NCBI GenBank assembly: GCA_977020255.1
Contig: CDROCS010000253.1
Coordinates: forward strand, 4,526,001 to 4,590,000
Length of the DNA: 64,000 nucleotides
Reading direction: 5' to 3'
DNA from: Obrimoposthia wandeli
Taxonomy: Eukaryota
In this document: piece after piece, positions 1 through 64,000 of the stretch
Layout: every line of letters starts with the position of its first letter
Numbering within the stretch: the stretch's first letter is position 1
Made by a program: the position numbers and the translations under genes
The notes under the pieces: generated by a model
What the model saw: only the letters and a program-made list of their open reading frames with translations
What the model was told of the DNA's origin: nothing
Databases searched by the model: none

Positions 1-1
1 A

Positions 2-319
2 ATGGGCACGACAACATCAGTGGGAGGTCCACCGATTGCATTAGTTTACCAAAACAGTAAACTTAGTACCGTAAGAGCAGAGCTTGGGCTTTTTTTTCTT
101 ATTGGCACGCTGGTCTCTCTGGCTATGTTATTTGCATCAGGCAATATAAATTATGCTCAAGTACAACTAACTTTGCCTTTGATCCCTGCGTTATTTATTG
201 GTTTTGGCTTGTCATTTTACTTGGATAAATACCTAGGACAGCGTTATTTAAAGCCATTAATTGCTACGCTTTCGCTGACGTCCTGTGGTGTTATTTTGCT
301 GAAAGTCTACTTTTATTGA
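2..319 (+). CDS. TauE/SafE (sulfite-exporter-like) membrane protein, C-terminal part (5' end outside window)
   Basis: Hydrophobic ORF open at the window edge; GTTTSVGGPP motif and helix pattern typical of the second half of TauE/SafE proteins. Confidence 0.75.
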   Translation: MGTTTSVGGPPIALVYQNSKLSTVRAELGLFFLIGTLVSLAMLFASGNINYAQVQLTLPLIPALFIGFGLSFYLDKYLGQRYLKPLIATLSLTSCGVILLKVYFY

Positions 320-498
320 CGTTTACTAAAGATTTAATTAACGTTTTTACTAAAGGTTATTGTTATTAAATAAGTGACTAAAATCAGCATTAATTAGCAT
401 CAACGTTACCCTTTATTTGTCATCTCCTTGCTCCTGAATAACCTGTTCCTCATAATGTCATGTCGCTCATCACATCCAAGCGTAGACAACTGGCAATA

Positions 499-657
499 AT
501 ACCAATCCCATTAAGTTTGTGATCTTGTTGTACATAGGGAAAATAAGTCAGGGCAAGGCGCTTGATTGAGCAATAGCTGGCTACTGGGATTGAGAGCAAC
601 GCTGACATGGAATATTTTAACCCGCACAAGTGGGCAATAAATCAATGGAATTGGTAT
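499..657. mobile_element. MITE-like intergenic element (159 bp) with 14-bp terminal inverted repeats
   Basis: Left end ATACCAATCCCATT (499-512); right end AATGGAATTGGTAT (644-657), whose reverse complement ATACCAATTCCATT matches 13/14. No ORF. A decayed copy lies near 32322. Confidence 0.7.
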
Positions 658-739
658 AACTTATTGAATAGGCCATTTTACATTAACGGAAGAAGTACTG
701 TAGCAATCCCCCTTTTAAGTATTCTTATTTTTAATAACA

Positions 740-768
740 AAAAACCGGCAAACTGCCGGCTTCTTATT
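740..768 (-). terminator. Intrinsic terminator downstream of RidA gene
   Basis: CCGGCA-aac-TGCCGG hairpin with an A-tract on its left (U-tract on the minus strand). Confidence 0.6.
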
Positions 769-815
769 TGACTCTAACTGCGATTAAAAATCATAATCGC
801 ACTTTTTCAAACTAT

Positions 816-1193
816 TTATTGTGGTACAGCCGCATACGCAACCACTTCACACAGCATTTCTTCGCGTGCCAAACCAGCAACAATCATTGCCGCTCTGTTA
901 GGATAAGGTGCTTGAAAATACTCAGCATACACTTTGTTAAACGCTGGTAACTGCTCACGAGCAGTGACATAAATAAGGACTTGCGTAACATCGTCCATAG
1001 TCAGTTTGGCTGCTTCAATTGTGTGCTTGAAGTTTTCCATGGTCTGACGTGCTTGCGCTTCAATTCCACCTTCAACTACCTGCCCTTGTGCATTAATTGG
1101 GATCTGAGCGGTTGATAAGGTGTTATTAGCAATAATTGCCCATTCTAACGGTGCTTTAGAAGCAAATAATTCTGTTTTTACTGGTGTTTTCAT
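816..1193 (-). CDS. RidA/YjgF/UK114 family protein
   Basis: 125 aa; LSTAQIP, IEAQARQTMENF, FNKVYAEYF..PYPNRA and CEV motifs; conserved Arg in PNRA. Confidence 0.9.
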   Translation of the reverse strand: MKTPVKTELFASKAPLEWAIIANNTLSTAQIPINAQGQVVEGGIEAQARQTMENFKHTIEAAKLTMDDVTQVLIYVTAREQLPAFNKVYAEYFQAPYPNRAAMIVAGLAREEMLCEVVAYAAVPQ

Positions 1194-1295
1194 AATTTTA
1201 CTCTGTAATTAAATTTAATCGATAACGTAACGCTTTAACAATAAATAACTTATTTAGTGTAGGTAGCGTTTGTCTTCAGAAGATAGGGATTAACC

Positions 1296-1333
1296 ATCAT
1301 GGTAGGTTCCTTTAAATAGGAACCTACCATGAT
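1296..1333. terminator. Perfect 16-bp hairpin between BCCT and RidA genes
   Basis: ATCATGGTAGGTTCCT-ttaaat-AGGAACCTACCATGAT; no clear U-tract, so terminator or mRNA-stabilising hairpin. Confidence 0.55.
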
Positions 1334-1346
1334 TAATTAGTTTGAC

Positions 1347-2906
1347 TTATAACCCTTGCTCATCGGCCATCTTGCGAGCAATTTGAGGTGCATTCCACAA
1401 GGATGGTAATAAAACCAAGGACACTGGAACTGCCGTTACCACAATAAATGATTGCAGTGCCGATATTCCGCCAGAGCCAATAGAGATAAGCAATGCTGCC
1501 ATAACACCCATCATAACGCCCCAAAATACGCGTAATGAACCCTGTGGAGAATCAGTCCCTGTCATTACCATAGATACTGAGTAGGTCATTGAATCACCCG
1601 TTGTCGCCACAAAAATAGTGGTTAATATCAAGAATAAGAACGATATTATCCAACCCAATGGCAACTGTTCTGTAATGGCAAGTAATGCCGCTGGTAAATT
1701 AAAACCAGTGAAAGGTTCTGAAATAACACCAGGTGTCGCTAACTCAAAAGCTAAACCACTGCCACCAACAATAGTGAACCAAAAACAGGTGATAACCGGC
1801 GCAACCACTGAAATAGTTAATATCATCTGACGGATAGTACGACCGCGAGATATACGGGCAACAAACATCGCCATTAACGGACCATAACCTAAAAACCATC
1901 CCCAAAAGAACACAGTCCACCAGTCAAGCCATGCAGTATTAGCACGGTAAGTCGCCATTGGAATAAAGTTATTTAGGTAAAGCCCAAAGGAGTGTAAATA
2001 ACTATCAAAGATAAAAGCAGTAGGACCAAAGATTAAAATAAATGCCATTAAGAAAATAGCGAGAACAATATTGATACTGCTTAAAAGTTGGATGCCTTTA
2101 GTAACACCACTCACTGCAGATAAGGTATAAATACAAATAAGACCAAACAATATCGCCAGCTGAGTCGTATAAGTATCAGGAATACCAAACAGTTTTTCTA
2201 AACCAAAGCTTACCTGTAAACCAAGAAAACCAATTGGGCCCACGGTACCTGCAACAACAGCGATCACACAACAAGAGTCAACAATAGTACCAAAAGCACC
2301 TTTCATCACTTTGTCGCCAAAGACAGGATAGAGTAAAGTACGCGGCTTTAACGGTAAGCCCTTATCATAATGTAAATGCATAAGCACTACGCCAGTCAAA
2401 CTACCCAAAATGGCCCAAGCTAAGAATCCCCAATGCATAAAGCTTTGTGCTAAAGCATTATAGGCGGCTTCTGCTGTGCCTGTTTCCCCACCGAAATGAG
2501 GAGGTGGGGAAGTAAAGTGCGCCATTGGTTCAGCTGCAGCCCAAAAGACACCGCCACCAGCAAGCAACGTACACATGATGATAGAAATCCATTTAAAGGT
2601 CGATATCTCAGGCGACTTTAACCCCCCTAACACAACACCACCAGTACGACTTATTGCCATAAAGATGCCAATAACAAAAGTCAGGAGCAGAAGTACTTGC
2701 CAGTAAGCGCCAAACATTTTGGTTGATGCAGCAAAAGCGGTATTAACCCAACTAGACATCATCTTAATATCATACAATGCTAATATAGCAAACAGCACCA
2801 GGGCGCCGCCACTAATCAAAAATACCGGTATATCTACCCCCTCTAGAAATTTGATTTTTGGCACTTTTACCTCGCTCTCTTCCACAACAGCTTTAGAAGT
2901 ATTCAT
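1347..2906 (-). CDS. BCCT (betaine/choline/carnitine) family transporter
   Basis: 519 aa, about 12 TM helices; AAEPM.HF, HWG..AWAI, WWTVFFWGWFLGYGP..MFVARISRGRTIR, FVATTGDS motifs. Confidence 0.95.
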   Translation of the reverse strand: MNTSKAVVEESEVKVPKIKFLEGVDIPVFLISGGALVLFAILALYDIKMMSSWVNTAFAASTKMFGAYWQVLLLLTFVIGIFMAISRTGGVVLGGLKSPEISTFKWISIIMCTLLAGGGVFWAAAEPMAHFTSPPPHFGGETGTAEAAYNALAQSFMHWGFLAWAILGSLTGVVLMHLHYDKGLPLKPRTLLYPVFGDKVMKGAFGTIVDSCCVIAVVAGTVGPIGFLGLQVSFGLEKLFGIPDTYTTQLAILFGLICIYTLSAVSGVTKGIQLLSSINIVLAIFLMAFILIFGPTAFIFDSYLHSFGLYLNNFIPMATYRANTAWLDWWTVFFWGWFLGYGPLMAMFVARISRGRTIRQMILTISVVAPVITCFWFTIVGGSGLAFELATPGVISEPFTGFNLPAALLAITEQLPLGWIISFLFLILTTIFVATTGDSMTYSVSMVMTGTDSPQGSLRVFWGVMMGVMAALLISIGSGGISALQSFIVVTAVPVSLVLLPSLWNAPQIARKMADEQGL

Positions 2907-2985
2907 TATTATAGTCTCCTGATAGTTCTCTTATCGTTATAATTTATTAAGTTCTACCTTTGTATTGAATGTCACTCAATACAAA

Positions 2986-3984
2986 CTAGTTCCCCAACAC
3001 TTGTGGTTTTAACCCCTCATCGAGTAAATTCAACCAGTTCATGCCCATGACCTTGGCGATATCTTCCGCCATAAAGCCTCGTTCTTGTAATCCTCGGGTA
3101 ATATTTGGAAAGTCACGGCTATCACGAAACCAAGATAACGGACGAGGCCAATCAGCATTTGCTTTTGAGCCTTCTCCATAATCCATTTCCTTTGACCAAC
3201 GTCCATTACGCATCCATTCAAGTACCGATAAAGGTTGTTCTTGACACAAATCTGTACCGATACCAATATGATCAATGCCCATTAAATCGGCAGTATTTGC
3301 CACCATATCGCAAAAATCATCCAAGCTACAATCAGGGCCATTTTTAAGATGAAACGGATAAAGGCTAAAGCCTAATAACCCACCTGATTCTCCCAATGCT
3401 TTTAGCACTGTGTCCGACTTATTGCGCTTGGCTTCATGGAAACTGTTCGGGTTGGCATGTGAGATCACAATAGGACGTTCAGAGATTTCTATCGCCTCTA
3501 AGGTACTACGCTCTCCACTGTGGCTCATATCTACCACCATACCAACACGGTTCATTTCCTTGATTACTTGTTTACCAAAGCGAGTAACACCACTGTCTTC
3601 TGCTTCATAACAACCACAAGCCAATAAGCTTTGATTGTTATAAGTCAGCTGCATAATCATCAGGTTGAGTTCACGCATGATCTCAACCATTGCTATATCA
3701 TCTTCAATAGGCGAGCAATTCTGCGCACCAAACATAATACCGACCTTGCCTAACTGTTTGGCAAGACGAATATCCGCCGTGCTTTTCACTGGCATGATCA
3801 AATCATGATGGAGCTCAAACTGGCGATTCCATTCACCTAATCGCAATAGTGTTTCTCTAATCTGTTCGTGGTAAACAACGGTGACATGCACCATGGTTAC
3901 ACCACCTTCTTTAAGCTGTTGAAAAATAGCCCGGTTCCAATTTGAGTACTGCAGGCCGTCAATGACAATAAGATCGTTATGCAT
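2986..3984 (-). CDS. M19 (membrane dipeptidase-like) amidohydrolase, atypical metal site
   Basis: 332 aa; LTYNNQS, EMNRVGMVVDMSH, ISHAN, RNKSD, HIGIGTD motifs. Confidence 0.9.
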   Translation of the reverse strand: MHNDLIVIDGLQYSNWNRAIFQQLKEGGVTMVHVTVVYHEQIRETLLRLGEWNRQFELHHDLIMPVKSTADIRLAKQLGKVGIMFGAQNCSPIEDDIAMVEIMRELNLMIMQLTYNNQSLLACGCYEAEDSGVTRFGKQVIKEMNRVGMVVDMSHSGERSTLEAIEISERPIVISHANPNSFHEAKRNKSDTVLKALGESGGLLGFSLYPFHLKNGPDCSLDDFCDMVANTADLMGIDHIGIGTDLCQEQPLSVLEWMRNGRWSKEMDYGEGSKANADWPRPLSWFRDSRDFPNITRGLQERGFMAEDIAKVMGMNWLNLLDEGLKPQVLGN

Positions 3985-3998
3985 AATGACTACTCGAT

Positions 3999-5441
3999 TT
4001 ATGAACGGATATAAGTGGTTTTTACGATAGTGTAAAATTCTTTTGCGTAGCTACCCATTTCACGTGAGCCAAAGCTAGAGTCTTTACGGCCACCAAAAGG
4101 TACGTGGTAATCAGTACCGGCTGTTGGCAAGTTCACCATCGCACAACCCGTTTGCGCATTGCGTTTGAAATGCGTTGCAGATTTAAGTGATTGCGTACAA
4201 ATACCACCCACTAAACCATAATTAGTGTCGTTCAGTGTAGCTAACGCTTCGTCATAGTCTTTCACTTTAATCACACAAGCGATCGGCGCAAAAGCTTCTT
4301 CACGGTTAATCGTCATTGCATTGGTGGTTTCGGTGAATAATGCTGGCGTTAGGTAATAACCTTCCGTTTCTTCAGTGATAACATCACCGCCACTCACTAA
4401 TTTACCACCTTCTTTTTTGGCAATTTCAAGATAGTTAAGGTTTTGCTTCATTTGACGAGCATCAGCAACAGCGCCAATATGAACGCCTTCACGTAAAGGA
4501 TGACCGACAACAAGTTGTTTCATTCTTGCAACAACCGCATCAACAAAACGATCGTGAATACCTTCAGTAACAATTAAACGCGATGAAGCAGTACATTTTT
4601 GACCTGTACCAAAGAAAGCACCGCCAACAGCACACTCAACAGCATTATCTAGATCCGCATCATCAAGCACGATGAGTGCATTTTTACTGCCCATTTCTAA
4701 TTGGCATTTTACTAAGTTTGTTGCTGTTGCTATGGCAACTTTCCGACCTGTTTCTAATGAACCAGTAAAAGTTAATGCGTTAATTTTTTTAGAGTTAATT
4801 AACAAGTCACCCACTTCTGCACCAGGACCCATTACTAGGTTAAACGTACCTGCAGGTAAACCTTGACGTGAGATGATTTCAGTTAATGCCCAAGCGCTCG
4901 CCGGTACTTGGTTTGCTGGTTTTAAAACAACCGAATTACCAAAGGCCAATGCCGGTGCAATTTTCCAAGCGGCAGTTGCCACAGGGAAGTTCCACGGTGT
5001 GATAATACCGACAACGCCAACAGGCTCTCTGCGGGTTTCAATTTCTATACCCGGACGAACTGAATCCGCAGTTTCACCCATTTGACGTAATACTTCAGCG
5101 GCATAATAATGGAAGAATTGACCAGAACGATAAATTTCGCCAGCGCCTTCAGGTAATGTTTTGCCTTCTTCTCGGGCTAACAACTTACCTAATTCATCTT
5201 TACGCGCAATAAGCTCATCACCAATGGCCATTAACACTGAATAGCGTTGCTCTAAGCCACTTTCTTGCCACTCAAGTTGGCCTTTAATCGCTGCGTCTAG
5301 CGCCGATTCGGCTTGTTCTTTGTTAGCTTGTGCGTAGTGACCAATAACATCACTGATGTCCGCTGGACTGATGTTAGCAAGTGAACTTGCGCCTTCTACC
5401 CATTCGCCATTGATGTAATTGCAAAAAATTGATTCAGACAT
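3999..5441 (-). CDS. NAD(P)-dependent aldehyde dehydrogenase, alpha-ketoglutaric semialdehyde dehydrogenase (YcbD)-like
   Basis: 480 aa from ATG 5441 (GGAGGT RBS); ITPWNFP, FTGS, EMGSKN, catalytic GQKCTA, EEAFAP, DYHVPFGGRKDSSFG. Confidence 0.9.
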   Translation of the reverse strand: MSESIFCNYINGEWVEGASSLANISPADISDVIGHYAQANKEQAESALDAAIKGQLEWQESGLEQRYSVLMAIGDELIARKDELGKLLAREEGKTLPEGAGEIYRSGQFFHYYAAEVLRQMGETADSVRPGIEIETRREPVGVVGIITPWNFPVATAAWKIAPALAFGNSVVLKPANQVPASAWALTEIISRQGLPAGTFNLVMGPGAEVGDLLINSKKINALTFTGSLETGRKVAIATATNLVKCQLEMGSKNALIVLDDADLDNAVECAVGGAFFGTGQKCTASSRLIVTEGIHDRFVDAVVARMKQLVVGHPLREGVHIGAVADARQMKQNLNYLEIAKKEGGKLVSGGDVITEETEGYYLTPALFTETTNAMTINREEAFAPIACVIKVKDYDEALATLNDTNYGLVGGICTQSLKSATHFKRNAQTGCAMVNLPTAGTDYHVPFGGRKDSSFGSREMGSYAKEFYTIVKTTYIRS

Positions 5442-5488
5442 AAATACCTCCATTAAATAATTGAAACTATTATAGGTAGTATGTTTTA

Positions 5489-5506
5489 ATAATAAAAATT
5501 AATAAA
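5489..5506. promoter_or_regulatory. Putative LysR binding site (T-N11-A)
   Basis: ATAATAAAAATTAATAAA in the divergent ALDH/LysR intergenic region; identical 18-mer at 6824-6841. Confidence 0.5.
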
Positions 5507-5531
5507 AAATATCTATTGATAAGGAATCCTT

Positions 5532-6467
5532 ATGTCACTACCTGAATTTAAAATAGCTCAGTTACGTCACTTCGTCTGGGTAGCTGAATTAAAAGGATTT
5601 CATACGGCGGCAGAAAAAGCTTGTCGAACTCAACCAGCAATATCTTTGTCCATTAGAGATCTAGAAAATAAACTGAGTACGGGACTTTTTGAAAAGCGTA
5701 ATGCAAAAACGTCAAATACTGAGCTAACACCTTTTGGTCAATATTTTTTACCTAAGGCGAAAGAACTTATTGCTCATCATGACAATGTTGCTCAGGATAT
5801 GGCATTGATGAGTGAACATAAAACAGGCCATTTACGTCTTGCTTCAGTACCCTCCATTGCGTGTAGGATGTTACCCGAGTTGTTATCAAAATTTATCGCT
5901 GATGTACCAGAGCTTCATATTAGTTTTTACGATGATAACTCCGAAGCGGTATTAAGAAAGGTTGAAAAACAACAAGTAGATATTGGGATCGCCAGTTTGC
6001 CCCATGGCCATGAACATGCCGACATCACTTTTACCCCTATCTGGGAAGATCAACTTGGTGTGGTTTGTCGTGAAGATCACCCTTTTGCGGATATGACTGA
6101 ACTACATTGGAAAGAGTTACGTAAACAACGATTGATCAGAAATGGTACCTCACGCCTACTTGAAGATACCGAAGCAGAGCCTTTATTAAGCGACTCGCAA
6201 TTTCTTATTTCTAATATGCTGTCATTAATCGCTATGCTTGAAGAAGGTCTTGGCATCACTACTTTACCCTGGTTTGCTTTTCCTAAAAATAATAACAAGC
6301 TCCGCTTTATCCCACTAACAACGCCTAAAATTGTCCGCCATATTGGGATAGTTCAGCTTAAAAATAAATCGTTATCCCCAGCAGCAGAAGCGCTGGCGAA
6401 CTTCATTTTGAAAAATACTAATCAAGATAAGGCTAAGGATGTGGAGTCTGACAACAACACTGAATAA
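5532..6467 (+). CDS. LysR family transcriptional regulator
   Basis: 311 aa; N-terminal HTH (QLRHF..VAELKGFHTAAEKACRTQPAISLSIRDLE) plus substrate-binding domain; divergent from the ALDH operon. Confidence 0.95.
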   Translation: MSLPEFKIAQLRHFVWVAELKGFHTAAEKACRTQPAISLSIRDLENKLSTGLFEKRNAKTSNTELTPFGQYFLPKAKELIAHHDNVAQDMALMSEHKTGHLRLASVPSIACRMLPELLSKFIADVPELHISFYDDNSEAVLRKVEKQQVDIGIASLPHGHEHADITFTPIWEDQLGVVCREDHPFADMTELHWKELRKQRLIRNGTSRLLEDTEAEPLLSDSQFLISNMLSLIAMLEEGLGITTLPWFAFPKNNNKLRFIPLTTPKIVRHIGIVQLKNKSLSPAAEALANFILKNTNQDKAKDVESDNNTE

Positions 6468-6517
6468 AAAAAGCACTATAACCAAAGCAAGAGTTGCCTT
6501 TGGTTATAGTGCTTTTT
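6468..6517. terminator. Long bidirectional terminator hairpin
   Basis: AAAAAGCACTATAACCAAAG...CTTTGGTTATAGTGCTTTTT (20-bp stem plus inner GCAA/TTGC) between the convergent LysR gene and small ORF. Confidence 0.85.
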
Positions 6518-6564
6518 ATTGGTATTAAATATTTCATTGCCACCAGTGCTGTGGCGAAATAAAA

Positions 6565-6747
6565 TCAATTGTAACCACGCACATAACTTTCCGTACTAAC
6601 ATCATTACAAAGTGCTTGCTCATTATTGCTTACATGCTGTTGGCTATTTTTAGTAGACGGGTGTTTATTCTCGCTAACAGCGACTTCTTTATGCTCTAAA
6701 TTTTTGGCGTTGAAATAATTACTATCGTTATTAGTTAGTGAATTCAT
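6565..6747 (-). CDS. Small polar hypothetical protein (60 aa, ends ESYVRGYN)
   Basis: GAGG RBS 7 nt before ATG 6747; terminator downstream; putative LysR box upstream. Confidence 0.55.
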   Translation of the reverse strand: MNSLTNNDSNYFNAKNLEHKEVAVSENKHPSTKNSQQHVSNNEQALCNDVSTESYVRGYN

Positions 6748-6823
6748 GGTGCACCTCAATCAATGTTTGCGGTTTACAAAGTACCGCTGTTGAATAGGCT
6801 ATGATTATAGTAAGCATTTTTTG

Positions 6824-6841
6824 ATAATAAAAATTAATAAA
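6824..6841. promoter_or_regulatory. Second copy of putative LysR binding site
   Basis: 18/18 identity to 5489-5506. Confidence 0.5.
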
Positions 6842-7257
6842 TAATATACAACGATAAAAAAAACTTATTCATGTTAGTAAAAATAAAATATCCGCAATAA
6901 AATTTTAGCTAATAAATTTATCCGATAATCTATCTGTTACCTTGTCATTAAACTCAATATCCCTCAAACAAAAAATATAATTGATATTTAAATAATAGCC
7001 ATATTATTCAAACAACTAACTACTACCAATAAGTTTTCCTTATCAGCTGATAGACCTTATTGGCTTGTATAAAGTGACAAAACTGGCCAAAAATAACATC
7101 ATATTCAATGAGGTCATTTTATCGACTTCATTAATAACCATGTTGATTTTATAAAGCGTCAACGGGTTAATACTGAATTTACTTCAAGACAAGAACAACA
7201 AGAAAATCGAAGCTAATTCAGATAACATATTTTGTATAGCAAATGAGGAGCAGTAAA

Positions 7258-8967
7258 ATGACAACAAATGCAGCTATCCACTCATCGCTTTGGGGTGAAA
7301 ATTCTTTACCACTTCGTCCTGCAAGTCAGGTGATGAAATTAGAGCGCCTTGGCGCTTACCACCAAAGTCGCCTAAGTTTCATGCGTACTTTGGTACGTCG
7401 AATATTTCGTGAACGCTGGAAGATTGAACCTTCCGTTTTTGAACTCGACCATGATGGCTACGGCACGGTTGTCTATGAAGTACAAGCTCCACATGGACTA
7501 TTCAGTTTTGTACTGTTTTCTGATTACCTTTCACCCGATGAACGAAATGACCGTGTAATTGCCACCAAGTGGGACCTTACTATGGCCCTAGTTGAAGGTA
7601 AGGTTGACCAAGCATATATTGAACAATTACGTGAAAACGTACCTAAACAAGAAGCTGGACGCGTAGATGCCCGTGTTTTTGTTTTATCTCGTGCCAACCG
7701 CAGCGCACGTAACTTTGATTATGTTGTAAACCAACTTGCTGCAGGGGAACAACCTGATGTAGCTAAAATTATTGAAGTGGGTTATTTATATCGTACTACT
7801 GCTGTTTATGGCAGCGGTAAACTCGGTATGGCTGATTGGGAAAAAGTGAAAGAAAAGCATAAAGATTTTGCCCGACCATTTGCCGGTGAAATGTTTGTTT
7901 GTTTGATGCTGCGCAACTTCAGTCTATTACAAGTTGAACATATTGCTCGCCATAAAAAGCCCGATACATTTAATCTGATGAAGCCTGAAATAAAGCGCTA
8001 CTTTGGTATTGGTAATTCAACGGGTTTAGGTATGGCGCCTTATTTGGTCAATCACCCACTGCTTATCAACCAATGGGTAGAAATGCGTGAATTGGCTTTA
8101 GCACGTATTCGTGCACTCGGCAGCGTTAACCAACAAGTACGTGAAACAATTAGTCAATTGATTGACCGCAGCGCACAACATACACTTGAAACACAGACTG
8201 AAGATGCGTGGCAAACCAATAATAATAAAGCGGTCATTAAAGATATGGCCTGCCTGAAAGATCGTATTGAAGGTGGTTTTGATTCATGGAACGAATTGGT
8301 TGAGCATAGTGAACAACATTGCTCATTACAGGGCCAAGAAATGTTAGTGTCTTGTATGCTCGAAATATACCCTGAACTTGTTGATGAATTAGAAGATTTT
8401 CACACAGCAGAAGAGTTTTTAGACCTTGATCCACTTATGCCTGCTGAGCAACTTAAAAGTATCATCGAAAAACGTTATGACTGGGCGCTAGCAATAGATT
8501 TTGACGCCGAAGGCGCTCGAGAAACTTACTGGTATCGTTCAGAAGAAAAAATGGAGCCTCGTTTAGGTATTGTTGCTGATATTGAAGGTAAAAAGAAACA
8601 AATGGCACTGGGTGTCGGGTATGCCGTACGTAAATGTTATAACCAATTAATCGATTATATCGCGCTAAATCCAGAGCACACCACCGCTCGATTTATGGTT
8701 GCCTATCCAAAATTACGTGGCATTGTCAGACGTATTCAAGGCATGAACCGCTGTGTTTATGGAGACATTCAAGCAAACCTGTTAGACAGAGAAGTATTAC
8801 CAATGCACTTATTACGCGCTAAATTAGCATTTTTTGGTGTGAGTAAGTTTGATCCCCGTTCTCGTTTATGGGTACGTAATACCATGTTCCAGGGTGCGCC
8901 ACTGTTAGAAGAAATTGGCCAAGCATTTAATGACGACTGGTTTATGCCACTAGCACCAAAGCAATAG
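7258..8967 (+). CDS. Hypothetical protein, 569 aa, probable enzyme of unknown family
   Basis: Long clean ORF, GAGGAG RBS before ATG 7258; soluble composition; motif-like Gly-rich segments (YRTTAVYGSGKLGMAD, GIGNSTGLGMAPYLVNHP). Confidence 0.85.
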   Translation: MTTNAAIHSSLWGENSLPLRPASQVMKLERLGAYHQSRLSFMRTLVRRIFRERWKIEPSVFELDHDGYGTVVYEVQAPHGLFSFVLFSDYLSPDERNDRVIATKWDLTMALVEGKVDQAYIEQLRENVPKQEAGRVDARVFVLSRANRSARNFDYVVNQLAAGEQPDVAKIIEVGYLYRTTAVYGSGKLGMADWEKVKEKHKDFARPFAGEMFVCLMLRNFSLLQVEHIARHKKPDTFNLMKPEIKRYFGIGNSTGLGMAPYLVNHPLLINQWVEMRELALARIRALGSVNQQVRETISQLIDRSAQHTLETQTEDAWQTNNNKAVIKDMACLKDRIEGGFDSWNELVEHSEQHCSLQGQEMLVSCMLEIYPELVDELEDFHTAEEFLDLDPLMPAEQLKSIIEKRYDWALAIDFDAEGARETYWYRSEEKMEPRLGIVADIEGKKKQMALGVGYAVRKCYNQLIDYIALNPEHTTARFMVAYPKLRGIVRRIQGMNRCVYGDIQANLLDREVLPMHLLRAKLAFFGVSKFDPRSRLWVRNTMFQGAPLLEEIGQAFNDDWFMPLAPKQ

Positions 8968-8976
8968 GAGAGTTCT

Positions 8977-9714
8977 GTGAATATTTCAATGAATGAATTA
9001 AAAGCAGCGCTACGCAGATGCTTTGAAGCAAGTGATTACTTTGTCGGTAATTATGAAGATGCCGCCAACATGGTGTTATGGTTAGAAAAACATGGCTTAA
9101 ATGGCTTGAGTGAATTCAAATTAGCGTTACCTTATATTGGCGAAGATAAAAAAAAGCCATTAAGCAATGTAATATATGAAGATAGTACGTCAGCAACTAT
9201 TGATGCTCACCATCGTAGCGCGCTTAATTGTATTGCGGCCGCAGTAGACCTAGCACATGCCAAAGCATTAGAAAGTGGTATAGCCACAGTAACAGTACAT
9301 AACTGCCATAACAGAATTTTTATTCTCAAAGCACTTACTGATCGTGGTCGTAGTGGCATTAGTGCTGCAGCTTACTGGCAAAATGGTAGCGATACCGTGA
9401 CCGAACATACTGCTGCCATTCGCTCAGGTCAACGCTACCCGAGTTACAGCGAAGGAATTACTAACCTAAAAAATAGTGATAATGACAAACAAGCGCTTAC
9501 TATTATTTGTAGTTCTCGAGTAGATTTAACCTCATCTTTACAAAATAGTAAAAGTCACTTTATTAGCCCTAAACAAGTTGAAAGCAACAAAGAACATACC
9601 GTTGAACATGGTATTGAAATTGATGAAGATGTTTGGAAAGAAATTAATAAAATAGGCTTAGGCGTGTTGGTTGAAAACACTGAGCGTTCACGAAAAGATG
9701 CCGGTGGCAATTAA
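8977..9714 (+). CDS. DUF3726-like protein with degenerate Ldh_2 (malate/L-lactate/DpkA reductase)-like features
   Basis: GTG start with AGGAG RBS, 9 nt after the previous stop; AVDLAHAKALESGIATVTVHNCHN resembles the Ldh_2 segment A..KA...GI..V.V.N.NH. Confidence 0.6.
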   Translation: MNISMNELKAALRRCFEASDYFVGNYEDAANMVLWLEKHGLNGLSEFKLALPYIGEDKKKPLSNVIYEDSTSATIDAHHRSALNCIAAAVDLAHAKALESGIATVTVHNCHNRIFILKALTDRGRSGISAAAYWQNGSDTVTEHTAAIRSGQRYPSYSEGITNLKNSDNDKQALTIICSSRVDLTSSLQNSKSHFISPKQVESNKEHTVEHGIEIDEDVWKEINKIGLGVLVENTERSRKDAGGN

Positions 9715-9911
9715 AAGTCCTTTCAGTACTGTCGGCAAATACCATGTATTTATTGACAGTACTGTAAAGAACACCTGAGCGGTATACAGGAAAATCTGGT
9801 ACTAGCGCGTTCGATACCCGGTCGCTCAAATGTAAAATAAAATCATACCGTCGACATAAATTAACAGCCCTCCATGGCATGTCTTTATGCACTGGAAAAG
9901 CGTTACCAAAG

Positions 9912-9951
9912 AAAAAGCTCCAGTACTTAGATTGATTCAGTAGTGGAGCTT
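9912..9951 (-). terminator. Intrinsic terminator for the minus-strand small ORF
   Basis: Minus strand: AAGCTCCA...TGGAGCTT followed by a T-run. Confidence 0.65.
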
Positions 9952-9987
9952 AAGTTCTCTATAGCAATTCAATCAACAACGATTTAG

Positions 9988-10125
9988 CTACTCCTCAGAT
10001 TGCGTTACTTCTACATCCATGTCATCTGCGACTGAGTTACCACTTAGTATTGCGGTCACAGCCATAATAATTACTGCAAGTATCACGGTTGTTAATTTGA
10101 AGCCTCTCGAGGATGAATTATTCAT
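9988..10125 (-). CDS. 45-aa small protein with signal-peptide/TM segment (missing from ORF track)
   Basis: Manual translation MNNSSSRGFKLTTVILAVIIMAVTAILSGNSVADDMDVEVTQSEE*; AAGGT RBS; own terminator. Confidence 0.6.
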   Translation of the reverse strand: MNNSSSRGFKLTTVILAVIIMAVTAILSGNSVADDMDVEVTQSEE

Positions 10126-10422
10126 TATTTTACCTTTACCACTACTGTTTGACTTATTGTTAATCTGTACTATTTATAAGCAGATGCGGTGACACTATAC
10201 CATTAACTTTTTTTTTACAAGTATTTTATATTTTTTGTTAAAAATAGGCGCTGCTCTCTATGATATCAAATAAATAGACACTAAAGGTTTCAATGACTGA
10301 TTGTTGATATATAGTATTTACTAACTAAGCTTAACCAGTGTATATCCAGACTTTGGACTTATCAGGCATCACTGAAATAAAAGGCTTTATCATCTTTTGT
10401 AAATATTATAATTGGGGATGCT

Positions 10423-11199
10423 TTGAAAAAAATAGTAATTTTTAGCTGGCTGTTATTAATACTTTCTAGCCACTCACTTAGTGCCGAAAAAATTGTTTTA
10501 TCTACGGGCGATTTCCCCCCATATAATTCAATATTAAGTAAACACTATGGGCTTATGCCTAGAATAGTCACTGAAGCATTTCGCCTTGAAGGAGTTGATG
10601 TCAAATATGAATTCTACCCATGGATTAGAGCTTACCAGACATCAAAAAATGGCAAGGTCAACGGTACTATTCAATCGTTACATTCAGTACAGCGCGAAAA
10701 GGATCATTATTACAGCGAGCCTATAATGCAGGAACAGGTTGTATGGTTTCACATGAAAAACAAACCATTCCACTGGAATAGCTTTGCAGATATATCTACA
10801 TTGAGAGTAGGCGCAATCAGAGGGTTTACCTATAGCCAACTTTTTAATCAAGCCATCGATGATAAGGTATTTGATGTTTACTATGTAGGAAGACATGATC
10901 AAAGTTTTACTATGCTGTTGAAAGACCGTATTGATGTGTTCCCAGAAAACTTGGAAGTTGGTCTATACCAAATAGCTACACTATACCCGACAAAAACTAA
11001 AGAGCGATTTACCCATCACCCCAAACCGCTCTTAACTGAGTGGAATCATCTGTTACTTTCCAGAAAGCGTCCAGATAGTCTCAAATTCATGAAAAAATTC
11101 AATAAAGGTTTAAATAAAATGAAAAGAAGTGGGAAGTTAGAACTATATATTCAAGAGTCTAGAAAAAATTATGATGAACATAAAATAGTATCTCAATAG
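10423..11199 (+). CDS. Orphan periplasmic solute-binding protein (family 3-like)
   Basis: Signal peptide; DFPPY, IVTEAF...GV.V.Y..YPW.RA, VGAIRGFTY, MLLKDRIDV motifs. Confidence 0.85.
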   Translation: MKKIVIFSWLLLILSSHSLSAEKIVLSTGDFPPYNSILSKHYGLMPRIVTEAFRLEGVDVKYEFYPWIRAYQTSKNGKVNGTIQSLHSVQREKDHYYSEPIMQEQVVWFHMKNKPFHWNSFADISTLRVGAIRGFTYSQLFNQAIDDKVFDVYYVGRHDQSFTMLLKDRIDVFPENLEVGLYQIATLYPTKTKERFTHHPKPLLTEWNHLLLSRKRPDSLKFMKKFNKGLNKMKRSGKLELYIQESRKNYDEHKIVSQ

Positions 11200-11309
11200 A
11201 CAGATGAACCTGCCCTACATTTCATTTACTTGTAGTTAAACGCTATCACTAAACTAACTTTAATTATAGCGATCTTCATTAACAAGTCGTGAACTTAAGA
11301 CTAGTGTAA

Positions 11310-13658
11310 CTAACTCATTAAATCAAAAATTAATCCTTGTTGAATTTCTTGCTGCTCATTTGATGAGATAGTGACTCGAATAGAAGCATTTAATACCCCT
11401 GCACCAGAACTTAAAGCACCTAAACTAGTATTCCCTCCTAATAATTGACTGTATTTAATGGCCATGGCCAGTGTAGTGCTGTCTGTAGTTAACTCATCAT
11501 GACTTTGAGCGTAGGATATTTGTTCATTTGAATTGGTTGTCACAGGGTTTAGCGATGATAAAGTAAAAAATAAACTAGCCTCTGCAAGCTTATGCTGATG
11601 AAGCTTAATCGATAAACGCAGTCCATCGGCTTTCAATAAATGGTGTGCACTTTCAATCAAAGCGTTGAGCAACTTTTGTATATATAATTCATCGCTATTG
11701 ATATAGTGAGGCACTCGCTCATCAATCAGGAAAAAAATAGATTTCCCCTCATAAGCATTGCTTGCTTTGAATACCGATTCTGTACGTTGTAAAAATCCAT
11801 AAAAATCAAAACAGTCTTCTTTAGCAGTAATTTTCCCTGATTCTATGTTAGACAAATCCATCATAGTATCCAGTAGCAGTGCAACATTGCTGCCCGCATG
11901 GCTTATTCCTGTTACCTGCTCATTATTAATACCTTTTTTCTTTAACTGTTCAACAAATGCTTTTATTGCTAATAACGGTACACGCAACTCTTTATTTAGG
12001 CTCTGTAAAAAATTACTTTTAGCTAAACTTTTTTTATCTGAGTTTTCTTTCGCTAAAATAAGTGCCCTAGTTTTAATCTCAACTTGCTGCCCTAATTCAC
12101 TTGAATAGGCTGCCATCATTAATACCAGCATTTGAAATAATACCGCGCAAAATGTGCCCCCGATAAGTACAGCCCATGCTTGCCAACTTTTAGTTTGACT
12201 AAACCAAGGCTGTTTTTCCGTAATAGTAATTTGCCAAAATCGAGAAAACACTTCAACCGTAATAGTCTCAACATGGCGATTTACCGTAGGAAAAGCCTGA
12301 CCAAACAAAGTAAAGGTTTTGTTACTTGAAACATCTTGAATAAAAAAACTAACCTCTTGATCTTTTTGCTGCGCAAGGCGTTTAAAAAAATGGTCAAACT
12401 GGGCAACCGCCACAACAAAACCTAAGAACTTACCTTCTTTAATTAACGATAACTTCTGCTGCTTATAATTATCAATAGGGGCGTTGTCCTCTGGAGGTAG
12501 AAAAACAGCTTTACTAAATAGTATACCGGGCTTAGCTAACTCGTCTTGTACTAACGTCATTGGTGCACTGGCAATGACTTCTTTGCTATGAGCAACCGCT
12601 TGCATAGATAAAATATGCGTAGGATTAGTATAAACATCTAAGCCTAAAGCGGCTTGGTTATTGTATTGGGGATAAATATAGTACAAAGGAGCATATTGCG
12701 TACGGTGCTTGGCTAGGATCATATTACCATTTGCCAAAAGTTCTTTAATTTGAAAGTCTTTATGCAGCATTATTGAGCTTTCTTGTTCAAAACGTCTTCG
12801 ATGAGCAAAGGGAACAATGGGTGCCCACTCTAACGCCCTCACACTTGAGCCCCGCTCAAGGATACTTTCACTAAACAAGTTAAACTCTGTTAATGAAATA
12901 TTATCACGGGCTTTAAATAAAGCCGAAAGGCTATTGATTTTGTTCACAACCGCATCAACTTCAGCGAGTACTAAACGCTTTATTTCCACTTTCGATTGCT
13001 TAAAAAGTGCTTGCCTATAATCTTGCTGTTCATGCTGAGAGGTTTTAAGTAATAATAAAATAGCAAAACCACCTAAAACAGAGGTAAAGCTCACAAAAAA
13101 TCGTTTAGTAAATTTAAATTTATCGGCATTTTTAGCTAACAACAATAATGGAATAAAAAATACCGCGACTAACATACTCATTGACCAAGTATTAATGAAG
13201 GTATAGAAAAAAGTACCTGCTATGACTTGATTATCAAGCATAGCAATAACTAATACCGAACAAGCAGAGACTAAACTTGCCATGGGGCCAATACGTAATA
13301 AAAAGAAAAATAGGTTCTTTCTTGATGTTAACCACACTTTATAATGGATAAAACCAAAAACTAACTGCTTAGTCCAACATGCTTGTAAAATCATAGCTAG
13401 CACGGCAATTGTCATCACTGCCAAATTGGCATCTAGGTGAAAGTAATAACCAAGACCAAATGCCAATAGGGGGCTCACGAATAACACTGCAATAAGTGGC
13501 GTAATGCCCCAAATCAACAGTAACCCACTAATGAGTGCCGCTGATGGACCAACAAAGTTAACTAATGATTGTGGGTTGATAAGCCATATAGCACCAAAAC
13601 ATATGGCGATATATAAAATGGCAGAAATAAAAAAACGTGATAAGTGGAGTTGCATCAT
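11310..13658 (-). CDS. MASE1-like/CHASE membrane sensor with degenerate histidine-kinase module
   Basis: N-terminal TM bundle; CHASE motifs (ALEWAP, YAPLYYIYP..N.AALGLDV, APMTLVQD); HisKA-like KSNFLQSLNKELRVPL lacks the His. Confidence 0.8.
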   Translation of the reverse strand: MMQLHLSRFFISAILYIAICFGAIWLINPQSLVNFVGPSAALISGLLLIWGITPLIAVLFVSPLLAFGLGYYFHLDANLAVMTIAVLAMILQACWTKQLVFGFIHYKVWLTSRKNLFFFLLRIGPMASLVSACSVLVIAMLDNQVIAGTFFYTFINTWSMSMLVAVFFIPLLLLAKNADKFKFTKRFFVSFTSVLGGFAILLLLKTSQHEQQDYRQALFKQSKVEIKRLVLAEVDAVVNKINSLSALFKARDNISLTEFNLFSESILERGSSVRALEWAPIVPFAHRRRFEQESSIMLHKDFQIKELLANGNMILAKHRTQYAPLYYIYPQYNNQAALGLDVYTNPTHILSMQAVAHSKEVIASAPMTLVQDELAKPGILFSKAVFLPPEDNAPIDNYKQQKLSLIKEGKFLGFVVAVAQFDHFFKRLAQQKDQEVSFFIQDVSSNKTFTLFGQAFPTVNRHVETITVEVFSRFWQITITEKQPWFSQTKSWQAWAVLIGGTFCAVLFQMLVLMMAAYSSELGQQVEIKTRALILAKENSDKKSLAKSNFLQSLNKELRVPLLAIKAFVEQLKKKGINNEQVTGISHAGSNVALLLDTMMDLSNIESGKITAKEDCFDFYGFLQRTESVFKASNAYEGKSIFFLIDERVPHYINSDELYIQKLLNALIESAHHLLKADGLRLSIKLHQHKLAEASLFFTLSSLNPVTTNSNEQISYAQSHDELTTDSTTLAMAIKYSQLLGGNTSLGALSSGAGVLNASIRVTISSNEQQEIQQGLIFDLMS

Positions 13659-13871
13659 AGGTAATTATTTAAGATCGGCAGAGTGAATCCGTTAATTAAT
13701 TGTAAAAAATTATCTTAAGTTTTAGATAATACAAGCACTATAGTATCTGAATAATTATCCTCCATACAAAATAATATAAAGAATTGCATAATATAATTTG
13801 CGCTACGTGCTTTGGTAAGCGAAAATACGCGCAATTTTTATTCTTTCAAGACTATCAGATCTGGAGCTACT

Positions 13872-15860
13872 ATGTCATCGCGTCAAGAGTTAGCAAATGC
13901 TATCCGTGTATTAAGTATGGATGCCGTACAAAAAGCAAAATCAGGGCACCCGGGTGCCCCTATGGGTATGGCCGATATTGCCGAAGTATTATGGCGTGAT
14001 TTTTTAAAGCATAATCCAACAGACCCAAACTGGGCCGACCGCGATCGCTTTATTTTATCAAACGGCCATGGCTCAATGCTTATCTATTCTTTATTGCATT
14101 TATCGGGTTACGATTTATCAATTGAAGATTTGAAAGAATTTCGTCAATTGCACTCCAAAACTCCTGGTCACCCTGAATACGGTTACACGCCAGGCGTTGA
14201 AACCACTACAGGCCCATTAGGTGCTGGTATTGCCAATGCTGTGGGTATGGCTATTGCTGAAAAAACATTAGCGGCACAATTTAACCGTGAAGATCATGCG
14301 ATTGTTGACCATTTCACTTATTGCTTCTTAGGCGATGGCTGTTTAATGGAGGGTATCTCGCACGAGTCTTGTTCACTTGCCGGTACTTTAGGTTTAGGTA
14401 AACTTATTGCCTTTTGGGATGACAATGGCATTTCAATCGATGGTAAAGTTGAAGGTTGGTTTACTGATAATACGCCAGCACGTTTTGAGTCTTATGGCTG
14501 GCATGTTATTTGTGTTGATGGTCATGACTCTCAAGCAATTACTCACGCGATTGAAGAAGCTAAATCAGTGACTGATAAGCCAAGTATGATTTGTTGTAAA
14601 ACTGTCATTGGTTTTGGCTCGCCAAATAAGTCTGGTACTCATGACTGTCACGGCGCACCACTAGGTGATGCAGAAATTGCTGCAACACGTGAATTCTTAA
14701 ACTGGCCACATGCACCTTTTGATATTCCAAGTGACGTTTACGCACAGTGGGATAGAAAAGAAAAAGGTCAAAAAAGCCAAATAAGCTGGAATGATAAATT
14801 TGCCGCTTATAAAGCAGCACATCCTGGTCTGGCAAGCGAATATGAACGTCGTGTAATTAAAGGTGAATTACCTGCTGAATTTGAAGAAAAAGCTAACGCT
14901 TTTATTCAACAGTGTCACGAAAGCAGTGAAAACATTGCTTCACGTAAAGCATCACAAAATGCGATTGAAGCTTTTGGTAGCGTTTTACCTGAAATGTTAG
15001 GTGGCTCTGCCGATTTAGCTGGCTCAAACCTAACGTTATGGTCTGGCTCTAAAGGTATTCAAGAAGATGCTGCTGGTAACTATATTTTCTACGGCGTACG
15101 TGAATTTGGTATGAGTAGCATAATGAATGGTATTTCATTGCATGGTGGTTTTGTAAACTACGGTGCGACCTTCATGATGTTTATGGAATATGCACGTAAT
15201 GCGGTTCGTATGTCAGCATTAATGGGTATACAAAATATCTTTGTTTATACTCATGACTCTATTGGTCAAGGTGAAGATGGTCCAACGCACCAACCTATTG
15301 AGCAGCTAACTAACTTGAGAACCACACCAAACTTAACAACTTGGCGCCCGTGTGATGCAACTGAATCTGCTGTTGCATGGAAAGCTGCCGTTCAAAGTCA
15401 AAAAGCGCCGACTGCATTAATATTTTCACGTCAAGGTTTACCGGCAATGAGTCGTACTCAAACGCAAGTAAGCGATATTGAAAAAGGCGCTTATATTCTA
15501 GTTGATTGTGCTGGCACACCTGATGTTATCTTAATGGCGACAGGCTCTGAAGTTGCTTTAGCAGTTAATGCAGCAACAGCATTAACTGAGCAAGGTAAAC
15601 TAGTACGTGTCGTTTCTATGCCTTCAACGAATGTCTTTGATAAGCAAAGCAGCGAGTACAAAGAAGCAATATTACCATTTAGCGTAATTAAACGTGTCGC
15701 TATTGAAGCAGCACATGTTGACTTCTGGGCTAAATATGTTGGTCTTAGTGGCGCGGTTGTTGGTATGACAACATTTGGTGAGTCGGCTCCAGGTAATGTA
15801 TTACTTGAGCACTTTGGCTTCACGGTAGACAATGTTGTAAATACTGTAAACAAGCTATAA
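13872..15860 (+). CDS. tkt: Transketolase
   Basis: 662 aa from ATG 13872 (GGAG RBS); [39 protein letters not shown]. Confidence 0.98.
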
Positions 15861-15980
15861 GCAAATGAGTTAAGCGGGCTACAACGTCTGACAAACAGTC
15901 GTTGTAGCCCATACTCCGTATTATTCCTATAAGTTATTACTAGCTTATCGATTAAAACAATCCGTAAATGCAGTGAAGTT

Positions 15981-17000
15981 ATGACAATTAGAATTGCCAT
16001 TAATGGCTTTGGCCGTATCGGTCGCAGCGTAGTTAGAGCGCTATATGAAAGTGGCAAGACAGATTTATTCACCTTAGTTTCAATCAATGAACTAGCACCT
16101 GCTTCTGGCATAGCTCATCTATTGAAATATGATAGTACCCATGGTCGATTTCCTTTCAGTGTTAGCCAAAAAGACAACCAATTAGTTATCAACGGCGATG
16201 AAATAGCGCTAACGCATATCGGTAACTTAAATAGCCTCCCTTGGCAGCAGCAAGATATTGATATTGTCCTTGATTGTACCGGTAAATATGGTTCTCAGGC
16301 CGATGGTTTAAGCCATATCAATCGAGGTGCTAAGAAAGTGTTATTCTCGCATCCGGGTAGCCAAGATATTGATGCAACCATCATCTATGGCATTAATCAT
16401 CAAACATTAACTTCAGGTGATCGTATTGTCTCAAATGGCTCTTGCACGACTAACTGTATAGTGCCAGTGATTAAGGTGATCGATGAAGCCTTTGGCGTAG
16501 AAAGTGGTTCTATCACCACCATACATTCATCAATGCATGATCAACAAGTCATTGATGCTTACCATAAAGACCTACGTCTCTCTCGTGCAGCCAGCCAATC
16601 AATCATTCCAGTAGACACTAAACTTGCTGCGGGTATTGAACGAATATTACCAAAATTTAAAGGCCGCTTTGAAGCGATTGCGGTACGTGTACCTACAATC
16701 AATGTCACTGCAATGGATTTAAGCCTTACCGTTAATAATGATGTCTGCATTTGCGACATCAATCAAGCGATACAAGCCGCGACCAGTAATCATGATTTGT
16801 ATGGCGTATTAGCGTATACCGAAGAACCTTTGGTCTCGGTTGATTTTAATCATGACCCTCATTCTTGTATCGTCGACGGTAACCAAACACGCGTCAGCCA
16901 TAAGCGTTTAATTAAAATGCTGGTGTGGTGTGACAACGAATGGGGTTTTGCCAATCGCATGTTAGATACTGCCATGGCAATGCATCAAGCAGAAAACTAA
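15981..17000 (+). CDS. epd: D-erythrose-4-phosphate dehydrogenase
   Basis: GAPDH fold with SNGSCTTNC; Epd-type [14 protein letters not shown] and [12 protein letters not shown]; tkt-epd-pgk-fba order. Confidence 0.93.
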
Positions 17001-17068
17001 GAAAAATTGAAAATAAACTTTATAGAAATTATTTCACATAATTCACAACCGTGAAAAAGGAGACAACA

Positions 17069-18244
17069 ATGTCGATTATCAAAATGGCTGATTTAACATT
17101 AGCTAACCAGCGCGTGTTAATTCGTGAAGATTTAAATGTACCTGTAACCGATGGTAAAATCACTTCAGATGCTCGTTTACGCGCGGCATTACCTACACTT
17201 AAACTTGCACTAGAAGCTGGCGCAAAAGTGATGGTTATGTCTCATTTAGGTCGTCCCACTGAAGGACAACCTGAAGAGAAATTTTCACTTAAACCTGTAA
17301 CTGATTATTTAAGTGCAGCATTAAACTACCCTGTTCGCTTAGTCACTGATTACTTAGAAGGCGTTGACGTTGCTGCTGGTGAATTAGTGGTATTTGAAAA
17401 CATTCGCTTTAACGTGGGTGAAAAGAAAAATGATGACACGCTAGCTAAAAAGTTAGCTGCATTATGTGATATTTTCGTTATGGATGCTTTTGGTACTGCT
17501 CATCGTGCCCAAGCCAGTACTCATGGCGTAGCAAAGTTTGCCGCGACTGCTTGTGCTGGTCCATTGCTTTCTGGTGAATTAGACGCATTAGGTAAGGCTT
17601 TAGATAATCCTGCAAGACCACTTGTGGCAATTGTTGGTGGCTCTAAAGTATCAACTAAACTAACTGTGCTTGATTCTTTAGCGGGCATTGTTGATCAACT
17701 TGTTGTTGGCGGTGGTATTGCTAACACCTTTATTGCAGCAGATGGCCATAACGTCGGAAAATCATTATATGAAGCTGATTTAGTTGAAGAGGCAACTCGT
17801 TTAACTAAACAAGCGAAAGCAAACAACGGTGATATCCCAGTACCTAGTGATGTTGTTGTTGCCACTGAGTTTTCAGCTTCTGCAACTGCAACCTTAAAAC
17901 CGGTCAATGAAGTCACTGCTAATGAAATGATTTTTGACATTGGTCCTGAGACAGCAAAAGCGTTAACTGAAATTATCGCTAACGCTGGTACCATAGTTTG
18001 GAATGGCCCTGTTGGCGTATTTGAATTTGATCAGTTCGGTGAAGGTACTAAGGTGATTGCACAAGCTATTGCTGATAGTTCAGCCTTCTCAATTGCTGGT
18101 GGTGGTGATACTTTAGCCGCTGTTGATAAATATGAAATTGCCGATAAAATATCATACATCTCAACAGGTGGTGGAGCGTTCTTAGAATTCTTAGAAGGCA
18201 AGAAATTACCAGCAGTAGAAATATTAGAGCAACGCGCTAAATAA
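17069..18244 (+). CDS. pgk: Phosphoglycerate kinase
   Basis: 391 aa from ATG 17069 (AGGAG RBS); [34 protein letters not shown]. Confidence 0.98.
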
Positions 18245-18295
18245 TATTGCTAATGACTAATGGTCGCTAACAATGAGCGACCATTGGAACTAAAT

Positions 18296-18330
18296 AAAAA
18301 ACGAGTCTCTTTTCAAGGTACTCGTTTTTT
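18296..18330. terminator. Terminator after pgk
   Basis: AAAAAACGAGT...ACTCGTTTTTT; an extra hairpin lies at 18259-18285. Confidence 0.7.
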
Positions 18331-18424
18331 AATAGCTAAAATATTTATATTAAAAGAAAAAGAAAGTAAAACGAAACCACACCGAAACATTCTCGAAATA
18401 AAAACGAAACTTCTTGCAATGCGA

Positions 18425-18441
18425 TTGTAGTAAACTTACAA
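18425..18441. promoter_or_regulatory. Putative HexR operator upstream of fba
   Basis: TTGTAGTAAACTTACAA fits the TGTA-N7-TACA palindrome known for HexR in Alteromonadales. Confidence 0.5.
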
Positions 18442-18649
18442 TCACAAACTCAGAAAAAGTACTAAAACGACTTGTAAAACAAGTGTATATTGTAATATTC
18501 GCACAAAATTCAGCTTTTACATCCATTAGCGTTTAAAAGACAACTTTAATCAAATTCTCCTGTCAGATAAGGGTGCTATTTGCTATAATTTTGTCATCTA
18601 AATAAAAACTTTCAACCTTAGCAACAAAAACTTATCTAGGAGTAAGTAA

Positions 18650-19714
18650 ATGGCTTTAATTTCAATGCGCCAAATGCTCGATCATGCGGCAGAATTTGAA
18701 TACGGTATTCCAGCATTTAACGTAAATAACTTAGAGCAAGTACGTGCAATCATGCTTGCCGCTAGTGATACTGATAGCCCTGTCATCATGCAAGCATCTG
18801 CTGGTGCCAGAAAATACGCCGGCGCACCTTTTTTACGCCATTTAATTTTAGCCGCGATTGAAGAGTTTCCACATATCCCTGTGGTTATGCATCAAGACCA
18901 CGGAACTTCTCCTACTATTTGCCAACGTTCGATCCAATTAGGTTTTTCATCAGTAATGATGGATGGCTCATTAATGGACGATGGTAAAACACCAAGCAGT
19001 TATGAATACAATGTTGATGTAACTCGTCGCACTGTTGAAATGGCGCACGCTTGTGGTGTTTCTGTTGAAGGCGAATTGGGTTGTTTAGGCTCCCTTGAAA
19101 CGGGTATGGCTGGTGAAGAAGACGGCGTTGGCGCTGAAGGTGTATTAACAAAAGAACAAATGTTAACAGACCCTGAAGAAGCAGCTGACTTTGTTAATAA
19201 AACTCAAGTAGATGCATTAGCAATTGCTTGTGGTACTTCTCATGGTGCTTACAAATTTACCCGTCCACCTACTGGCGATATCTTAGCAATTGATCGTATC
19301 AAAGCAATTCACCAGCGTATTCCACAAACTCACTTAGTGATGCATGGCTCTTCATCAGTACCACAAGAGTGGTTAGCTGTTATTAATGAATTTGGTGGAA
19401 AGATCCCTGAAACATATGGCGTACCTGTTGAACAAATTCAGCAAGGTATTAAACATGGCGTACGTAAAATCAACATAGATACTGATTTACGCCTTGCAGC
19501 TACGGGCTCTATTCGTCAATTTTTAGCAGAAAACCCAAGTGAATTTGATCCGCGTAAATTTTTACAAGTATCAACTAATGCTATGTACGACATTTGTAAA
19601 GCGCGCTATGAAGCATTTAATACTGTCGGTAATGCCAGTAAAATCAAGCCAATAAGCCTTGATAGTATGTTTGACCTTTACCAACGTGGTGATCTAAAAG
19701 CTATCATTAAGTAA
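18650..19714 (+). CDS. fba: Class II fructose-bisphosphate aldolase
   Basis: [36 protein letters not shown]. Confidence 0.97.
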
Positions 19715-19751
19715 CACCACTGATACAAAGTAGTTACAATAACTATTAATT

Positions 19752-19774
19752 AAAAGGGCTTAGGCCCTTTTTTT
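19752..19774 (+). terminator. Terminator after fba
   Basis: AAAAGGGC-tta-GGCCCTTTTTTT. Confidence 0.8.
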
Positions 19775-19854
19775 ATGCTCGAAAAAAATAAGCGAGTTAG
19801 GTATAATAATCTTCATATAATCACGCTTCATTTCTATTAAGTAATTTTTTCAAG

Positions 19855-30336: not shown

Positions 30337-30632
30337 TGCCATTAAAAAACGATAATTTATCTATAGATCTTCACAGATTATGATAATTATTGAATCGTAT
30401 TTTTTGGGCTGTAGCTAGATTGGTAAAATAATTAAAGTTCTTGCGTCAAAAGTCATGAATAAATAACAAAGATCTTCACAAGTCGTAGGAAGAAAATGAT
30501 AACTAAGTGCGCATTCCGGACGTTAGCTTCAAGTTTATTTGTCATATAATTTCTAATAAATTATATCTTTCATGTATTATTCAGGCGTATCCTTAATATA
30601 CTGTTACCTAAAGCAACTGAAGATTGATAATT

Positions 30633-32021
30633 ATGAATTGGAAAGATTATGAAAAAGAAGTATATGATTATTTTTCTCAAATATATCCTAATTCTACAAT
30701 TACTTATGATGCAAAAATAATGGGTAGATACTCAAAAAAAGTGCGTCAAGTCGATGTGCTAATTGAAGATGATATCGCTGGATTCCCCCTTAAAGTTGTA
30801 ATTGATGCAAAATATTTTTCTAGAAATATTGATGTTAAGTGCGTTGAGTCATTTATATCAATGCTCGAAGATGTTAATGCGAATCAAGGGCAGTTGGTTA
30901 CACAAAAAGGTTATTCTGAAGCCGCAATCAATCGAGCTTACTATGGCCCTCAAGAATTAGAGCTCGATGTACTAAATTTCGATGCCCTTTTAAGTCATCA
31001 AGGTTTAAAAGCAATACCTTATGCGGGTGAGAATGGGCTAATACTATCCTCTCCATTTGGTTGGGTAATTGATAATAAAAAGCACTCAGGGTTTATTTCT
31101 TGTCTTTATCAGCGAGGTATTAACTTTAAAGAAGCACAGAAAAGAAAGGAGTGGATCTACTTTAACTTCTGGAAAAAAGACAAACATGTCTCAAACATAA
31201 AAGAATTAGTGTCGATGCAGAACGCTCAAATGGAGTCGTCATACACTAGCCTTTGCATAAATGAAATTAGATCACCTGTTAGAAAAGATGGACTGGATAC
31301 ACATATACGCATCGCAAAATATAATGAGCTGCCATGTAATGAGCTCACAGGTTATATAGATTTCGAAGAATTTATCGCATTTTTTGTCCTTTTCACTCCT
31401 GAAGAGCTTCAGGGGCGAAATGTAAGAAAGCTTAATCACCTTCTCCAATATTCTAATCCGCTAAAAGTTAAATTCAACAACACCATAGTTATTAATAAAC
31501 TTAAAGTAGAGCTGTTAGATATCACGATTCCTGTAAAGCGTGCAGCTGCATATAATCAGTTAGCAAATTGGTATTCAGAAATGGATAATGAATGTGAGGC
31601 AATGAACTACAGGAGACTTTGTTGGGATACCGATCCTGAGTATTATGAAAATATTACCCCTCTTATTCTTGGGGAGCTTAAATTTAATAATATAGAGTCT
31701 GCTATTGGCTACTCCGTCGAATTTTTTTCCTTCAACTCAAAGAACCCTCGAGTAATGCAAGATTTCCTTTCATTTTGTGAAGAGGAAAAATACAGAGATT
31801 ATTTTGAACAACTCATTAATAGATTAAAAGCAAAATACGAAGGTAAAAATGAAGCATTAGGTAATATTTTATTTCATTACGCTATATATCTCTGTAACAC
31901 TGAGAAGAAAGACGAATCAATGGAGCACTTCAAACTATCCAGAGATTTATTTTTTAAGGTAGATGAAAATCACTATGCAATAAAGCAAATAAACGACACT
32001 CTTATTGAAAATAACATATAA
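30633..32021 (+). CDS. Mrr-like PD-(D/E)xK restriction endonuclease fused to a long helical/TPR-like C-terminus
   Basis: WKDYEKEV, QVDVLI...VIDAKYF, IDVKCVESF, LVTQKGYSEAA; no adjacent methyltransferase. Confidence 0.8.
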   Translation: MNWKDYEKEVYDYFSQIYPNSTITYDAKIMGRYSKKVRQVDVLIEDDIAGFPLKVVIDAKYFSRNIDVKCVESFISMLEDVNANQGQLVTQKGYSEAAINRAYYGPQELELDVLNFDALLSHQGLKAIPYAGENGLILSSPFGWVIDNKKHSGFISCLYQRGINFKEAQKRKEWIYFNFWKKDKHVSNIKELVSMQNAQMESSYTSLCINEIRSPVRKDGLDTHIRIAKYNELPCNELTGYIDFEEFIAFFVLFTPEELQGRNVRKLNHLLQYSNPLKVKFNNTIVINKLKVELLDITIPVKRAAAYNQLANWYSEMDNECEAMNYRRLCWDTDPEYYENITPLILGELKFNNIESAIGYSVEFFSFNSKNPRVMQDFLSFCEEEKYRDYFEQLINRLKAKYEGKNEALGNILFHYAIYLCNTEKKDESMEHFKLSRDLFFKVDENHYAIKQINDTLIENNI

Positions 32022-32321
32022 GTTAATCTTAGTCGTACCATCAATGATGGCTATTGAAATGTTAACGATACAAAATCTAATCCAAAGCATTGTTTGAAGT
32101 TTATCTGCTTATGTCTGCAAAGTGGCATTAGTGATCATACCCGTGCTTTATTTCAAAGATTAGGGACAATCACAAAACCTACCTAAGATTTTACATTTAT
32201 CATTCGCCAACGCGTGTCTCATTATTTGTAACGATCCACATATCGCTACTTTATCGATTAAATGAATTAAGGTTGTAGCTTCAATTTTAAGATAAACAAT
32301 GCGAATAAATTTCCAAAAACT

Positions 32322-32362
32322 AGGCGCTTGATTGAGTAATAGCTAGCTATTGTAATTGAAAG
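32322..32362. repeat. Decayed internal fragment of the MITE at 499-657
   Basis: AGGCGCTTGATTGAGTAATAGCTAGCTATTGTAATTGAAAG matches 557-597 at 35/41 positions. Confidence 0.65.
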
Positions 32363-32404
32363 TCACAAAGTTATTGGATATTTAGGCCATTGTTAAATGC
32401 TAAC

Positions 32405-33628
32405 TTAATTGTCTCTTAGCGCAACGGTAACAGGCAGGCGCATCGCTTTAATCGCTGGCAGAATGCCACCTAATAAGCCAATGGTTATAGAAAACAGTAA
32501 GGTTTGAGCAATTAAGCCTCTGGATAGCTCAAAATTAAACATCATCTGACTCAAGTTATTGGCATCTTGCGTTGACGCCGTCCAGCCATCAAAAATAAGA
32601 TACAAAGGTAAAATCCCCAATAGCGCTCCAACAAGAGCAATCAACAAAGCTTCAGTGAGAATAGAAAAGCAGATAGCAAAAGCACTAAAACCTATCGCTT
32701 TATGGGTGGCGATTTCCTTGCTACGGCTAGCGATAGTGGCATACATGGTATTGAGCGCCGCAATCATAGCGCCAAGTGCCATAATAAAGGCCACAGGAAA
32801 ACCAACCCAACGTATTAATCGCGTTAAATTTTCCGCCTGGCTAGCAAAGAATTCTTTTTCAACCATTATGCGTAAATTTAAACGCGGATCAGCTTGCCAC
32901 TCTTTATTGAGTGCATCAATATCAGTATTAGCTTTGAGTGCTAACCGAACAGATTGTAAGGTATTGCCGCGTTGATAGTCACTTTGTACCATGCCAATAT
33001 CAGCCCATAACTCAGACTCAAAAACACTATTGTTATCGCTAAAGATACCGCTAATTAACCAACGTGAACCACCTAGAGTAATGGTAGAGCCAACAGTTAA
33101 TACCGGTATTTTTCTAGCTATTGCTTGTCCGATAATGACTTGTCGTAAGCCCGTTTTAAACTTTGCGCCGGCAATGATGTTGAAATTTGGTCTAAAGCGA
33201 TAGGTGCTTTTACTAATGCCTCTTAGCGCTAGTTTTTCAATGTGCTCGTCACCTGCTTTATCAAGATGAGACATTTGAGCATTAACAAACATTTCGGCTG
33301 AAACCAGTGCTTGATTATTACTATCTTTAAGCACTTGAGCATTGTTTGCTAGAATATTAACTTCTGCTGGAAACATAACACTTTGTAATTCTGATATTGC
33401 GCCTGCGCGCATCACAATCAACGTATCGTCAAGACCCGTTCTTTCTAAGGTTTTAACCATACCTTGTGTCATCGCAAGCACAGATAAAATTACCCCGGCA
33501 ACACAGGCAATGCTCAAGATACTCACCGATGAAGCAATAGCTCTATGAGGAAAGCTTTTTAAATTGATTGCTGCTAACGCTATTCCTTGTTTAACTTTAG
33601 CGCGGCTATGATTGATTAGTTGGGCCAT
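32405..33628 (-). CDS. MacB/FtsX-type ABC transporter permease
   Basis: VMRAGAISELQS, VLRGI-like ALRGIS, NTMYATIASRSKEIATHKAIGF, GGILPAIKA. Confidence 0.9.
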   Translation of the reverse strand: MAQLINHSRAKVKQGIALAAINLKSFPHRAIASSVSILSIACVAGVILSVLAMTQGMVKTLERTGLDDTLIVMRAGAISELQSVMFPAEVNILANNAQVLKDSNNQALVSAEMFVNAQMSHLDKAGDEHIEKLALRGISKSTYRFRPNFNIIAGAKFKTGLRQVIIGQAIARKIPVLTVGSTITLGGSRWLISGIFSDNNSVFESELWADIGMVQSDYQRGNTLQSVRLALKANTDIDALNKEWQADPRLNLRIMVEKEFFASQAENLTRLIRWVGFPVAFIMALGAMIAALNTMYATIASRSKEIATHKAIGFSAFAICFSILTEALLIALVGALLGILPLYLIFDGWTASTQDANNLSQMMFNFELSRGLIAQTLLFSITIGLLGGILPAIKAMRLPVTVALRDN

Positions 33629-34788
33629 TATGCTTTTGCTCCTAAGGTAGTACTGATGGTTAATCGCTTTAGCGCTAAAGCGGGTAATAAACTACACAGG
33701 GTTGCGGCAAGAAAAACCAGTAAAATAACATTAAAATAATGCCCGTTATCAATGGCTATGCCTGGCAGGAAATCCGCAAACAAGTGACTAACATAAACTA
33801 AGCATAACTGTGCAAACACGCAGCCAAATGATGCTCCAAGTGCCAGCAGAAAAAATGACTCTATATACACTTGAGTTATCAAGAAACGACTAGAGAAACC
33901 CAGTGCTTTCATCATGGCACTTTCATTTAAACGTTCTCGATTACTTTGCACCATGGTATTGCACACAATTAATAACAAAGTAAAAAATACCGCAATAACA
34001 ACTATTTTAATAACCATCGCCATATCAACAAATTGTTGTACCCGCTCTTTAATAAATACTTGCTCAGTGGTTGTTCTGGTCGCGCCATTAGAATTAGCAA
34101 ATAAAGTATCTATCTGCTGACTTACTTCATCTACATCAGCTTGCTCTGCGACTTTAGGCGTGAACCAACTCACCGTATTTCGAGCATAAGCTCGACCTTT
34201 ATCAAAATAGGCATGTTGGAAGAATATTTGCTTTTCATCACGTGTATTATCTGCACCTTGATAGATTGCAGACACCGTAAATTGCCAAGTAAAAATACCA
34301 TCTCTATTCATCCAAATGGAAGAGCTTAGTGGCACTTTATCGCCAACTTTCCAGCCATATTTATTGGCAATAGCTTGCCCGACCACAAGTCCTGTACGCG
34401 TATTTTTCCATTGTTCAAGCTGCGATTTAGCTATGTCATATTCATCGAACATTTCAAAGTAGCTGTTATGGTCAACAGCCAACACTGCAAGCTGATTCGT
34501 TTCATCTTTGAAATAACCGCCAAACCAAGAGGCATAACTAACACTATCCACGCCAGCAATAGCAGAAATCTTTTGTTGGTAATTAATAGGTAAAGAACGC
34601 GCAAGGGATATTTTATGACTGGTAAGTAGTCTATATTGATTATTACTGCTGACATTACTCGTTAGTGCATGATTAATACCAGCTAAAATAGAAAATAAAA
34701 AAAAAGCAATCATTACGGATATACAGGTCAAACTAAAGCGTGTTTTTTTACGAAAACTATTACGCCAAACTAGCTGAAATATATTCAT
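33628..34788 (-). CDS. MacB/FtsX-type ABC transporter permease
   Basis: RNSFRKKTR, SLPINY, NTMVQSNRERLNESAMMKALGFS; translational coupling with neighbours. Confidence 0.9.
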   Translation of the reverse strand: MNIFQLVWRNSFRKKTRFSLTCISVMIAFFLFSILAGINHALTSNVSSNNQYRLLTSHKISLARSLPINYQQKISAIAGVDSVSYASWFGGYFKDETNQLAVLAVDHNSYFEMFDEYDIAKSQLEQWKNTRTGLVVGQAIANKYGWKVGDKVPLSSSIWMNRDGIFTWQFTVSAIYQGADNTRDEKQIFFQHAYFDKGRAYARNTVSWFTPKVAEQADVDEVSQQIDTLFANSNGATRTTTEQVFIKERVQQFVDMAMVIKIVVIAVFFTLLLIVCNTMVQSNRERLNESAMMKALGFSSRFLITQVYIESFFLLALGASFGCVFAQLCLVYVSHLFADFLPGIAIDNGHYFNVILLVFLAATLCSLLPALALKRLTISTTLGAKA

Positions 34789-35513
34789 GAGTTAGCCTCA
34801 ACCGCAGACAAGTGGCTTTGCTTGCCCTCTTCAATATACTGTTCTAAATTAATGACTCTGCTGGCATATTCACTCGCCCTTAAATCATGCGTCACCATAA
34901 CAATCGTTTTGCCAAAGTCTTTATTAAGCGTGGCTAATAATGTCAAAATTTCATCAGCAGTTTTTCTGTCTAAATTTCCGGTCGGCTCATCACACAAAAT
35001 AATTTTAGGATCACTGACAATGGCGCGAGCAATGGCAACACGTTGCTCTTGACCACCAGATAGCTCTTTAGGTAAGTGTTTAGCTCTATCTTGCATTCCG
35101 ACTAAACGCAGCGCTAAGCTAGCATGTTGTTTTCTTTGTTTGCTATTTAATGGTGTTAACAACAAAGGCAGCTCAACATTACCTTGCGCGGTTAATACCG
35201 GTAATAAATGATGTGACTGGAAAACAAAGCCAATATTTTCAGCGCGCCATGTTGATAATTTTCCCTCTGATAAGGTATCAATTCGCTGTTCACCGATAGT
35301 AACACTACCTGAGGTTGGTAAATCTAATCCGCCAATTAAATGCAATAATGTGCTTTTCCCTAGTCCTGAAGGCCCCATTAAGGCGACAAACTCACCTTCT
35401 GCTATCGATAAATTAAAATCGTCATGCACAACAACGTTATTGTTACCTTTTTGGTAACTTTTATTTATTTTATGTAAGTGAATGGCTATTTTATTTTGAT
35501 TATTAATTTTCAT
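34785..35513 (-). CDS. ABC transporter ATP-binding protein (LolD/MacB-like)
   Basis: GPSGLGKST, LSGGQEQRVAIARA, CDEPTGNLD, MVTHD. Confidence 0.95.
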   Translation of the reverse strand: MKINNQNKIAIHLHKINKSYQKGNNNVVVHDDFNLSIAEGEFVALMGPSGLGKSTLLHLIGGLDLPTSGSVTIGEQRIDTLSEGKLSTWRAENIGFVFQSHHLLPVLTAQGNVELPLLLTPLNSKQRKQHASLALRLVGMQDRAKHLPKELSGGQEQRVAIARAIVSDPKIILCDEPTGNLDRKTADEILTLLATLNKDFGKTIVMVTHDLRASEYASRVINLEQYIEEGKQSHLSAVEANS

Positions 35514-35617
35514 AATATTTACCTAACTGTTTGTGAGTTATCTATAAGCTACGTTGAGCCATTTTGAGTTACTTACGAGTGATGTAGTACCGCGTTTTCT
35601 TGTTGTAACACTGTTTA

Positions 35618-36679
35618 TTAGCCTTTTAAAAAGCTAACCTTCACTCCCATATCAGGTAGTATTCTTCCATCTTTGGTATGTAACTTAACGCGTACTTTAA
35701 TACTGGCTTTTTGTCTGTCTGCCGTAGGGATAACAGCAATTACTTCACTGGCTATTTGCCAATTAGGGTATGCGTCTAACGTTGCGATGGTTTTTTGGTT
35801 GGCGTGAACACGATTGATATAACTTTCAGCAACCTCCACCTCTACTTCTAATGAACTCATATCAACAATAGTGCCAACACCTGTTCGGATAAAACCACCG
35901 CCAGAAGATCCTGAAGAGATAAGCTCACCTACTTGGGCATTCTTACTGATAACAACACCATCAAATGGCGCACGTATTTTGTGTTGTTCTAATTGGTATT
36001 GAGCGAGAGCCACTTTCTGTTGACTGAAATCTATTAAAGCTTTTTTGTTAGTTAATTGCGCAGCAATTTTTTCCGTAATAAAACGACTATCATCAAGAAA
36101 TTGCTCACTAATAAGTGATTTATTAAATAAGGTAAGTTGACGTTCTAAGCGTTTTAATTCGTGTAGATGCACTATATTCAGCTCATGAAAACGTGCTTTA
36201 TTAGCGGCTAAATCAGCTTGTGCTAATTGGTAAGAGATTCTGGCTTGTCTGTCATCTAACTCAGCTATTATTTGGTTGCTTTGAACGCGTTGTCCTTCTT
36301 CAATATTTAATTTTTTTAACTTGCCCGTGACACGTGATGACACCGTAGCAATTCGTCTAGCAACAATATGTCCGCTTGCATCGAGCACTGAACTGTTAAC
36401 GATTGTTTCGATAGCTTTATTTAGATGCTTATTGGCTTTTATGCCCTTATCTACAATTAAAGTAGTATTCTCAGTATTGGCTAGTTGAGTACTTTTACTT
36501 GGCGCTAAACCTTGACTGTTTAAGTGATAAACGGCTGGAATAACAAAAGCGCCACTAAAGGCTAATAAAGATAAAATGACAAATAATGCCTTTTTAACCA
36601 TTGATGAAAATAAAGGGTTTTTGTTATGGGTAATACTTCGATCAATGGTGAGTTGTTCAATATCTAAATTGCGCGGCAT
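35618..36679 (-). CDS. Periplasmic adaptor (MacA-like membrane fusion protein)
   Basis: ASGHIVARRIATVSS, IEEGQRV, IRAPFDGVV, PDMGVKVSF. Confidence 0.92.
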   Translation of the reverse strand: MPRNLDIEQLTIDRSITHNKNPLFSSMVKKALFVILSLLAFSGAFVIPAVYHLNSQGLAPSKSTQLANTENTTLIVDKGIKANKHLNKAIETIVNSSVLDASGHIVARRIATVSSRVTGKLKKLNIEEGQRVQSNQIIAELDDRQARISYQLAQADLAANKARFHELNIVHLHELKRLERQLTLFNKSLISEQFLDDSRFITEKIAAQLTNKKALIDFSQQKVALAQYQLEQHKIRAPFDGVVISKNAQVGELISSGSSGGGFIRTGVGTIVDMSSLEVEVEVAESYINRVHANQKTIATLDAYPNWQIASEVIAVIPTADRQKASIKVRVKLHTKDGRILPDMGVKVSFLKG

Positions 36680-36734
36680 TACATTCTCCTAATAAGTTAA
36701 GAGAATGATAAGAATTGTTGGCTTAGTTAAATAG

Positions 36735-36780
36735 TGCCAAAAGTAATGGTTTTAAGTCAGTCAATAGGTGACTTTTGGCT
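36735..36780. promoter_or_regulatory. Inverted-repeat operator, 13-20-13, upstream of ABC operon
   Basis: TGCCAAAAGTAAT-N20-GTGACTTTTGGCT; same arms and spacing as 30291-30336. Confidence 0.65.
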
Positions 36781-36789
36781 ACTGAGTAA

Positions 36790-37158
36790 CTAAACGTATA
36801 AATCTAGATGTTTAGGTTTATTATTTTTCTGATCAGCTTGTTCATCAGATTTTTTTGACTCTATTGATTGTTCGGGTAAATTTTGAGCTGATAATTCATC
36901 GTGCTTCGATTCTGGATCTTCTCTGACAGTGTTTTGCTGAGTATGCGGATCTTCTTTACTATCCTGTTTAGCCTCTTGCTGGCTAGCATGATATTGATCT
37001 TCTTCCTTGGTAAAATAATATTCATGATTTTCAAGATGATCCGTATCTTGCTCCAGTTTACCGGTGGCCGCTTCTTTGAGTAGTGCTTTAACCTTTAAGC
37101 TTGCTGGCTTAATAGGCATAGGGACTACACGTGTTAGTTGAGTAGTAAAAATATCCAT
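36790..37158 (-). CDS. Hypothetical protein (122 aa, acidic/disordered, ends KHLDLYV)
   Basis: GAGGAA RBS before ATG 37158; sigma28-like promoter upstream. Confidence 0.7.
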   Translation of the reverse strand: MDIFTTQLTRVVPMPIKPASLKVKALLKEAATGKLEQDTDHLENHEYYFTKEEDQYHASQQEAKQDSKEDPHTQQNTVREDPESKHDELSAQNLPEQSIESKKSDEQADQKNNKPKHLDLYV

Positions 37159-37215
37159 TTTTAGTTCCTCCGCAGTTTCAAAATCGCTAATAAATAAGTA
37201 CATTGTATTACCTTA

Positions 37216-37242
37216 TTATCGACCATATGCTGATAATCTTAA
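37216..37242 (-). promoter_or_regulatory. sigma28 (FliA)-type promoter
   Basis: Minus strand TTAAGATT-N11-GTCGATAA versus consensus TAAAGTTT-N11-GCCGATAA (13/16). Confidence 0.65.
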
Positions 37243-37464
37243 GTAATAAATTTTAACAGGTCCACACAGTCAGTTTAGAGTAATAACTTTAAGTAAGATT
37301 CATATAACAAATGGTAATAAAAAACGTTTATTTATTACTTGCAGGCACCTTAATTAAGCAGTAGTGTTAACAACATCAAACAAATTATTTTTCTAGCTGT
37401 TAATTTAATTTTACAACACTACCAAGTTAACAGCAAAGGACTCACTATTAGAGACTTTTTACCC

Positions 37465-37512
37465 ATGATTATTAACCTGAATAGCCGACATCATCACCAT
37501 CACTACAACTAG
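37465..37512 (+). CDS. hisL: his operon leader peptide MIINLNSRHHHHHYN (not in ORF track)
   Basis: Five consecutive His codons ahead of attenuator hairpins and hisG. Confidence 0.9.
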   Translation: MIINLNSRHHHHHYN

Positions 37513-37616
37513 CCCATTCAGGTTTACTTAATTAGTAAATTACTGAAGGGCAACTGGCCTCTCAGTGGTTTATAAAAGCATAATACACTCTCTTAATAGA
37601 AGTAACTGTAATTGCT

Positions 37617-37654
37617 AAACCCCCGAAAGAGTCACGACTCTCTCGGGGGTTTTT
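37617..37654 (+). terminator. his attenuator terminator
   Basis: AAACCCCCGAAAGAGTC-ac-GACTCTCTCGGGGGTTTTT between leader and hisG; alternative hairpin at 37512-37553. Confidence 0.9.
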
Positions 37655-37724
37655 CGCATTTAGCGAATAATAAATTGTATATACATGACAAATTTTAAGA
37701 TTATAAAGGATAGGAATTAACATT

Positions 37725-38627
37725 ATGAGCACATCAGAGCCACGTTTACGCATTGCCATGCAAAAGTCAGGACGCCTAAGTGAAGATACCCAAAAACTCC
37801 TTAAGCTTTGTGGATTAAAGTTAAATTTAAGCGATAGAAGATTATTAGCTCATGTAAGTAATATGCCTATTGATATTATGCGTGTGCGTAGTAGCGATAT
37901 TCCCGGTTTGGTTATGGACGGCGTTTGTGATTTAGGCATCGTTGGTGATAACACGCTGGAAGAAGAAGAGTTAGATCGCCAGTTAAAAGGCAACAAGTCT
38001 GGCTACATTCGTACTACCACATTAGATTTTGGCGGTTGTCGTTTTTCAATTGCGATGCCTGAAGAATTTGAATACACGGGCTTAGCATGTTTAGACGGCT
38101 TACGTTTTGCCACAACTTACCCACAATTATTAAATCGTTTTGCTAAAGCTAATGGCATTAACGTGGAATTTTGTTTGTTAAAAGGTTCAGTTGAAGTAGC
38201 ACCTCGCGTCGGCTTAGCTGACGGTATTTGTGACTTAGTTTCTACCGGCGCAACGCTTGAAGCTAATGGCTTAAAAGAAGTGGCTGAAGTATTCCGTTCA
38301 AAGGCATCACTGATCCAACGAGCTGATCCCTTATGTGAAGAAAAACAAGCTATTTTAGATACCTTATTACCACGTGTTCACGGCGTAATGAAAGCCAAAG
38401 AAAGCAAATACATTATGCTGCACGCGCCAAAAGATAAAATAGCTGAAGTCAGCAAATTAATGCCAGGCACAGAAACACCCACTATTTTGCCACTTGCAGA
38501 GCGTGACGATATGGTCGCTGTGCACGTAGTCGCAACAGAAACATTCTTTTGGGAAACGATGGAAGATTTAAAAGCTTTAGGTTGTCATTCCATACTTGTC
38601 ATGCCAATAGAGAAAATGATGGGCTAA
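37725..38627 (+). CDS. hisG: ATP phosphoribosyltransferase (long form)
   Basis: [44 protein letters not shown]. Confidence 0.97.
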
Positions 38628-38643
38628 ATTCACTTACCTCATT

Positions 38644-38727
38644 GCTAGTAGGCGCAAGTTCGGCATCGAAAGTACTCACTGACTAACGTCAGCTCCGTGC
38701 TAGCTCTTTGCTCTTGCACCGACTAGC
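38644..38727. repeat. Long imperfect palindromic insert between hisG and hisD
   Basis: GCTAGT/ACTAGC, GGCGCAAG/CTTGCACC and central CTGAC-taac-GTCAG nested stems. Confidence 0.5.
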
Positions 38728-38782
38728 TTCGAGCTAAGAAAATTACATTGAATATTGTAAATATTAATACCGAGACAGAATT

Positions 38783-40087
38783 ATGATTAATCAACTAATC
38801 AATTGGCAAGAATTATCAGAGCAACAAAGAAATAGCGCACTTGCTCGACCTGCAATAGCAGATAGCGCTTTATTATCAACGCAAGTTGCCAATATTATTT
38901 CTCGCGTTAAAAATCAAGGTGATAAAGCTATTTATGCGTTAACTGAACAGTTTGACGGTATAGCATTATCCACGTTAACAGTGACGCCTGAGCAAATTAG
39001 CAAAGCTAAATTAGCACTGACAGACAAACGTTTAAAAGCAATAAACACTGCTTATCAGCAAATAAAAGCATTTCATAGTGCACAACAGCCGACAGATATA
39101 ACGGTTGAAACTACGCCTGGCGTTAAGTGCACCTTAAAAACTGAAGCGATTGAAAGTGTTGGCCTATATATTCCTGCTGGCTCTGCGCCATTACCATCAA
39201 CAGTATTAATGTTAGGTGTTCCAGCGCAACTTACCGGTTGTCAACGTACCGCGCTTGTTTGTCCACCTGATAAAAATGGCCAACTAGCAAATGAAGTATT
39301 AGTAGCCGCTGATCTTTGTGGTATTAATGAAATATACACAGTCGGTGGCGCACAAGCTATTGCAGCACTCGCTTACGGTACACAAACAATAGCCGCGGTA
39401 AATAAAGTATTTGGCCCTGGTAACCGTTATGTTACTGAAGCAAAAACACAGCTATCACAACAAGTTCCTGGCTTTGCTATTGATATGCCGGCGGGTCCTT
39501 CTGAAGTGTTAGTCATCGCAGATAAACAAGCAAACCCAGCATTTATTGCTGCCGATTTATTATCGCAAGCTGAACACGGTGTTGACAGCCAAGTGATACT
39601 GCTAACAGATAGTGAATTTTTAATTACACAAGTATCTGAAGAACTAGAAAAACAATTAGCTCTATTATCACGACGTAAAATAGCTGAGCAAGCGTTAACG
39701 CAGTCTCGCTTAATTTTAACTAAAGATTTATCTCAAGCGGTTGCAGTGTCTAATCAATACGGCCCAGAGCATTTAATCATTCAAACTGAAGATGCACCAA
39801 CCTTACTTGCCTGTTTACGTAACGCTGGTTCAATTTTTGTTGGTGCTTATACGCCTGAATCTGCTGGTGATTACGCGAGTGGCACCAATCACGTATTACC
39901 TACTTATGGCTATTCAAAGGTGATATCAAGCTTATCACTGGCTGATTTTTCTCGCCGCTATACCGTGCAAGAAATTACCAAAGCAGGTTTAGCAAGTTTA
40001 GCTGAGTGTATTATCGAATTAACCGATGCCGAAGGTTTAGATGCACACCAGCGCGCCGTTACCATTCGCTTAGAAGAAGGTAATTAG
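38783..40087 (+). CDS. hisD: Histidinol dehydrogenase
   Basis: GLYIPAG, FGPGNRYV, IDMPAGPSE, SQAEHG, GDYASGTNHVLPT. Confidence 0.98.
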   Translation: MINQLINWQELSEQQRNSALARPAIADSALLSTQVANIISRVKNQGDKAIYALTEQFDGIALSTLTVTPEQISKAKLALTDKRLKAINTAYQQIKAFHSAQQPTDITVETTPGVKCTLKTEAIESVGLYIPAGSAPLPSTVLMLGVPAQLTGCQRTALVCPPDKNGQLANEVLVAADLCGINEIYTVGGAQAIAALAYGTQTIAAVNKVFGPGNRYVTEAKTQLSQQVPGFAIDMPAGPSEVLVIADKQANPAFIAADLLSQAEHGVDSQVILLTDSEFLITQVSEELEKQLALLSRRKIAEQALTQSRLILTKDLSQAVAVSNQYGPEHLIIQTEDAPTLLACLRNAGSIFVGAYTPESAGDYASGTNHVLPTYGYSKVISSLSLADFSRRYTVQEITKAGLASLAECIIELTDAEGLDAHQRAVTIRLEEGN

Positions 40088-40089
40088 TT

Positions 40090-41220
40090 ATGACCTCGCC
40101 AGTTAATAGTACAGTTGTGAGTAAGTTAGCAAGAGAAGAGCTGGTAGATATGATTCCTTATCAATCTGCTAGGCGTCTTTTTGCTAGCGGTGATAATGAA
40201 CAAGCTAATAGTAAGATTTGGTTAAATGCCAATGAAGCGCCTGGACAAGGTTTGTATCAATTAAACAGCGAGAATATTAATCGTTACCCTGACTTTCAAC
40301 CCAAAGCACTATTAAGCGCCTACAGTAATTATTGTAATTTACCTGTTGATAACATACTGGCAACTCGAGGTGCAGATGAAGGTATTGAATTAATTATTCG
40401 TAGTTTCTGTCGTGCTTATCAAGATAGCGTCCTTATCTGCCCACCAACTTATGGTATGTATGCTATCAGCGCAGAAAATCACGGTGCTGGTATTATTAGC
40501 GTACCATTAGTTAATACCGCAGAGGCAAAATACCAGCTAGACCTTGAAGGATTGAAACAACAAGTAGGAAAAGCAAAAGTTGTCTTTTTATGCTCGCCAG
40601 GAAACCCTACAGGTAACACCTTACCATCAGCACAAATTAAAGCCGCAATTGAGATTTTTAAAGACAGCGCTATGGTTGTTGTAGATGAAGCCTATTATGA
40701 ATATACCAATAAAGAGTTTGGTGCTGAGCAAGTAAACAATAAACTCATTAGCCAATGTGGTAACGTAATTATACTAAGAACCTTATCAAAAGCTTTTGCC
40801 TTAGCAGGTTTACGCTGTGGTTTTACCTTATCGAGTAAAGAAGTTATCACACTACTGAGTAAGGTTATTGCGCCTTATCCTATTGCAGCACCTGTTGCTG
40901 AAATTGCTAGCAAGGCATTAACGAATGATTTAGGTGTTATGCAAGCTAGAGTAAATTCTGCCAATAGTTTACGTGAGCAATTGAGTGAATGGCTGAAGCA
41001 ACAAAAGTGGTGTAGTGATGTTTTTAACAGCGACGCTAATTTTGTACTATTTCGTTGTAATAATATCGATGAGAAAAACAAGGTATTTAACTTCTTGGTA
41101 GAGCATAACATCTTAATTCGTGATCAGTCTAAACAACTACAGCTTGATAATTGCCTTCGAATAAGTATTGGCAGTGAAGAAGAAATCACGCAGCTAAAGC
41201 AGCTATTAGACACACTATAA
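40090..41220 (+). CDS. hisC: Histidinol-phosphate aminotransferase
   Basis: LNANE, NRYP, GADEGI, VDEAYYE, RTLSKAFALAGLR. Confidence 0.97.
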   Translation: MTSPVNSTVVSKLAREELVDMIPYQSARRLFASGDNEQANSKIWLNANEAPGQGLYQLNSENINRYPDFQPKALLSAYSNYCNLPVDNILATRGADEGIELIIRSFCRAYQDSVLICPPTYGMYAISAENHGAGIISVPLVNTAEAKYQLDLEGLKQQVGKAKVVFLCSPGNPTGNTLPSAQIKAAIEIFKDSAMVVVDEAYYEYTNKEFGAEQVNNKLISQCGNVIILRTLSKAFALAGLRCGFTLSSKEVITLLSKVIAPYPIAAPVAEIASKALTNDLGVMQARVNSANSLREQLSEWLKQQKWCSDVFNSDANFVLFRCNNIDEKNKVFNFLVEHNILIRDQSKQLQLDNCLRISIGSEEEITQLKQLLDTL

Positions 41221-42359
<1,139 letters not shown>

Positions 42360-42360
<1 letters not shown>

Positions 42361-43028
42361 TGACAAAGGTAATGACTTCAGCAAAATATGTCATTGTAGA
42401 TACCGGTTGTGCGAATTTATCTTCAGTTAAGTTCGCCGTTGAAAGACTAGGCTTTGAGGTAACTATCACAGATGATGTAACGATAATCCAACAAGCTGAA
42501 AAAGTTATATTACCCGGTGTTGGTAGTGCTAAACATGCCATGGCTAACATTAAAGCTAAGAATTTAGTCGCTGTTTTGCAAGGATTAACTCAACCTGTAC
42601 TTGGCTTTTGCTTAGGTATGCAGTTAATGACTGAGTCTTCTACTGAAGGCAGCCGTGATGACAATACAAGCAACATAGTACCTTGCTTAAACTTAATCCC
42701 TACCAACGTTGAACCATTAAAAGCACAAGGGAATAGATTGCCACATATGGGCTGGAATACACTCAGCCAAGTAAGTAATCATCCTGTTTTTAAAGGTATT
42801 TCCGAAGGTGATTACTTCTATTTTGTTCACAGCTTTGCTGCGCCAATAAGTGACTACACCATCGCTAGCTGCGAATATGGTAGTACCTTCTCGGCAGCCA
42901 TTGCCAAAGACAACTTTATTGGCTGTCAATTTCACCCTGAGCGTTCAAGTGCTTTGGGCAGTAAAATAATCCAAAACTTTCTCGAATTAGACGCTACAGA
43001 ACTTAATCAGGAGCAAACAAAGCTATGA
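42360..43028 (+). CDS. hisH: IGP synthase glutamine amidotransferase subunit
   Basis: LPGVG, FCLGMQ, PHMGWN, YFVHS, QFHPERS. Confidence 0.97.
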
Positions 43029-43765
43029 TGATCCCAGCAATTGACCTAATCAATGGTGAAGTTGTTCGCTTATATCAAGGCGACTATGCTCAAAAAACAA
43101 ATTACCAATTCACCGTTCAAGAACGTCAACAAGCTTATGCTAAATCAGGTGCCACTGTTATGCACTTTGTTGATTTAGATGGCGCTAAAGACAGTACAAA
43201 ACGCCAACTCGAAACCTTGAAAACAGTGGTTAAACACCCTTCAATGATTATTCAAGTTGGTGGCGGCGTGCGTTGTGAAGATGATGTAAAACAGCTACTC
43301 GCATTAGGTGCAGATCGTGTTGTTATTGGCAGTTTAGCCATTAAACAGCCAGAGCTTGTGACTCAATGGGTTAAAACATATGGTTGTGAAAAAATTGTAT
43401 TAGCGCTAGACATTAAAATTGATGCACAAGGCAATAAAACATTGCCTACGCATGGCTGGATTGAAGATAGCGGTGTTAACCTAGAAGATTTACTTGCGCA
43501 ATATCAAGATGCAGGCATCAAACACGTATTATGTACTGACATTAGTAAAGACGGTACGTTAACCGGCACTAATGTTGATTTATATAGCGAAGTTTGTGCA
43601 AAATACCCTGAGATTGATTGGCAAGCTTCAGGCGGTATTGGCAGCTTAGATGATATTAAAGCATTAATTCCAACGGGCGTTAGTGGCGTTATATTAGGTC
43701 GTTCGTTGCTTGAAGGTAAGTTTACCCTTGAACAAGCAATCGATTGCTGGCCTCAATCGTCATAA
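43025..43765 (+). CDS. hisA: ProFAR isomerase
   Basis: IPAIDL..G.VVRLYQGDY, VDLDGA, QVGGG, TDISKDG, QASGG. Confidence 0.97.
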   Translation: MMIPAIDLINGEVVRLYQGDYAQKTNYQFTVQERQQAYAKSGATVMHFVDLDGAKDSTKRQLETLKTVVKHPSMIIQVGGGVRCEDDVKQLLALGADRVVIGSLAIKQPELVTQWVKTYGCEKIVLALDIKIDAQGNKTLPTHGWIEDSGVNLEDLLAQYQDAGIKHVLCTDISKDGTLTGTNVDLYSEVCAKYPEIDWQASGGIGSLDDIKALIPTGVSGVILGRSLLEGKFTLEQAIDCWPQSS

Positions 43766-43786
43766 AAAGAATGTCAACTGCATTGT

Positions 43787-43843
43787 CGTCACTCTTCACG
43801 CCATCACTTATAAAACATAAGTTCAGGCGTTCATCATTTGACG
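43787..43843. repeat. Nested palindromic insert between hisA and hisF
   Basis: CGTCA/TGACG, ACGCC/GGCGT and central ACTTAT-aaaac-ATAAGT. Confidence 0.5.
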
Positions 43844-43937
43844 GTTTTGTTTAAATCCATTTTATTTAGATTAAAGCTTAATTAAACATTCAATTAGATA
43901 CTTAATTAGAAAAATTGTGAAGTAAGGAATATGCTAA

Positions 43938-44726
43938 ATGTTAGCTAGAAGAATTATTCCCTGTCTCGATGTACGTGATGGCAAGGTAGTAAAAGGTGTA
44001 CAATTCCGTAATCATGAAATCATTGGTGATATTGTACCACTCGCAAAGCAATATGCTGAAGCGGGTGCAGATGAATTAGTTTTTTATGATATTACTGCAA
44101 GCTCTGATGGTCGTGTGGTAGACAAAAGCTGGGTAAGTCGTATAGCAGAAGTTATTGATATTCCTTTTTGTGTTGCTGGCGGTATAAAAAGCGAGGCTGA
44201 TGCTAAAGAAATTTTAATGATGGGTGCAGATAAAATTAGCATAAACTCCCCTGCTCTAAGAGATCCTGAACTTATTACTCGCTTAGCCGATGTTTTTGGT
44301 CAACAGTGTATTGTCGTTGGTGTTGATAGTTTTTATAATAAAGATGCTAATGATGGCAAAGGCGAATATCAAGTCTATCAATTTACTGGTGATGAAAAAC
44401 GTACCCAGCAAACCGGATGGACTACGTTTGATTGGATTAAGAAAGTCGTTAGCTTAGGCGCTGGTGAAATAGTTTTGAACTGTATGAATCAAGATGGTGT
44501 TCGTCAAGGTTATGATATTGAGCAATTGAAACAAGCAAGAGCGGTATGCAATGTGCCTTTAATCGCCTCTGGCGGTGCAGGAACTATGGAGCATTTCAGT
44601 GATGTCTACCTACAAGCCGATGTTGATGGCGCACTAGCCGCATCAGTTTTTCATAAAGGTGTTATTGCTATTAAAGACTTAAAAGATTATTTAAAAGACC
44701 AAAATATTGAGGTGAGACCATGTTAG
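43938..44726 (+). CDS. hisF: IGP synthase cyclase subunit
   Basis: [47 protein letters not shown]. Confidence 0.98.
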
Positions 44727-45340
44727 TAAACAAAGAAAATATCGATGCGTTAGCATGGCAGAAAATGGACAACCTAATTCCTGCTATCATTCAACACGCA
44801 GCAACAGGTGCCGTGTTAATGCAAGGTTATATGAACCAAGCATCTTTGGAAGCAACCCTAACAACGGGAAAGGCAACGTTCTTTAGCCGCTCTAAACAAG
44901 CACTATGGGTTAAGGGCGAAACTTCAGGAAACTTTCTAGAAGTTAAACAAATATTGACTGATTGTGATAACGATAGTTTACTCATTGCTTGTGAGCCTAT
45001 CGGTCCAAGTTGTCACTTAGGGACTGAGTCTTGCTTCCCAGAGCAAAAGCTTACCCAACAAAACTTTTTAAGCCAACTTGAGCAAGTCATTCAACAGCGT
45101 AAAGATGATGATCCTAAAGAAAGTTACACCGCTCACTTATTCTCTCGCGGTACCACTAAAATGGCTCAAAAAGTAGGTGAAGAAGGTGTTGAAGTAGCAC
45201 TTGCTGCTGTCGCAGAAACCAGAGAAGACTTATTAGGAGAGTGCGCTGATTTGTTCTACCACACCCTAGTATTACTGGCTGATCAAAAAATTGAACTCAG
45301 TGAAGTTATGGAAGTATTGCAAACACGTCATAATAAATAG
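44720..45340 (+). CDS. hisIE: Bifunctional PR-AMP cyclohydrolase / PR-ATP pyrophosphatase
   Basis: [29 protein letters not shown]. Confidence 0.96.
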
Positions 45341-45376
45341 TCCTACTAAGTTAATGAAAAATTAAGCTGCTTAGCT

Positions 45377-45424
45377 AAATACCAGCACCCTTGATATATT
45401 TATAAAACAAGGATGCTGGTATTT
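45377..45424. terminator. Hairpin after his operon
   Basis: AAATACCAGCA-CCCTTG...CAAGG-ATGCTGGTATTT. Confidence 0.65.
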
Positions 45425-45675
45425 CTCAACAGCGAAGTCACTTATAATCTAATACCGTTATTTAAGACAAGTTGACCCAATGACTGTCATCTTGCGTCAT
45501 TAACTAACACACAACCCTTCACCACCATTTTTTCATGGCAAAGACTCCTATCTTAGTTAAATAGCACCCTTATTTATATCCGTGATGATATCTCTTGAAC
45601 CTAAGTCGTTCTTCATTATAATAGCCGGATAATTTACATAAAATCCCCTATACAAGTACCAGCTAAGGAGTGGTT

Positions 45676-45978
45676 ATGTTTAAGCGTAGAGCAATTAAAA
45701 AATACGGAAATCAACTATTACCCAAGCTGCAAAAGCGTTATGGCGAACAAACTTTTTATAATGCCAGCCAAGTCAGATCGACCATTTATCAATGTAACTT
45801 CAATCCGAGCTATTTGCCACTTGCCTATCTACTCTTTCTTGATTCGTGTGCATTAAATAAAGTCACTGCGACTGAATTCCCTGAACTGTGTATGAGAAAA
45901 TACAAACAAGAAATCAAAGACTATCTTGATGACCGTAAGTATTATGGCTACCTAAAATTTTTAAGCATTCAACAGTAA
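45676..45978 (+). CDS. Small basic conserved-looking hypothetical protein (100 aa)
   Basis: AAGGAG RBS; clean ORF directly upstream of the GNAT gene. Confidence 0.7.
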   Translation: MFKRRAIKKYGNQLLPKLQKRYGEQTFYNASQVRSTIYQCNFNPSYLPLAYLLFLDSCALNKVTATEFPELCMRKYKQEIKDYLDDRKYYGYLKFLSIQQ

Positions 45979-45984
45979 TTAATA

Positions 45985-46461
45985 ATGATGACAACAAAGA
46001 CTCTTTGGCAGATAAAAAAATTTTCAGAACTATCACTTGATCAATTATACGATGTACTGAAATTGCGTGTTGATGTTTTTGTTGTTGAGCAAACTTGTTT
46101 CTATCCCGATTTAGATAGTGATAAAGACCTGCTAGATAGACATCCTCAAACATTACATCTATTGGGTTATCACGCAGAGCAACTTGTTGCTTATCTCCGT
46201 ATTTTACCAAAGGGTCAAAATTATCCTAACAATGTAAGCATTGGACGAGTAGTAACAGCACCTCAAGCAAGAGGTGGTGGCTTAGGTCATCAGTTGATGA
46301 CAGAAGGGATAACACTGTGCCAGCAATATTTTCCTAACGAAAGTATTAAGATTTCAGCACAGCAACATTTAAAAGCATATTACCAGCAACATGGTTTTAT
46401 TCAGGTATCAGAAATGTACCTAGAAGATGATATACCGCACATTGCTATGATTCGAAAATAA
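45985..46461 (+). CDS. elaA: ElaA-family GNAT acetyltransferase
   Basis: LRVDVFVVEQTCFYPDLD, IGRVV, ISAQQHL..YY..HGF, YLEDDIPHI.M. Confidence 0.88.
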   Translation: MMTTKTLWQIKKFSELSLDQLYDVLKLRVDVFVVEQTCFYPDLDSDKDLLDRHPQTLHLLGYHAEQLVAYLRILPKGQNYPNNVSIGRVVTAPQARGGGLGHQLMTEGITLCQQYFPNESIKISAQQHLKAYYQQHGFIQVSEMYLEDDIPHIAMIRK

Positions 46462-46487
46462 AATAAGACTATAGCGATAATAAAAAC

Positions 46488-46514
46488 AAAAAAACTCGCC
46501 TTAGCGAGTTTTTT
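46488..46514. terminator. Bidirectional terminator between elaA and adk
   Basis: AAAAAAACTCGC-ctta-GCGAGTTTTTT. Confidence 0.85.
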
Positions 46515-46534
46515 ATTAACTGAATTATTATAAT

Positions 46535-47302
<768 letters not shown>

Positions 47303-47352
47303 CTATACAAGTTAGGCTATGTGCAAACAAGTGGTGAAAGAGCGGATTGAAC

Positions 47353-47390
47353 AAAAAAGGAGGTGTTTCATGCATGAAACCCTCCTTTTT
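47353..47390. terminator. Terminator after htpG
   Basis: AAAAAAGGAGG-TGTTTCAT-gc-ATGAAAC-CCTCCTTTTT. Confidence 0.8.
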
Positions 47391-47433
47391 AAGACTAAAG
47401 TACTAGCTAAATCTTACGTTAAGATTAATTAAT

Positions 47434-49395
47434 TTACTTAGTTAGACTTAGCATTAGTTTGTTCAAACGTGAAACGAAGCTTGCTGGATCTTTTAAGCTA
47501 CCGCGCTCTGCTAACATCGCTTGTTCAAATAATACTTCAACCCACTGGTTGAACAACTCATCATCTTGCTCATCAGCTACATGCTTAATCAGTGCATGTT
47601 CACCATTAATCTCAAAGATAGGTAAAGTATCAGGTACTTCTTGACCAACTGATGCCATTAGCTTCGCCATTTGGCTACTCATATCGTCATCATCTGCAAC
47701 AATACACGCAGGTGATTCAGTTAAGCGTTGAGAAAGTTTAACTTCTTTAACTTTACCTTCTAAACTACCTTTAATGCGTTTAACAACAGAGTCATACTCT
47801 TTTTCAAGTTTCTCTTGCGCTTCTTTTGTTTCAGCATCATCCATGTCGCCAAGATCAAGGCCACCACGAGTAACTGACTGTAATTGCTTACCATCAAATT
47901 CAGTTAGGTGACTAACTAACCATTCATCAATGCGATCTGACATTAATAATACTTCAATGCCCTTCTTACGGAATACTTCTAAGTGAGGACTATTCTTTGC
48001 AGCTTCAAAACTATCAGCAACTACAAAGTAAACTTTATCCTGACCTTCCTTCATACGTTCAATATATGAAGCGATAGAAACATTCTGTGTAGTTGAATCT
48101 TCATGGGTAGAAGCAAAACGAAGTAGACCAGCGATTTGTTCTTTATTAGATTGATCTTCAGCAGGGCCTTCTTTTAATACTTGGCCAAATTCATCCCAAA
48201 AACCTTGGTACTTATCAGCATCGTTTTTACCTAATTTTTCAAGCATTTTTAAAACGCGCTTAGTACAGCCTTTTCGAATCGCTTGAGTAATTTTGTTATC
48301 TTGCAAAATTTCACGAGAAACGTTCAATGGTAAGTCATTAGAATCTAAAAGACCTTTTACAAAACGTAAGTAAGTCGGCATGAACTGCTCTGCATCATCC
48401 ATAATAAATACACGCTGAACAAACAACTTCAAGCCATGCTGTTTTTCACGGTTGTACATATCAAATGGTGCTTTACTTGGTACATATAAAAGAGAAGTAT
48501 ACTCTGTTTTGCCTTCAACCTTATTATGCTCCCATAAAAGTGGATCACCAAAGTCATGAGAAACGTGCTTATAGAACTCTTTGTATTCTTCATCGGTGAT
48601 ATCAGCTTTTTCACGCGTCCATAAAGCAGTCGCCTTATTAACAGGCTCCCAAAGTGCAGGGATAGCATCAACTGCGTCGGCAGCTGGTCTTGTTACATTA
48701 TCTTTTTCATCTGTCACTTCAGCTACAGCTTCAACAGCAGGGACTTCTGCAGTTAACATTTCAACTGAAACAGAAATGTGATCTGAGTACTTAGTAACAA
48801 TAGACTTTAAACGCCAGTCATCAGCGTATTCTGATTCATCTTCTTTTAAATGAAGAATGATATCAGTACCACGATTAGTCTTCTCAATTTTAGCCGTAGT
48901 GAATTCACCTTCACCAGCACTAATCCACTCAACACCATCGGTAGAGCTATTGCCAGCTTTACGAGTACGAACAGTTACTTTATCAGCAACAATAAAGGCA
49001 GAGTAAAAACCCACACCAAATTGACCAATAAGTTGTGAGTCTGATGCTTGATCACCTGAAAGTTGTGAAAAGAATTCAGCAGTACCTGATTTAGCAATAG
49101 TACCAAGGTGTTCAATAACCTCTTCTTGGTTCATGCCTACGCCGTTGTCTGAAATAGTAACCGTATTATTTTCTTTATCACAACTAACACGTACACGTAA
49201 ATCGCCATCATTCTCATAAAGAGCATTATCTGATAATGCTTTGAAACGAAGCTTATCTGCAGCATCAGCAGCATTTGATACTAACTCACGCAAAAATATT
49301 TCTTTGTTTGAATATAGTGAGTGGATCATTAATTGTAGTATTTTGGCGTTGTCCGATGCAAACGCATGATTTTGTACTTGATTAGTTTCTGACAT
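47434..49395 (-). CDS. htpG: Hsp90 chaperone
   Basis: [55 protein letters not shown]. Confidence 0.98.
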
Positions 49396-49451
49396 CTAAA
49401 ATATCTCCGGTGAAAAATTATTAATGTACTTTTAAAAAGTTGTTAGAAACT

Positions 49452-49479
49452 ATGTGGGGTTAAGGATAGAAAATTCAAG
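49452..49479 (-). promoter_or_regulatory. sigma32 (RpoH) promoter of htpG
   Basis: Minus strand CTTGAA-N14-CCCCACAT versus consensus CTTGAA-N13/14-CCCCATNT. Confidence 0.75.
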
Positions 49480-49639
49480 GGAGAACTATAAATGCCCGGC
49501 AATTGATAATAAGAAATTCAATAAATGAACGAATATTCAACGTTATGGAGACAGTAAATAAATTTGGTCTACTGTTTTCTCAGTATGATTTAAAATATGA
49601 ATGAATCTATAGCTAAGAAGGTAAACTTAAGAAGGAAAT

Positions 49640-49671
49640 AAAAATGCCTGAGTAGGAAACCTACTCAGGCA
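49640..49671 (-). terminator. Orphan intrinsic terminator (no ORF upstream)
   Basis: TGCCTGAGTAGG-ttt-CCTACTCAGGCA-TTTTT on the minus strand; perfect 12-bp stem. Confidence 0.8.
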
Positions 49672-50087
49672 ATGTATACTTGCGAAAAATGATTGACAGA
49701 CCAGGTTTAGCACAAAGTATGCAGTTATTAACTTGTTGTTCAGGGAGTAAACTACAATTTATTAACTCGCTAACATTACCTTATAGCAAAGGTAATACAA
49801 ACAGCTTATTTCTAATATAGTATTACATTTTAGCATAACTAACCACCTAAATTGAATATATATTCCATATCTTAGACATCATAAATACTCTAACCTAATG
49901 TAATCATAAGACTTTAAGCCTATATACTATCAAATAAATTAATTTATAAATTTTATATTTATTTAAATAGAAGATAGTAAAAATACTGATACTTTCGAAT
50001 AGGAGCTTAACTAGCCCAAGTTATACCATCCATCGACGCAGTTGTATCTCACTTCACTACCGCCAATACTTTCAAAGGCCAGACAGC

Positions 50088-50116
50088 AAAAAGCCCGTTA
50101 CTTTCGTAACGGGCTT
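50088..50116 (-). terminator. rRNA operon terminator
   Basis: AAGCCCGTTAC-gaaa-GTAACGGGCTTTTT on the minus strand, just after 5S. Confidence 0.9.
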
Positions 50117-50142
50117 CTCGTGTGCCGCAGCACAAATTAGAA

Positions 50143-50259
50143 GTCTAGCAATGTCCTACTCTCACATGGGAACTCCCACACTACCATCGGCGCAACTGCG
50201 TTTCACTTCTGAGTTCGGAAAGGGATCAGGTGGGGCCACAGCGCTATTGTCGCTAAACA
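50143..50259 (-). rRNA. rrf: 5S rRNA
   Basis: CCACCTGATCCCTTTCCGAACTCAGAAGTGAAAC and GATGGTAGTGTGGG..CCCATGTGAGAGTAGG conserved blocks. Confidence 0.97.
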
Positions 50260-50423
50260 AAAAGGGGACAATCTTAGAAAGCTTGCTCAATGAGCTATAA
50301 ATATCGTTTGGTTTTCTTGGTTCAAGTAACACGTAAGTACGTGATTTTACATTTATGTAGTTGTCAGTCTTTATACAAATCACTTATCAGTTCACTTTTC
50401 AGCAAAACTACTTGGGTGTTGTA

Positions 50424-50559
50424 TGGTTAAGCCTCACGGGCAATTAGTATCAGTTAGCTCAATGCCTCGCAGCACTTACACACCTGACCTATCAACGTTG
50501 TAGTCTCCAACGACCCTTTAGGGAGCTTAAAGCTCCAGTGAGAACTCATCTCAAAGCCT

Positions 50560-50590
<31 letters not shown>

Positions 50591-50759
50591 AGTTCCGAAC
50601 GTAGCTACCGGGCAATGCCATTGGCATGACAACCCGAACACCAGTGGTTCGTCCACTCCGGTCCTCTCGTACTAGGAGCAGCCCTCTTCAATTCTCAAAC
50701 GCCCACGGCAGATAGGGACCGAACTGTCTCACGACGTTCTAAACCCAGCTCGCGTACCA

Positions 50760-50792
<33 letters not shown>

Positions 50793-50794
50793 GA

Positions 50795-50837
<43 letters not shown>

Positions 50838-50866
50838 ACCGCCGTCGATATGAACTCTTGGGCGGT

Positions 50867-50965
<99 letters not shown>

Positions 50966-51043
50966 GTGTCTGTCTCGCAGTTAAGCTGGCTTATGCCATT
51001 GCACTAACCGTACGATGTCCGACCGTACTTAGCCAACCTTCGT

Positions 51044-51086
<43 letters not shown>

Positions 51087-51347
51087 ACCCACCAGACAGT
51101 GTCCCCAAGCCCGATAAGGGCCCTAGGTTAGAACATCACGCATACAAGGGTGGTATTTCAAGATTGGCTCCACTTCATCTAGCGACAAAGTTTCAACGCC
51201 TCCCACCTATCCTACACATGTAGGAGCAATGTTCACTGTCAAGCTATAGTAAAGGTTCACGGGGTCTTTCCGTCTAGCCGCGGGTATACGGCATCTTAAC
51301 CGCAAATTCAATTTCACTGAGTCTCGGGTGGAGACAGTGTGGCCATG

Positions 51348-51442
<95 letters not shown>

Positions 51443-52319
51443 CATCAGCTTCGTCCGAGGACTAACCGAATCAATTAACCTTCCGGCACCGGGCAGGCGT
51501 CACACCGTATACGTCATCTTTCGATTTTGCACAGTGCTGTGTTTTTAATAAACAGTTCCAGCCACCTGGTTACTTCGACTACTCTTCGCTTACACCGCAA
51601 GGGTTTAACGTTGAGCAGCGTACCTTCTCCCGAAGTTACGGTACTATTTTGCCTAGTTCCTTCACCCGAGTTCTCTCAAGCGCCTTAGTATTCTCTACCT
51701 AACCACCTGTGTCGGTTTGGGGTACGGTTCCTATATATCTGAAGCTTAGAAGCTTTTCCTGGAAGCATGGCATCAATGACTTCATCACCGTAGTGACTCG
51801 TCTCGACTCTCAGTGTTGAATGAAGACCCGGATTTACCTAAGTCAACCACCTACTATCTTTCACACGGACTACCAACGCCGTGCTCATCTAGCCTACTCC
51901 GTCCCTCCTTCGCAATATATAGAAGTACAGAAATATTAATCTGTTTCCCATCGACTACGCGTTTCCGCCTCGCCTTAGGGGCCGACTTACCCTGCCCTGA
52001 TTAACATGGGACAGGAAACCTTGGTCTTTCGGCGGGGGAGTTTTTCACTCCCCTTATCGTTACTCATGTCAGCATTCGCACTTCTGATACCTCCAGCAAA
52101 CTTCTCAATTCACCTTCAACGGCTTACAGAACGCTCCCCTACCACTTGCAATAAATTGCAAATCCGCAGCTTCGGTGACTAGTTTAGCCCCGTTACATCT
52201 TCCGCGCAGACCGACTCGACTAGTGAGCTATTACGCTTTCTTTAAAGGATGGCTGCTTCTAAGCCAACCTCCTAGCTGTCTATGCCTTTCCACATCGTTT
52301 CCCACTTAACTAGTACTTT

Positions 52320-52352
<33 letters not shown>

Positions 52353-53317
52353 CTTCACAACGGACGTTAGCACCCGCAGTGTGTCTCCCGCATATCACTC
52401 ATTGGTATTCGGAGTTTGCAAAGGGTTGGTAAGTCGGGATGACCCCCTAGCCTTAACAGTGCTCTACCCCCAATGGTGTTCGTGCGAGGCTCTACCTAAA
52501 TAGATTTCGGGGAGAACCAGCTATCTCCCGGCTTGATTAGCCTTTCACTCCGACCCACAAGTCATCACCGCATTTTTCAACATACGTGTGTTCGGTCCTC
52601 CAGTTGATGTTACTCAACCTTCAACCTGCCCATGGGTAGATCGCCGGGTTTCGGGTCTATACCCTGCAACTAAACGCGCAGTTAACACTCGCTTTCGCTA
52701 CGGCTCCCCTAATCGGTTAACCTTGCTACAGAATATAAGTCGCTGACCCATTATACAAAAGGTACGCAGTCACCCGACTAAATCGGGCTCCCACTGCTTG
52801 TACGTATGCGGTTTCAGGTTCTATTTCACTCCCCTCACAGGGGTTCTTTTCGCCTTTCCCTCACGGTACTGGTTCACTATCGGTCAGTTAGTAGTATTTA
52901 GCCTTGGAGGATGGTCCCCCCATATTCAGACAAAGTTTCACGTGCTCCGTCCTACTCGATTTCACTTAAAGGTTGCTTTAGTATACGGGACTATCACCCT
53001 GTATCGTTGTCCTTTCCAGAACATTCTACTAGCGCCCAATAAGCTTAAGGGCTGATTCGCGTTCGCTCGCCGCTACTAACGAAATCTCGGTTGATTTCTT
53101 TTCCTCGGGGTACTTAGATGTTTCAGTTCTCCCGGTTCGCTTCGTTACGCTATGTATTCACGTAACGATACCTAGCTTATGCTAAGTGGGTTTCCCCATT
53201 CGGACATCTCAGACTATAACGGTTTTTATCACCTTATCTGAGCTTTTCGCAGATTAACACGTCCTTCATCGCCTCTAACTGCCAAGGCATCCACCACATA
53301 CGCTTAGTCACTTAACC
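50424..53317 (-). rRNA. rrl: 23S rRNA
   Basis: 5' GGTTAAGTGACTAAGCG..GGATGCCTTGGC; 3' GGCTTAACCA; about 2894 nt; universal 23S motifs throughout. Ends approximate. Confidence 0.98.
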
Positions 53318-53825
53318 ATACAACCCTAAGTAGTCTTTCGACACGAAGTACACCGTGGAGACTAATCCAAGGCAATTGTAAAGTCTGACATTTTCACGTA
53401 CTCACCATATCCGAAGACATGGGATGAGTTACTTGATAAGACATCATGTTCTTGCGAACAGTATGAATTCGATAATACGTTCTTGGGAGAACGCACTATC
53501 ACCATTAGCTCATTCACGATAAGAGAATGAGATAACAGCTTGGTATTTATACTGTAACAAACAGCAGCGCGACACCGTGTTTGTTATATAAATACCGATA
53601 TTTATATCAGCTTTCCAGATTGTTAAAGAACTTCAAAGTAGCTCACATTCGGCTATTTTGTGGTTTAAAAAACCAAACTTAACTCATCATCAAATGATGT
53701 TTTAAGTTTGGTCTCTTTCTTTATAAGAAGAAATTATTTCGCCATTGCGAAGTTTTTCTAGGCATTTTGATGCGTCGCATAGTATCTCTTATGCGAGTAT
53801 CGAAATAACAACGAAAAAATCGTAA

Positions 53826-53901
53826 TGGTGGAGCTAAGCAGGATCGAACTGCTGACCTCCTGCGTGCAAGGCAGGCGCTCTCCCAGCTGAGCTATAGCCC
53901 C
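53826..53901 (-). tRNA. tRNA-Ala (TGC)
   Basis: GGGGCTATAGCTCAGCTGGGAGAGCGCCTGCCTTGCACGCAGGAGGTCAGCAGTTCGATCCTGCTTAGCTCCACCA, 76 nt with encoded CCA. Confidence 0.98.
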
Positions 53902-53998
53902 ATCAGGGTATCTTTCAATTTGTTATCATGTAATTTGTGTGAACACTCGTGAAATACAATCCGAAAACTGATTTCCATTAAGCAATTTTACTTCAAGA

Positions 53999-54031
53999 TA
54001 AGGAGGTGATCCAACCCCAGGTTCCCCTAGG

Positions 54032-54062
<31 letters not shown>

Positions 54063-54121
54063 AAACACAAAGTGGTGACCGTCCTCCCCGAAAGGTTAAA
54101 CTAGCCACTTCTTTTGCATCC

Positions 54122-54178
<57 letters not shown>

Positions 54179-54189
54179 ATTCTGATCTA

Positions 54190-54240
<51 letters not shown>

Positions 54241-54333
54241 GACTACGACGTACTTTGTGTGATTCGCTCCACCTCGCGGTATTGCAGCACTCTGTATACG
54301 CCATTGTAGCACGTGTGTAGCCCATCCCGTAAG

Positions 54334-54386
<53 letters not shown>

Positions 54387-54427
54387 CTCCTTAGAGTTCC
54401 CGCCATAACGCGCTGGCAAATAAGGAT

Positions 54428-54462
<35 letters not shown>

Positions 54463-54468
54463 TTCACA

Positions 54469-54500
<32 letters not shown>

Positions 54501-54577
54501 CACACAGTTCCCGAAGGCACAAGTCCATCTCTGGTCTCTTCTGTGGATGTCAAGGGATGGTAAGGTTCTTCGCGTTG

Positions 54578-54627
<50 letters not shown>

Positions 54628-54722
54628 ATTTGAGTTTTAACCTTGCGGCCGTACTCCCCAGGCGGTCAACTTAGTGCGTTAGCTGCGCCACTCACGGATC
54701 AAGTCCACAAACGGCTAGTTGA

Positions 54723-54763
<41 letters not shown>

Positions 54764-55174
54764 CGCTCCCCACGCTTTCGTTCCTCAGCGTCAGTATCTG
54801 TCCAGGTGGCCGCCTTCGCCACTGATGTTCCTTCCAATCTCTACGCATTTCACCGCTACACTGGAAATTCCACCACCCTCTACAGTACTCTAGTCTACCA
54901 GTTCAAAATGCAGTTCCAAGGTTGAGCCCTGGGCTTTCACATCTTGCTTAATAGACCGCCTACGAACGCTTTACGCCCAGTAATTCCGATTAACGCTTGC
55001 ACCCCTCGTATTACCGCGGCTGCTGGCACGAAGTTAGCCGGTGCTTCTTCTGTTGTTAACGTCACAGAATGCAGCTATTAACTACACTCCTTTCCTCACA
55101 ACTGAAAGTGCTTTACAACCCGAAGGCCTTCTTCACACACGCGGCATGGCTGCATCAGGCTTTCGCCCATTGTG

Positions 55175-55248
<74 letters not shown>

Positions 55249-55542
55249 AACCAGCTAGAGATCGTCGCCTTGGTGAGCCATTACCTCACCAACTAGCTAA
55301 TCTCACTTGGGCTAATCAAATGGCGAGAGGTTCCGAAGAATCCCCCCCTTTGGTCCGTAGACGTTATGCGGTATTAGCAGTCGTTTCCAACTGTTGTCCC
55401 CCACCATAAGGCATATTCCCAAGCATTACTCACCCGTCCGCCGCTCGTCAGCAGATAGCAAGCTATCTCTGTTACCGCTCGACTTGCATGTGTTAAGCCT
55501 GCCGCCAGCGTTCAATCTGAGCCATGATCAAACTCTTCAATT
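53999..55542 (-). rRNA. rrs: 16S rRNA
   Basis: AGAGTTTGATCATGGCTCAG, GTGCCAGCAGCCGCGGTAA, anti-SD GATCACCTCCTTA; about 1544 nt. Confidence 0.99.
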
Positions 55543-55786
55543 AAAAATCGTTTGTGTAACCTCATCGCAAGCGATGTGTTACTGCTCAATGAATTCTGTC
55601 GTGATACCAATCCACTAATTAAAGTAAAGTGATATCGCATTACATAGTCGCTACCCATCTAACTAAAGATAAATAACTATATTTATTTGCATGAACAGCA
55701 TTCATTAAGCGTTTTTTTGTTCTCCCCGAAAGGAAAACTATGTAAAACAACATAATGTGAGTGCTCACACAAATTGCATGATAACT

Positions 55787-55798
55787 AATTGTTAAAGA
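55787..55798 (-). promoter_or_regulatory. rrn antitermination boxA (leader); second copy in spacer near 53617-53630
   Basis: TTCTTTAACAAT on the minus strand. Confidence 0.75.
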
Positions 55799-55918
55799 AA
55801 ACGTTTGTTACATATAGTAAGTAAACGTAGATGAGAGTCGCATTCGCTCTTCACCTGAACTGAAAACCGTGTGGTTAATCAGTGTTGCTCGTTGCTGTTG
55901 CCCCGAAGCAGGATGCGT

Positions 55919-55946
55919 ATAATACGCTTCCGAGTTTTGATGTCAA
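55919..55946 (-). promoter_or_regulatory. rrn proximal promoter (P2-like)
   Basis: TTGACA-16 nt-TATTAT followed by GC-containing discriminator. Confidence 0.8.
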
Positions 55947-56083
55947 CCTTTATTTTAAAGTATTTCAAGAAACATTTAAAAAAACACGTTAACTTATGTT
56001 ATTTACCATCTAATTGGTTAGATAACATATCAAAACAGTCCTTTGATGATTCATTTTGCGTGAACCCCTTGGAACTGGAGCGC

Positions 56084-56111
56084 ATTGTAAAGAGTTCTTG
56101 GTGTAGCACAA
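56084..56111 (-). promoter_or_regulatory. rrn distal promoter (P1-like)
   Basis: TTGTGC-16 nt-TACAAT-GCGCTCC, with AT-rich upstream element. Confidence 0.7.
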
Positions 56112-56352
56112 GCACTATTTTCACTTATTGGTTTGTTTGCATAAAAAAAGAGCGTTCCTATTGTAATTAGTAGTGCATTCGTAATGTGTCAGATTTCTTT
56201 ACAATAAATTAACAAGATATAAACAAACATACCCAACCTAACACCGACCTACATTAGTCCATACAATACAACAACTTAAATATTTATTTTGTTTGTATTA
56301 ATTAAAAAACAACATTGATAATGATTATTTTTGCTCATATTTCATAAATTTA

Positions 56353-56369
56353 TGTAAAAAAGTTTTACA
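56353..56369. promoter_or_regulatory. TGT-N11-ACA enhancer-like palindrome upstream of S8 protease
   Basis: TGTAAAAAAGTTTTACA. Confidence 0.55.
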
Positions 56370-56454
56370 TACCTTACTGTATTTATTAATGAAAAATTCT
56401 TTGTACACTCATCAATACCGCCACACAGCTTAAAAGTTAACATTTTTGCAACAA

Positions 56455-56470
56455 AGGCATTATTATTGCT
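56455..56470 (+). promoter_or_regulatory. sigma54 (-24/-12) promoter candidate for S8 protease
   Basis: AGGCATTATTATTGCT: GG-N10-GC with GGCA and TTGCT. Confidence 0.55.
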
Positions 56471-56573
56471 TACAATATCTTACTCGCTATTTTTCATTGA
56501 AGTTTATCAATGAAGATAAAGAAAGTGTAATAAATATACACAGCGACGATATAATAATAAAACGGAGATAAAC

Positions 56574-59500
56574 ATGCATTTTAAGAAATCCTTAGTAGGG
56601 AGCTTGATTACTTTAGCAATCACAGCCGCTGCTAGCACGACTGTTGTTGCCAACGAAGTTTCAGGTGATATCAGTAAATTCAAGTCAGTAGGAAATGAAG
56701 TTACTACTAAACAAAAAGCAACTAGCTATATTGTTCAACTTAAAGGCAAAACAGCAATTGCTCAAGCTCAAGATATCGGTGAGCTTTTACCTACCAACCA
56801 ATTAGTTGCTAATACAGGCAACCGTTATAACGCTTATACTCCTGCAATGAAGGCTTATACAAAAGCGCTTGAAAATAAGCAGAAGCAAGTTGCAGGTACT
56901 ATTGATTCGATCAATATTTTGCATTCATTTATGCATACTTATAATGGTTTTACTGCCAAATTAAATGCCAAACAAAAGGCCCAGTTAGAATCACACCCAG
57001 ATGTTATAGGTGTGTGGGAAGATAGATTAGAAGTTGTTAACACTGCTAACACTCCTCAATACCTTGGTTTAACAGGTGCTGGCGGACAACATACAATGAA
57101 CATTAAAGGTGAAGGCGTCATTATCGGTATTATCGATACTGGCGTTTGGCCTGAAAACCCTAGCTTTGCTGACGATGGTTCTTATTCAGATCCAGCTGAC
57201 CTAGGTTGGTTGGGTACTTGTGATACTGGTACTGATGCTGAATTTGCCTGTAATAATAAATTAATTGGTGCGCGCTATTTTGGTGATAGTTTTAGTGCAA
57301 CATATGATATTCAATATGCTTTAGGAGAGTTTGAATCTCCACGTGATGCTGATGGACACGGTAGCCACACTGCGAGTACAGCTGGTGGTAATCAAGATGT
57401 TGCCGCTATGCTTTCTGGTACGCCTGCAGGAATAGTTTCTGGCATGGCACCACGTGCGCGTATTGCTGCTTATAAAGTTTGTTGGAACAGCGACTATGTA
57501 AGCCCTGAAGGTAATAAAGAACGTGGTTGTTTTGGTGGAGATACCATGGCAGCAATAGACGCTGCGGTTATTGATGGTGTTGATGTACTTAACTATTCAA
57601 TCGGTGGTAGCAAAACAGACCTAACAGTGCCAGCGACAGTAGCCATGTTAAATGCAACGGCTGCTGGTGTATTCGTTGCTGTTTCTGCAGGTAACAGTGG
57701 TCCAGATATAGAAACTGTTGGCACACCTGCTCCTTGGGTAACAAGTGTAGCAGCATCTACTTATGATGGTATTTCAACTATTGTTGGTAAAGCGCTTGAG
57801 ATTACTACTGGCTCTTTAGCTGGCACTTCACTTATGTCAGTTCCTGCTGGATTTTCTCCAGCGACGGTAGGTCTTGCTGGTGAACTTGCTTTAGCAGAAC
57901 CCGTTGTAGCGTGTAATGATACACCATTAACTAACGGCGCTGATTTAGACGGTAAAATTGCTCTTATTGCCCGTGGCTCTTGTGCTTTCACTGAGAAGTT
58001 TCTTAATGCACAAAATGCTGGTGCAATTGGTGTAGTGCTTTATACAACTGAAGGTACTTCACCATTTTCTATGGGCGGTACTGATCCTGCGGTAACTATT
58101 ACTGGTTCAATGGTATCTTTTACTGATGGACAATCATTAGCAGCAAGTATTGCCGCTGACAGTACATCGGTAATATTTACTGACAACGCATCTTCTGGTG
58201 AAGCTATAGAAGTAGGCGGTACTATGGCATCGTTCTCATCGCGTGGTCCAAATTTAAACACTTACGATATTATCAAACCTGATATTACCGCTCCTGGTGT
58301 TAAAATCTTAGCGGCAACAACTTCTGCACCAATGTTTGGCACTGCAGGTGAAACATTCAAGTATCTACAAGGTACTTCAATGTCTAGCCCACACATTGCC
58401 GGTTTAGCTGCATTATTTAAAGAATCAAACAGCTCGTGGTCACCAGCGCAAATTAAATCAGCGATGATGACAACTGCTCGTCAAAACTTAACTAAAGAAG
58501 ATGGTACTACACAAGCAGACCCATATGATTTTGGTTCTGGTCATGTAGCTCCTGTTGCTGCTTTAGATCCAGGTCTATTATTTGATACTAACCTTGCTGA
58601 TTACTTAGCATTCCTTTGTGGCCAAGACAAAGATGCTCTTGTTTCTGGTTATGAGACTACATGTGCTGAGTTAACAACTTCTGGTTTCAGTACTGATGCT
58701 AGTCAATTAAACCTACCTTCAATTGCTATTGCTGAGTTACTTGAGCCTGAAACAATTTTCAGAACAGTTTCTAATGCAACTCCTATTGCTTCATCTTACA
58801 CTGCAACAATTGAAGCACCTGTTGGTTTTGACGTTAGTGTACAAACTTTTGATGCTAATGGAGATGAAACACCTGCTGCAACATTAGATGTAGCTGCAGA
58901 AGGCGGAAAAGCTAGCTTTGCAATTACTTTTAGCCAAACTGAAACAACTGAACTGGAAGCTTGGAAGTTTGGTGCTATTACGTGGACAGACAGTGCTGGT
59001 CACTCAGTACGTTTACCTTTAGCAATCAAAGCAATACCAACCGTTAAGATTGAAGTGCCTGAACTAATTTCAAGTGATCTTAAACGTGGACGTTTCCGCT
59101 TCCCGGTTAAAATGCTTTACTCTGGTAGAACAAGTATTGAACATACTGGTTTAGTTGCTCCATTTGGTACTGCAGGTACTGTAGAGCAAGACCCTGATGC
59201 TGACTTTAGCTTTAACGAAGACGGTTTGGGTACGCACTTCTTCCATATTCCTGATGGTACAAAAGTAGCACGCTTTAGTCTACGTGATAATACTGTAGGC
59301 GATGGTTCAGCTGCTGCTGATTTAGATCTGTACGTATATCGTTGTGATAAATGGTCATGTAACCGAGTTGGTTCTTCTTTAAATGCTGCTTCTAATGAAG
59401 ATGTTATTTTAACTAACCCTGAAGGTCGTAGTAATTCTGATGTAGGTGACGTTTACTTAGTTTGGGTACATGGTTACAACACCGCTGGTGTAAGCCCTCT

Positions 59501-59708
59501 AGATTATACCATGATAGGCTGGATTGCAGATCAAGCTGAAAGGTCTACGCGTGTAATTTCAAGCCGAAGAGCAATTAAAGGTCGTTTTAACTACACAAGT
59601 ATATTAACTCGTGGTTTACCAACGGGTGTTACTTATATGGGTGGTGTAACTTACTTCAATGCTGAAGGTGAAGCTGAAGGTACTACAGTACTTGAGTTAA
59701 AAAACTAG
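56574..59708 (+). CDS. Secreted S8 subtilase, plant (cucumisin)-type architecture: signal, I9 propeptide, S8 with PA insert, Fn3-like and C-terminal beta domains
   Basis: Triad IIDTG / DGHGSHTAST / GTSMSSPH; CNNKLIGARYF; LIARGSCAFTEK (PA); LNLPSIAI. Confidence 0.93.
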   Translation: MHFKKSLVGSLITLAITAAASTTVVANEVSGDISKFKSVGNEVTTKQKATSYIVQLKGKTAIAQAQDIGELLPTNQLVANTGNRYNAYTPAMKAYTKALENKQKQVAGTIDSINILHSFMHTYNGFTAKLNAKQKAQLESHPDVIGVWEDRLEVVNTANTPQYLGLTGAGGQHTMNIKGEGVIIGIIDTGVWPENPSFADDGSYSDPADLGWLGTCDTGTDAEFACNNKLIGARYFGDSFSATYDIQYALGEFESPRDADGHGSHTASTAGGNQDVAAMLSGTPAGIVSGMAPRARIAAYKVCWNSDYVSPEGNKERGCFGGDTMAAIDAAVIDGVDVLNYSIGGSKTDLTVPATVAMLNATAAGVFVAVSAGNSGPDIETVGTPAPWVTSVAASTYDGISTIVGKALEITTGSLAGTSLMSVPAGFSPATVGLAGELALAEPVVACNDTPLTNGADLDGKIALIARGSCAFTEKFLNAQNAGAIGVVLYTTEGTSPFSMGGTDPAVTITGSMVSFTDGQSLAASIAADSTSVIFTDNASSGEAIEVGGTMASFSSRGPNLNTYDIIKPDITAPGVKILAATTSAPMFGTAGETFKYLQGTSMSSPHIAGLAALFKESNSSWSPAQIKSAMMTTARQNLTKEDGTTQADPYDFGSGHVAPVAALDPGLLFDTNLADYLAFLCGQDKDALVSGYETTCAELTTSGFSTDASQLNLPSIAIAELLEPETIFRTVSNATPIASSYTATIEAPVGFDVSVQTFDANGDETPAATLDVAAEGGKASFAITFSQTETTELEAWKFGAITWTDSAGHSVRLPLAIKAIPTVKIEVPELISSDLKRGRFRFPVKMLYSGRTSIEHTGLVAPFGTAGTVEQDPDADFSFNEDGLGTHFFHIPDGTKVARFSLRDNTVGDGSAAADLDLYVYRCDKWSCNRVGSSLNAASNEDVILTNPEGRSNSDVGDVYLVWVHGYNTAGVSPLDYTMIGWIADQAERSTRVISSRRAIKGRFNYTSILTRGLPTGVTYMGGVTYFNAEGEAEGTTVLELKN

Positions 59709-59763
59709 TTAAACCTAAGATTAAAGGCTAACTCGCTAATTTAGTGAATTAACTAAGTAATAT

Positions 59764-59801
59764 AAAAAAACCCTCTTAAAGATAATTTAAGAGGGTTTTT
59801 T
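59764..59801. terminator. Terminator after S8 protease
   Basis: AAAAAAACCCTCTTAAA...TTTAAGAGGGTTTTTT. Confidence 0.85.
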
Positions 59802-60336
59802 ATTGCCCTCCATATCTCAACCGGTTTATTATCTTTAATTGCTATAAAGCTTATCCTGTTAGTCCTATACTCCTCTTACTCTTGAAAATAACCCAAGTAA
59901 ATAGTTTTAAGCAAACCTTATCAATAATACCTTCACTAACTCTGCAGATAGCATTAAGCAAGTACAATTCAAATGTACCAATTAATAACTAAGGTATTTA
60001 TACTCGCTGCCATTCAAAGAGTAGTAACTGCACCTTGTTGGTAACGGGTATTCGCTCCAATAAAATGGATTAGTAATGACTTAAGCTAATACTAAAATAT
60101 TCACCATATTATCAAGTATCTAACTTTACGCTGTTAACTAGCTTAAAATTAGCTCGGATAAGTAAGGCAAGACACTAATATAAAGTAAAGTAATGTTGAA
60201 TTACTTATGCGGTTTAGCTTAATGATATTTTGAAGTAACGTTTATTATAGTGAGAGGATTTAATAAATAATTGATTGAAGGGGATGTAACTGGAGACATT
60301 AGCGCCTATTGTGCTAAGAAAGTAAATAACAGACAT

Positions 60337-60366
60337 AAAAAAGGCCTTACCGAAGTAAAGCCTTTT
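60337..60366 (-). terminator. Terminator after PEP-CTERM gene
   Basis: AAAAAAGGC-CTTAC-cgaa-GTAAA-GCCTTTT. Confidence 0.7.
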
Positions 60367-60429
60367 GTACTATTTTAATAACTTACCCAATAAGTATGAA
60401 TAGCTATTTAAAAATAATATTTTATAAAA

Positions 60430-60963
60430 TTAGCTATTTTTACGACGTGCAGCCAAACCAGCAATAGCAGTTAAAAACAATACTAATGTAGCAGGAGTAG
60501 GAACAACCGTAGCGGCACCAAAAGCTAGCGTTCCAGCATTTAGTGGACTTGCATTAGCAATATCGAATAGAGAAAATGAAGCGCTAGCGCCTGGATCATA
60601 ACTATCGATGAAACCAGCGAAGCTAAGACTTCCAAATACGGTCACATCAAAATCAAATGACTCAATGCCTGCAGCAAGATTAGTAGAATCAACTATCGCT
60701 GTGAATATATTCCAATTTGCATCATATGCATCAACTGCATAGCCAAAAAATGTAAATGACTCCCAAGTGCCCTCTACATAGCCAAATTCATCCATAGTGT
60801 CTAAATTAATGGTTAAATTACCAATAACTTCATACTCATCAACCGCATCACCCATAGTATCAAAAAGAATATCTTGGCTGATTAACGTTGCATTCGCTGC
60901 ACCAGTAAAACTTAACGCTAAAGAGATTGACAAAAAAGCGCGTAAAATTAATTTATTTAACAT
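60430..60963 (-). CDS. PEP-CTERM-type exosortase target protein
   Basis: Signal peptide (ANA/TLI); C-terminal VPTPAT + hydrophobic helix + RRKNS. Confidence 0.85.
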   Translation of the reverse strand: MLNKLILRAFLSISLALSFTGAANATLISQDILFDTMGDAVDEYEVIGNLTINLDTMDEFGYVEGTWESFTFFGYAVDAYDANWNIFTAIVDSTNLAAGIESFDFDVTVFGSLSFAGFIDSYDPGASASFSLFDIANASPLNAGTLAFGAATVVPTPATLVLFLTAIAGLAARRKNS

Positions 60964-61073
60964 GTTACTTCCTATTTTATAATATTGCTGTTTTATTTTT
61001 ATAGTATTAATAACGGCATTACTTAAAAGTAATTAACGACTTCATAAGTCCTTGCCGACATTACGTTGAATAA

Positions 61074-61089
61074 AGCAATAATCGAGCCC
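61074..61089 (-). promoter_or_regulatory. sigma54 promoter candidate for PEP-CTERM gene
   Basis: Minus strand GGGCTCGATTATTGCT: GG-N10-GC. Confidence 0.6.
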
Positions 61090-61171
61090 AAATAATTTTA
61101 ACCATTAATTACATGAACTTACCACTGGCATAACAATAAAATTACACTAAATTAACATAACCTGTTAATAG

Positions 61172-61188
61172 TGTAAAAAAAACCGACA
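61172..61188. promoter_or_regulatory. TGT-N11-ACA enhancer-like site (PEP-CTERM box-like)
   Basis: TGTAAAAAAAACCGACA, 83 nt upstream of the sigma54 site. Confidence 0.55.
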
Positions 61189-61649
61189 CTTTGCTAAATA
61201 AGCCAATAATATTAAGTATTTGTTATTAGATTGATAGTTTTTTAGCTTCTTGGCATAAAATAAAGCTATAGTTATTTATAGCCAAGCCACTCCAAAATAC
61301 TTGTTCTGGATTACGGAGTAATTAATAAGCAAGGCGTATCTATTTCTTAAGAGTCATTCCCTTAAAAAAATAGATGCTACATAGAGCATCACTTACTCAG
61401 TAATCCCTAAACATTTGGTTTAGAAAGTTTTATGATGCATTATTGATTTTGGTAAGGACGCGATATGAATGTAGTTTATTAGAGAATTCAGGATCATATT
61501 TTCCTGAATAACTATTATCTTCAAACCACGTATTTTCTAAAACGCTTCTAATCCAAACTTAATCATGCTGTTTGAGGTGGTTTTGGTATATAGCCTACAT
61601 GGCTCGGTATATTAGCAATGGTATACATAAGTTATCAATAAGGTTTTTT

Positions 61650-62144
61650 ATGAGCAAAAAAAAATTATCTTTCACTGCCGCACTATTAACTACTTTGCTA
61701 CTCACCTCATCCGTTATTAACTGTATAAATGCAAAAGAAATAGCCATTTATCGCTGGGTTGATAAAAATGACATCGTACATTTTAGCCAAAACCTTCCTA
61801 AAAATGATGAATATAAAGATTTTAGCACCATTTCATCTTACAAGGCGTTATCCAAAGCAGAAAGAAAGGTTATTGCTGAACAGAATAAAGCTGTACAAAA
61901 AGTTGTAGATCAAGAAAAGCAGCAAGATGAAGTTATCGCTAAAAATAAAGCTACCTTTGAGAAAAACTGTAAAGCAGCTCGACTTAATATTAAAATGTTA
62001 AACTCGTTAGATGAAATACATATTAGTGAAGAGAAGAGTGACGGCACTATAGGTAGCCGTCCATTAACTTTTACTGAAAAAGCAGAAAAGTTGGCCTTAA
62101 GTAAAAAACACGAAAACCTTTACTGTAATAAAGACGACAACTAA
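61650..62144 (+). CDS. DUF4124-like secreted protein
   Basis: Signal peptide, then IYRWVDKNDIVHFSQNLP motif and a coiled coil with two Cys; start moved to ATG 61650 (AAGG RBS). Confidence 0.8.
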   Translation: MSKKKLSFTAALLTTLLLTSSVINCINAKEIAIYRWVDKNDIVHFSQNLPKNDEYKDFSTISSYKALSKAERKVIAEQNKAVQKVVDQEKQQDEVIAKNKATFEKNCKAARLNIKMLNSLDEIHISEEKSDGTIGSRPLTFTEKAEKLALSKKHENLYCNKDDN

Positions 62145-62149
62145 ATTAA

Positions 62150-62181
62150 CTTAGCCCTACAGGCAACACTAGTAGGGCTAA
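62150..62181. terminator. Hairpin between convergent DUF4124-like gene and clpB
   Basis: CTTAGCCCTACAG-gcaaca-CTGTAGGGCTAAG, perfect 13-bp stem. Confidence 0.75.
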
Positions 62182-62223
62182 GTAACATTACGACTTACTT
62201 TCTTCTCCAAATTATCCACAAGA

Positions 62224-64000
62224 TTATTTGGAAGAAAAGACTAATTCCCCCTCAACAACTCCCACTGCAATTGTACTACCCTTAGTAAATTCATTACCTA
62301 GTATCTTTTGGGCTAAGGGATTTTCAACACCTTGCTGAATTGCACGTTTTAAAGGTCTTGCGCCAAATATTGGGTCAAAGCCGGCGGTAGAAATTAGTGA
62401 AAGTGCCTCTTCATTGATAACTAAATTTAGCTCTTGCTCGATTAGTCGAGCTGTTAAGGCCTTAATTTGTATTTTGGCTATTTGCTTAATTTGTTCGGCT
62501 ACCAGCGGATGGAAAACCACCGATTCATCAACACGATTAATAAACTCAGGCTTAAAGTGCTGGCCTAATATATTCATTACTTGCGCTTTCATCTGTTGAT
62601 ACTCACTATCGCCCGCAAACTCTTGAATAATATCAGAGCCAATATTTGAGGTCATGATAATAACGGTGTTTTTGAAGTCAACTGTTCGGCCTTGCCCATC
62701 AGTTAATCTGCCATCATCAAGCACTTGCAGCAATATATTAAATACATCAGGGTGAGCCTTTTCTATTTCATCGAGCAATATTACTGAGTAAGGCTTTCTG
62801 CGTACCGCTTCGGTTAAATAACCGCCCTCTTCGTAACCAACATAACCAGGAGGTGCGCCCACTAAACGTGCGACTGAATGTTTCTCCATAAACTCTGACA
62901 TATCAACACGAATTAATGCATCTTGTGAGTCAAATAAAAACTCTGCAAGTGCTTTAGTTAATTCAGTTTTACCCACGCCCGTTGGCCCAAGAAATAAAAA
63001 TGAACCTATTGGCTGATTTGGATCACTCAAACCTGCACGGGAGCGTCTAATAGCGTTCGATACTGAGGTTACGGCTTCATGTTGACCAATAACATTTTGG
63101 TGTAAGTAATCTTCCATATGCAGTAGCTTATCACGCTCTTGCTCCAACATTTTAGCAACAGGGATCCCGGTAGCACGACTAAGCACATCAGCGATTTCCA
63201 CCTCGGTAACTTTATTCGCTAATAAGGTCATTTCTTGCATTTCAGCTTGGCTAGCTAGGTCTAATTGCTTTTCTAGCTCTGGTATTCTTCCGTACTGTAA
63301 CTCAGACATGCGATTTAAATCGCCTGTTCTTCTTGCCGCTTCAAGCTCAATTCGCGCTTGTTCAAGCTCTTCTTTTATCGTATGGGCACCATAAAGCGCT
63401 GCTTTTTCAGTGGTCCAAACTTCATCTAACTCATCATATTTTTTCTGCTTTTCAGAAATCTGTTTGGAAATAATTGCCAAGCGTTTGAGGGTAGCCTCAT
63501 CCTCATCTTTTTCTAGCGCTCTTTGCTCAAGCTTTAATTGAATTAATCGTCGTTCAAGTCTATCTAAATCTTCTGGCTTAGAGTCCATTTGCAAACGAAT
63601 GCTTGAGGCCGCCTCATCAATAAGGTCAATGGCTTTATCCGGTAATTGTCTGTCACTAATATAGCGATGGGATAATGTTGCTGCTGCCACAATAGCTGGA
63701 TCGGTGATATTTACCGAATGATGCAATTCATAGCGCTCTTTTAAACCACGCAAAATTGCAATGGTATCTTCCACACTTGGCTCTTCTACCAATACTTTTT
63801 GAAAACGTCGCTCAAGTGCCGCATCTTTTTCAATGTATTTTCGATATTCATCCAGTGTAGTTGCACCCACGCAATGTAAATCACCGCGGGCTAATGCTGG
63901 TTTTAACATATTCCCCGCATCCATGGCACCATCTGACTTACCCGCACCGACCATAGTATGCAATTCATCAATAAAGAGAATGACTTGCCCTTCTTCTTTT
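62224..64000 (-). CDS. clpB: ClpB disaggregase, C-terminal about two-thirds (5' end outside window)
   Basis: [14 protein letters not shown]-domain coiled coil ([11 protein letters not shown]), [25 protein letters not shown]. Confidence 0.97.

What the first reader, a model, noticed from the sequence alone, without database searches (positions are those of the whole stretch)
2..9714. LysR-centred cluster that looks like an uncharacterised catabolic pathway for a betaine/sulfonium-type osmolyte
Seen: an ALDH-M19 hydrolase-BCCT-RidA run divergent from a LysR gene, followed by a 569-aa unassignable protein coupled to a degenerate Ldh_2-like protein, with a TauE-like gene at the edge. Established: BCCT proteins import methylated onium compounds; RidA proteins clear reactive imines/enamines; YcbD-type ALDHs make 2-oxoglutarate from its semialdehyde. 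The gene set does not match the pathways I know for glycine betaine (Gbc/Dgc), carnitine, proline or hydroxyproline betaine (Rieske Hpb), ectoine (Doe/Eut) or DMSP (Ddd lyases, DmdA); none of those signature enzymes is present. Inference: a distinct pathway for an unidentified marine osmolyte feeding the TCA cycle.
Basis: partly seen in the sequence, partly recalled or inferred. Interest (0 to 1): 0.8.

Follow-up and report, generated by a model that had tools for sequence, protein, structure and literature searches.

The report
Homarine catabolism operon (hom) of Colwellia
This gene cluster is real and tightly conserved, but it is almost certainly the homarine-degrading hom operon published in 2026, so the pathway is already known even though the chemistry of its two central proteins is still unsolved.

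Summary
Window 2-9714 holds RidA-like, BCCT, M19 and ALDH genes on the minus strand, a divergent LysR gene, then a 569-aa protein with no family hit and a 245-aa DUF3726/Ldh_2-like protein. A TauE-like fragment lies at the window edge.

The set is strongly syntenic. Of 80 related genome loci, 70 keep ALDH, M19, the 569-aa gene and the DUF3726 gene together. In Porticoccaceae and Roseobacter-group loci they run in one direction.

The cluster matches the homABCDER/homT operon for homarine (N-methylpicolinate) catabolism (Ferrer-Gonzalez et al., Nat Microbiol 2026, PMC13236597). My mapping is:
- ALDH = HomD
- M19 = HomC
- BCCT = HomT
- 569-aa protein = HomB
- DUF3726 protein = HomA
- LysR = HomR
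- HomE = RidA-like or TauE-like, unresolved

I could not retrieve the validated Cobetia or Ruegeria pomeroyi sequences. The link therefore rests on gene order, published locus-tag annotations and the paper's descriptions.

New here:
- HomB folds confidently (pLDDT 94) with no significant match among solved structures, and has no flavin or metal signature.
- HomA is a truncated Ldh_2.
- HomB(+HomA) sits next to an M19 gene in seven of eight paralogous or divergent contexts examined.
- A 26-nt operator is conserved across several gammaproteobacterial lineages and is duplicated in this window.

Verdict: already known. Interest is low to moderate.

The parts
2..319 (+). C-terminal 105 codons of a TauE/SafE-like membrane protein, cut by the window edge. 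It is an accessory member of the cluster and a HomE candidate.
   Evidence: Pfam TauE scores 28.9 bits, below the cut-off. A full-length TauE gene is syntenic in 46 of 80 loci: directly after the DUF3726 gene in 39 and on the other side of the cluster or elsewhere in 7. In Neptunomonas L009 it overlaps the DUF3726 stop codon.
816..1193 (-). Rid-family (RidA-like) protein, the last gene of the ALDH-M19-BCCT-Rid operon. It is a HomE candidate.
   Evidence: Pfam Ribonuc_L-PSP scores 76.6 bits. TIGR00004 scores 72.7 bits, below its 106 cut-off. The best solved relatives are YjgF/RidA family proteins. It is present in 54 of 80 loci and always lies after BCCT.
1296..1333 (.). Hairpin with a 16-bp stem between the BCCT and Rid genes.
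   Evidence: Terminator-like scan.
1347..2906 (-). BCCT transporter, inferred HomT (homarine importer).
   Evidence: Pfam BCCT scores 518 bits. It is below the glycine-betaine equivalog cut-off, at 346 against 650. It sits inside the cluster in 62 of 80 loci. The paper's homT is a predicted glycine betaine transporter inside the Cobetia operon.
2986..3984 (-). M19 (renal-dipeptidase-like amidohydrolase), inferred HomC.
   Evidence: Pfam Peptidase_M19 scores 272 bits. The best solved relative is 2i5g 'amidohydrolase', E 7e-71. An M19 gene is adjacent to HomB-like genes in seven of the eight paralogous or divergent contexts examined; the exception is L082.
3999..5453 (-). NAD(P)-dependent aldehyde dehydrogenase, inferred HomD.
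   Evidence: Pfam Aldedh scores 512 bits. The nearest NCBIfam model, GucD, scores 483 bits, below its 770 cut-off. It is 74-99% identical in syntenic gammaproteobacterial loci and about 61% in Porticoccaceae.
5454..5531 (.). 78-nt divergent homD/homR control region. The conserved 26-nt operator core lies at 5487-5512.
   Evidence: The spacer length and a core close to TAATAATAAAAATTAATAAATAATAT, followed by GATAAGG, are conserved in about 55 loci from several gammaproteobacterial lineages.
5532..6467 (+). LysR-type regulator, inferred HomR.
   Evidence: Pfam HTH_1 and LysR_substrate. It is divergent from the ALDH gene in the gammaproteobacterial loci, and a LysR gene holds the same position in the Roseobacter-group loci.
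6468..6517 (.). Perfect 20-nt inverted repeat directly after the LysR stop codon. It is probably a bidirectional terminator.
   Evidence: Inverted repeat I1, 100% complementary. The sequence was read directly.
6565..6747 (-). Small 60-codon ORF with a GAGGTG Shine-Dalgarno sequence, divergent from homB. Its function is unknown.
   Evidence: The full-length ORF is kept in five Colwellia and Thalassotalea loci at 37-75% amino-acid identity.
6804..6868 (.). Second copy of the homD/homR control region. The operator core lies at 6822-6847, about 410 nt upstream of homB.
   Evidence: 65-nt direct repeat, 78% identical to 5469-5533. The core has 1 mismatch. Among the loci scanned, a second core copy was detected only where homR and homB, or homR and homD, have been separated.
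7258..8967 (+). 569-aa protein of an unnamed family, inferred HomB. It is the most conserved and most specific gene of the cluster.
   Evidence: No Pfam or NCBIfam hit. All 8000 scored candidates were significant, with 73-96% identity among the best 120. 1331 cluster representatives at 50% identity were found. The AF2 model has pLDDT 94 and no significant match among solved structures.
8977..9714 (+). 245-aa DUF3726 protein, a truncated Ldh_2 relative and inferred HomA. It is the partner of HomB.
   Evidence: Pfam DUF3726 scores 75 bits and the Ldh_2 N-terminus 35.4 bits. A family profile hits YiaK (1nxu) at E 1.5e-5, over residues 1-116 and 297-333 only. It is fused to HomB in proteins of about 760-960 aa.

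Best explanation
The cluster is the Colwellia copy of the homarine (N-methylpicolinate) catabolic operon.

Proposed working:
1. HomR (LysR) binds a conserved AT-rich operator in the 78-nt divergent region. In this genome it also binds a duplicated copy upstream of homB. It switches on both transcription units when homarine is present.
2. HomT (BCCT) imports homarine.
3. HomB (569 aa) works with its partner HomA (the DUF3726 protein) to carry out the unusual first step that opens the N-methylpyridinium ring.
4. HomC (M19 amidohydrolase) hydrolyses the amide bond exposed by ring opening. This is most simply an N-methylformamide, releasing formate.
5. HomD (ALDH) oxidises the terminal aldehyde to the acid.
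6. The resulting N-methyl-2-iminoglutarate (or its enamine) is reduced to N-methylglutamate. Alternatively, where the Rid protein acts, it is hydrolysed.
7. An mgd/sox-type N-methylglutamate dehydrogenase encoded elsewhere then gives glutamate.

What is shown and what is inferred:
- Shown here: the genes, their synteny, the fusion of HomB and HomA, and the operator.
- Shown in the paper: genetic necessity of homB, homC, homD and homR, N-methylglutamate as product, and intermediates C7H9NO5, C6H9NO4 and C6H9NO3.
- Inferred by me: which enzyme does which step.
For: Gene content is confirmed.

Synteny. Seventy of 80 loci keep ALDH, M19, the 569-aa gene and the DUF3726 gene together. In Porticoccaceae the order is LysR(-), ALDH, M19, (BCCT), 569-aa gene, DUF3726 gene, all in one direction.

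The paper. The Cobetia operon runs homE-homA-homB-homT-homC-homD-homR. HomC is a predicted peptidase, HomD an ALDH and HomT a predicted glycine-betaine transporter. The homA and homB HMMs are specific, and homB reaches E 1e-240 against 1e-57 for homA. Field transcripts came from Porticoccaceae and Oceanospirillaceae.

Roseobacter-group loci. Ruegeria sp. locus L086 reads LysR(-), ALDH, M19, 569-aa homologue, DUF3726, Ldh_2. This is the order of SPO3192 down to SPO3187. Independent papers call SPO3187 ComC (an Ldh_2 family enzyme), SPO3188 hypothetical and SPO3186 a BCCT. The Phaeobacter plasmid locus adds a BCCT gene and adjacent sarcosine-oxidase-like genes.

HomA-HomB partnership. Fused proteins exist, which agrees with the paper's predicted heterodimer.

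Intermediates. The three published formulae fit these steps, by my own arithmetic:
- reductive oxygenolytic ring cleavage gives C7H9NO4
- ALDH gives C7H9NO5
- deformylation gives C6H9NO4, or C6H9NO3 if it happens before the oxidation
- reduction gives C6H11NO4, which is N-methylglutamate

Operator conservation is shown.
Against: I never obtained the validated Cobetia sp. OBi1 or R. pomeroyi DSS-3 sequences. They were not among the 120 best hits of either protein search aimed at the Roseobacter group. Orthology is therefore inferred from gene order and annotations, not measured.

The window's HomB is only 38-39% identical to the Roseobacter-group homologues. Paralogues at about 30% sit in other contexts, so substrate drift within the family is possible.

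The paper says HomA has FAD-binding motifs. I found no FAD or NAD domain in the window, Ruegeria or Phaeobacter DUF3726 proteins, even at E up to 1.

No reductase for the last step is encoded in the gammaproteobacterial cluster.
Confidence: 0.88

Rival explanations
1. The cluster has the same enzyme architecture but serves a related substrate. It would degrade another N-methylated heteroaromatic or betaine-type metabolite, such as trigonelline or another pyridinium or imidazolium betaine, rather than homarine.
For: The HomB family is large and diverse, with 1331 representatives. Paralogous HomB/HomA/M19 modules occur with ABC, MFS or OpuAC transporters and with an aminotransferase in place of an ALDH. 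The window protein is 38-39% identical to the Roseobacter-group proteins.
Against: The gammaproteobacterial loci have the composition of the validated Cobetia operon: regulator, BCCT and five further genes. The very lineages that hold close homologues responded to homarine in the paper's incubations. The partner genes ALDH, M19, BCCT and LysR are the same in the gammaproteobacterial and Roseobacter-group versions.
Confidence: 0.08
2. One reading: this is a still-uncharacterised pathway for an unidentified osmolyte, unrelated to any published system.
For: No library names the 569-aa protein, and no paper mentions DUF3726.
Against: A published operon has the same gene set, order and taxonomic range.
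Confidence: 0.03
3. There are two unrelated units that merely sit side by side: an ALDH-M19-BCCT-Rid operon, and a separate pair made of the 569-aa and DUF3726 genes.
For: In this window the two units are separated by the LysR gene, a terminator-like hairpin and 790 nt. A few loci hold the pair without ALDH and M19 within 10 kb (L010, L025, L029, L082).
Against: The genes are co-directional and contiguous in Porticoccaceae, the Roseobacter group and locus L083. The operator is duplicated in front of the second unit. M19 is adjacent to HomB-like genes in seven of eight paralogous or divergent contexts examined.
Confidence: 0.01

Closest known systems
homABCDER/homT homarine catabolic operon (Cobetia sp. 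OBi1 ACFLL8_11490-11520; Ruegeria pomeroyi SPO3188-3192; PMC13236597)
   Same: The gene set matches: a regulator, a BCCT-type transporter, a peptidase-like gene, an ALDH, and an adjacent pair of family-specific proteins, one large and highly conserved and one small. The order matches the Porticoccaceae and Ruegeria loci. The taxonomic range also matches.
   Different: In Colwellia the genes are split into two divergent or separated units, with homR between them and a duplicated operator. Which gene is HomE remains unclear. I found no FAD-binding motif in the HomA equivalent.
Trigonelline pathway TgnA-F of Acinetobacter baylyi (from my own knowledge and as cited in PMC13236597)
   Same: Both pathways handle an N-methylpyridinium carboxylate. 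Both open the ring before demethylation and follow with an aldehyde dehydrogenase and an amide hydrolase. The published homarine intermediates fit a Tgn-like sequence of steps.
   Different: HomB and HomA have no detectable similarity to flavin reductases or oxygenases. The hydrolase is an M19 amidohydrolase. The product keeps the N-methyl group as N-methylglutamate.
Ldh_2 family (PF02615: YiaK, ComC, and DpkA/N-methyl-L-amino-acid dehydrogenase)
   Same: HomA keeps the N-terminal roughly 115 residues and the C-terminal helix of this fold. A full-length Ldh_2 gene follows homA in Ruegeria and Phaeobacter. By analogy with DpkA (my own knowledge), that gene could reduce the N-methyl imine to N-methylglutamate.
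   Different: HomA lacks the central roughly 180 residues of the fold and scores below the Pfam cut-off. It is probably a scaffold or partner subunit, not a dehydrogenase.
[quoted passage not shown]
   Same: That operon begins with a putative dipeptidase of 325 codons followed by a hypothetical gene. This is the same length as 2i5g, the closest solved relative of HomC.
   Different: Whether PA5397 is a HomB/HomA homologue, and whether 2i5g is PA5396, rests only on my memory and was not tested.

Membership tests
hom operon (homarine catabolism) | Adjacent homA-homB pair of family-specific proteins, with homB large and highly conserved and homA smaller and weakly conserved. | tested here: met
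   The 569-aa gene and the 245-aa DUF3726 gene lie 9 nt apart. They are adjacent in 77 of 80 loci. Conservation is 73-96% among the best 120 homologues of the large protein and about 14-25% across the diverse set aligned for the small one. This matches the paper's HMM behaviour.
hom operon (homarine catabolism) | homC (peptidase-like) and homD (ALDH) lie close to homAB. | tested here: met
   M19 lies at 2986-3984 and ALDH at 3999-5453, within 5 kb of homB. Both are present in 72 of 80 loci.
hom operon (homarine catabolism) | homR regulator, and in Cobetia a glycine-betaine-type transporter homT inside the operon. | tested here: met
   LysR lies at 5532-6467 and BCCT at 1347-2906.
hom operon (homarine catabolism) | Auxiliary homE, present in 93% of gammaproteobacterial operons. 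| tested here: inconclusive
   There are two candidates. The Rid-family gene is present in 54 of 80 loci and always lies after BCCT. The TauE-like gene is present in 46 of 80 loci, next to homA in 39 and on the other side or elsewhere in 7. The paper's text does not say what kind of protein HomE is.
hom operon (homarine catabolism) | Sequence orthology to the validated genes SPO3188-3192 and ACFLL8_11490-11520. | not testable with these tools
   The reference sequences were not retrievable. The support is indirect: Ruegeria sp. locus L086 has the same order as SPO3192 to SPO3187, and the flanking annotations agree.
hom operon (homarine catabolism) | Growth on homarine, induction by homarine, and N-methylglutamate as product. 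| not testable with these tools
The paper names no Colwellia.
hom operon (homarine catabolism) | Companion mgd/sox-type N-methylglutamate dehydrogenase elsewhere in the genome. | not tested
   The ten further ORFs of the window that I scanned (of 35 ORFs of 150 aa or more beyond 13 kb) hold none. An unchecked scan note (s1-250314) reports an MGD-like cluster elsewhere in this genome.
TgnAB-type two-component flavin oxygenase | A flavin reductase or FAD-binding subunit together with an oxygenase subunit. | tested here: not met
   HomB and HomA equivalents have no flavin, Rieske or oxygenase domain at E up to 1. HomB has one conserved His and no conserved Cys. No structural match was found.
Ldh_2 (PF02615) oxidoreductases | Full-length domain of about 330 residues scoring above the Pfam cut-off. 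| tested here: not met
   The score is 35.4 bits against a cut-off of 38.8. Only profile positions 1-114 match. The family profile matches YiaK residues 1-116 and 297-333 only.
Peptidase M19 / renal dipeptidase amidohydrolases | Full-length M19 domain above the cut-off. | tested here: met
   The score is 272 bits against a cut-off of 26, covering profile positions 31-318 of 319. 2i5g matches at E 7e-71. The metal ligands were not checked.
Alpha-ketoglutaric semialdehyde dehydrogenase (GucD/YcbD equivalog) | Score above the NCBIfam equivalog cut-off. | tested here: not met
   The score is 482.7 bits against a cut-off of 770. This is the nearest model but the protein is not an equivalog.
Archetypal RidA (TIGR00004) | Score above the subfamily cut-off. 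| tested here: not met
   The score is 72.7 bits against a cut-off of 106.25. The protein belongs to the Rid family, but its subfamily is undetermined.

The most novel reading that the evidence does not exclude
HomB with HomA would be a categorically new kind of ring-opening enzyme, not the TgnAB-like flavin pair the paper suggests. Four observations leave this open:
- HomB has a confidently predicted fold with no significant match among solved structures.
- HomB has no flavin, Fe-S or 2-His-1-carboxylate signature. It has an arginine-rich set of conserved residues and a glycine-rich loop.
- HomA is a truncated Ldh_2 scaffold.
- HomB(+HomA) is next to an M19 hydrolase in seven of eight paralogous or divergent contexts examined.

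The trio would then be a general, unrecognised catabolic module that bacteria combine with different transporters and downstream enzymes to attack other N-heterocyclic or quaternary compounds.
Probability: 0.35. Interest if true: 0.7.

Novelty: already known. Interest (0 to 1): 0.3.

Why it matters
Homarine is among the most abundant small nitrogen-containing metabolites in surface seawater. The hom operon is how bacteria turn it into glutamate. Recognising the operon in a cold-water Colwellia adds one host to a range the paper already puts at more than 11,000 genomes, so the pathway assignment itself is not news.

The biochemistry remains open. No one has shown what HomA and HomB do.
- HomB has no significant match among solved structures and no obvious cofactor signature.
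- HomA is a cut-down Ldh_2.
- The HomB/HomA/M19 trio recurs in other catabolic contexts.
- The HomR operator is sharply defined.

Tried and rejected
Attempts to get the validated sequences:
- The paper's supplementary tables are not held.
- Two protein searches seeded with Phaeobacter and Ruegeria HomB homologues did not list R. pomeroyi DSS-3 among the best 120 hits.
- Three cluster look-ups gave no Roseobacter-group, Cobetia or P. aeruginosa names.

Structure:
- The second, from 83 diverse sequences, was good. Neither Foldseek against the PDB (best E 0.086, TM about 0.1) nor the wide VIA-align search (best Z 5.5) gave a significant match.
- Many GNAT-fold rows appear at Z 4.3-5.4. That is within the tool's stated noise range, so I do not assign the fold.

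Other checks:
- Literature searches for DUF3726 and for the gene combination found nothing.
- I rejected the ALDH as a true 2-oxoglutarate-semialdehyde dehydrogenase and the Rid protein as archetypal RidA, because both score below the curated cut-offs.
- I rejected the SBP_bac_3 gene (10423-11199) and the CHASE histidine kinase (11310-13658) as cluster members. The kinase recurs in only one Colwellia locus. The binding protein gives only weak 22% matches elsewhere, in three loci.
- The idea that P. aeruginosa PA5396/PA5397 is a paralogous module could not be tested.

Full report
**Observation**

| Window position | Strand | Gene | Key scores |
|---|---|---|---|
| 2-319 | + | TauE/SafE-like fragment, cut by the window edge | 28.9 bits, below the 32.6 cut-off |
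| 816-1193 | - | Rid-family protein | Ribonuc_L-PSP 76.6 bits; below TIGR00004 |
| 1347-2906 | - | BCCT transporter | 518 bits |
| 2986-3984 | - | M19 amidohydrolase | 272 bits |
| 3999-5453 | - | Aldehyde dehydrogenase | 512 bits; nearest curated model GucD at 483 bits against a 770 cut-off |
| 5532-6467 | + | LysR regulator, divergent across 78 nt | HTH_1 and LysR_substrate |
| 7258-8967 | + | 569-aa protein | no Pfam or NCBIfam hit |
| 8977-9714 | + | 245-aa protein, 9 nt downstream | DUF3726 75 bits; Ldh_2 N-terminus 35.4 bits against 38.8 |

The organism is a Colwellia. The 569-aa protein is 96% identical to one from Colwellia sp. Bg11-28.

**Synteny**

The 569-aa protein belongs to a very large family. 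All 8000 scored candidates were significant, and the best 120 are 73-96% identical. They come from Colwellia, Thalassotalea, Pseudoalteromonas, Marinobacterium, Amphritea, Neptunomonas, Motiliproteus and Reinekea. Almost all are annotated 'hypothetical', and two carry what look like automatic mis-annotations.

I fetched 80 genome loci with it and mapped the window proteins onto them.
- The DUF3726 gene is adjacent in 77.
- ALDH and M19 are present in 72.
- BCCT is present in 62, Rid in 54 and TauE in 46.
- ALDH, M19, the 569-aa gene and the DUF3726 gene are together in 70.

Most gammaproteobacteria share the window's layout: Rid-BCCT-M19-ALDH, then divergent LysR, then the 569-aa gene and the DUF3726 gene. 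In Oceanospirillales and Pseudomonas a TauE gene follows the DUF3726 gene. In Neptunomonas japonica it overlaps that gene's stop codon. In Porticoccaceae the genes are co-directional: LysR(-), ALDH, M19, (BCCT), 569-aa gene, DUF3726 gene. This is one functional unit, not two neighbours.

**Identification**

A full-text search led to Ferrer-Gonzalez et al., Nat Microbiol 2026 (PMC13236597). They define a homarine (N-methylpicolinate) operon, homABCDER plus homT.

In Cobetia sp. OBi1 the locus-tag order is homE, homA, homB, homT, homC, homD, homR.
- HomT is a 'predicted glycine betaine transporter'.
- HomC is predicted to be a peptidase.
- HomD is an ALDH-like oxidoreductase.
- HomA and HomB have unclear function and are predicted to form a heterodimer.

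The homA and homB HMMs are specific, while the homC and homD HMMs are not. HomB reaches E 1e-240, against 1e-57 for homA. In the field, transcripts of homC and homD from Porticoccaceae and of homB from Oceanospirillaceae rose after homarine addition.

Read backwards, the Cobetia order is exactly the Porticoccaceae order seen here. This gives ALDH = HomD, M19 = HomC, BCCT = HomT, the 569-aa protein = HomB and the DUF3726 protein = HomA.

**Indirect link to the validated genes**

I could not obtain the validated sequences. I tested the mapping indirectly.
- A Ruegeria sp. locus (L086) reads LysR(-), ALDH, M19, 569-aa homologue, DUF3726, Ldh_2.
- In R. pomeroyi the paper assigns SPO3192 = homR, SPO3191 = homD, SPO3190 = homC, SPO3189 = homB and SPO3188 = homA.
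- Independent papers annotate SPO3188 as hypothetical (PMC4809877), SPO3187 as ComC, an Ldh_2-family sulfolactate dehydrogenase (PMC4334477), and SPO3186 as a BCCT (PMC10130141).
- A Phaeobacter inhibens plasmid has LysR(-), ALDH, membrane dipeptidase, BCCT, hypothetical, DUF3726, Ldh-family oxidoreductase. Sarcosine-oxidase-like subunits lie immediately beside this set. That fits the paper's link to N-methylglutamate dehydrogenase.

I put the identification at about 0.88. The remainder is mostly the possibility of a related substrate.

**HomB**

A model built from 83 diverse family members is confident (pLDDT 94, pTM 0.93).
- Foldseek found no solved structure (best E 0.086, TM about 0.1).
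- In AlphaFold DB the significant matches are uncharacterised relatives, one carrying a PAS-domain label on a 173-aa fragment. They include proteins of 773 and 915 aa.
- The wide VIA-align search peaked at Z 5.5. Many GNAT-fold rows score Z 4.3-5.4. The tool's own note places this within noise, so I treat it only as a lead.

Residues conserved in at least 85% of the 83 sequences include many arginines, one histidine (H266) and no cysteine. There is also a loop G250-I-G252-N253-S-T-G256-L-G258. Nothing suggests a flavin, Rieske, Fe-S or 2-His-1-carboxylate site.

**HomA**

Its family is weakly conserved, at about 14-25% identity to the window protein across the diverse set I aligned. It keeps an N-terminal DUF3726 region and an invariant C-terminal S-R-x-x-A-G tail.

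A profile of the family matches E. coli YiaK (1nxu, Ldh_2 family) at E 1.5e-5, but only over YiaK residues 1-116 and 297-333. HomA is therefore an Ldh_2 that has lost its central portion.

I found no FAD-binding domain in the window, Ruegeria or Phaeobacter versions. This sits uneasily with the paper's statement about HomA.

HomA is fused to the C-terminus of HomB in many proteins of roughly 760-960 aa. That supports a physical complex.

**A wider module**

I examined eight paralogous or divergent HomB contexts. Seven have an M19 gene adjacent, often with overlapping stop and start codons.
- L081: LysR(-), ALDH, M19, HomB-like, with a DMGDH-like gene nearby.
- L083, a low-GC marine locus: ALDH, M19, HomB-like, DUF3726, BCCT.
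- Sinorhizobium meliloti pSymB: IclR, HomB-like, HomA-like, dipeptidase, ABC transporter, aminotransferase.
- L088: M19 then a fused HomB-HomA protein, on a short contig.
- L089: M19 and an ABC transporter ahead of a fused protein.
- L090: IclR, a fused protein, M19, an MFS transporter.
- L091: LysR, M19, a fused protein, and an OpuAC-type binding protein further downstream.
- L092: LacI, M19, HomB-like, with an ABC transporter upstream.

One further context (L082) has HomB-like and DUF3726 genes without an M19 gene nearby. HomB(+HomA)+M19 therefore looks like a reusable core.

HomC's closest solved relative is 2i5g, an 'amidohydrolase' of 325 residues (E 7e-71).

**Mechanism (inferred)**

The paper reports N-methylglutamate (C6H11NO4) as product. 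It also reports labelled intermediates C7H9NO5, C6H9NO4 and C6H9NO3, and shows that the ring opens before demethylation. It does not assign steps.

By analogy with the trigonelline pathway (my own knowledge), these steps reproduce all three formulae:
1. Homarine (C7H7NO2) plus 2[H] plus O2 gives 2-(N-methylformamido)-5-oxopent-2-enoate, C7H9NO4. This would be the HomAB step.
2. Oxidation of the aldehyde by HomD gives C7H9NO5.
3. Deformylation by HomC gives C6H9NO4. If deformylation comes before the oxidation, it gives C6H9NO3.
4. Reduction of the N-methyl enamine or imine gives N-methylglutamate.

The full-length Ldh_2 next to homA in the Roseobacter-group loci is a natural candidate for the last step. 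The family includes DpkA-type N-methyl-amino-acid dehydrogenases (my own knowledge). The gammaproteobacterial clusters lack that gene and carry a Rid-family protein instead. It could hydrolyse or tautomerise the same imine. That step is open.

**Regulation**

The 78-nt homD/homR spacer is remarkably conserved. About 55 loci from Alteromonadales, Oceanospirillales, Marinomonas and Endozoicomonas keep a 26-nt core close to TAATAATAAAAATTAATAAATAATAT, followed by GATAAGG. Pseudomonas has a recognisable variant.

In this window a 65-nt copy of the region (6804-6868, 78% identical) lies upstream of homB. Between LysR and that copy are a perfect 20-bp hairpin (6468-6517) and a small conserved ORF. 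Among the loci scanned, a second core copy was detected only where homR and homB, or homR and homD, have been separated. The duplication therefore probably preserves HomR control of homBA.

**Boundaries and companions**

The SBP_bac_3 gene and the CHASE kinase to the right are not syntenic. The ten further ORFs of the window that I scanned hold glycolysis, histidine and other housekeeping genes and no mgd or sox genes. An unchecked scan note reports an MGD-like cluster elsewhere in this genome.

**Verdict**

It is the published hom operon, so its novelty is 'already known'. The remaining interest lies in the unsolved enzymology of HomA and HomB.

Noticed in passing
window 6565-6747 (-): A 60-codon ORF with a good Shine-Dalgarno sequence lies between homR and homB, just left of the duplicated operator. 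The full-length ORF is kept in five Colwellia and Thalassotalea loci at 37-75% amino-acid identity, although DNA identity is about as high as protein identity. It may be a HomR-controlled small protein.
   Followed up: partly
window 5469-5533 and 6804-6868: A 65-nt direct repeat (78% identical) duplicates the divergent homD/homR control region in front of homB. Colwellia relatives have spacers of 2-3.3 kb here and also carry a second operator copy.
   Followed up: yes
L085 (Sinorhizobium meliloti pSymB) 7223-16854: A paralogous module reads IclR, HomB-like (30% identical), HomA-like, dipeptidase, ABC transporter, aminotransferase. The substrate is unknown. It is widespread on Sinorhizobium and Ensifer megaplasmids, which account for 70 of the 168 plasmid records hit.
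   Followed up: partly
L082 10422-11273 and L091 5747-6859: Methyltransf_7 (SABATH-type) methyltransferase genes sit near HomB-like genes in two unrelated loci. By my own knowledge this family includes plant carboxyl and N-methyltransferases. The meaning is unclear.
   Followed up: no
window 2986-3984 (HomC) against PDB 2i5g: The closest solved structure is an unpublished-looking 'amidohydrolase' of 325 residues. This is the same length as P. aeruginosa PA5396, the first gene of the dimethylglycine operon PA5396-PA5397-dgcAB. Whether that operon holds a HomB/HomA/M19 paralogue was not tested.
   Followed up: partly
model of window 7258-8967: The weak structural matches (Z 4.3-5.4) are dominated by GNAT-fold acyltransferases and AHL synthases. 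The invariant G-x-G-N-S-T-G-x-G loop sits between a strand and a helix, as the pyrophosphate-binding motif does in GNATs. This is within noise and is only a lead.
   Followed up: partly
window 1296-1333: A hairpin with a 16-bp stem lies between the BCCT and Rid genes. It may uncouple Rid expression from the rest of the operon.
   Followed up: no
L084 (Phaeobacter inhibens plasmid pP54_a) 1-1788 and 11483-16893: On this plasmid the hom genes are flanked by sarcosine-oxidase-like subunits, a DMGDH-like FAD oxidoreductase, a second ALDH and a ring-hydroxylating dioxygenase alpha subunit. This looks like a plasmid-borne island for methylated-amine catabolism.
   Followed up: no

What the first reader, a model, noticed from the sequence alone, without database searches (positions are those of the whole stretch)
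7258..8967. 569-aa protein with no recognisable family, probably the key enzyme of the cluster
Long soluble ORF with a strong RBS and motif-like Gly-rich blocks (RLGAYHQSRLSF, YRTTAVYGSGKLGMAD, GIGNSTGLGMAPYLVNHP, KFDPRSRLWVRNTMFQGAP). It shows no Rossmann, P-loop, Fe-S or PLP signature that I can recognise. It sits 9 nt before the DUF3726-like gene, suggesting a two-subunit enzyme. If the cluster degrades an onium compound, this is the natural candidate for a new C-N or C-S cleaving activity (inference).
Basis: inference. Interest (0 to 1): 0.72.

Follow-up and report, generated by a model that had tools for sequence, protein, structure and literature searches.

The report
HomB-like homarine breakdown enzyme subunit
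This 569-residue protein is real and has no recognised family or solved fold, but it is almost certainly HomB, the large partner of the two-protein enzyme that starts bacterial breakdown of the marine metabolite homarine (operon published in March 2026), so its identity is known while its chemistry is not.

Summary
The ORF at 7258-8967 (+) is real: 569 aa, GAGGAG ribosome-binding site, and a DUF3726 gene 9 nt downstream. It matches nothing in Pfam, NCBIfam, PADLOC or PDB sequences. A confident model (pLDDT 93.6) has no solved structural relative.

The family is large and strongly conserved, and it is always paired with a DUF3726 gene; in some bacteria the two are fused. It sits with an M19 hydrolase, an aldehyde dehydrogenase, a BCCT transporter, a regulator and RidA in Gamma- and Alphaproteobacteria and in low-GC contigs.

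This gene set, and the ~1,700/~700 nt gene pair, match the homABCDER/homT homarine operon of Ferrer-Gonzalez et al. (Nat Microbiol 2026, PMC13236597). There, homB is required for growth on homarine and the product is N-methylglutamate.

I could not align directly to SPO3189 or ACFLL8_11500, so the identification is strong inference (about 0.85-0.9).

New here: the partner has a shortened type-2 malate/lactate dehydrogenase fold (Z about 19), not a flavin reductase fold. HomB has no conserved Cys and one conserved His. The published TgnAB-like flavin oxygenase analogy is therefore unsupported.

The scan reached the same reading on other pieces of this assembly (s1-241205, s1-241127).

Verdict: already known gene, unsolved mechanism.

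The parts
7246..7251 (+). Ribosome-binding site GAGGAG, 6 nt before the ATG at 7258
   Evidence: Read directly from the sequence.
7258..8967 (+). homB-like gene: 569-aa protein of an orphan family, inferred large subunit of the homarine ring-opening enzyme
   Evidence: family size and conservation. (no family match). (confident model, no solved relative). (synteny). (paper: homB is about 1,700 nt).
8977..9714 (+). homA-like gene: 245-aa DUF3726 protein with a shortened type-2 malate/lactate dehydrogenase (Ldh_2) fold, inferred small subunit
   Evidence: DUF3726 E 3.4e-21; Ldh_2 E 8.7e-09. (model pLDDT 86; Z 18.3-18.9 to all 8 Ldh_2 representatives, next best Z 6). (hhalign to a full Ldh_2). 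(paper: homA is about 700 nt and adjacent to homB in 97.7% of genomes).
5532..6467 (+). LysR-family regulator, homR-like, divergent from the aldehyde dehydrogenase operon
   Evidence: HTH_1 plus LysR_substrate. (conserved position).
3999..5453 (-). Aldehyde dehydrogenase, homD-like
   Evidence: Aldedh E 2e-153; below the cut-off of every NCBIfam equivalog. (synteny).
2986..3984 (-). M19 'membrane dipeptidase' family hydrolase, homC-like
   Evidence: Peptidase_M19 E 8.7e-81. (synteny).
1347..2906 (-). BCCT transporter, homT-like
   Evidence: BCCT E 2.2e-155. (synteny).
816..1193 (-). RidA / Rid-family enamine-imine deaminase, last gene of the minus-strand operon; one candidate for the auxiliary homE
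   Evidence: It is 71-74% identical even in the low-GC fused-type operons, where it is the first gene.
2..319 (+). C-terminal part of a TauE/SafE-family membrane protein, cut by the window start. It travels with the cluster, on the other side of it in Oceanospirillales. Second candidate for homE.
6468..6517 (.). Perfect 20-nt-stem hairpin right after the regulator gene, probably a terminator
   Evidence: (I1).
5469..5533 (.). Divergent promoter region between the aldehyde dehydrogenase and regulator genes; reference copy of a 65-nt repeat with core ATAATAAAAATTAATAAA
   Evidence: (D1).
6804..6868 (.). Second copy (78% identical) of the 65-nt promoter-region repeat, about 390 nt upstream of homB. 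Candidate regulator operator for the homB-homA operon (inference).
   Evidence: (D1).

Best explanation
The gene encodes the Colwellia orthologue of HomB. HomB is the large subunit, and the DUF3726 protein HomA the small subunit, of the enzyme that performs the first, ring-opening step of homarine (N-methylpicolinate) catabolism.

Inferred pathway: homarine enters through the BCCT transporter (HomT) and HomB/HomA open the pyridinium ring with the N-methyl group retained. The M19 hydrolase (HomC) and aldehyde dehydrogenase (HomD) process the open-chain products towards N-methylglutamate. RidA handles enamine/imine intermediates. A heterotetrameric sarcosine-oxidase-like N-methylglutamate dehydrogenase encoded elsewhere on the chromosome yields glutamate.

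Shown here: the gene, its family, its obligate pairing and occasional fusion with DUF3726, the conserved operon, the absence of any known family or solved fold for HomB, and the Ldh_2 fold of HomA.

Taken from the paper: homB, homC, homD and homR mutants cannot grow on homarine, HomA and HomB are predicted to form a heterodimer, and N-methylglutamate is the product.

Inferred: that this gene is orthologous to the paper's homB; that HomB is the catalytic core; and that the chemistry differs from a flavin reductase plus oxygenase pair. One possibility is hydride or substrate handling at an Ldh_2-like site of HomA, coupled to ring cleavage in an Arg-rich, Gly-loop pocket of HomB.
For: 1. Gene content equals the published operon: regulator, 'glycine betaine transporter', peptidase-like HomC, aldehyde-dehydrogenase-like HomD, homA of about 700 nt next to homB of about 1,700 nt, and a variable homE. 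Here the pair is 738 and 1,710 nt, with M19, ALDH, BCCT, LysR and RidA alongside.

2. In Porticoccaceae and Arenicella loci the order ALDH-M19-BCCT-U569-DUF3726 mirrors Cobetia locus tags 11515 down to 11495. In Hellea the order ALDH-M19-U569-DUF3726 mirrors SPO3191 down to SPO3188.

3. The module persists at 39-43% identity in low-GC contigs and in fused forms.

4. Natural U569-DUF3726 fusions of about 800 aa exist, for example in Arcobacter. U569 and DUF3726 lie on the same contig in 10 of 10 cases in this assembly. This fits the paper's predicted heterodimer.

5. The family occurs in taxa the paper names: Porticoccaceae, Oceanospirillales genera, and Halomonadaceae, the family of Cobetia.

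6. The paper found its homA and homB HMMs specific and its homC and homD HMMs promiscuous. That matches an orphan family plus DUF3726 on one side and M19 and ALDH on the other.

7. SPO3188 was annotated 'hypothetical protein'.

8. The window's contig carries two SoxD-type loci, consistent with sox plus mgd.

9. HomB is better conserved than HomA between classes (46-59% against 23-38%). It has an invariant Gly-rich strand-loop-helix and 11 conserved Arg residues.
Against: No direct alignment to SPO3189 or ACFLL8_11500 was possible. The paper's supplements are not held, and neither organism appeared in the three name-bearing searches or the cluster look-up.

The paper says HomA has FAD-binding motifs. 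The DUF3726 protein here shows none in Pfam and folds as Ldh_2.

No expression data were found for this locus, and there is no growth test for this Colwellia. The catalytic role of HomB rests on conservation and elimination only.
Confidence: 0.85

Rival explanations
1. HomB is not the catalyst. It would be a scaffold, a substrate-capturing or regulatory partner, and catalysis would reside in the Ldh_2-fold DUF3726 subunit. That family includes NAD(P)H-dependent reductases of cyclic imine-2-carboxylates, and homarine resembles those substrates.
For: The DUF3726 protein has a genuine enzyme fold: Z 18.7 to delta1-piperideine-2-carboxylate reductase 1wtj and Z 18.3-18.9 to seven other Ldh_2 enzymes. 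An HG motif and an NCHNR motif align with Ldh_2 motifs in the two-gene forms. HomB has no recognisable cofactor or metal signature.
Against: HomB is far more conserved than HomA across classes. The Ldh_2-like His and NCHNR residues are lost in the fused forms and in Hellea. Only S4, E7 and the C-terminal S-x3-A-G tail are conserved in HomA. HomA lacks about 100 residues of the Ldh_2 fold. HomB has many invariant polar and glycine positions typical of an active site.
Confidence: 0.1
2. The protein belongs to the same family as HomB, but in Colwellia the cluster acts on a different N-methylated zwitterion, for example another pyridinium betaine or a related osmolyte, rather than homarine.
For: Identity to Alphaproteobacterial members is only 46-51%. 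Substrate specificity has been shown experimentally only for Cobetia and R. pomeroyi. Neighbouring accessory genes differ between lineages: a full-length Ldh_2, a GbcA-like Rieske oxygenase, or TauE.
Against: The core five-gene module and its order are conserved from low-GC bacteria to Alpha- and Gammaproteobacteria. The paper scored such loci as hom operons in 11,755 genomes, and all nine homarine-growing isolates carried them.
Confidence: 0.06
3. One reading: an unrelated, undescribed C-N or C-S lyase that releases TMA, DMA or DMS from an onium compound.
For: A BCCT transporter and a LysR regulator are typical of betaine and DMSP clusters. There is no known family for the protein.
Against: The cluster content matches the hom operon one to one. 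In that pathway the N-methyl group stays on the nitrogen through ring opening. No known demethylase or lyase partner is present.
Confidence: 0.03

Closest known systems
HomB/HomA of the homABCDER(+homT) homarine catabolic operon (Cobetia sp. OBi1 ACFLL8_11500/11495; Ruegeria pomeroyi SPO3189/SPO3188; Ferrer-Gonzalez, Heal et al., Nat Microbiol 2026, PMC13236597)
   Same: Same gene sizes (about 1,700 and 700 nt) and same adjacency. Same neighbours: peptidase-like, aldehyde dehydrogenase, betaine-type transporter, regulator and a variable extra gene. Same gene order in the single-strand arrangements. Same taxa. Both are orphan but specific families. The partnership is predicted in the paper and shown here by fusions.
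   Different: Sequence orthology was not tested directly here. This Colwellia splits the module into two divergent operons, ALDH-M19-BCCT-RidA on one strand and LysR then homB-homA on the other. The paper reports FAD-binding motifs in HomA, which I do not see in the DUF3726 partner.
TgnA/TgnB, the two-component enzyme that opens the ring of trigonelline (the analogy drawn in the homarine paper)
   Same: A two-protein first step on an N-methylpyridinium carboxylate. It is followed by hydrolase and aldehyde dehydrogenase steps, and the N-methyl group is retained through ring opening (for the analogy).
   Different: Neither protein here has a flavin reductase, flavin monooxygenase or Rieske domain. 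The small subunit has an Ldh_2 fold and the large subunit has no solved relative. So it may work like TgnAB in outcome, but it is not a member of that enzyme class.
Type-2 malate/lactate dehydrogenase family (Ldh_2, PF02615), including DpkA delta1-piperideine-2-carboxylate reductase and AllD ureidoglycolate dehydrogenase; applies to the partner only
   Same: The partner matches the fold end to end: Z 18.3-18.9, rmsd about 3 A over 211-222 residues. Sequence similarity covers the N-terminal 130 residues. Full-length Ldh_2 genes lie beside the operon in Arenicella and Hellea.
   Different: The partner has 245 aa against about 340 in Ldh_2 enzymes and scores below the Pfam cut-off (35.4 against 38.8 bits). 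Ldh_2 motif residues are not conserved across the DUF3726 family. It is always tied to HomB, which is unrelated to Ldh_2.

Membership tests
HomB (hom operon, PMC13236597) | A gene of about 1,700 nt directly adjacent to a homA gene of about 700 nt | tested here: met
   1,710 nt and 738 nt with a 9-nt gap.
HomB (hom operon, PMC13236597) | homC (peptidase-like) and homD (aldehyde dehydrogenase-like) co-located within 10 kb, plus a regulator and a betaine-type transporter | tested here: met
   M19, ALDH, BCCT and LysR lie within 6 kb. They are conserved in all informative related loci.
HomB (hom operon, PMC13236597) | Sequence orthology (reciprocal best hit) to SPO3189 / ACFLL8_11500 | not testable with these tools
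   The supplements are not held. Neither organism was listed. Relatives at 64-69% identity to a Marinobacter member are present in Halomonadaceae, the family of Cobetia.
HomB (hom operon, PMC13236597) | Physical partnership with HomA | tested here: met
   The evidence is indirect. Natural fusions of about 800 aa carry DUF3726 at the C-terminus. The two lie on the same contig in 10 of 10 cases, three of them fused.
HomB (hom operon, PMC13236597) | Required for, and induced by, growth on homarine | not testable with these tools
   No RNA runs hold the locus.
Two-component flavin-dependent or Rieske ring-opening oxygenases (TgnAB-like) | A flavin reductase, flavin monooxygenase or Rieske/non-haem iron domain in one of the two proteins | tested here: not met
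   No such Pfam or NCBIfam hit in either protein. HomB has no conserved Cys and only one conserved His. The partner folds as Ldh_2.
Ldh_2 (PF02615), for the DUF3726 partner | Full-length fold with the conserved catalytic and NAD(P)H-binding motifs; Pfam gathering score | tested here: inconclusive
   The fold is matched (Z about 19). However, the Pfam score is 35.4, below the 38.8 cut-off, about 100 residues are missing, and motif residues are not conserved across the family.
Anti-phage defence proteins (automatic UniRef and Atlas names 'ZorC EH domain', 'PcfJ-like', 'restriction endonuclease') | A match to a defence-system profile, or a defence-gene neighbourhood | tested here: not met
   PADLOC gave no hit. 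The neighbourhood is catabolic in every locus.

The most novel reading that the evidence does not exclude
HomB/HomA may be a new class of N-heteroaromatic ring-opening enzyme. A large subunit with a fold unrelated to any solved structure would work with a degenerate Ldh_2-fold subunit, with no flavin reductase, Rieske or classical metal-binding signature. If so, the published TgnAB-like flavin oxygenase model would be wrong. One alternative is a dearomatising hydride transfer or covalent hydration at the 2-carboxy-iminium, followed by cleavage in an Arg-rich pocket closed by the invariant C-terminal tail of HomA.
Probability: 0.35. Interest if true: 0.7.

Novelty: already known. Interest (0 to 1): 0.3.

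Why it matters
Homarine is one of the most abundant small nitrogen-containing metabolites in marine plankton and animals. According to the 2026 paper, the hom operon is carried by dominant ocean bacteria including SAR11, SAR116, SAR92 and Roseobacters. The gene's role is therefore already on record, and this Colwellia copy adds nothing in kind.

What remains open is the biochemistry of the first step. This analysis sharpens that question. The large subunit has no solved structural relative or cofactor signature, and the small subunit is a cut-down Ldh_2-fold protein rather than a flavin reductase. A biochemical and structural study could therefore reveal new ring-opening chemistry.

Tried and rejected
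Family scans. Pfam at E up to 10, and on 65 family members one by one, gave only scattered single-member noise. NCBIfam and PADLOC gave nothing.

PDB by sequence. A single-sequence search gave one hit at E 0.9. A profile search gave only P450 BM3 variants at E 0.016-0.04, over 100 residues of the helical part. This is one protein deposited many times and is not backed by any fold match, so I treat it as chance.

Fold searches for HomB. Foldseek against PDB had best E 0.11 and TM about 0.1. VIA-align against 48,161 chains had best Z 7.7, covering only a helical hairpin at residues ~288-346. The ESM Atlas returned only the protein's own family and the DUF3726 fusion cluster. 'No known fold' therefore holds for the whole chain only.

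Automatic names in public databases ('ZorC EH domain', 'PcfJ-like', 'restriction endonuclease', 'protein kinase family') were rejected as unsupported.

Profile comparison of HomB against HomA and against a full-length Ldh_2 showed no relation.

Attempts at a direct name link to Cobetia or R. pomeroyi. One cluster look-up and a 301-genome sample of the Marinomonas order were also run. These found the right families but not those two organisms.

Expression. No RNA run holds the stretch.

Sox/mgd loci.
Full report
**Observation**

The longest mechanical ORF begins at an ATG at 7243. Two things favour 7258 as the true start. GAGGAG at 7246-7251 lies 6 nt upstream of the ATG at 7258, and most homologues are 569 aa. 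The next gene (GTG at 8977, 245 aa) starts 9 nt after the stop. It matches DUF3726 (E 3.4e-21) and, below the cut-off, the first third of Ldh_2.

**No known family, no solved fold**

- The protein has no hit in Pfam, even at E 10, and none when 65 family members are scanned individually.
- It has no hit in NCBIfam release 20 or PADLOC.
- PDB sequences give nothing credible, whether searched by single sequence or by profile.
- An AlphaFold model built on a 65-sequence alignment is very confident: mean pLDDT 93.6, pTM 0.93.
- Foldseek against the PDB finds nothing (best E 0.11, TM about 0.1).
- An exhaustive VIA-align pass over 48,161 chains peaks at Z 7.7, on a helical hairpin only.
- The ESM Atlas returns only the protein's own family and a cluster in which it is fused to DUF3726.
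The 'no relative' statement therefore applies to the whole chain.

**The family**

- The word search saturates at 8000 hits. Identity is 73-96% across Colwellia, Pseudoalteromonas, Thalassotalea, Neptunomonas, Amphritea, Marinobacterium, Motiliproteus and Reinekea.
- The exhaustive search finds 1331 representative clusters at 50% identity, 347 of them at E<=1e-30.
- Members also occur in Sporosarcina and Arcobacter, Porticoccaceae, and Marinobacter and many Halomonadaceae.
- 27 of 301 sampled genomes of the Marinomonas order carry it.
- Across 65 sequences down to 28% identity, the invariant positions are S40, G69, L160, R219, G250, G252, G258 and G527.
- Another 50 positions are at least 90% conserved. 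They include 11 Arg, one His (H266), D106, E278, E361 and E433, and no Cys or Lys.
- The motif G250-x-G-N-x-x-G-x-G258 spans a predicted strand-to-helix junction. This is a typical anion- or phosphate-binding geometry (inference).

**Context**

In 34 related genomic loci the protein is always followed by the DUF3726 gene wherever the contig continues past it.

- In Alteromonadales and Oceanospirillales the arrangement is RidA-BCCT-M19-ALDH on one strand, and LysR then U569-DUF3726 on the other.
- In Porticoccaceae and Arenicella it is ALDH-M19-BCCT-U569-DUF3726 on one strand.
- In Hellea and Caulobacterales it is ALDH-M19-U569-DUF3726.

The 125-aa gene at 816-1193 is a Rid-family deaminase.

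The window's assembly is metagenome-like (1.35 Gb, 6912 contigs). It holds ten copies of the protein, each with DUF3726 on the same contig, and three are fused into open frames of 810-825 aa. The distant copies are 39-43% identical, and some lie in contigs of 27-30% GC. Even these sit in RidA-ALDH-M19-BCCT-U569(-DUF3726) operons.

Fusion proteins of about 800 aa carry DUF3726 at the C-terminus and are annotated in Arcobacter. The two-subunit idea is well supported.

**Identification**

A literature search found Ferrer-Gonzalez, Heal et al., Nat Microbiol 2026 (PMC13236597). The paper reports the following.

- In Cobetia sp. OBi1 a homarine-induced cluster (ACFLL8_11490-11520) encodes homE, homA, homB, a 'glycine betaine transporter' homT, homC (predicted peptidase), homD (aldehyde dehydrogenase-like) and homR.
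- R. pomeroyi has homA-homB-homC-homD-homR as SPO3188-3192.
- homA is about 700 nt and homB about 1,700 nt, and they are adjacent in 97.7% of 11,755 genomes.
- HomA and HomB are predicted to form a heterodimer.
- Mutants in homB, homC, homD and homR cannot grow on homarine.
- HMMs for homA and homB were specific, whereas those for homC and homD were promiscuous.
- Porticoccaceae, Oceanospirillaceae, Vibrionales, Rhodobacterales, SAR11 and SAR116 carry or express the genes.

Every one of these descriptors fits the cluster studied here. The single-strand arrangements I found reproduce the order of the Cobetia and Ruegeria locus tags. SPO3188 was originally annotated 'hypothetical protein', as expected for a DUF3726 protein.

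The window's contig also has two SoxD-type loci. This is compatible with the sox plus mgd pair that the paper links to conversion of N-methylglutamate to glutamate.

I could not obtain the Cobetia or Ruegeria sequences, so orthology is a strong inference and not a direct test. I put it at about 0.85-0.9. After I had found the paper, a look-up showed that earlier agents of this scan reached the same reading on two other pieces of this assembly.

**What it probably does**

In R. pomeroyi the pathway needs only homABCD. HomC and HomD belong to well-understood hydrolase and aldehyde dehydrogenase families. By elimination, the ring-opening step falls to HomA/HomB, which is also the paper's view.

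The paper reports labelled intermediates of formula C7H9NO5, C6H9NO4 and C6H9NO3, and the product N-methylglutamate, with the methyl group retained. My reading of these formulas (inference) is as follows.

- The ring is cleaved so that one ring carbon remains on nitrogen as a one-carbon acyl group and the other end is an aldehyde.
- The aldehyde is oxidised by HomD.
- The one-carbon unit is removed by the M19 amidohydrolase-type enzyme HomC.
- An enamine/imine of N-methylglutamate is left, which is either reduced or handled by RidA.

A full-length Ldh_2 gene sits next to the operon in Arenicella and Hellea. The Ldh_2 family includes a cyclic imine-2-carboxylate reductase (PDB 1wtj). From my own knowledge, unverified here, that enzyme also acts as an N-methyl-amino-acid dehydrogenase. 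This is consistent with the proposed last reduction.

**What is new relative to the paper**

The DUF3726 partner (model pLDDT 86) matches all eight Ldh_2 representatives at Z 18.3-18.9, with rmsd about 3 A over 211-222 of its 245 residues. The next best match is Z 6 (Foldseek E 1e-11 to 1e-9). It is a shortened Ldh_2 fold.

I find no flavin-binding domain in it. I therefore cannot reproduce the paper's statement that HomA has FAD-binding motifs. Across the DUF3726 family only S4, E7, V232 and the C-terminal tail S238, A242 and G243 are conserved. The HG and NCHNR motifs that align with Ldh_2 motifs are lost in the fused forms and in Hellea.

HomB is unrelated to HomA or to Ldh_2. It is much better conserved between classes than HomA (46-59% against 23-38%).

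Together these points make HomB the likelier catalytic core. HomA would be an auxiliary subunit whose invariant tail may complete the active site (inference). They also give no support to the TgnA/TgnB flavin reductase plus oxygenase analogy.

**Regulation (in passing)**

A 65-nt piece of the divergent promoter region between the aldehyde dehydrogenase and LysR genes (5469-5533) recurs at 78% identity at 6804-6868, about 390 nt upstream of homB. A perfect 20-nt-stem hairpin (6468-6517) follows the regulator gene. This suggests one regulator serving both operons (inference).

**Verdict**

The protein is a key enzyme subunit that works with the DUF3726 product in catabolism of an N-methylated zwitterion. 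However, the system was published in March 2026 as the homarine operon, and the expected chemistry is pyridinium ring opening, not methylamine or sulfide release.

- Novelty class: already known.
- Interest: 0.3. The residual interest lies in the unsolved mechanism and the apparently new fold.

Noticed in passing
window 5469-5533 and 6804-6868: A 65-nt direct repeat (78% identical, core ATAATAAAAATTAATAAA) links the aldehyde dehydrogenase/LysR divergent promoter region to a site about 390 nt upstream of homB. It is a candidate shared operator of the LysR regulator.
   Followed up: partly
window 6565-6759 (-): A small 64-aa ORF lies in the 790-nt AT-rich gap between the regulator and homB. It has an inner ATG at 6746 preceded by GAGG, and it sits just downstream of the repeated promoter-like segment. 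Coding status is unknown.
   Followed up: no
L029:12577-13584 and L030:2657-3655 (also L031:2728-3726): A full-length Ldh_2 family dehydrogenase gene (333-336 aa; the L029 and L030 copies match Pfam Ldh_2 at E 1e-93 to 1e-98, and the L031 ORF is the same size in the same position but was not scanned) lies directly beside the hom-like operon in Arenicella and Hellea/Caulobacterales, which lack the RidA gene. It may be the reductase for the last imine/enamine step.
   Followed up: partly
L028:6478-7434: In a Porticoccaceae genome assembled from a metagenome (MAG), a GbcA-like Rieske oxygenase alpha subunit follows the DUF3726 gene directly.
   Followed up: no
window 2-319 (+); L009:12710-13444: A TauE/SafE-family membrane protein travels with the cluster. 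It lies beyond RidA in Colwellia-type loci and directly after the DUF3726 gene in Oceanospirillales. I could not settle whether the paper's homE is this gene or RidA.
   Followed up: partly
P0195, P0198, P0210, P0224, P0236; L078 (open frame 1143 aa): Many family members are 840-960 aa or longer. They carry a C-terminal extension that has no Pfam hit, or only a faint DUF3726 signal. These may be diverged HomA fusions or fusions to something else.
   Followed up: partly
G000 (whole assembly): The window's 'genome' is 1.35 Gb in 6912 contigs and holds ten separate hom-like loci with GC from 27% to 46%, so it is a mixed community assembly. The window lies on a contig of more than 4.5 Mb from a Colwellia (95-96% protein identity to Colwellia entries).
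   Followed up: partly
L002, L004, L005, L007 (Colwellia loci): The gap between the regulator gene and homB is 2.1-3.3 kb in several other Colwellia, against 0.79 kb here. This spacer is a hot spot for insertions.
   Followed up: no
G000:C253:1813092-1813340 and 2278054-2278302: There are two SoxD-family genes on the same chromosome. This is compatible with one sarcosine oxidase and one N-methylglutamate dehydrogenase operon.
   Followed up: partly
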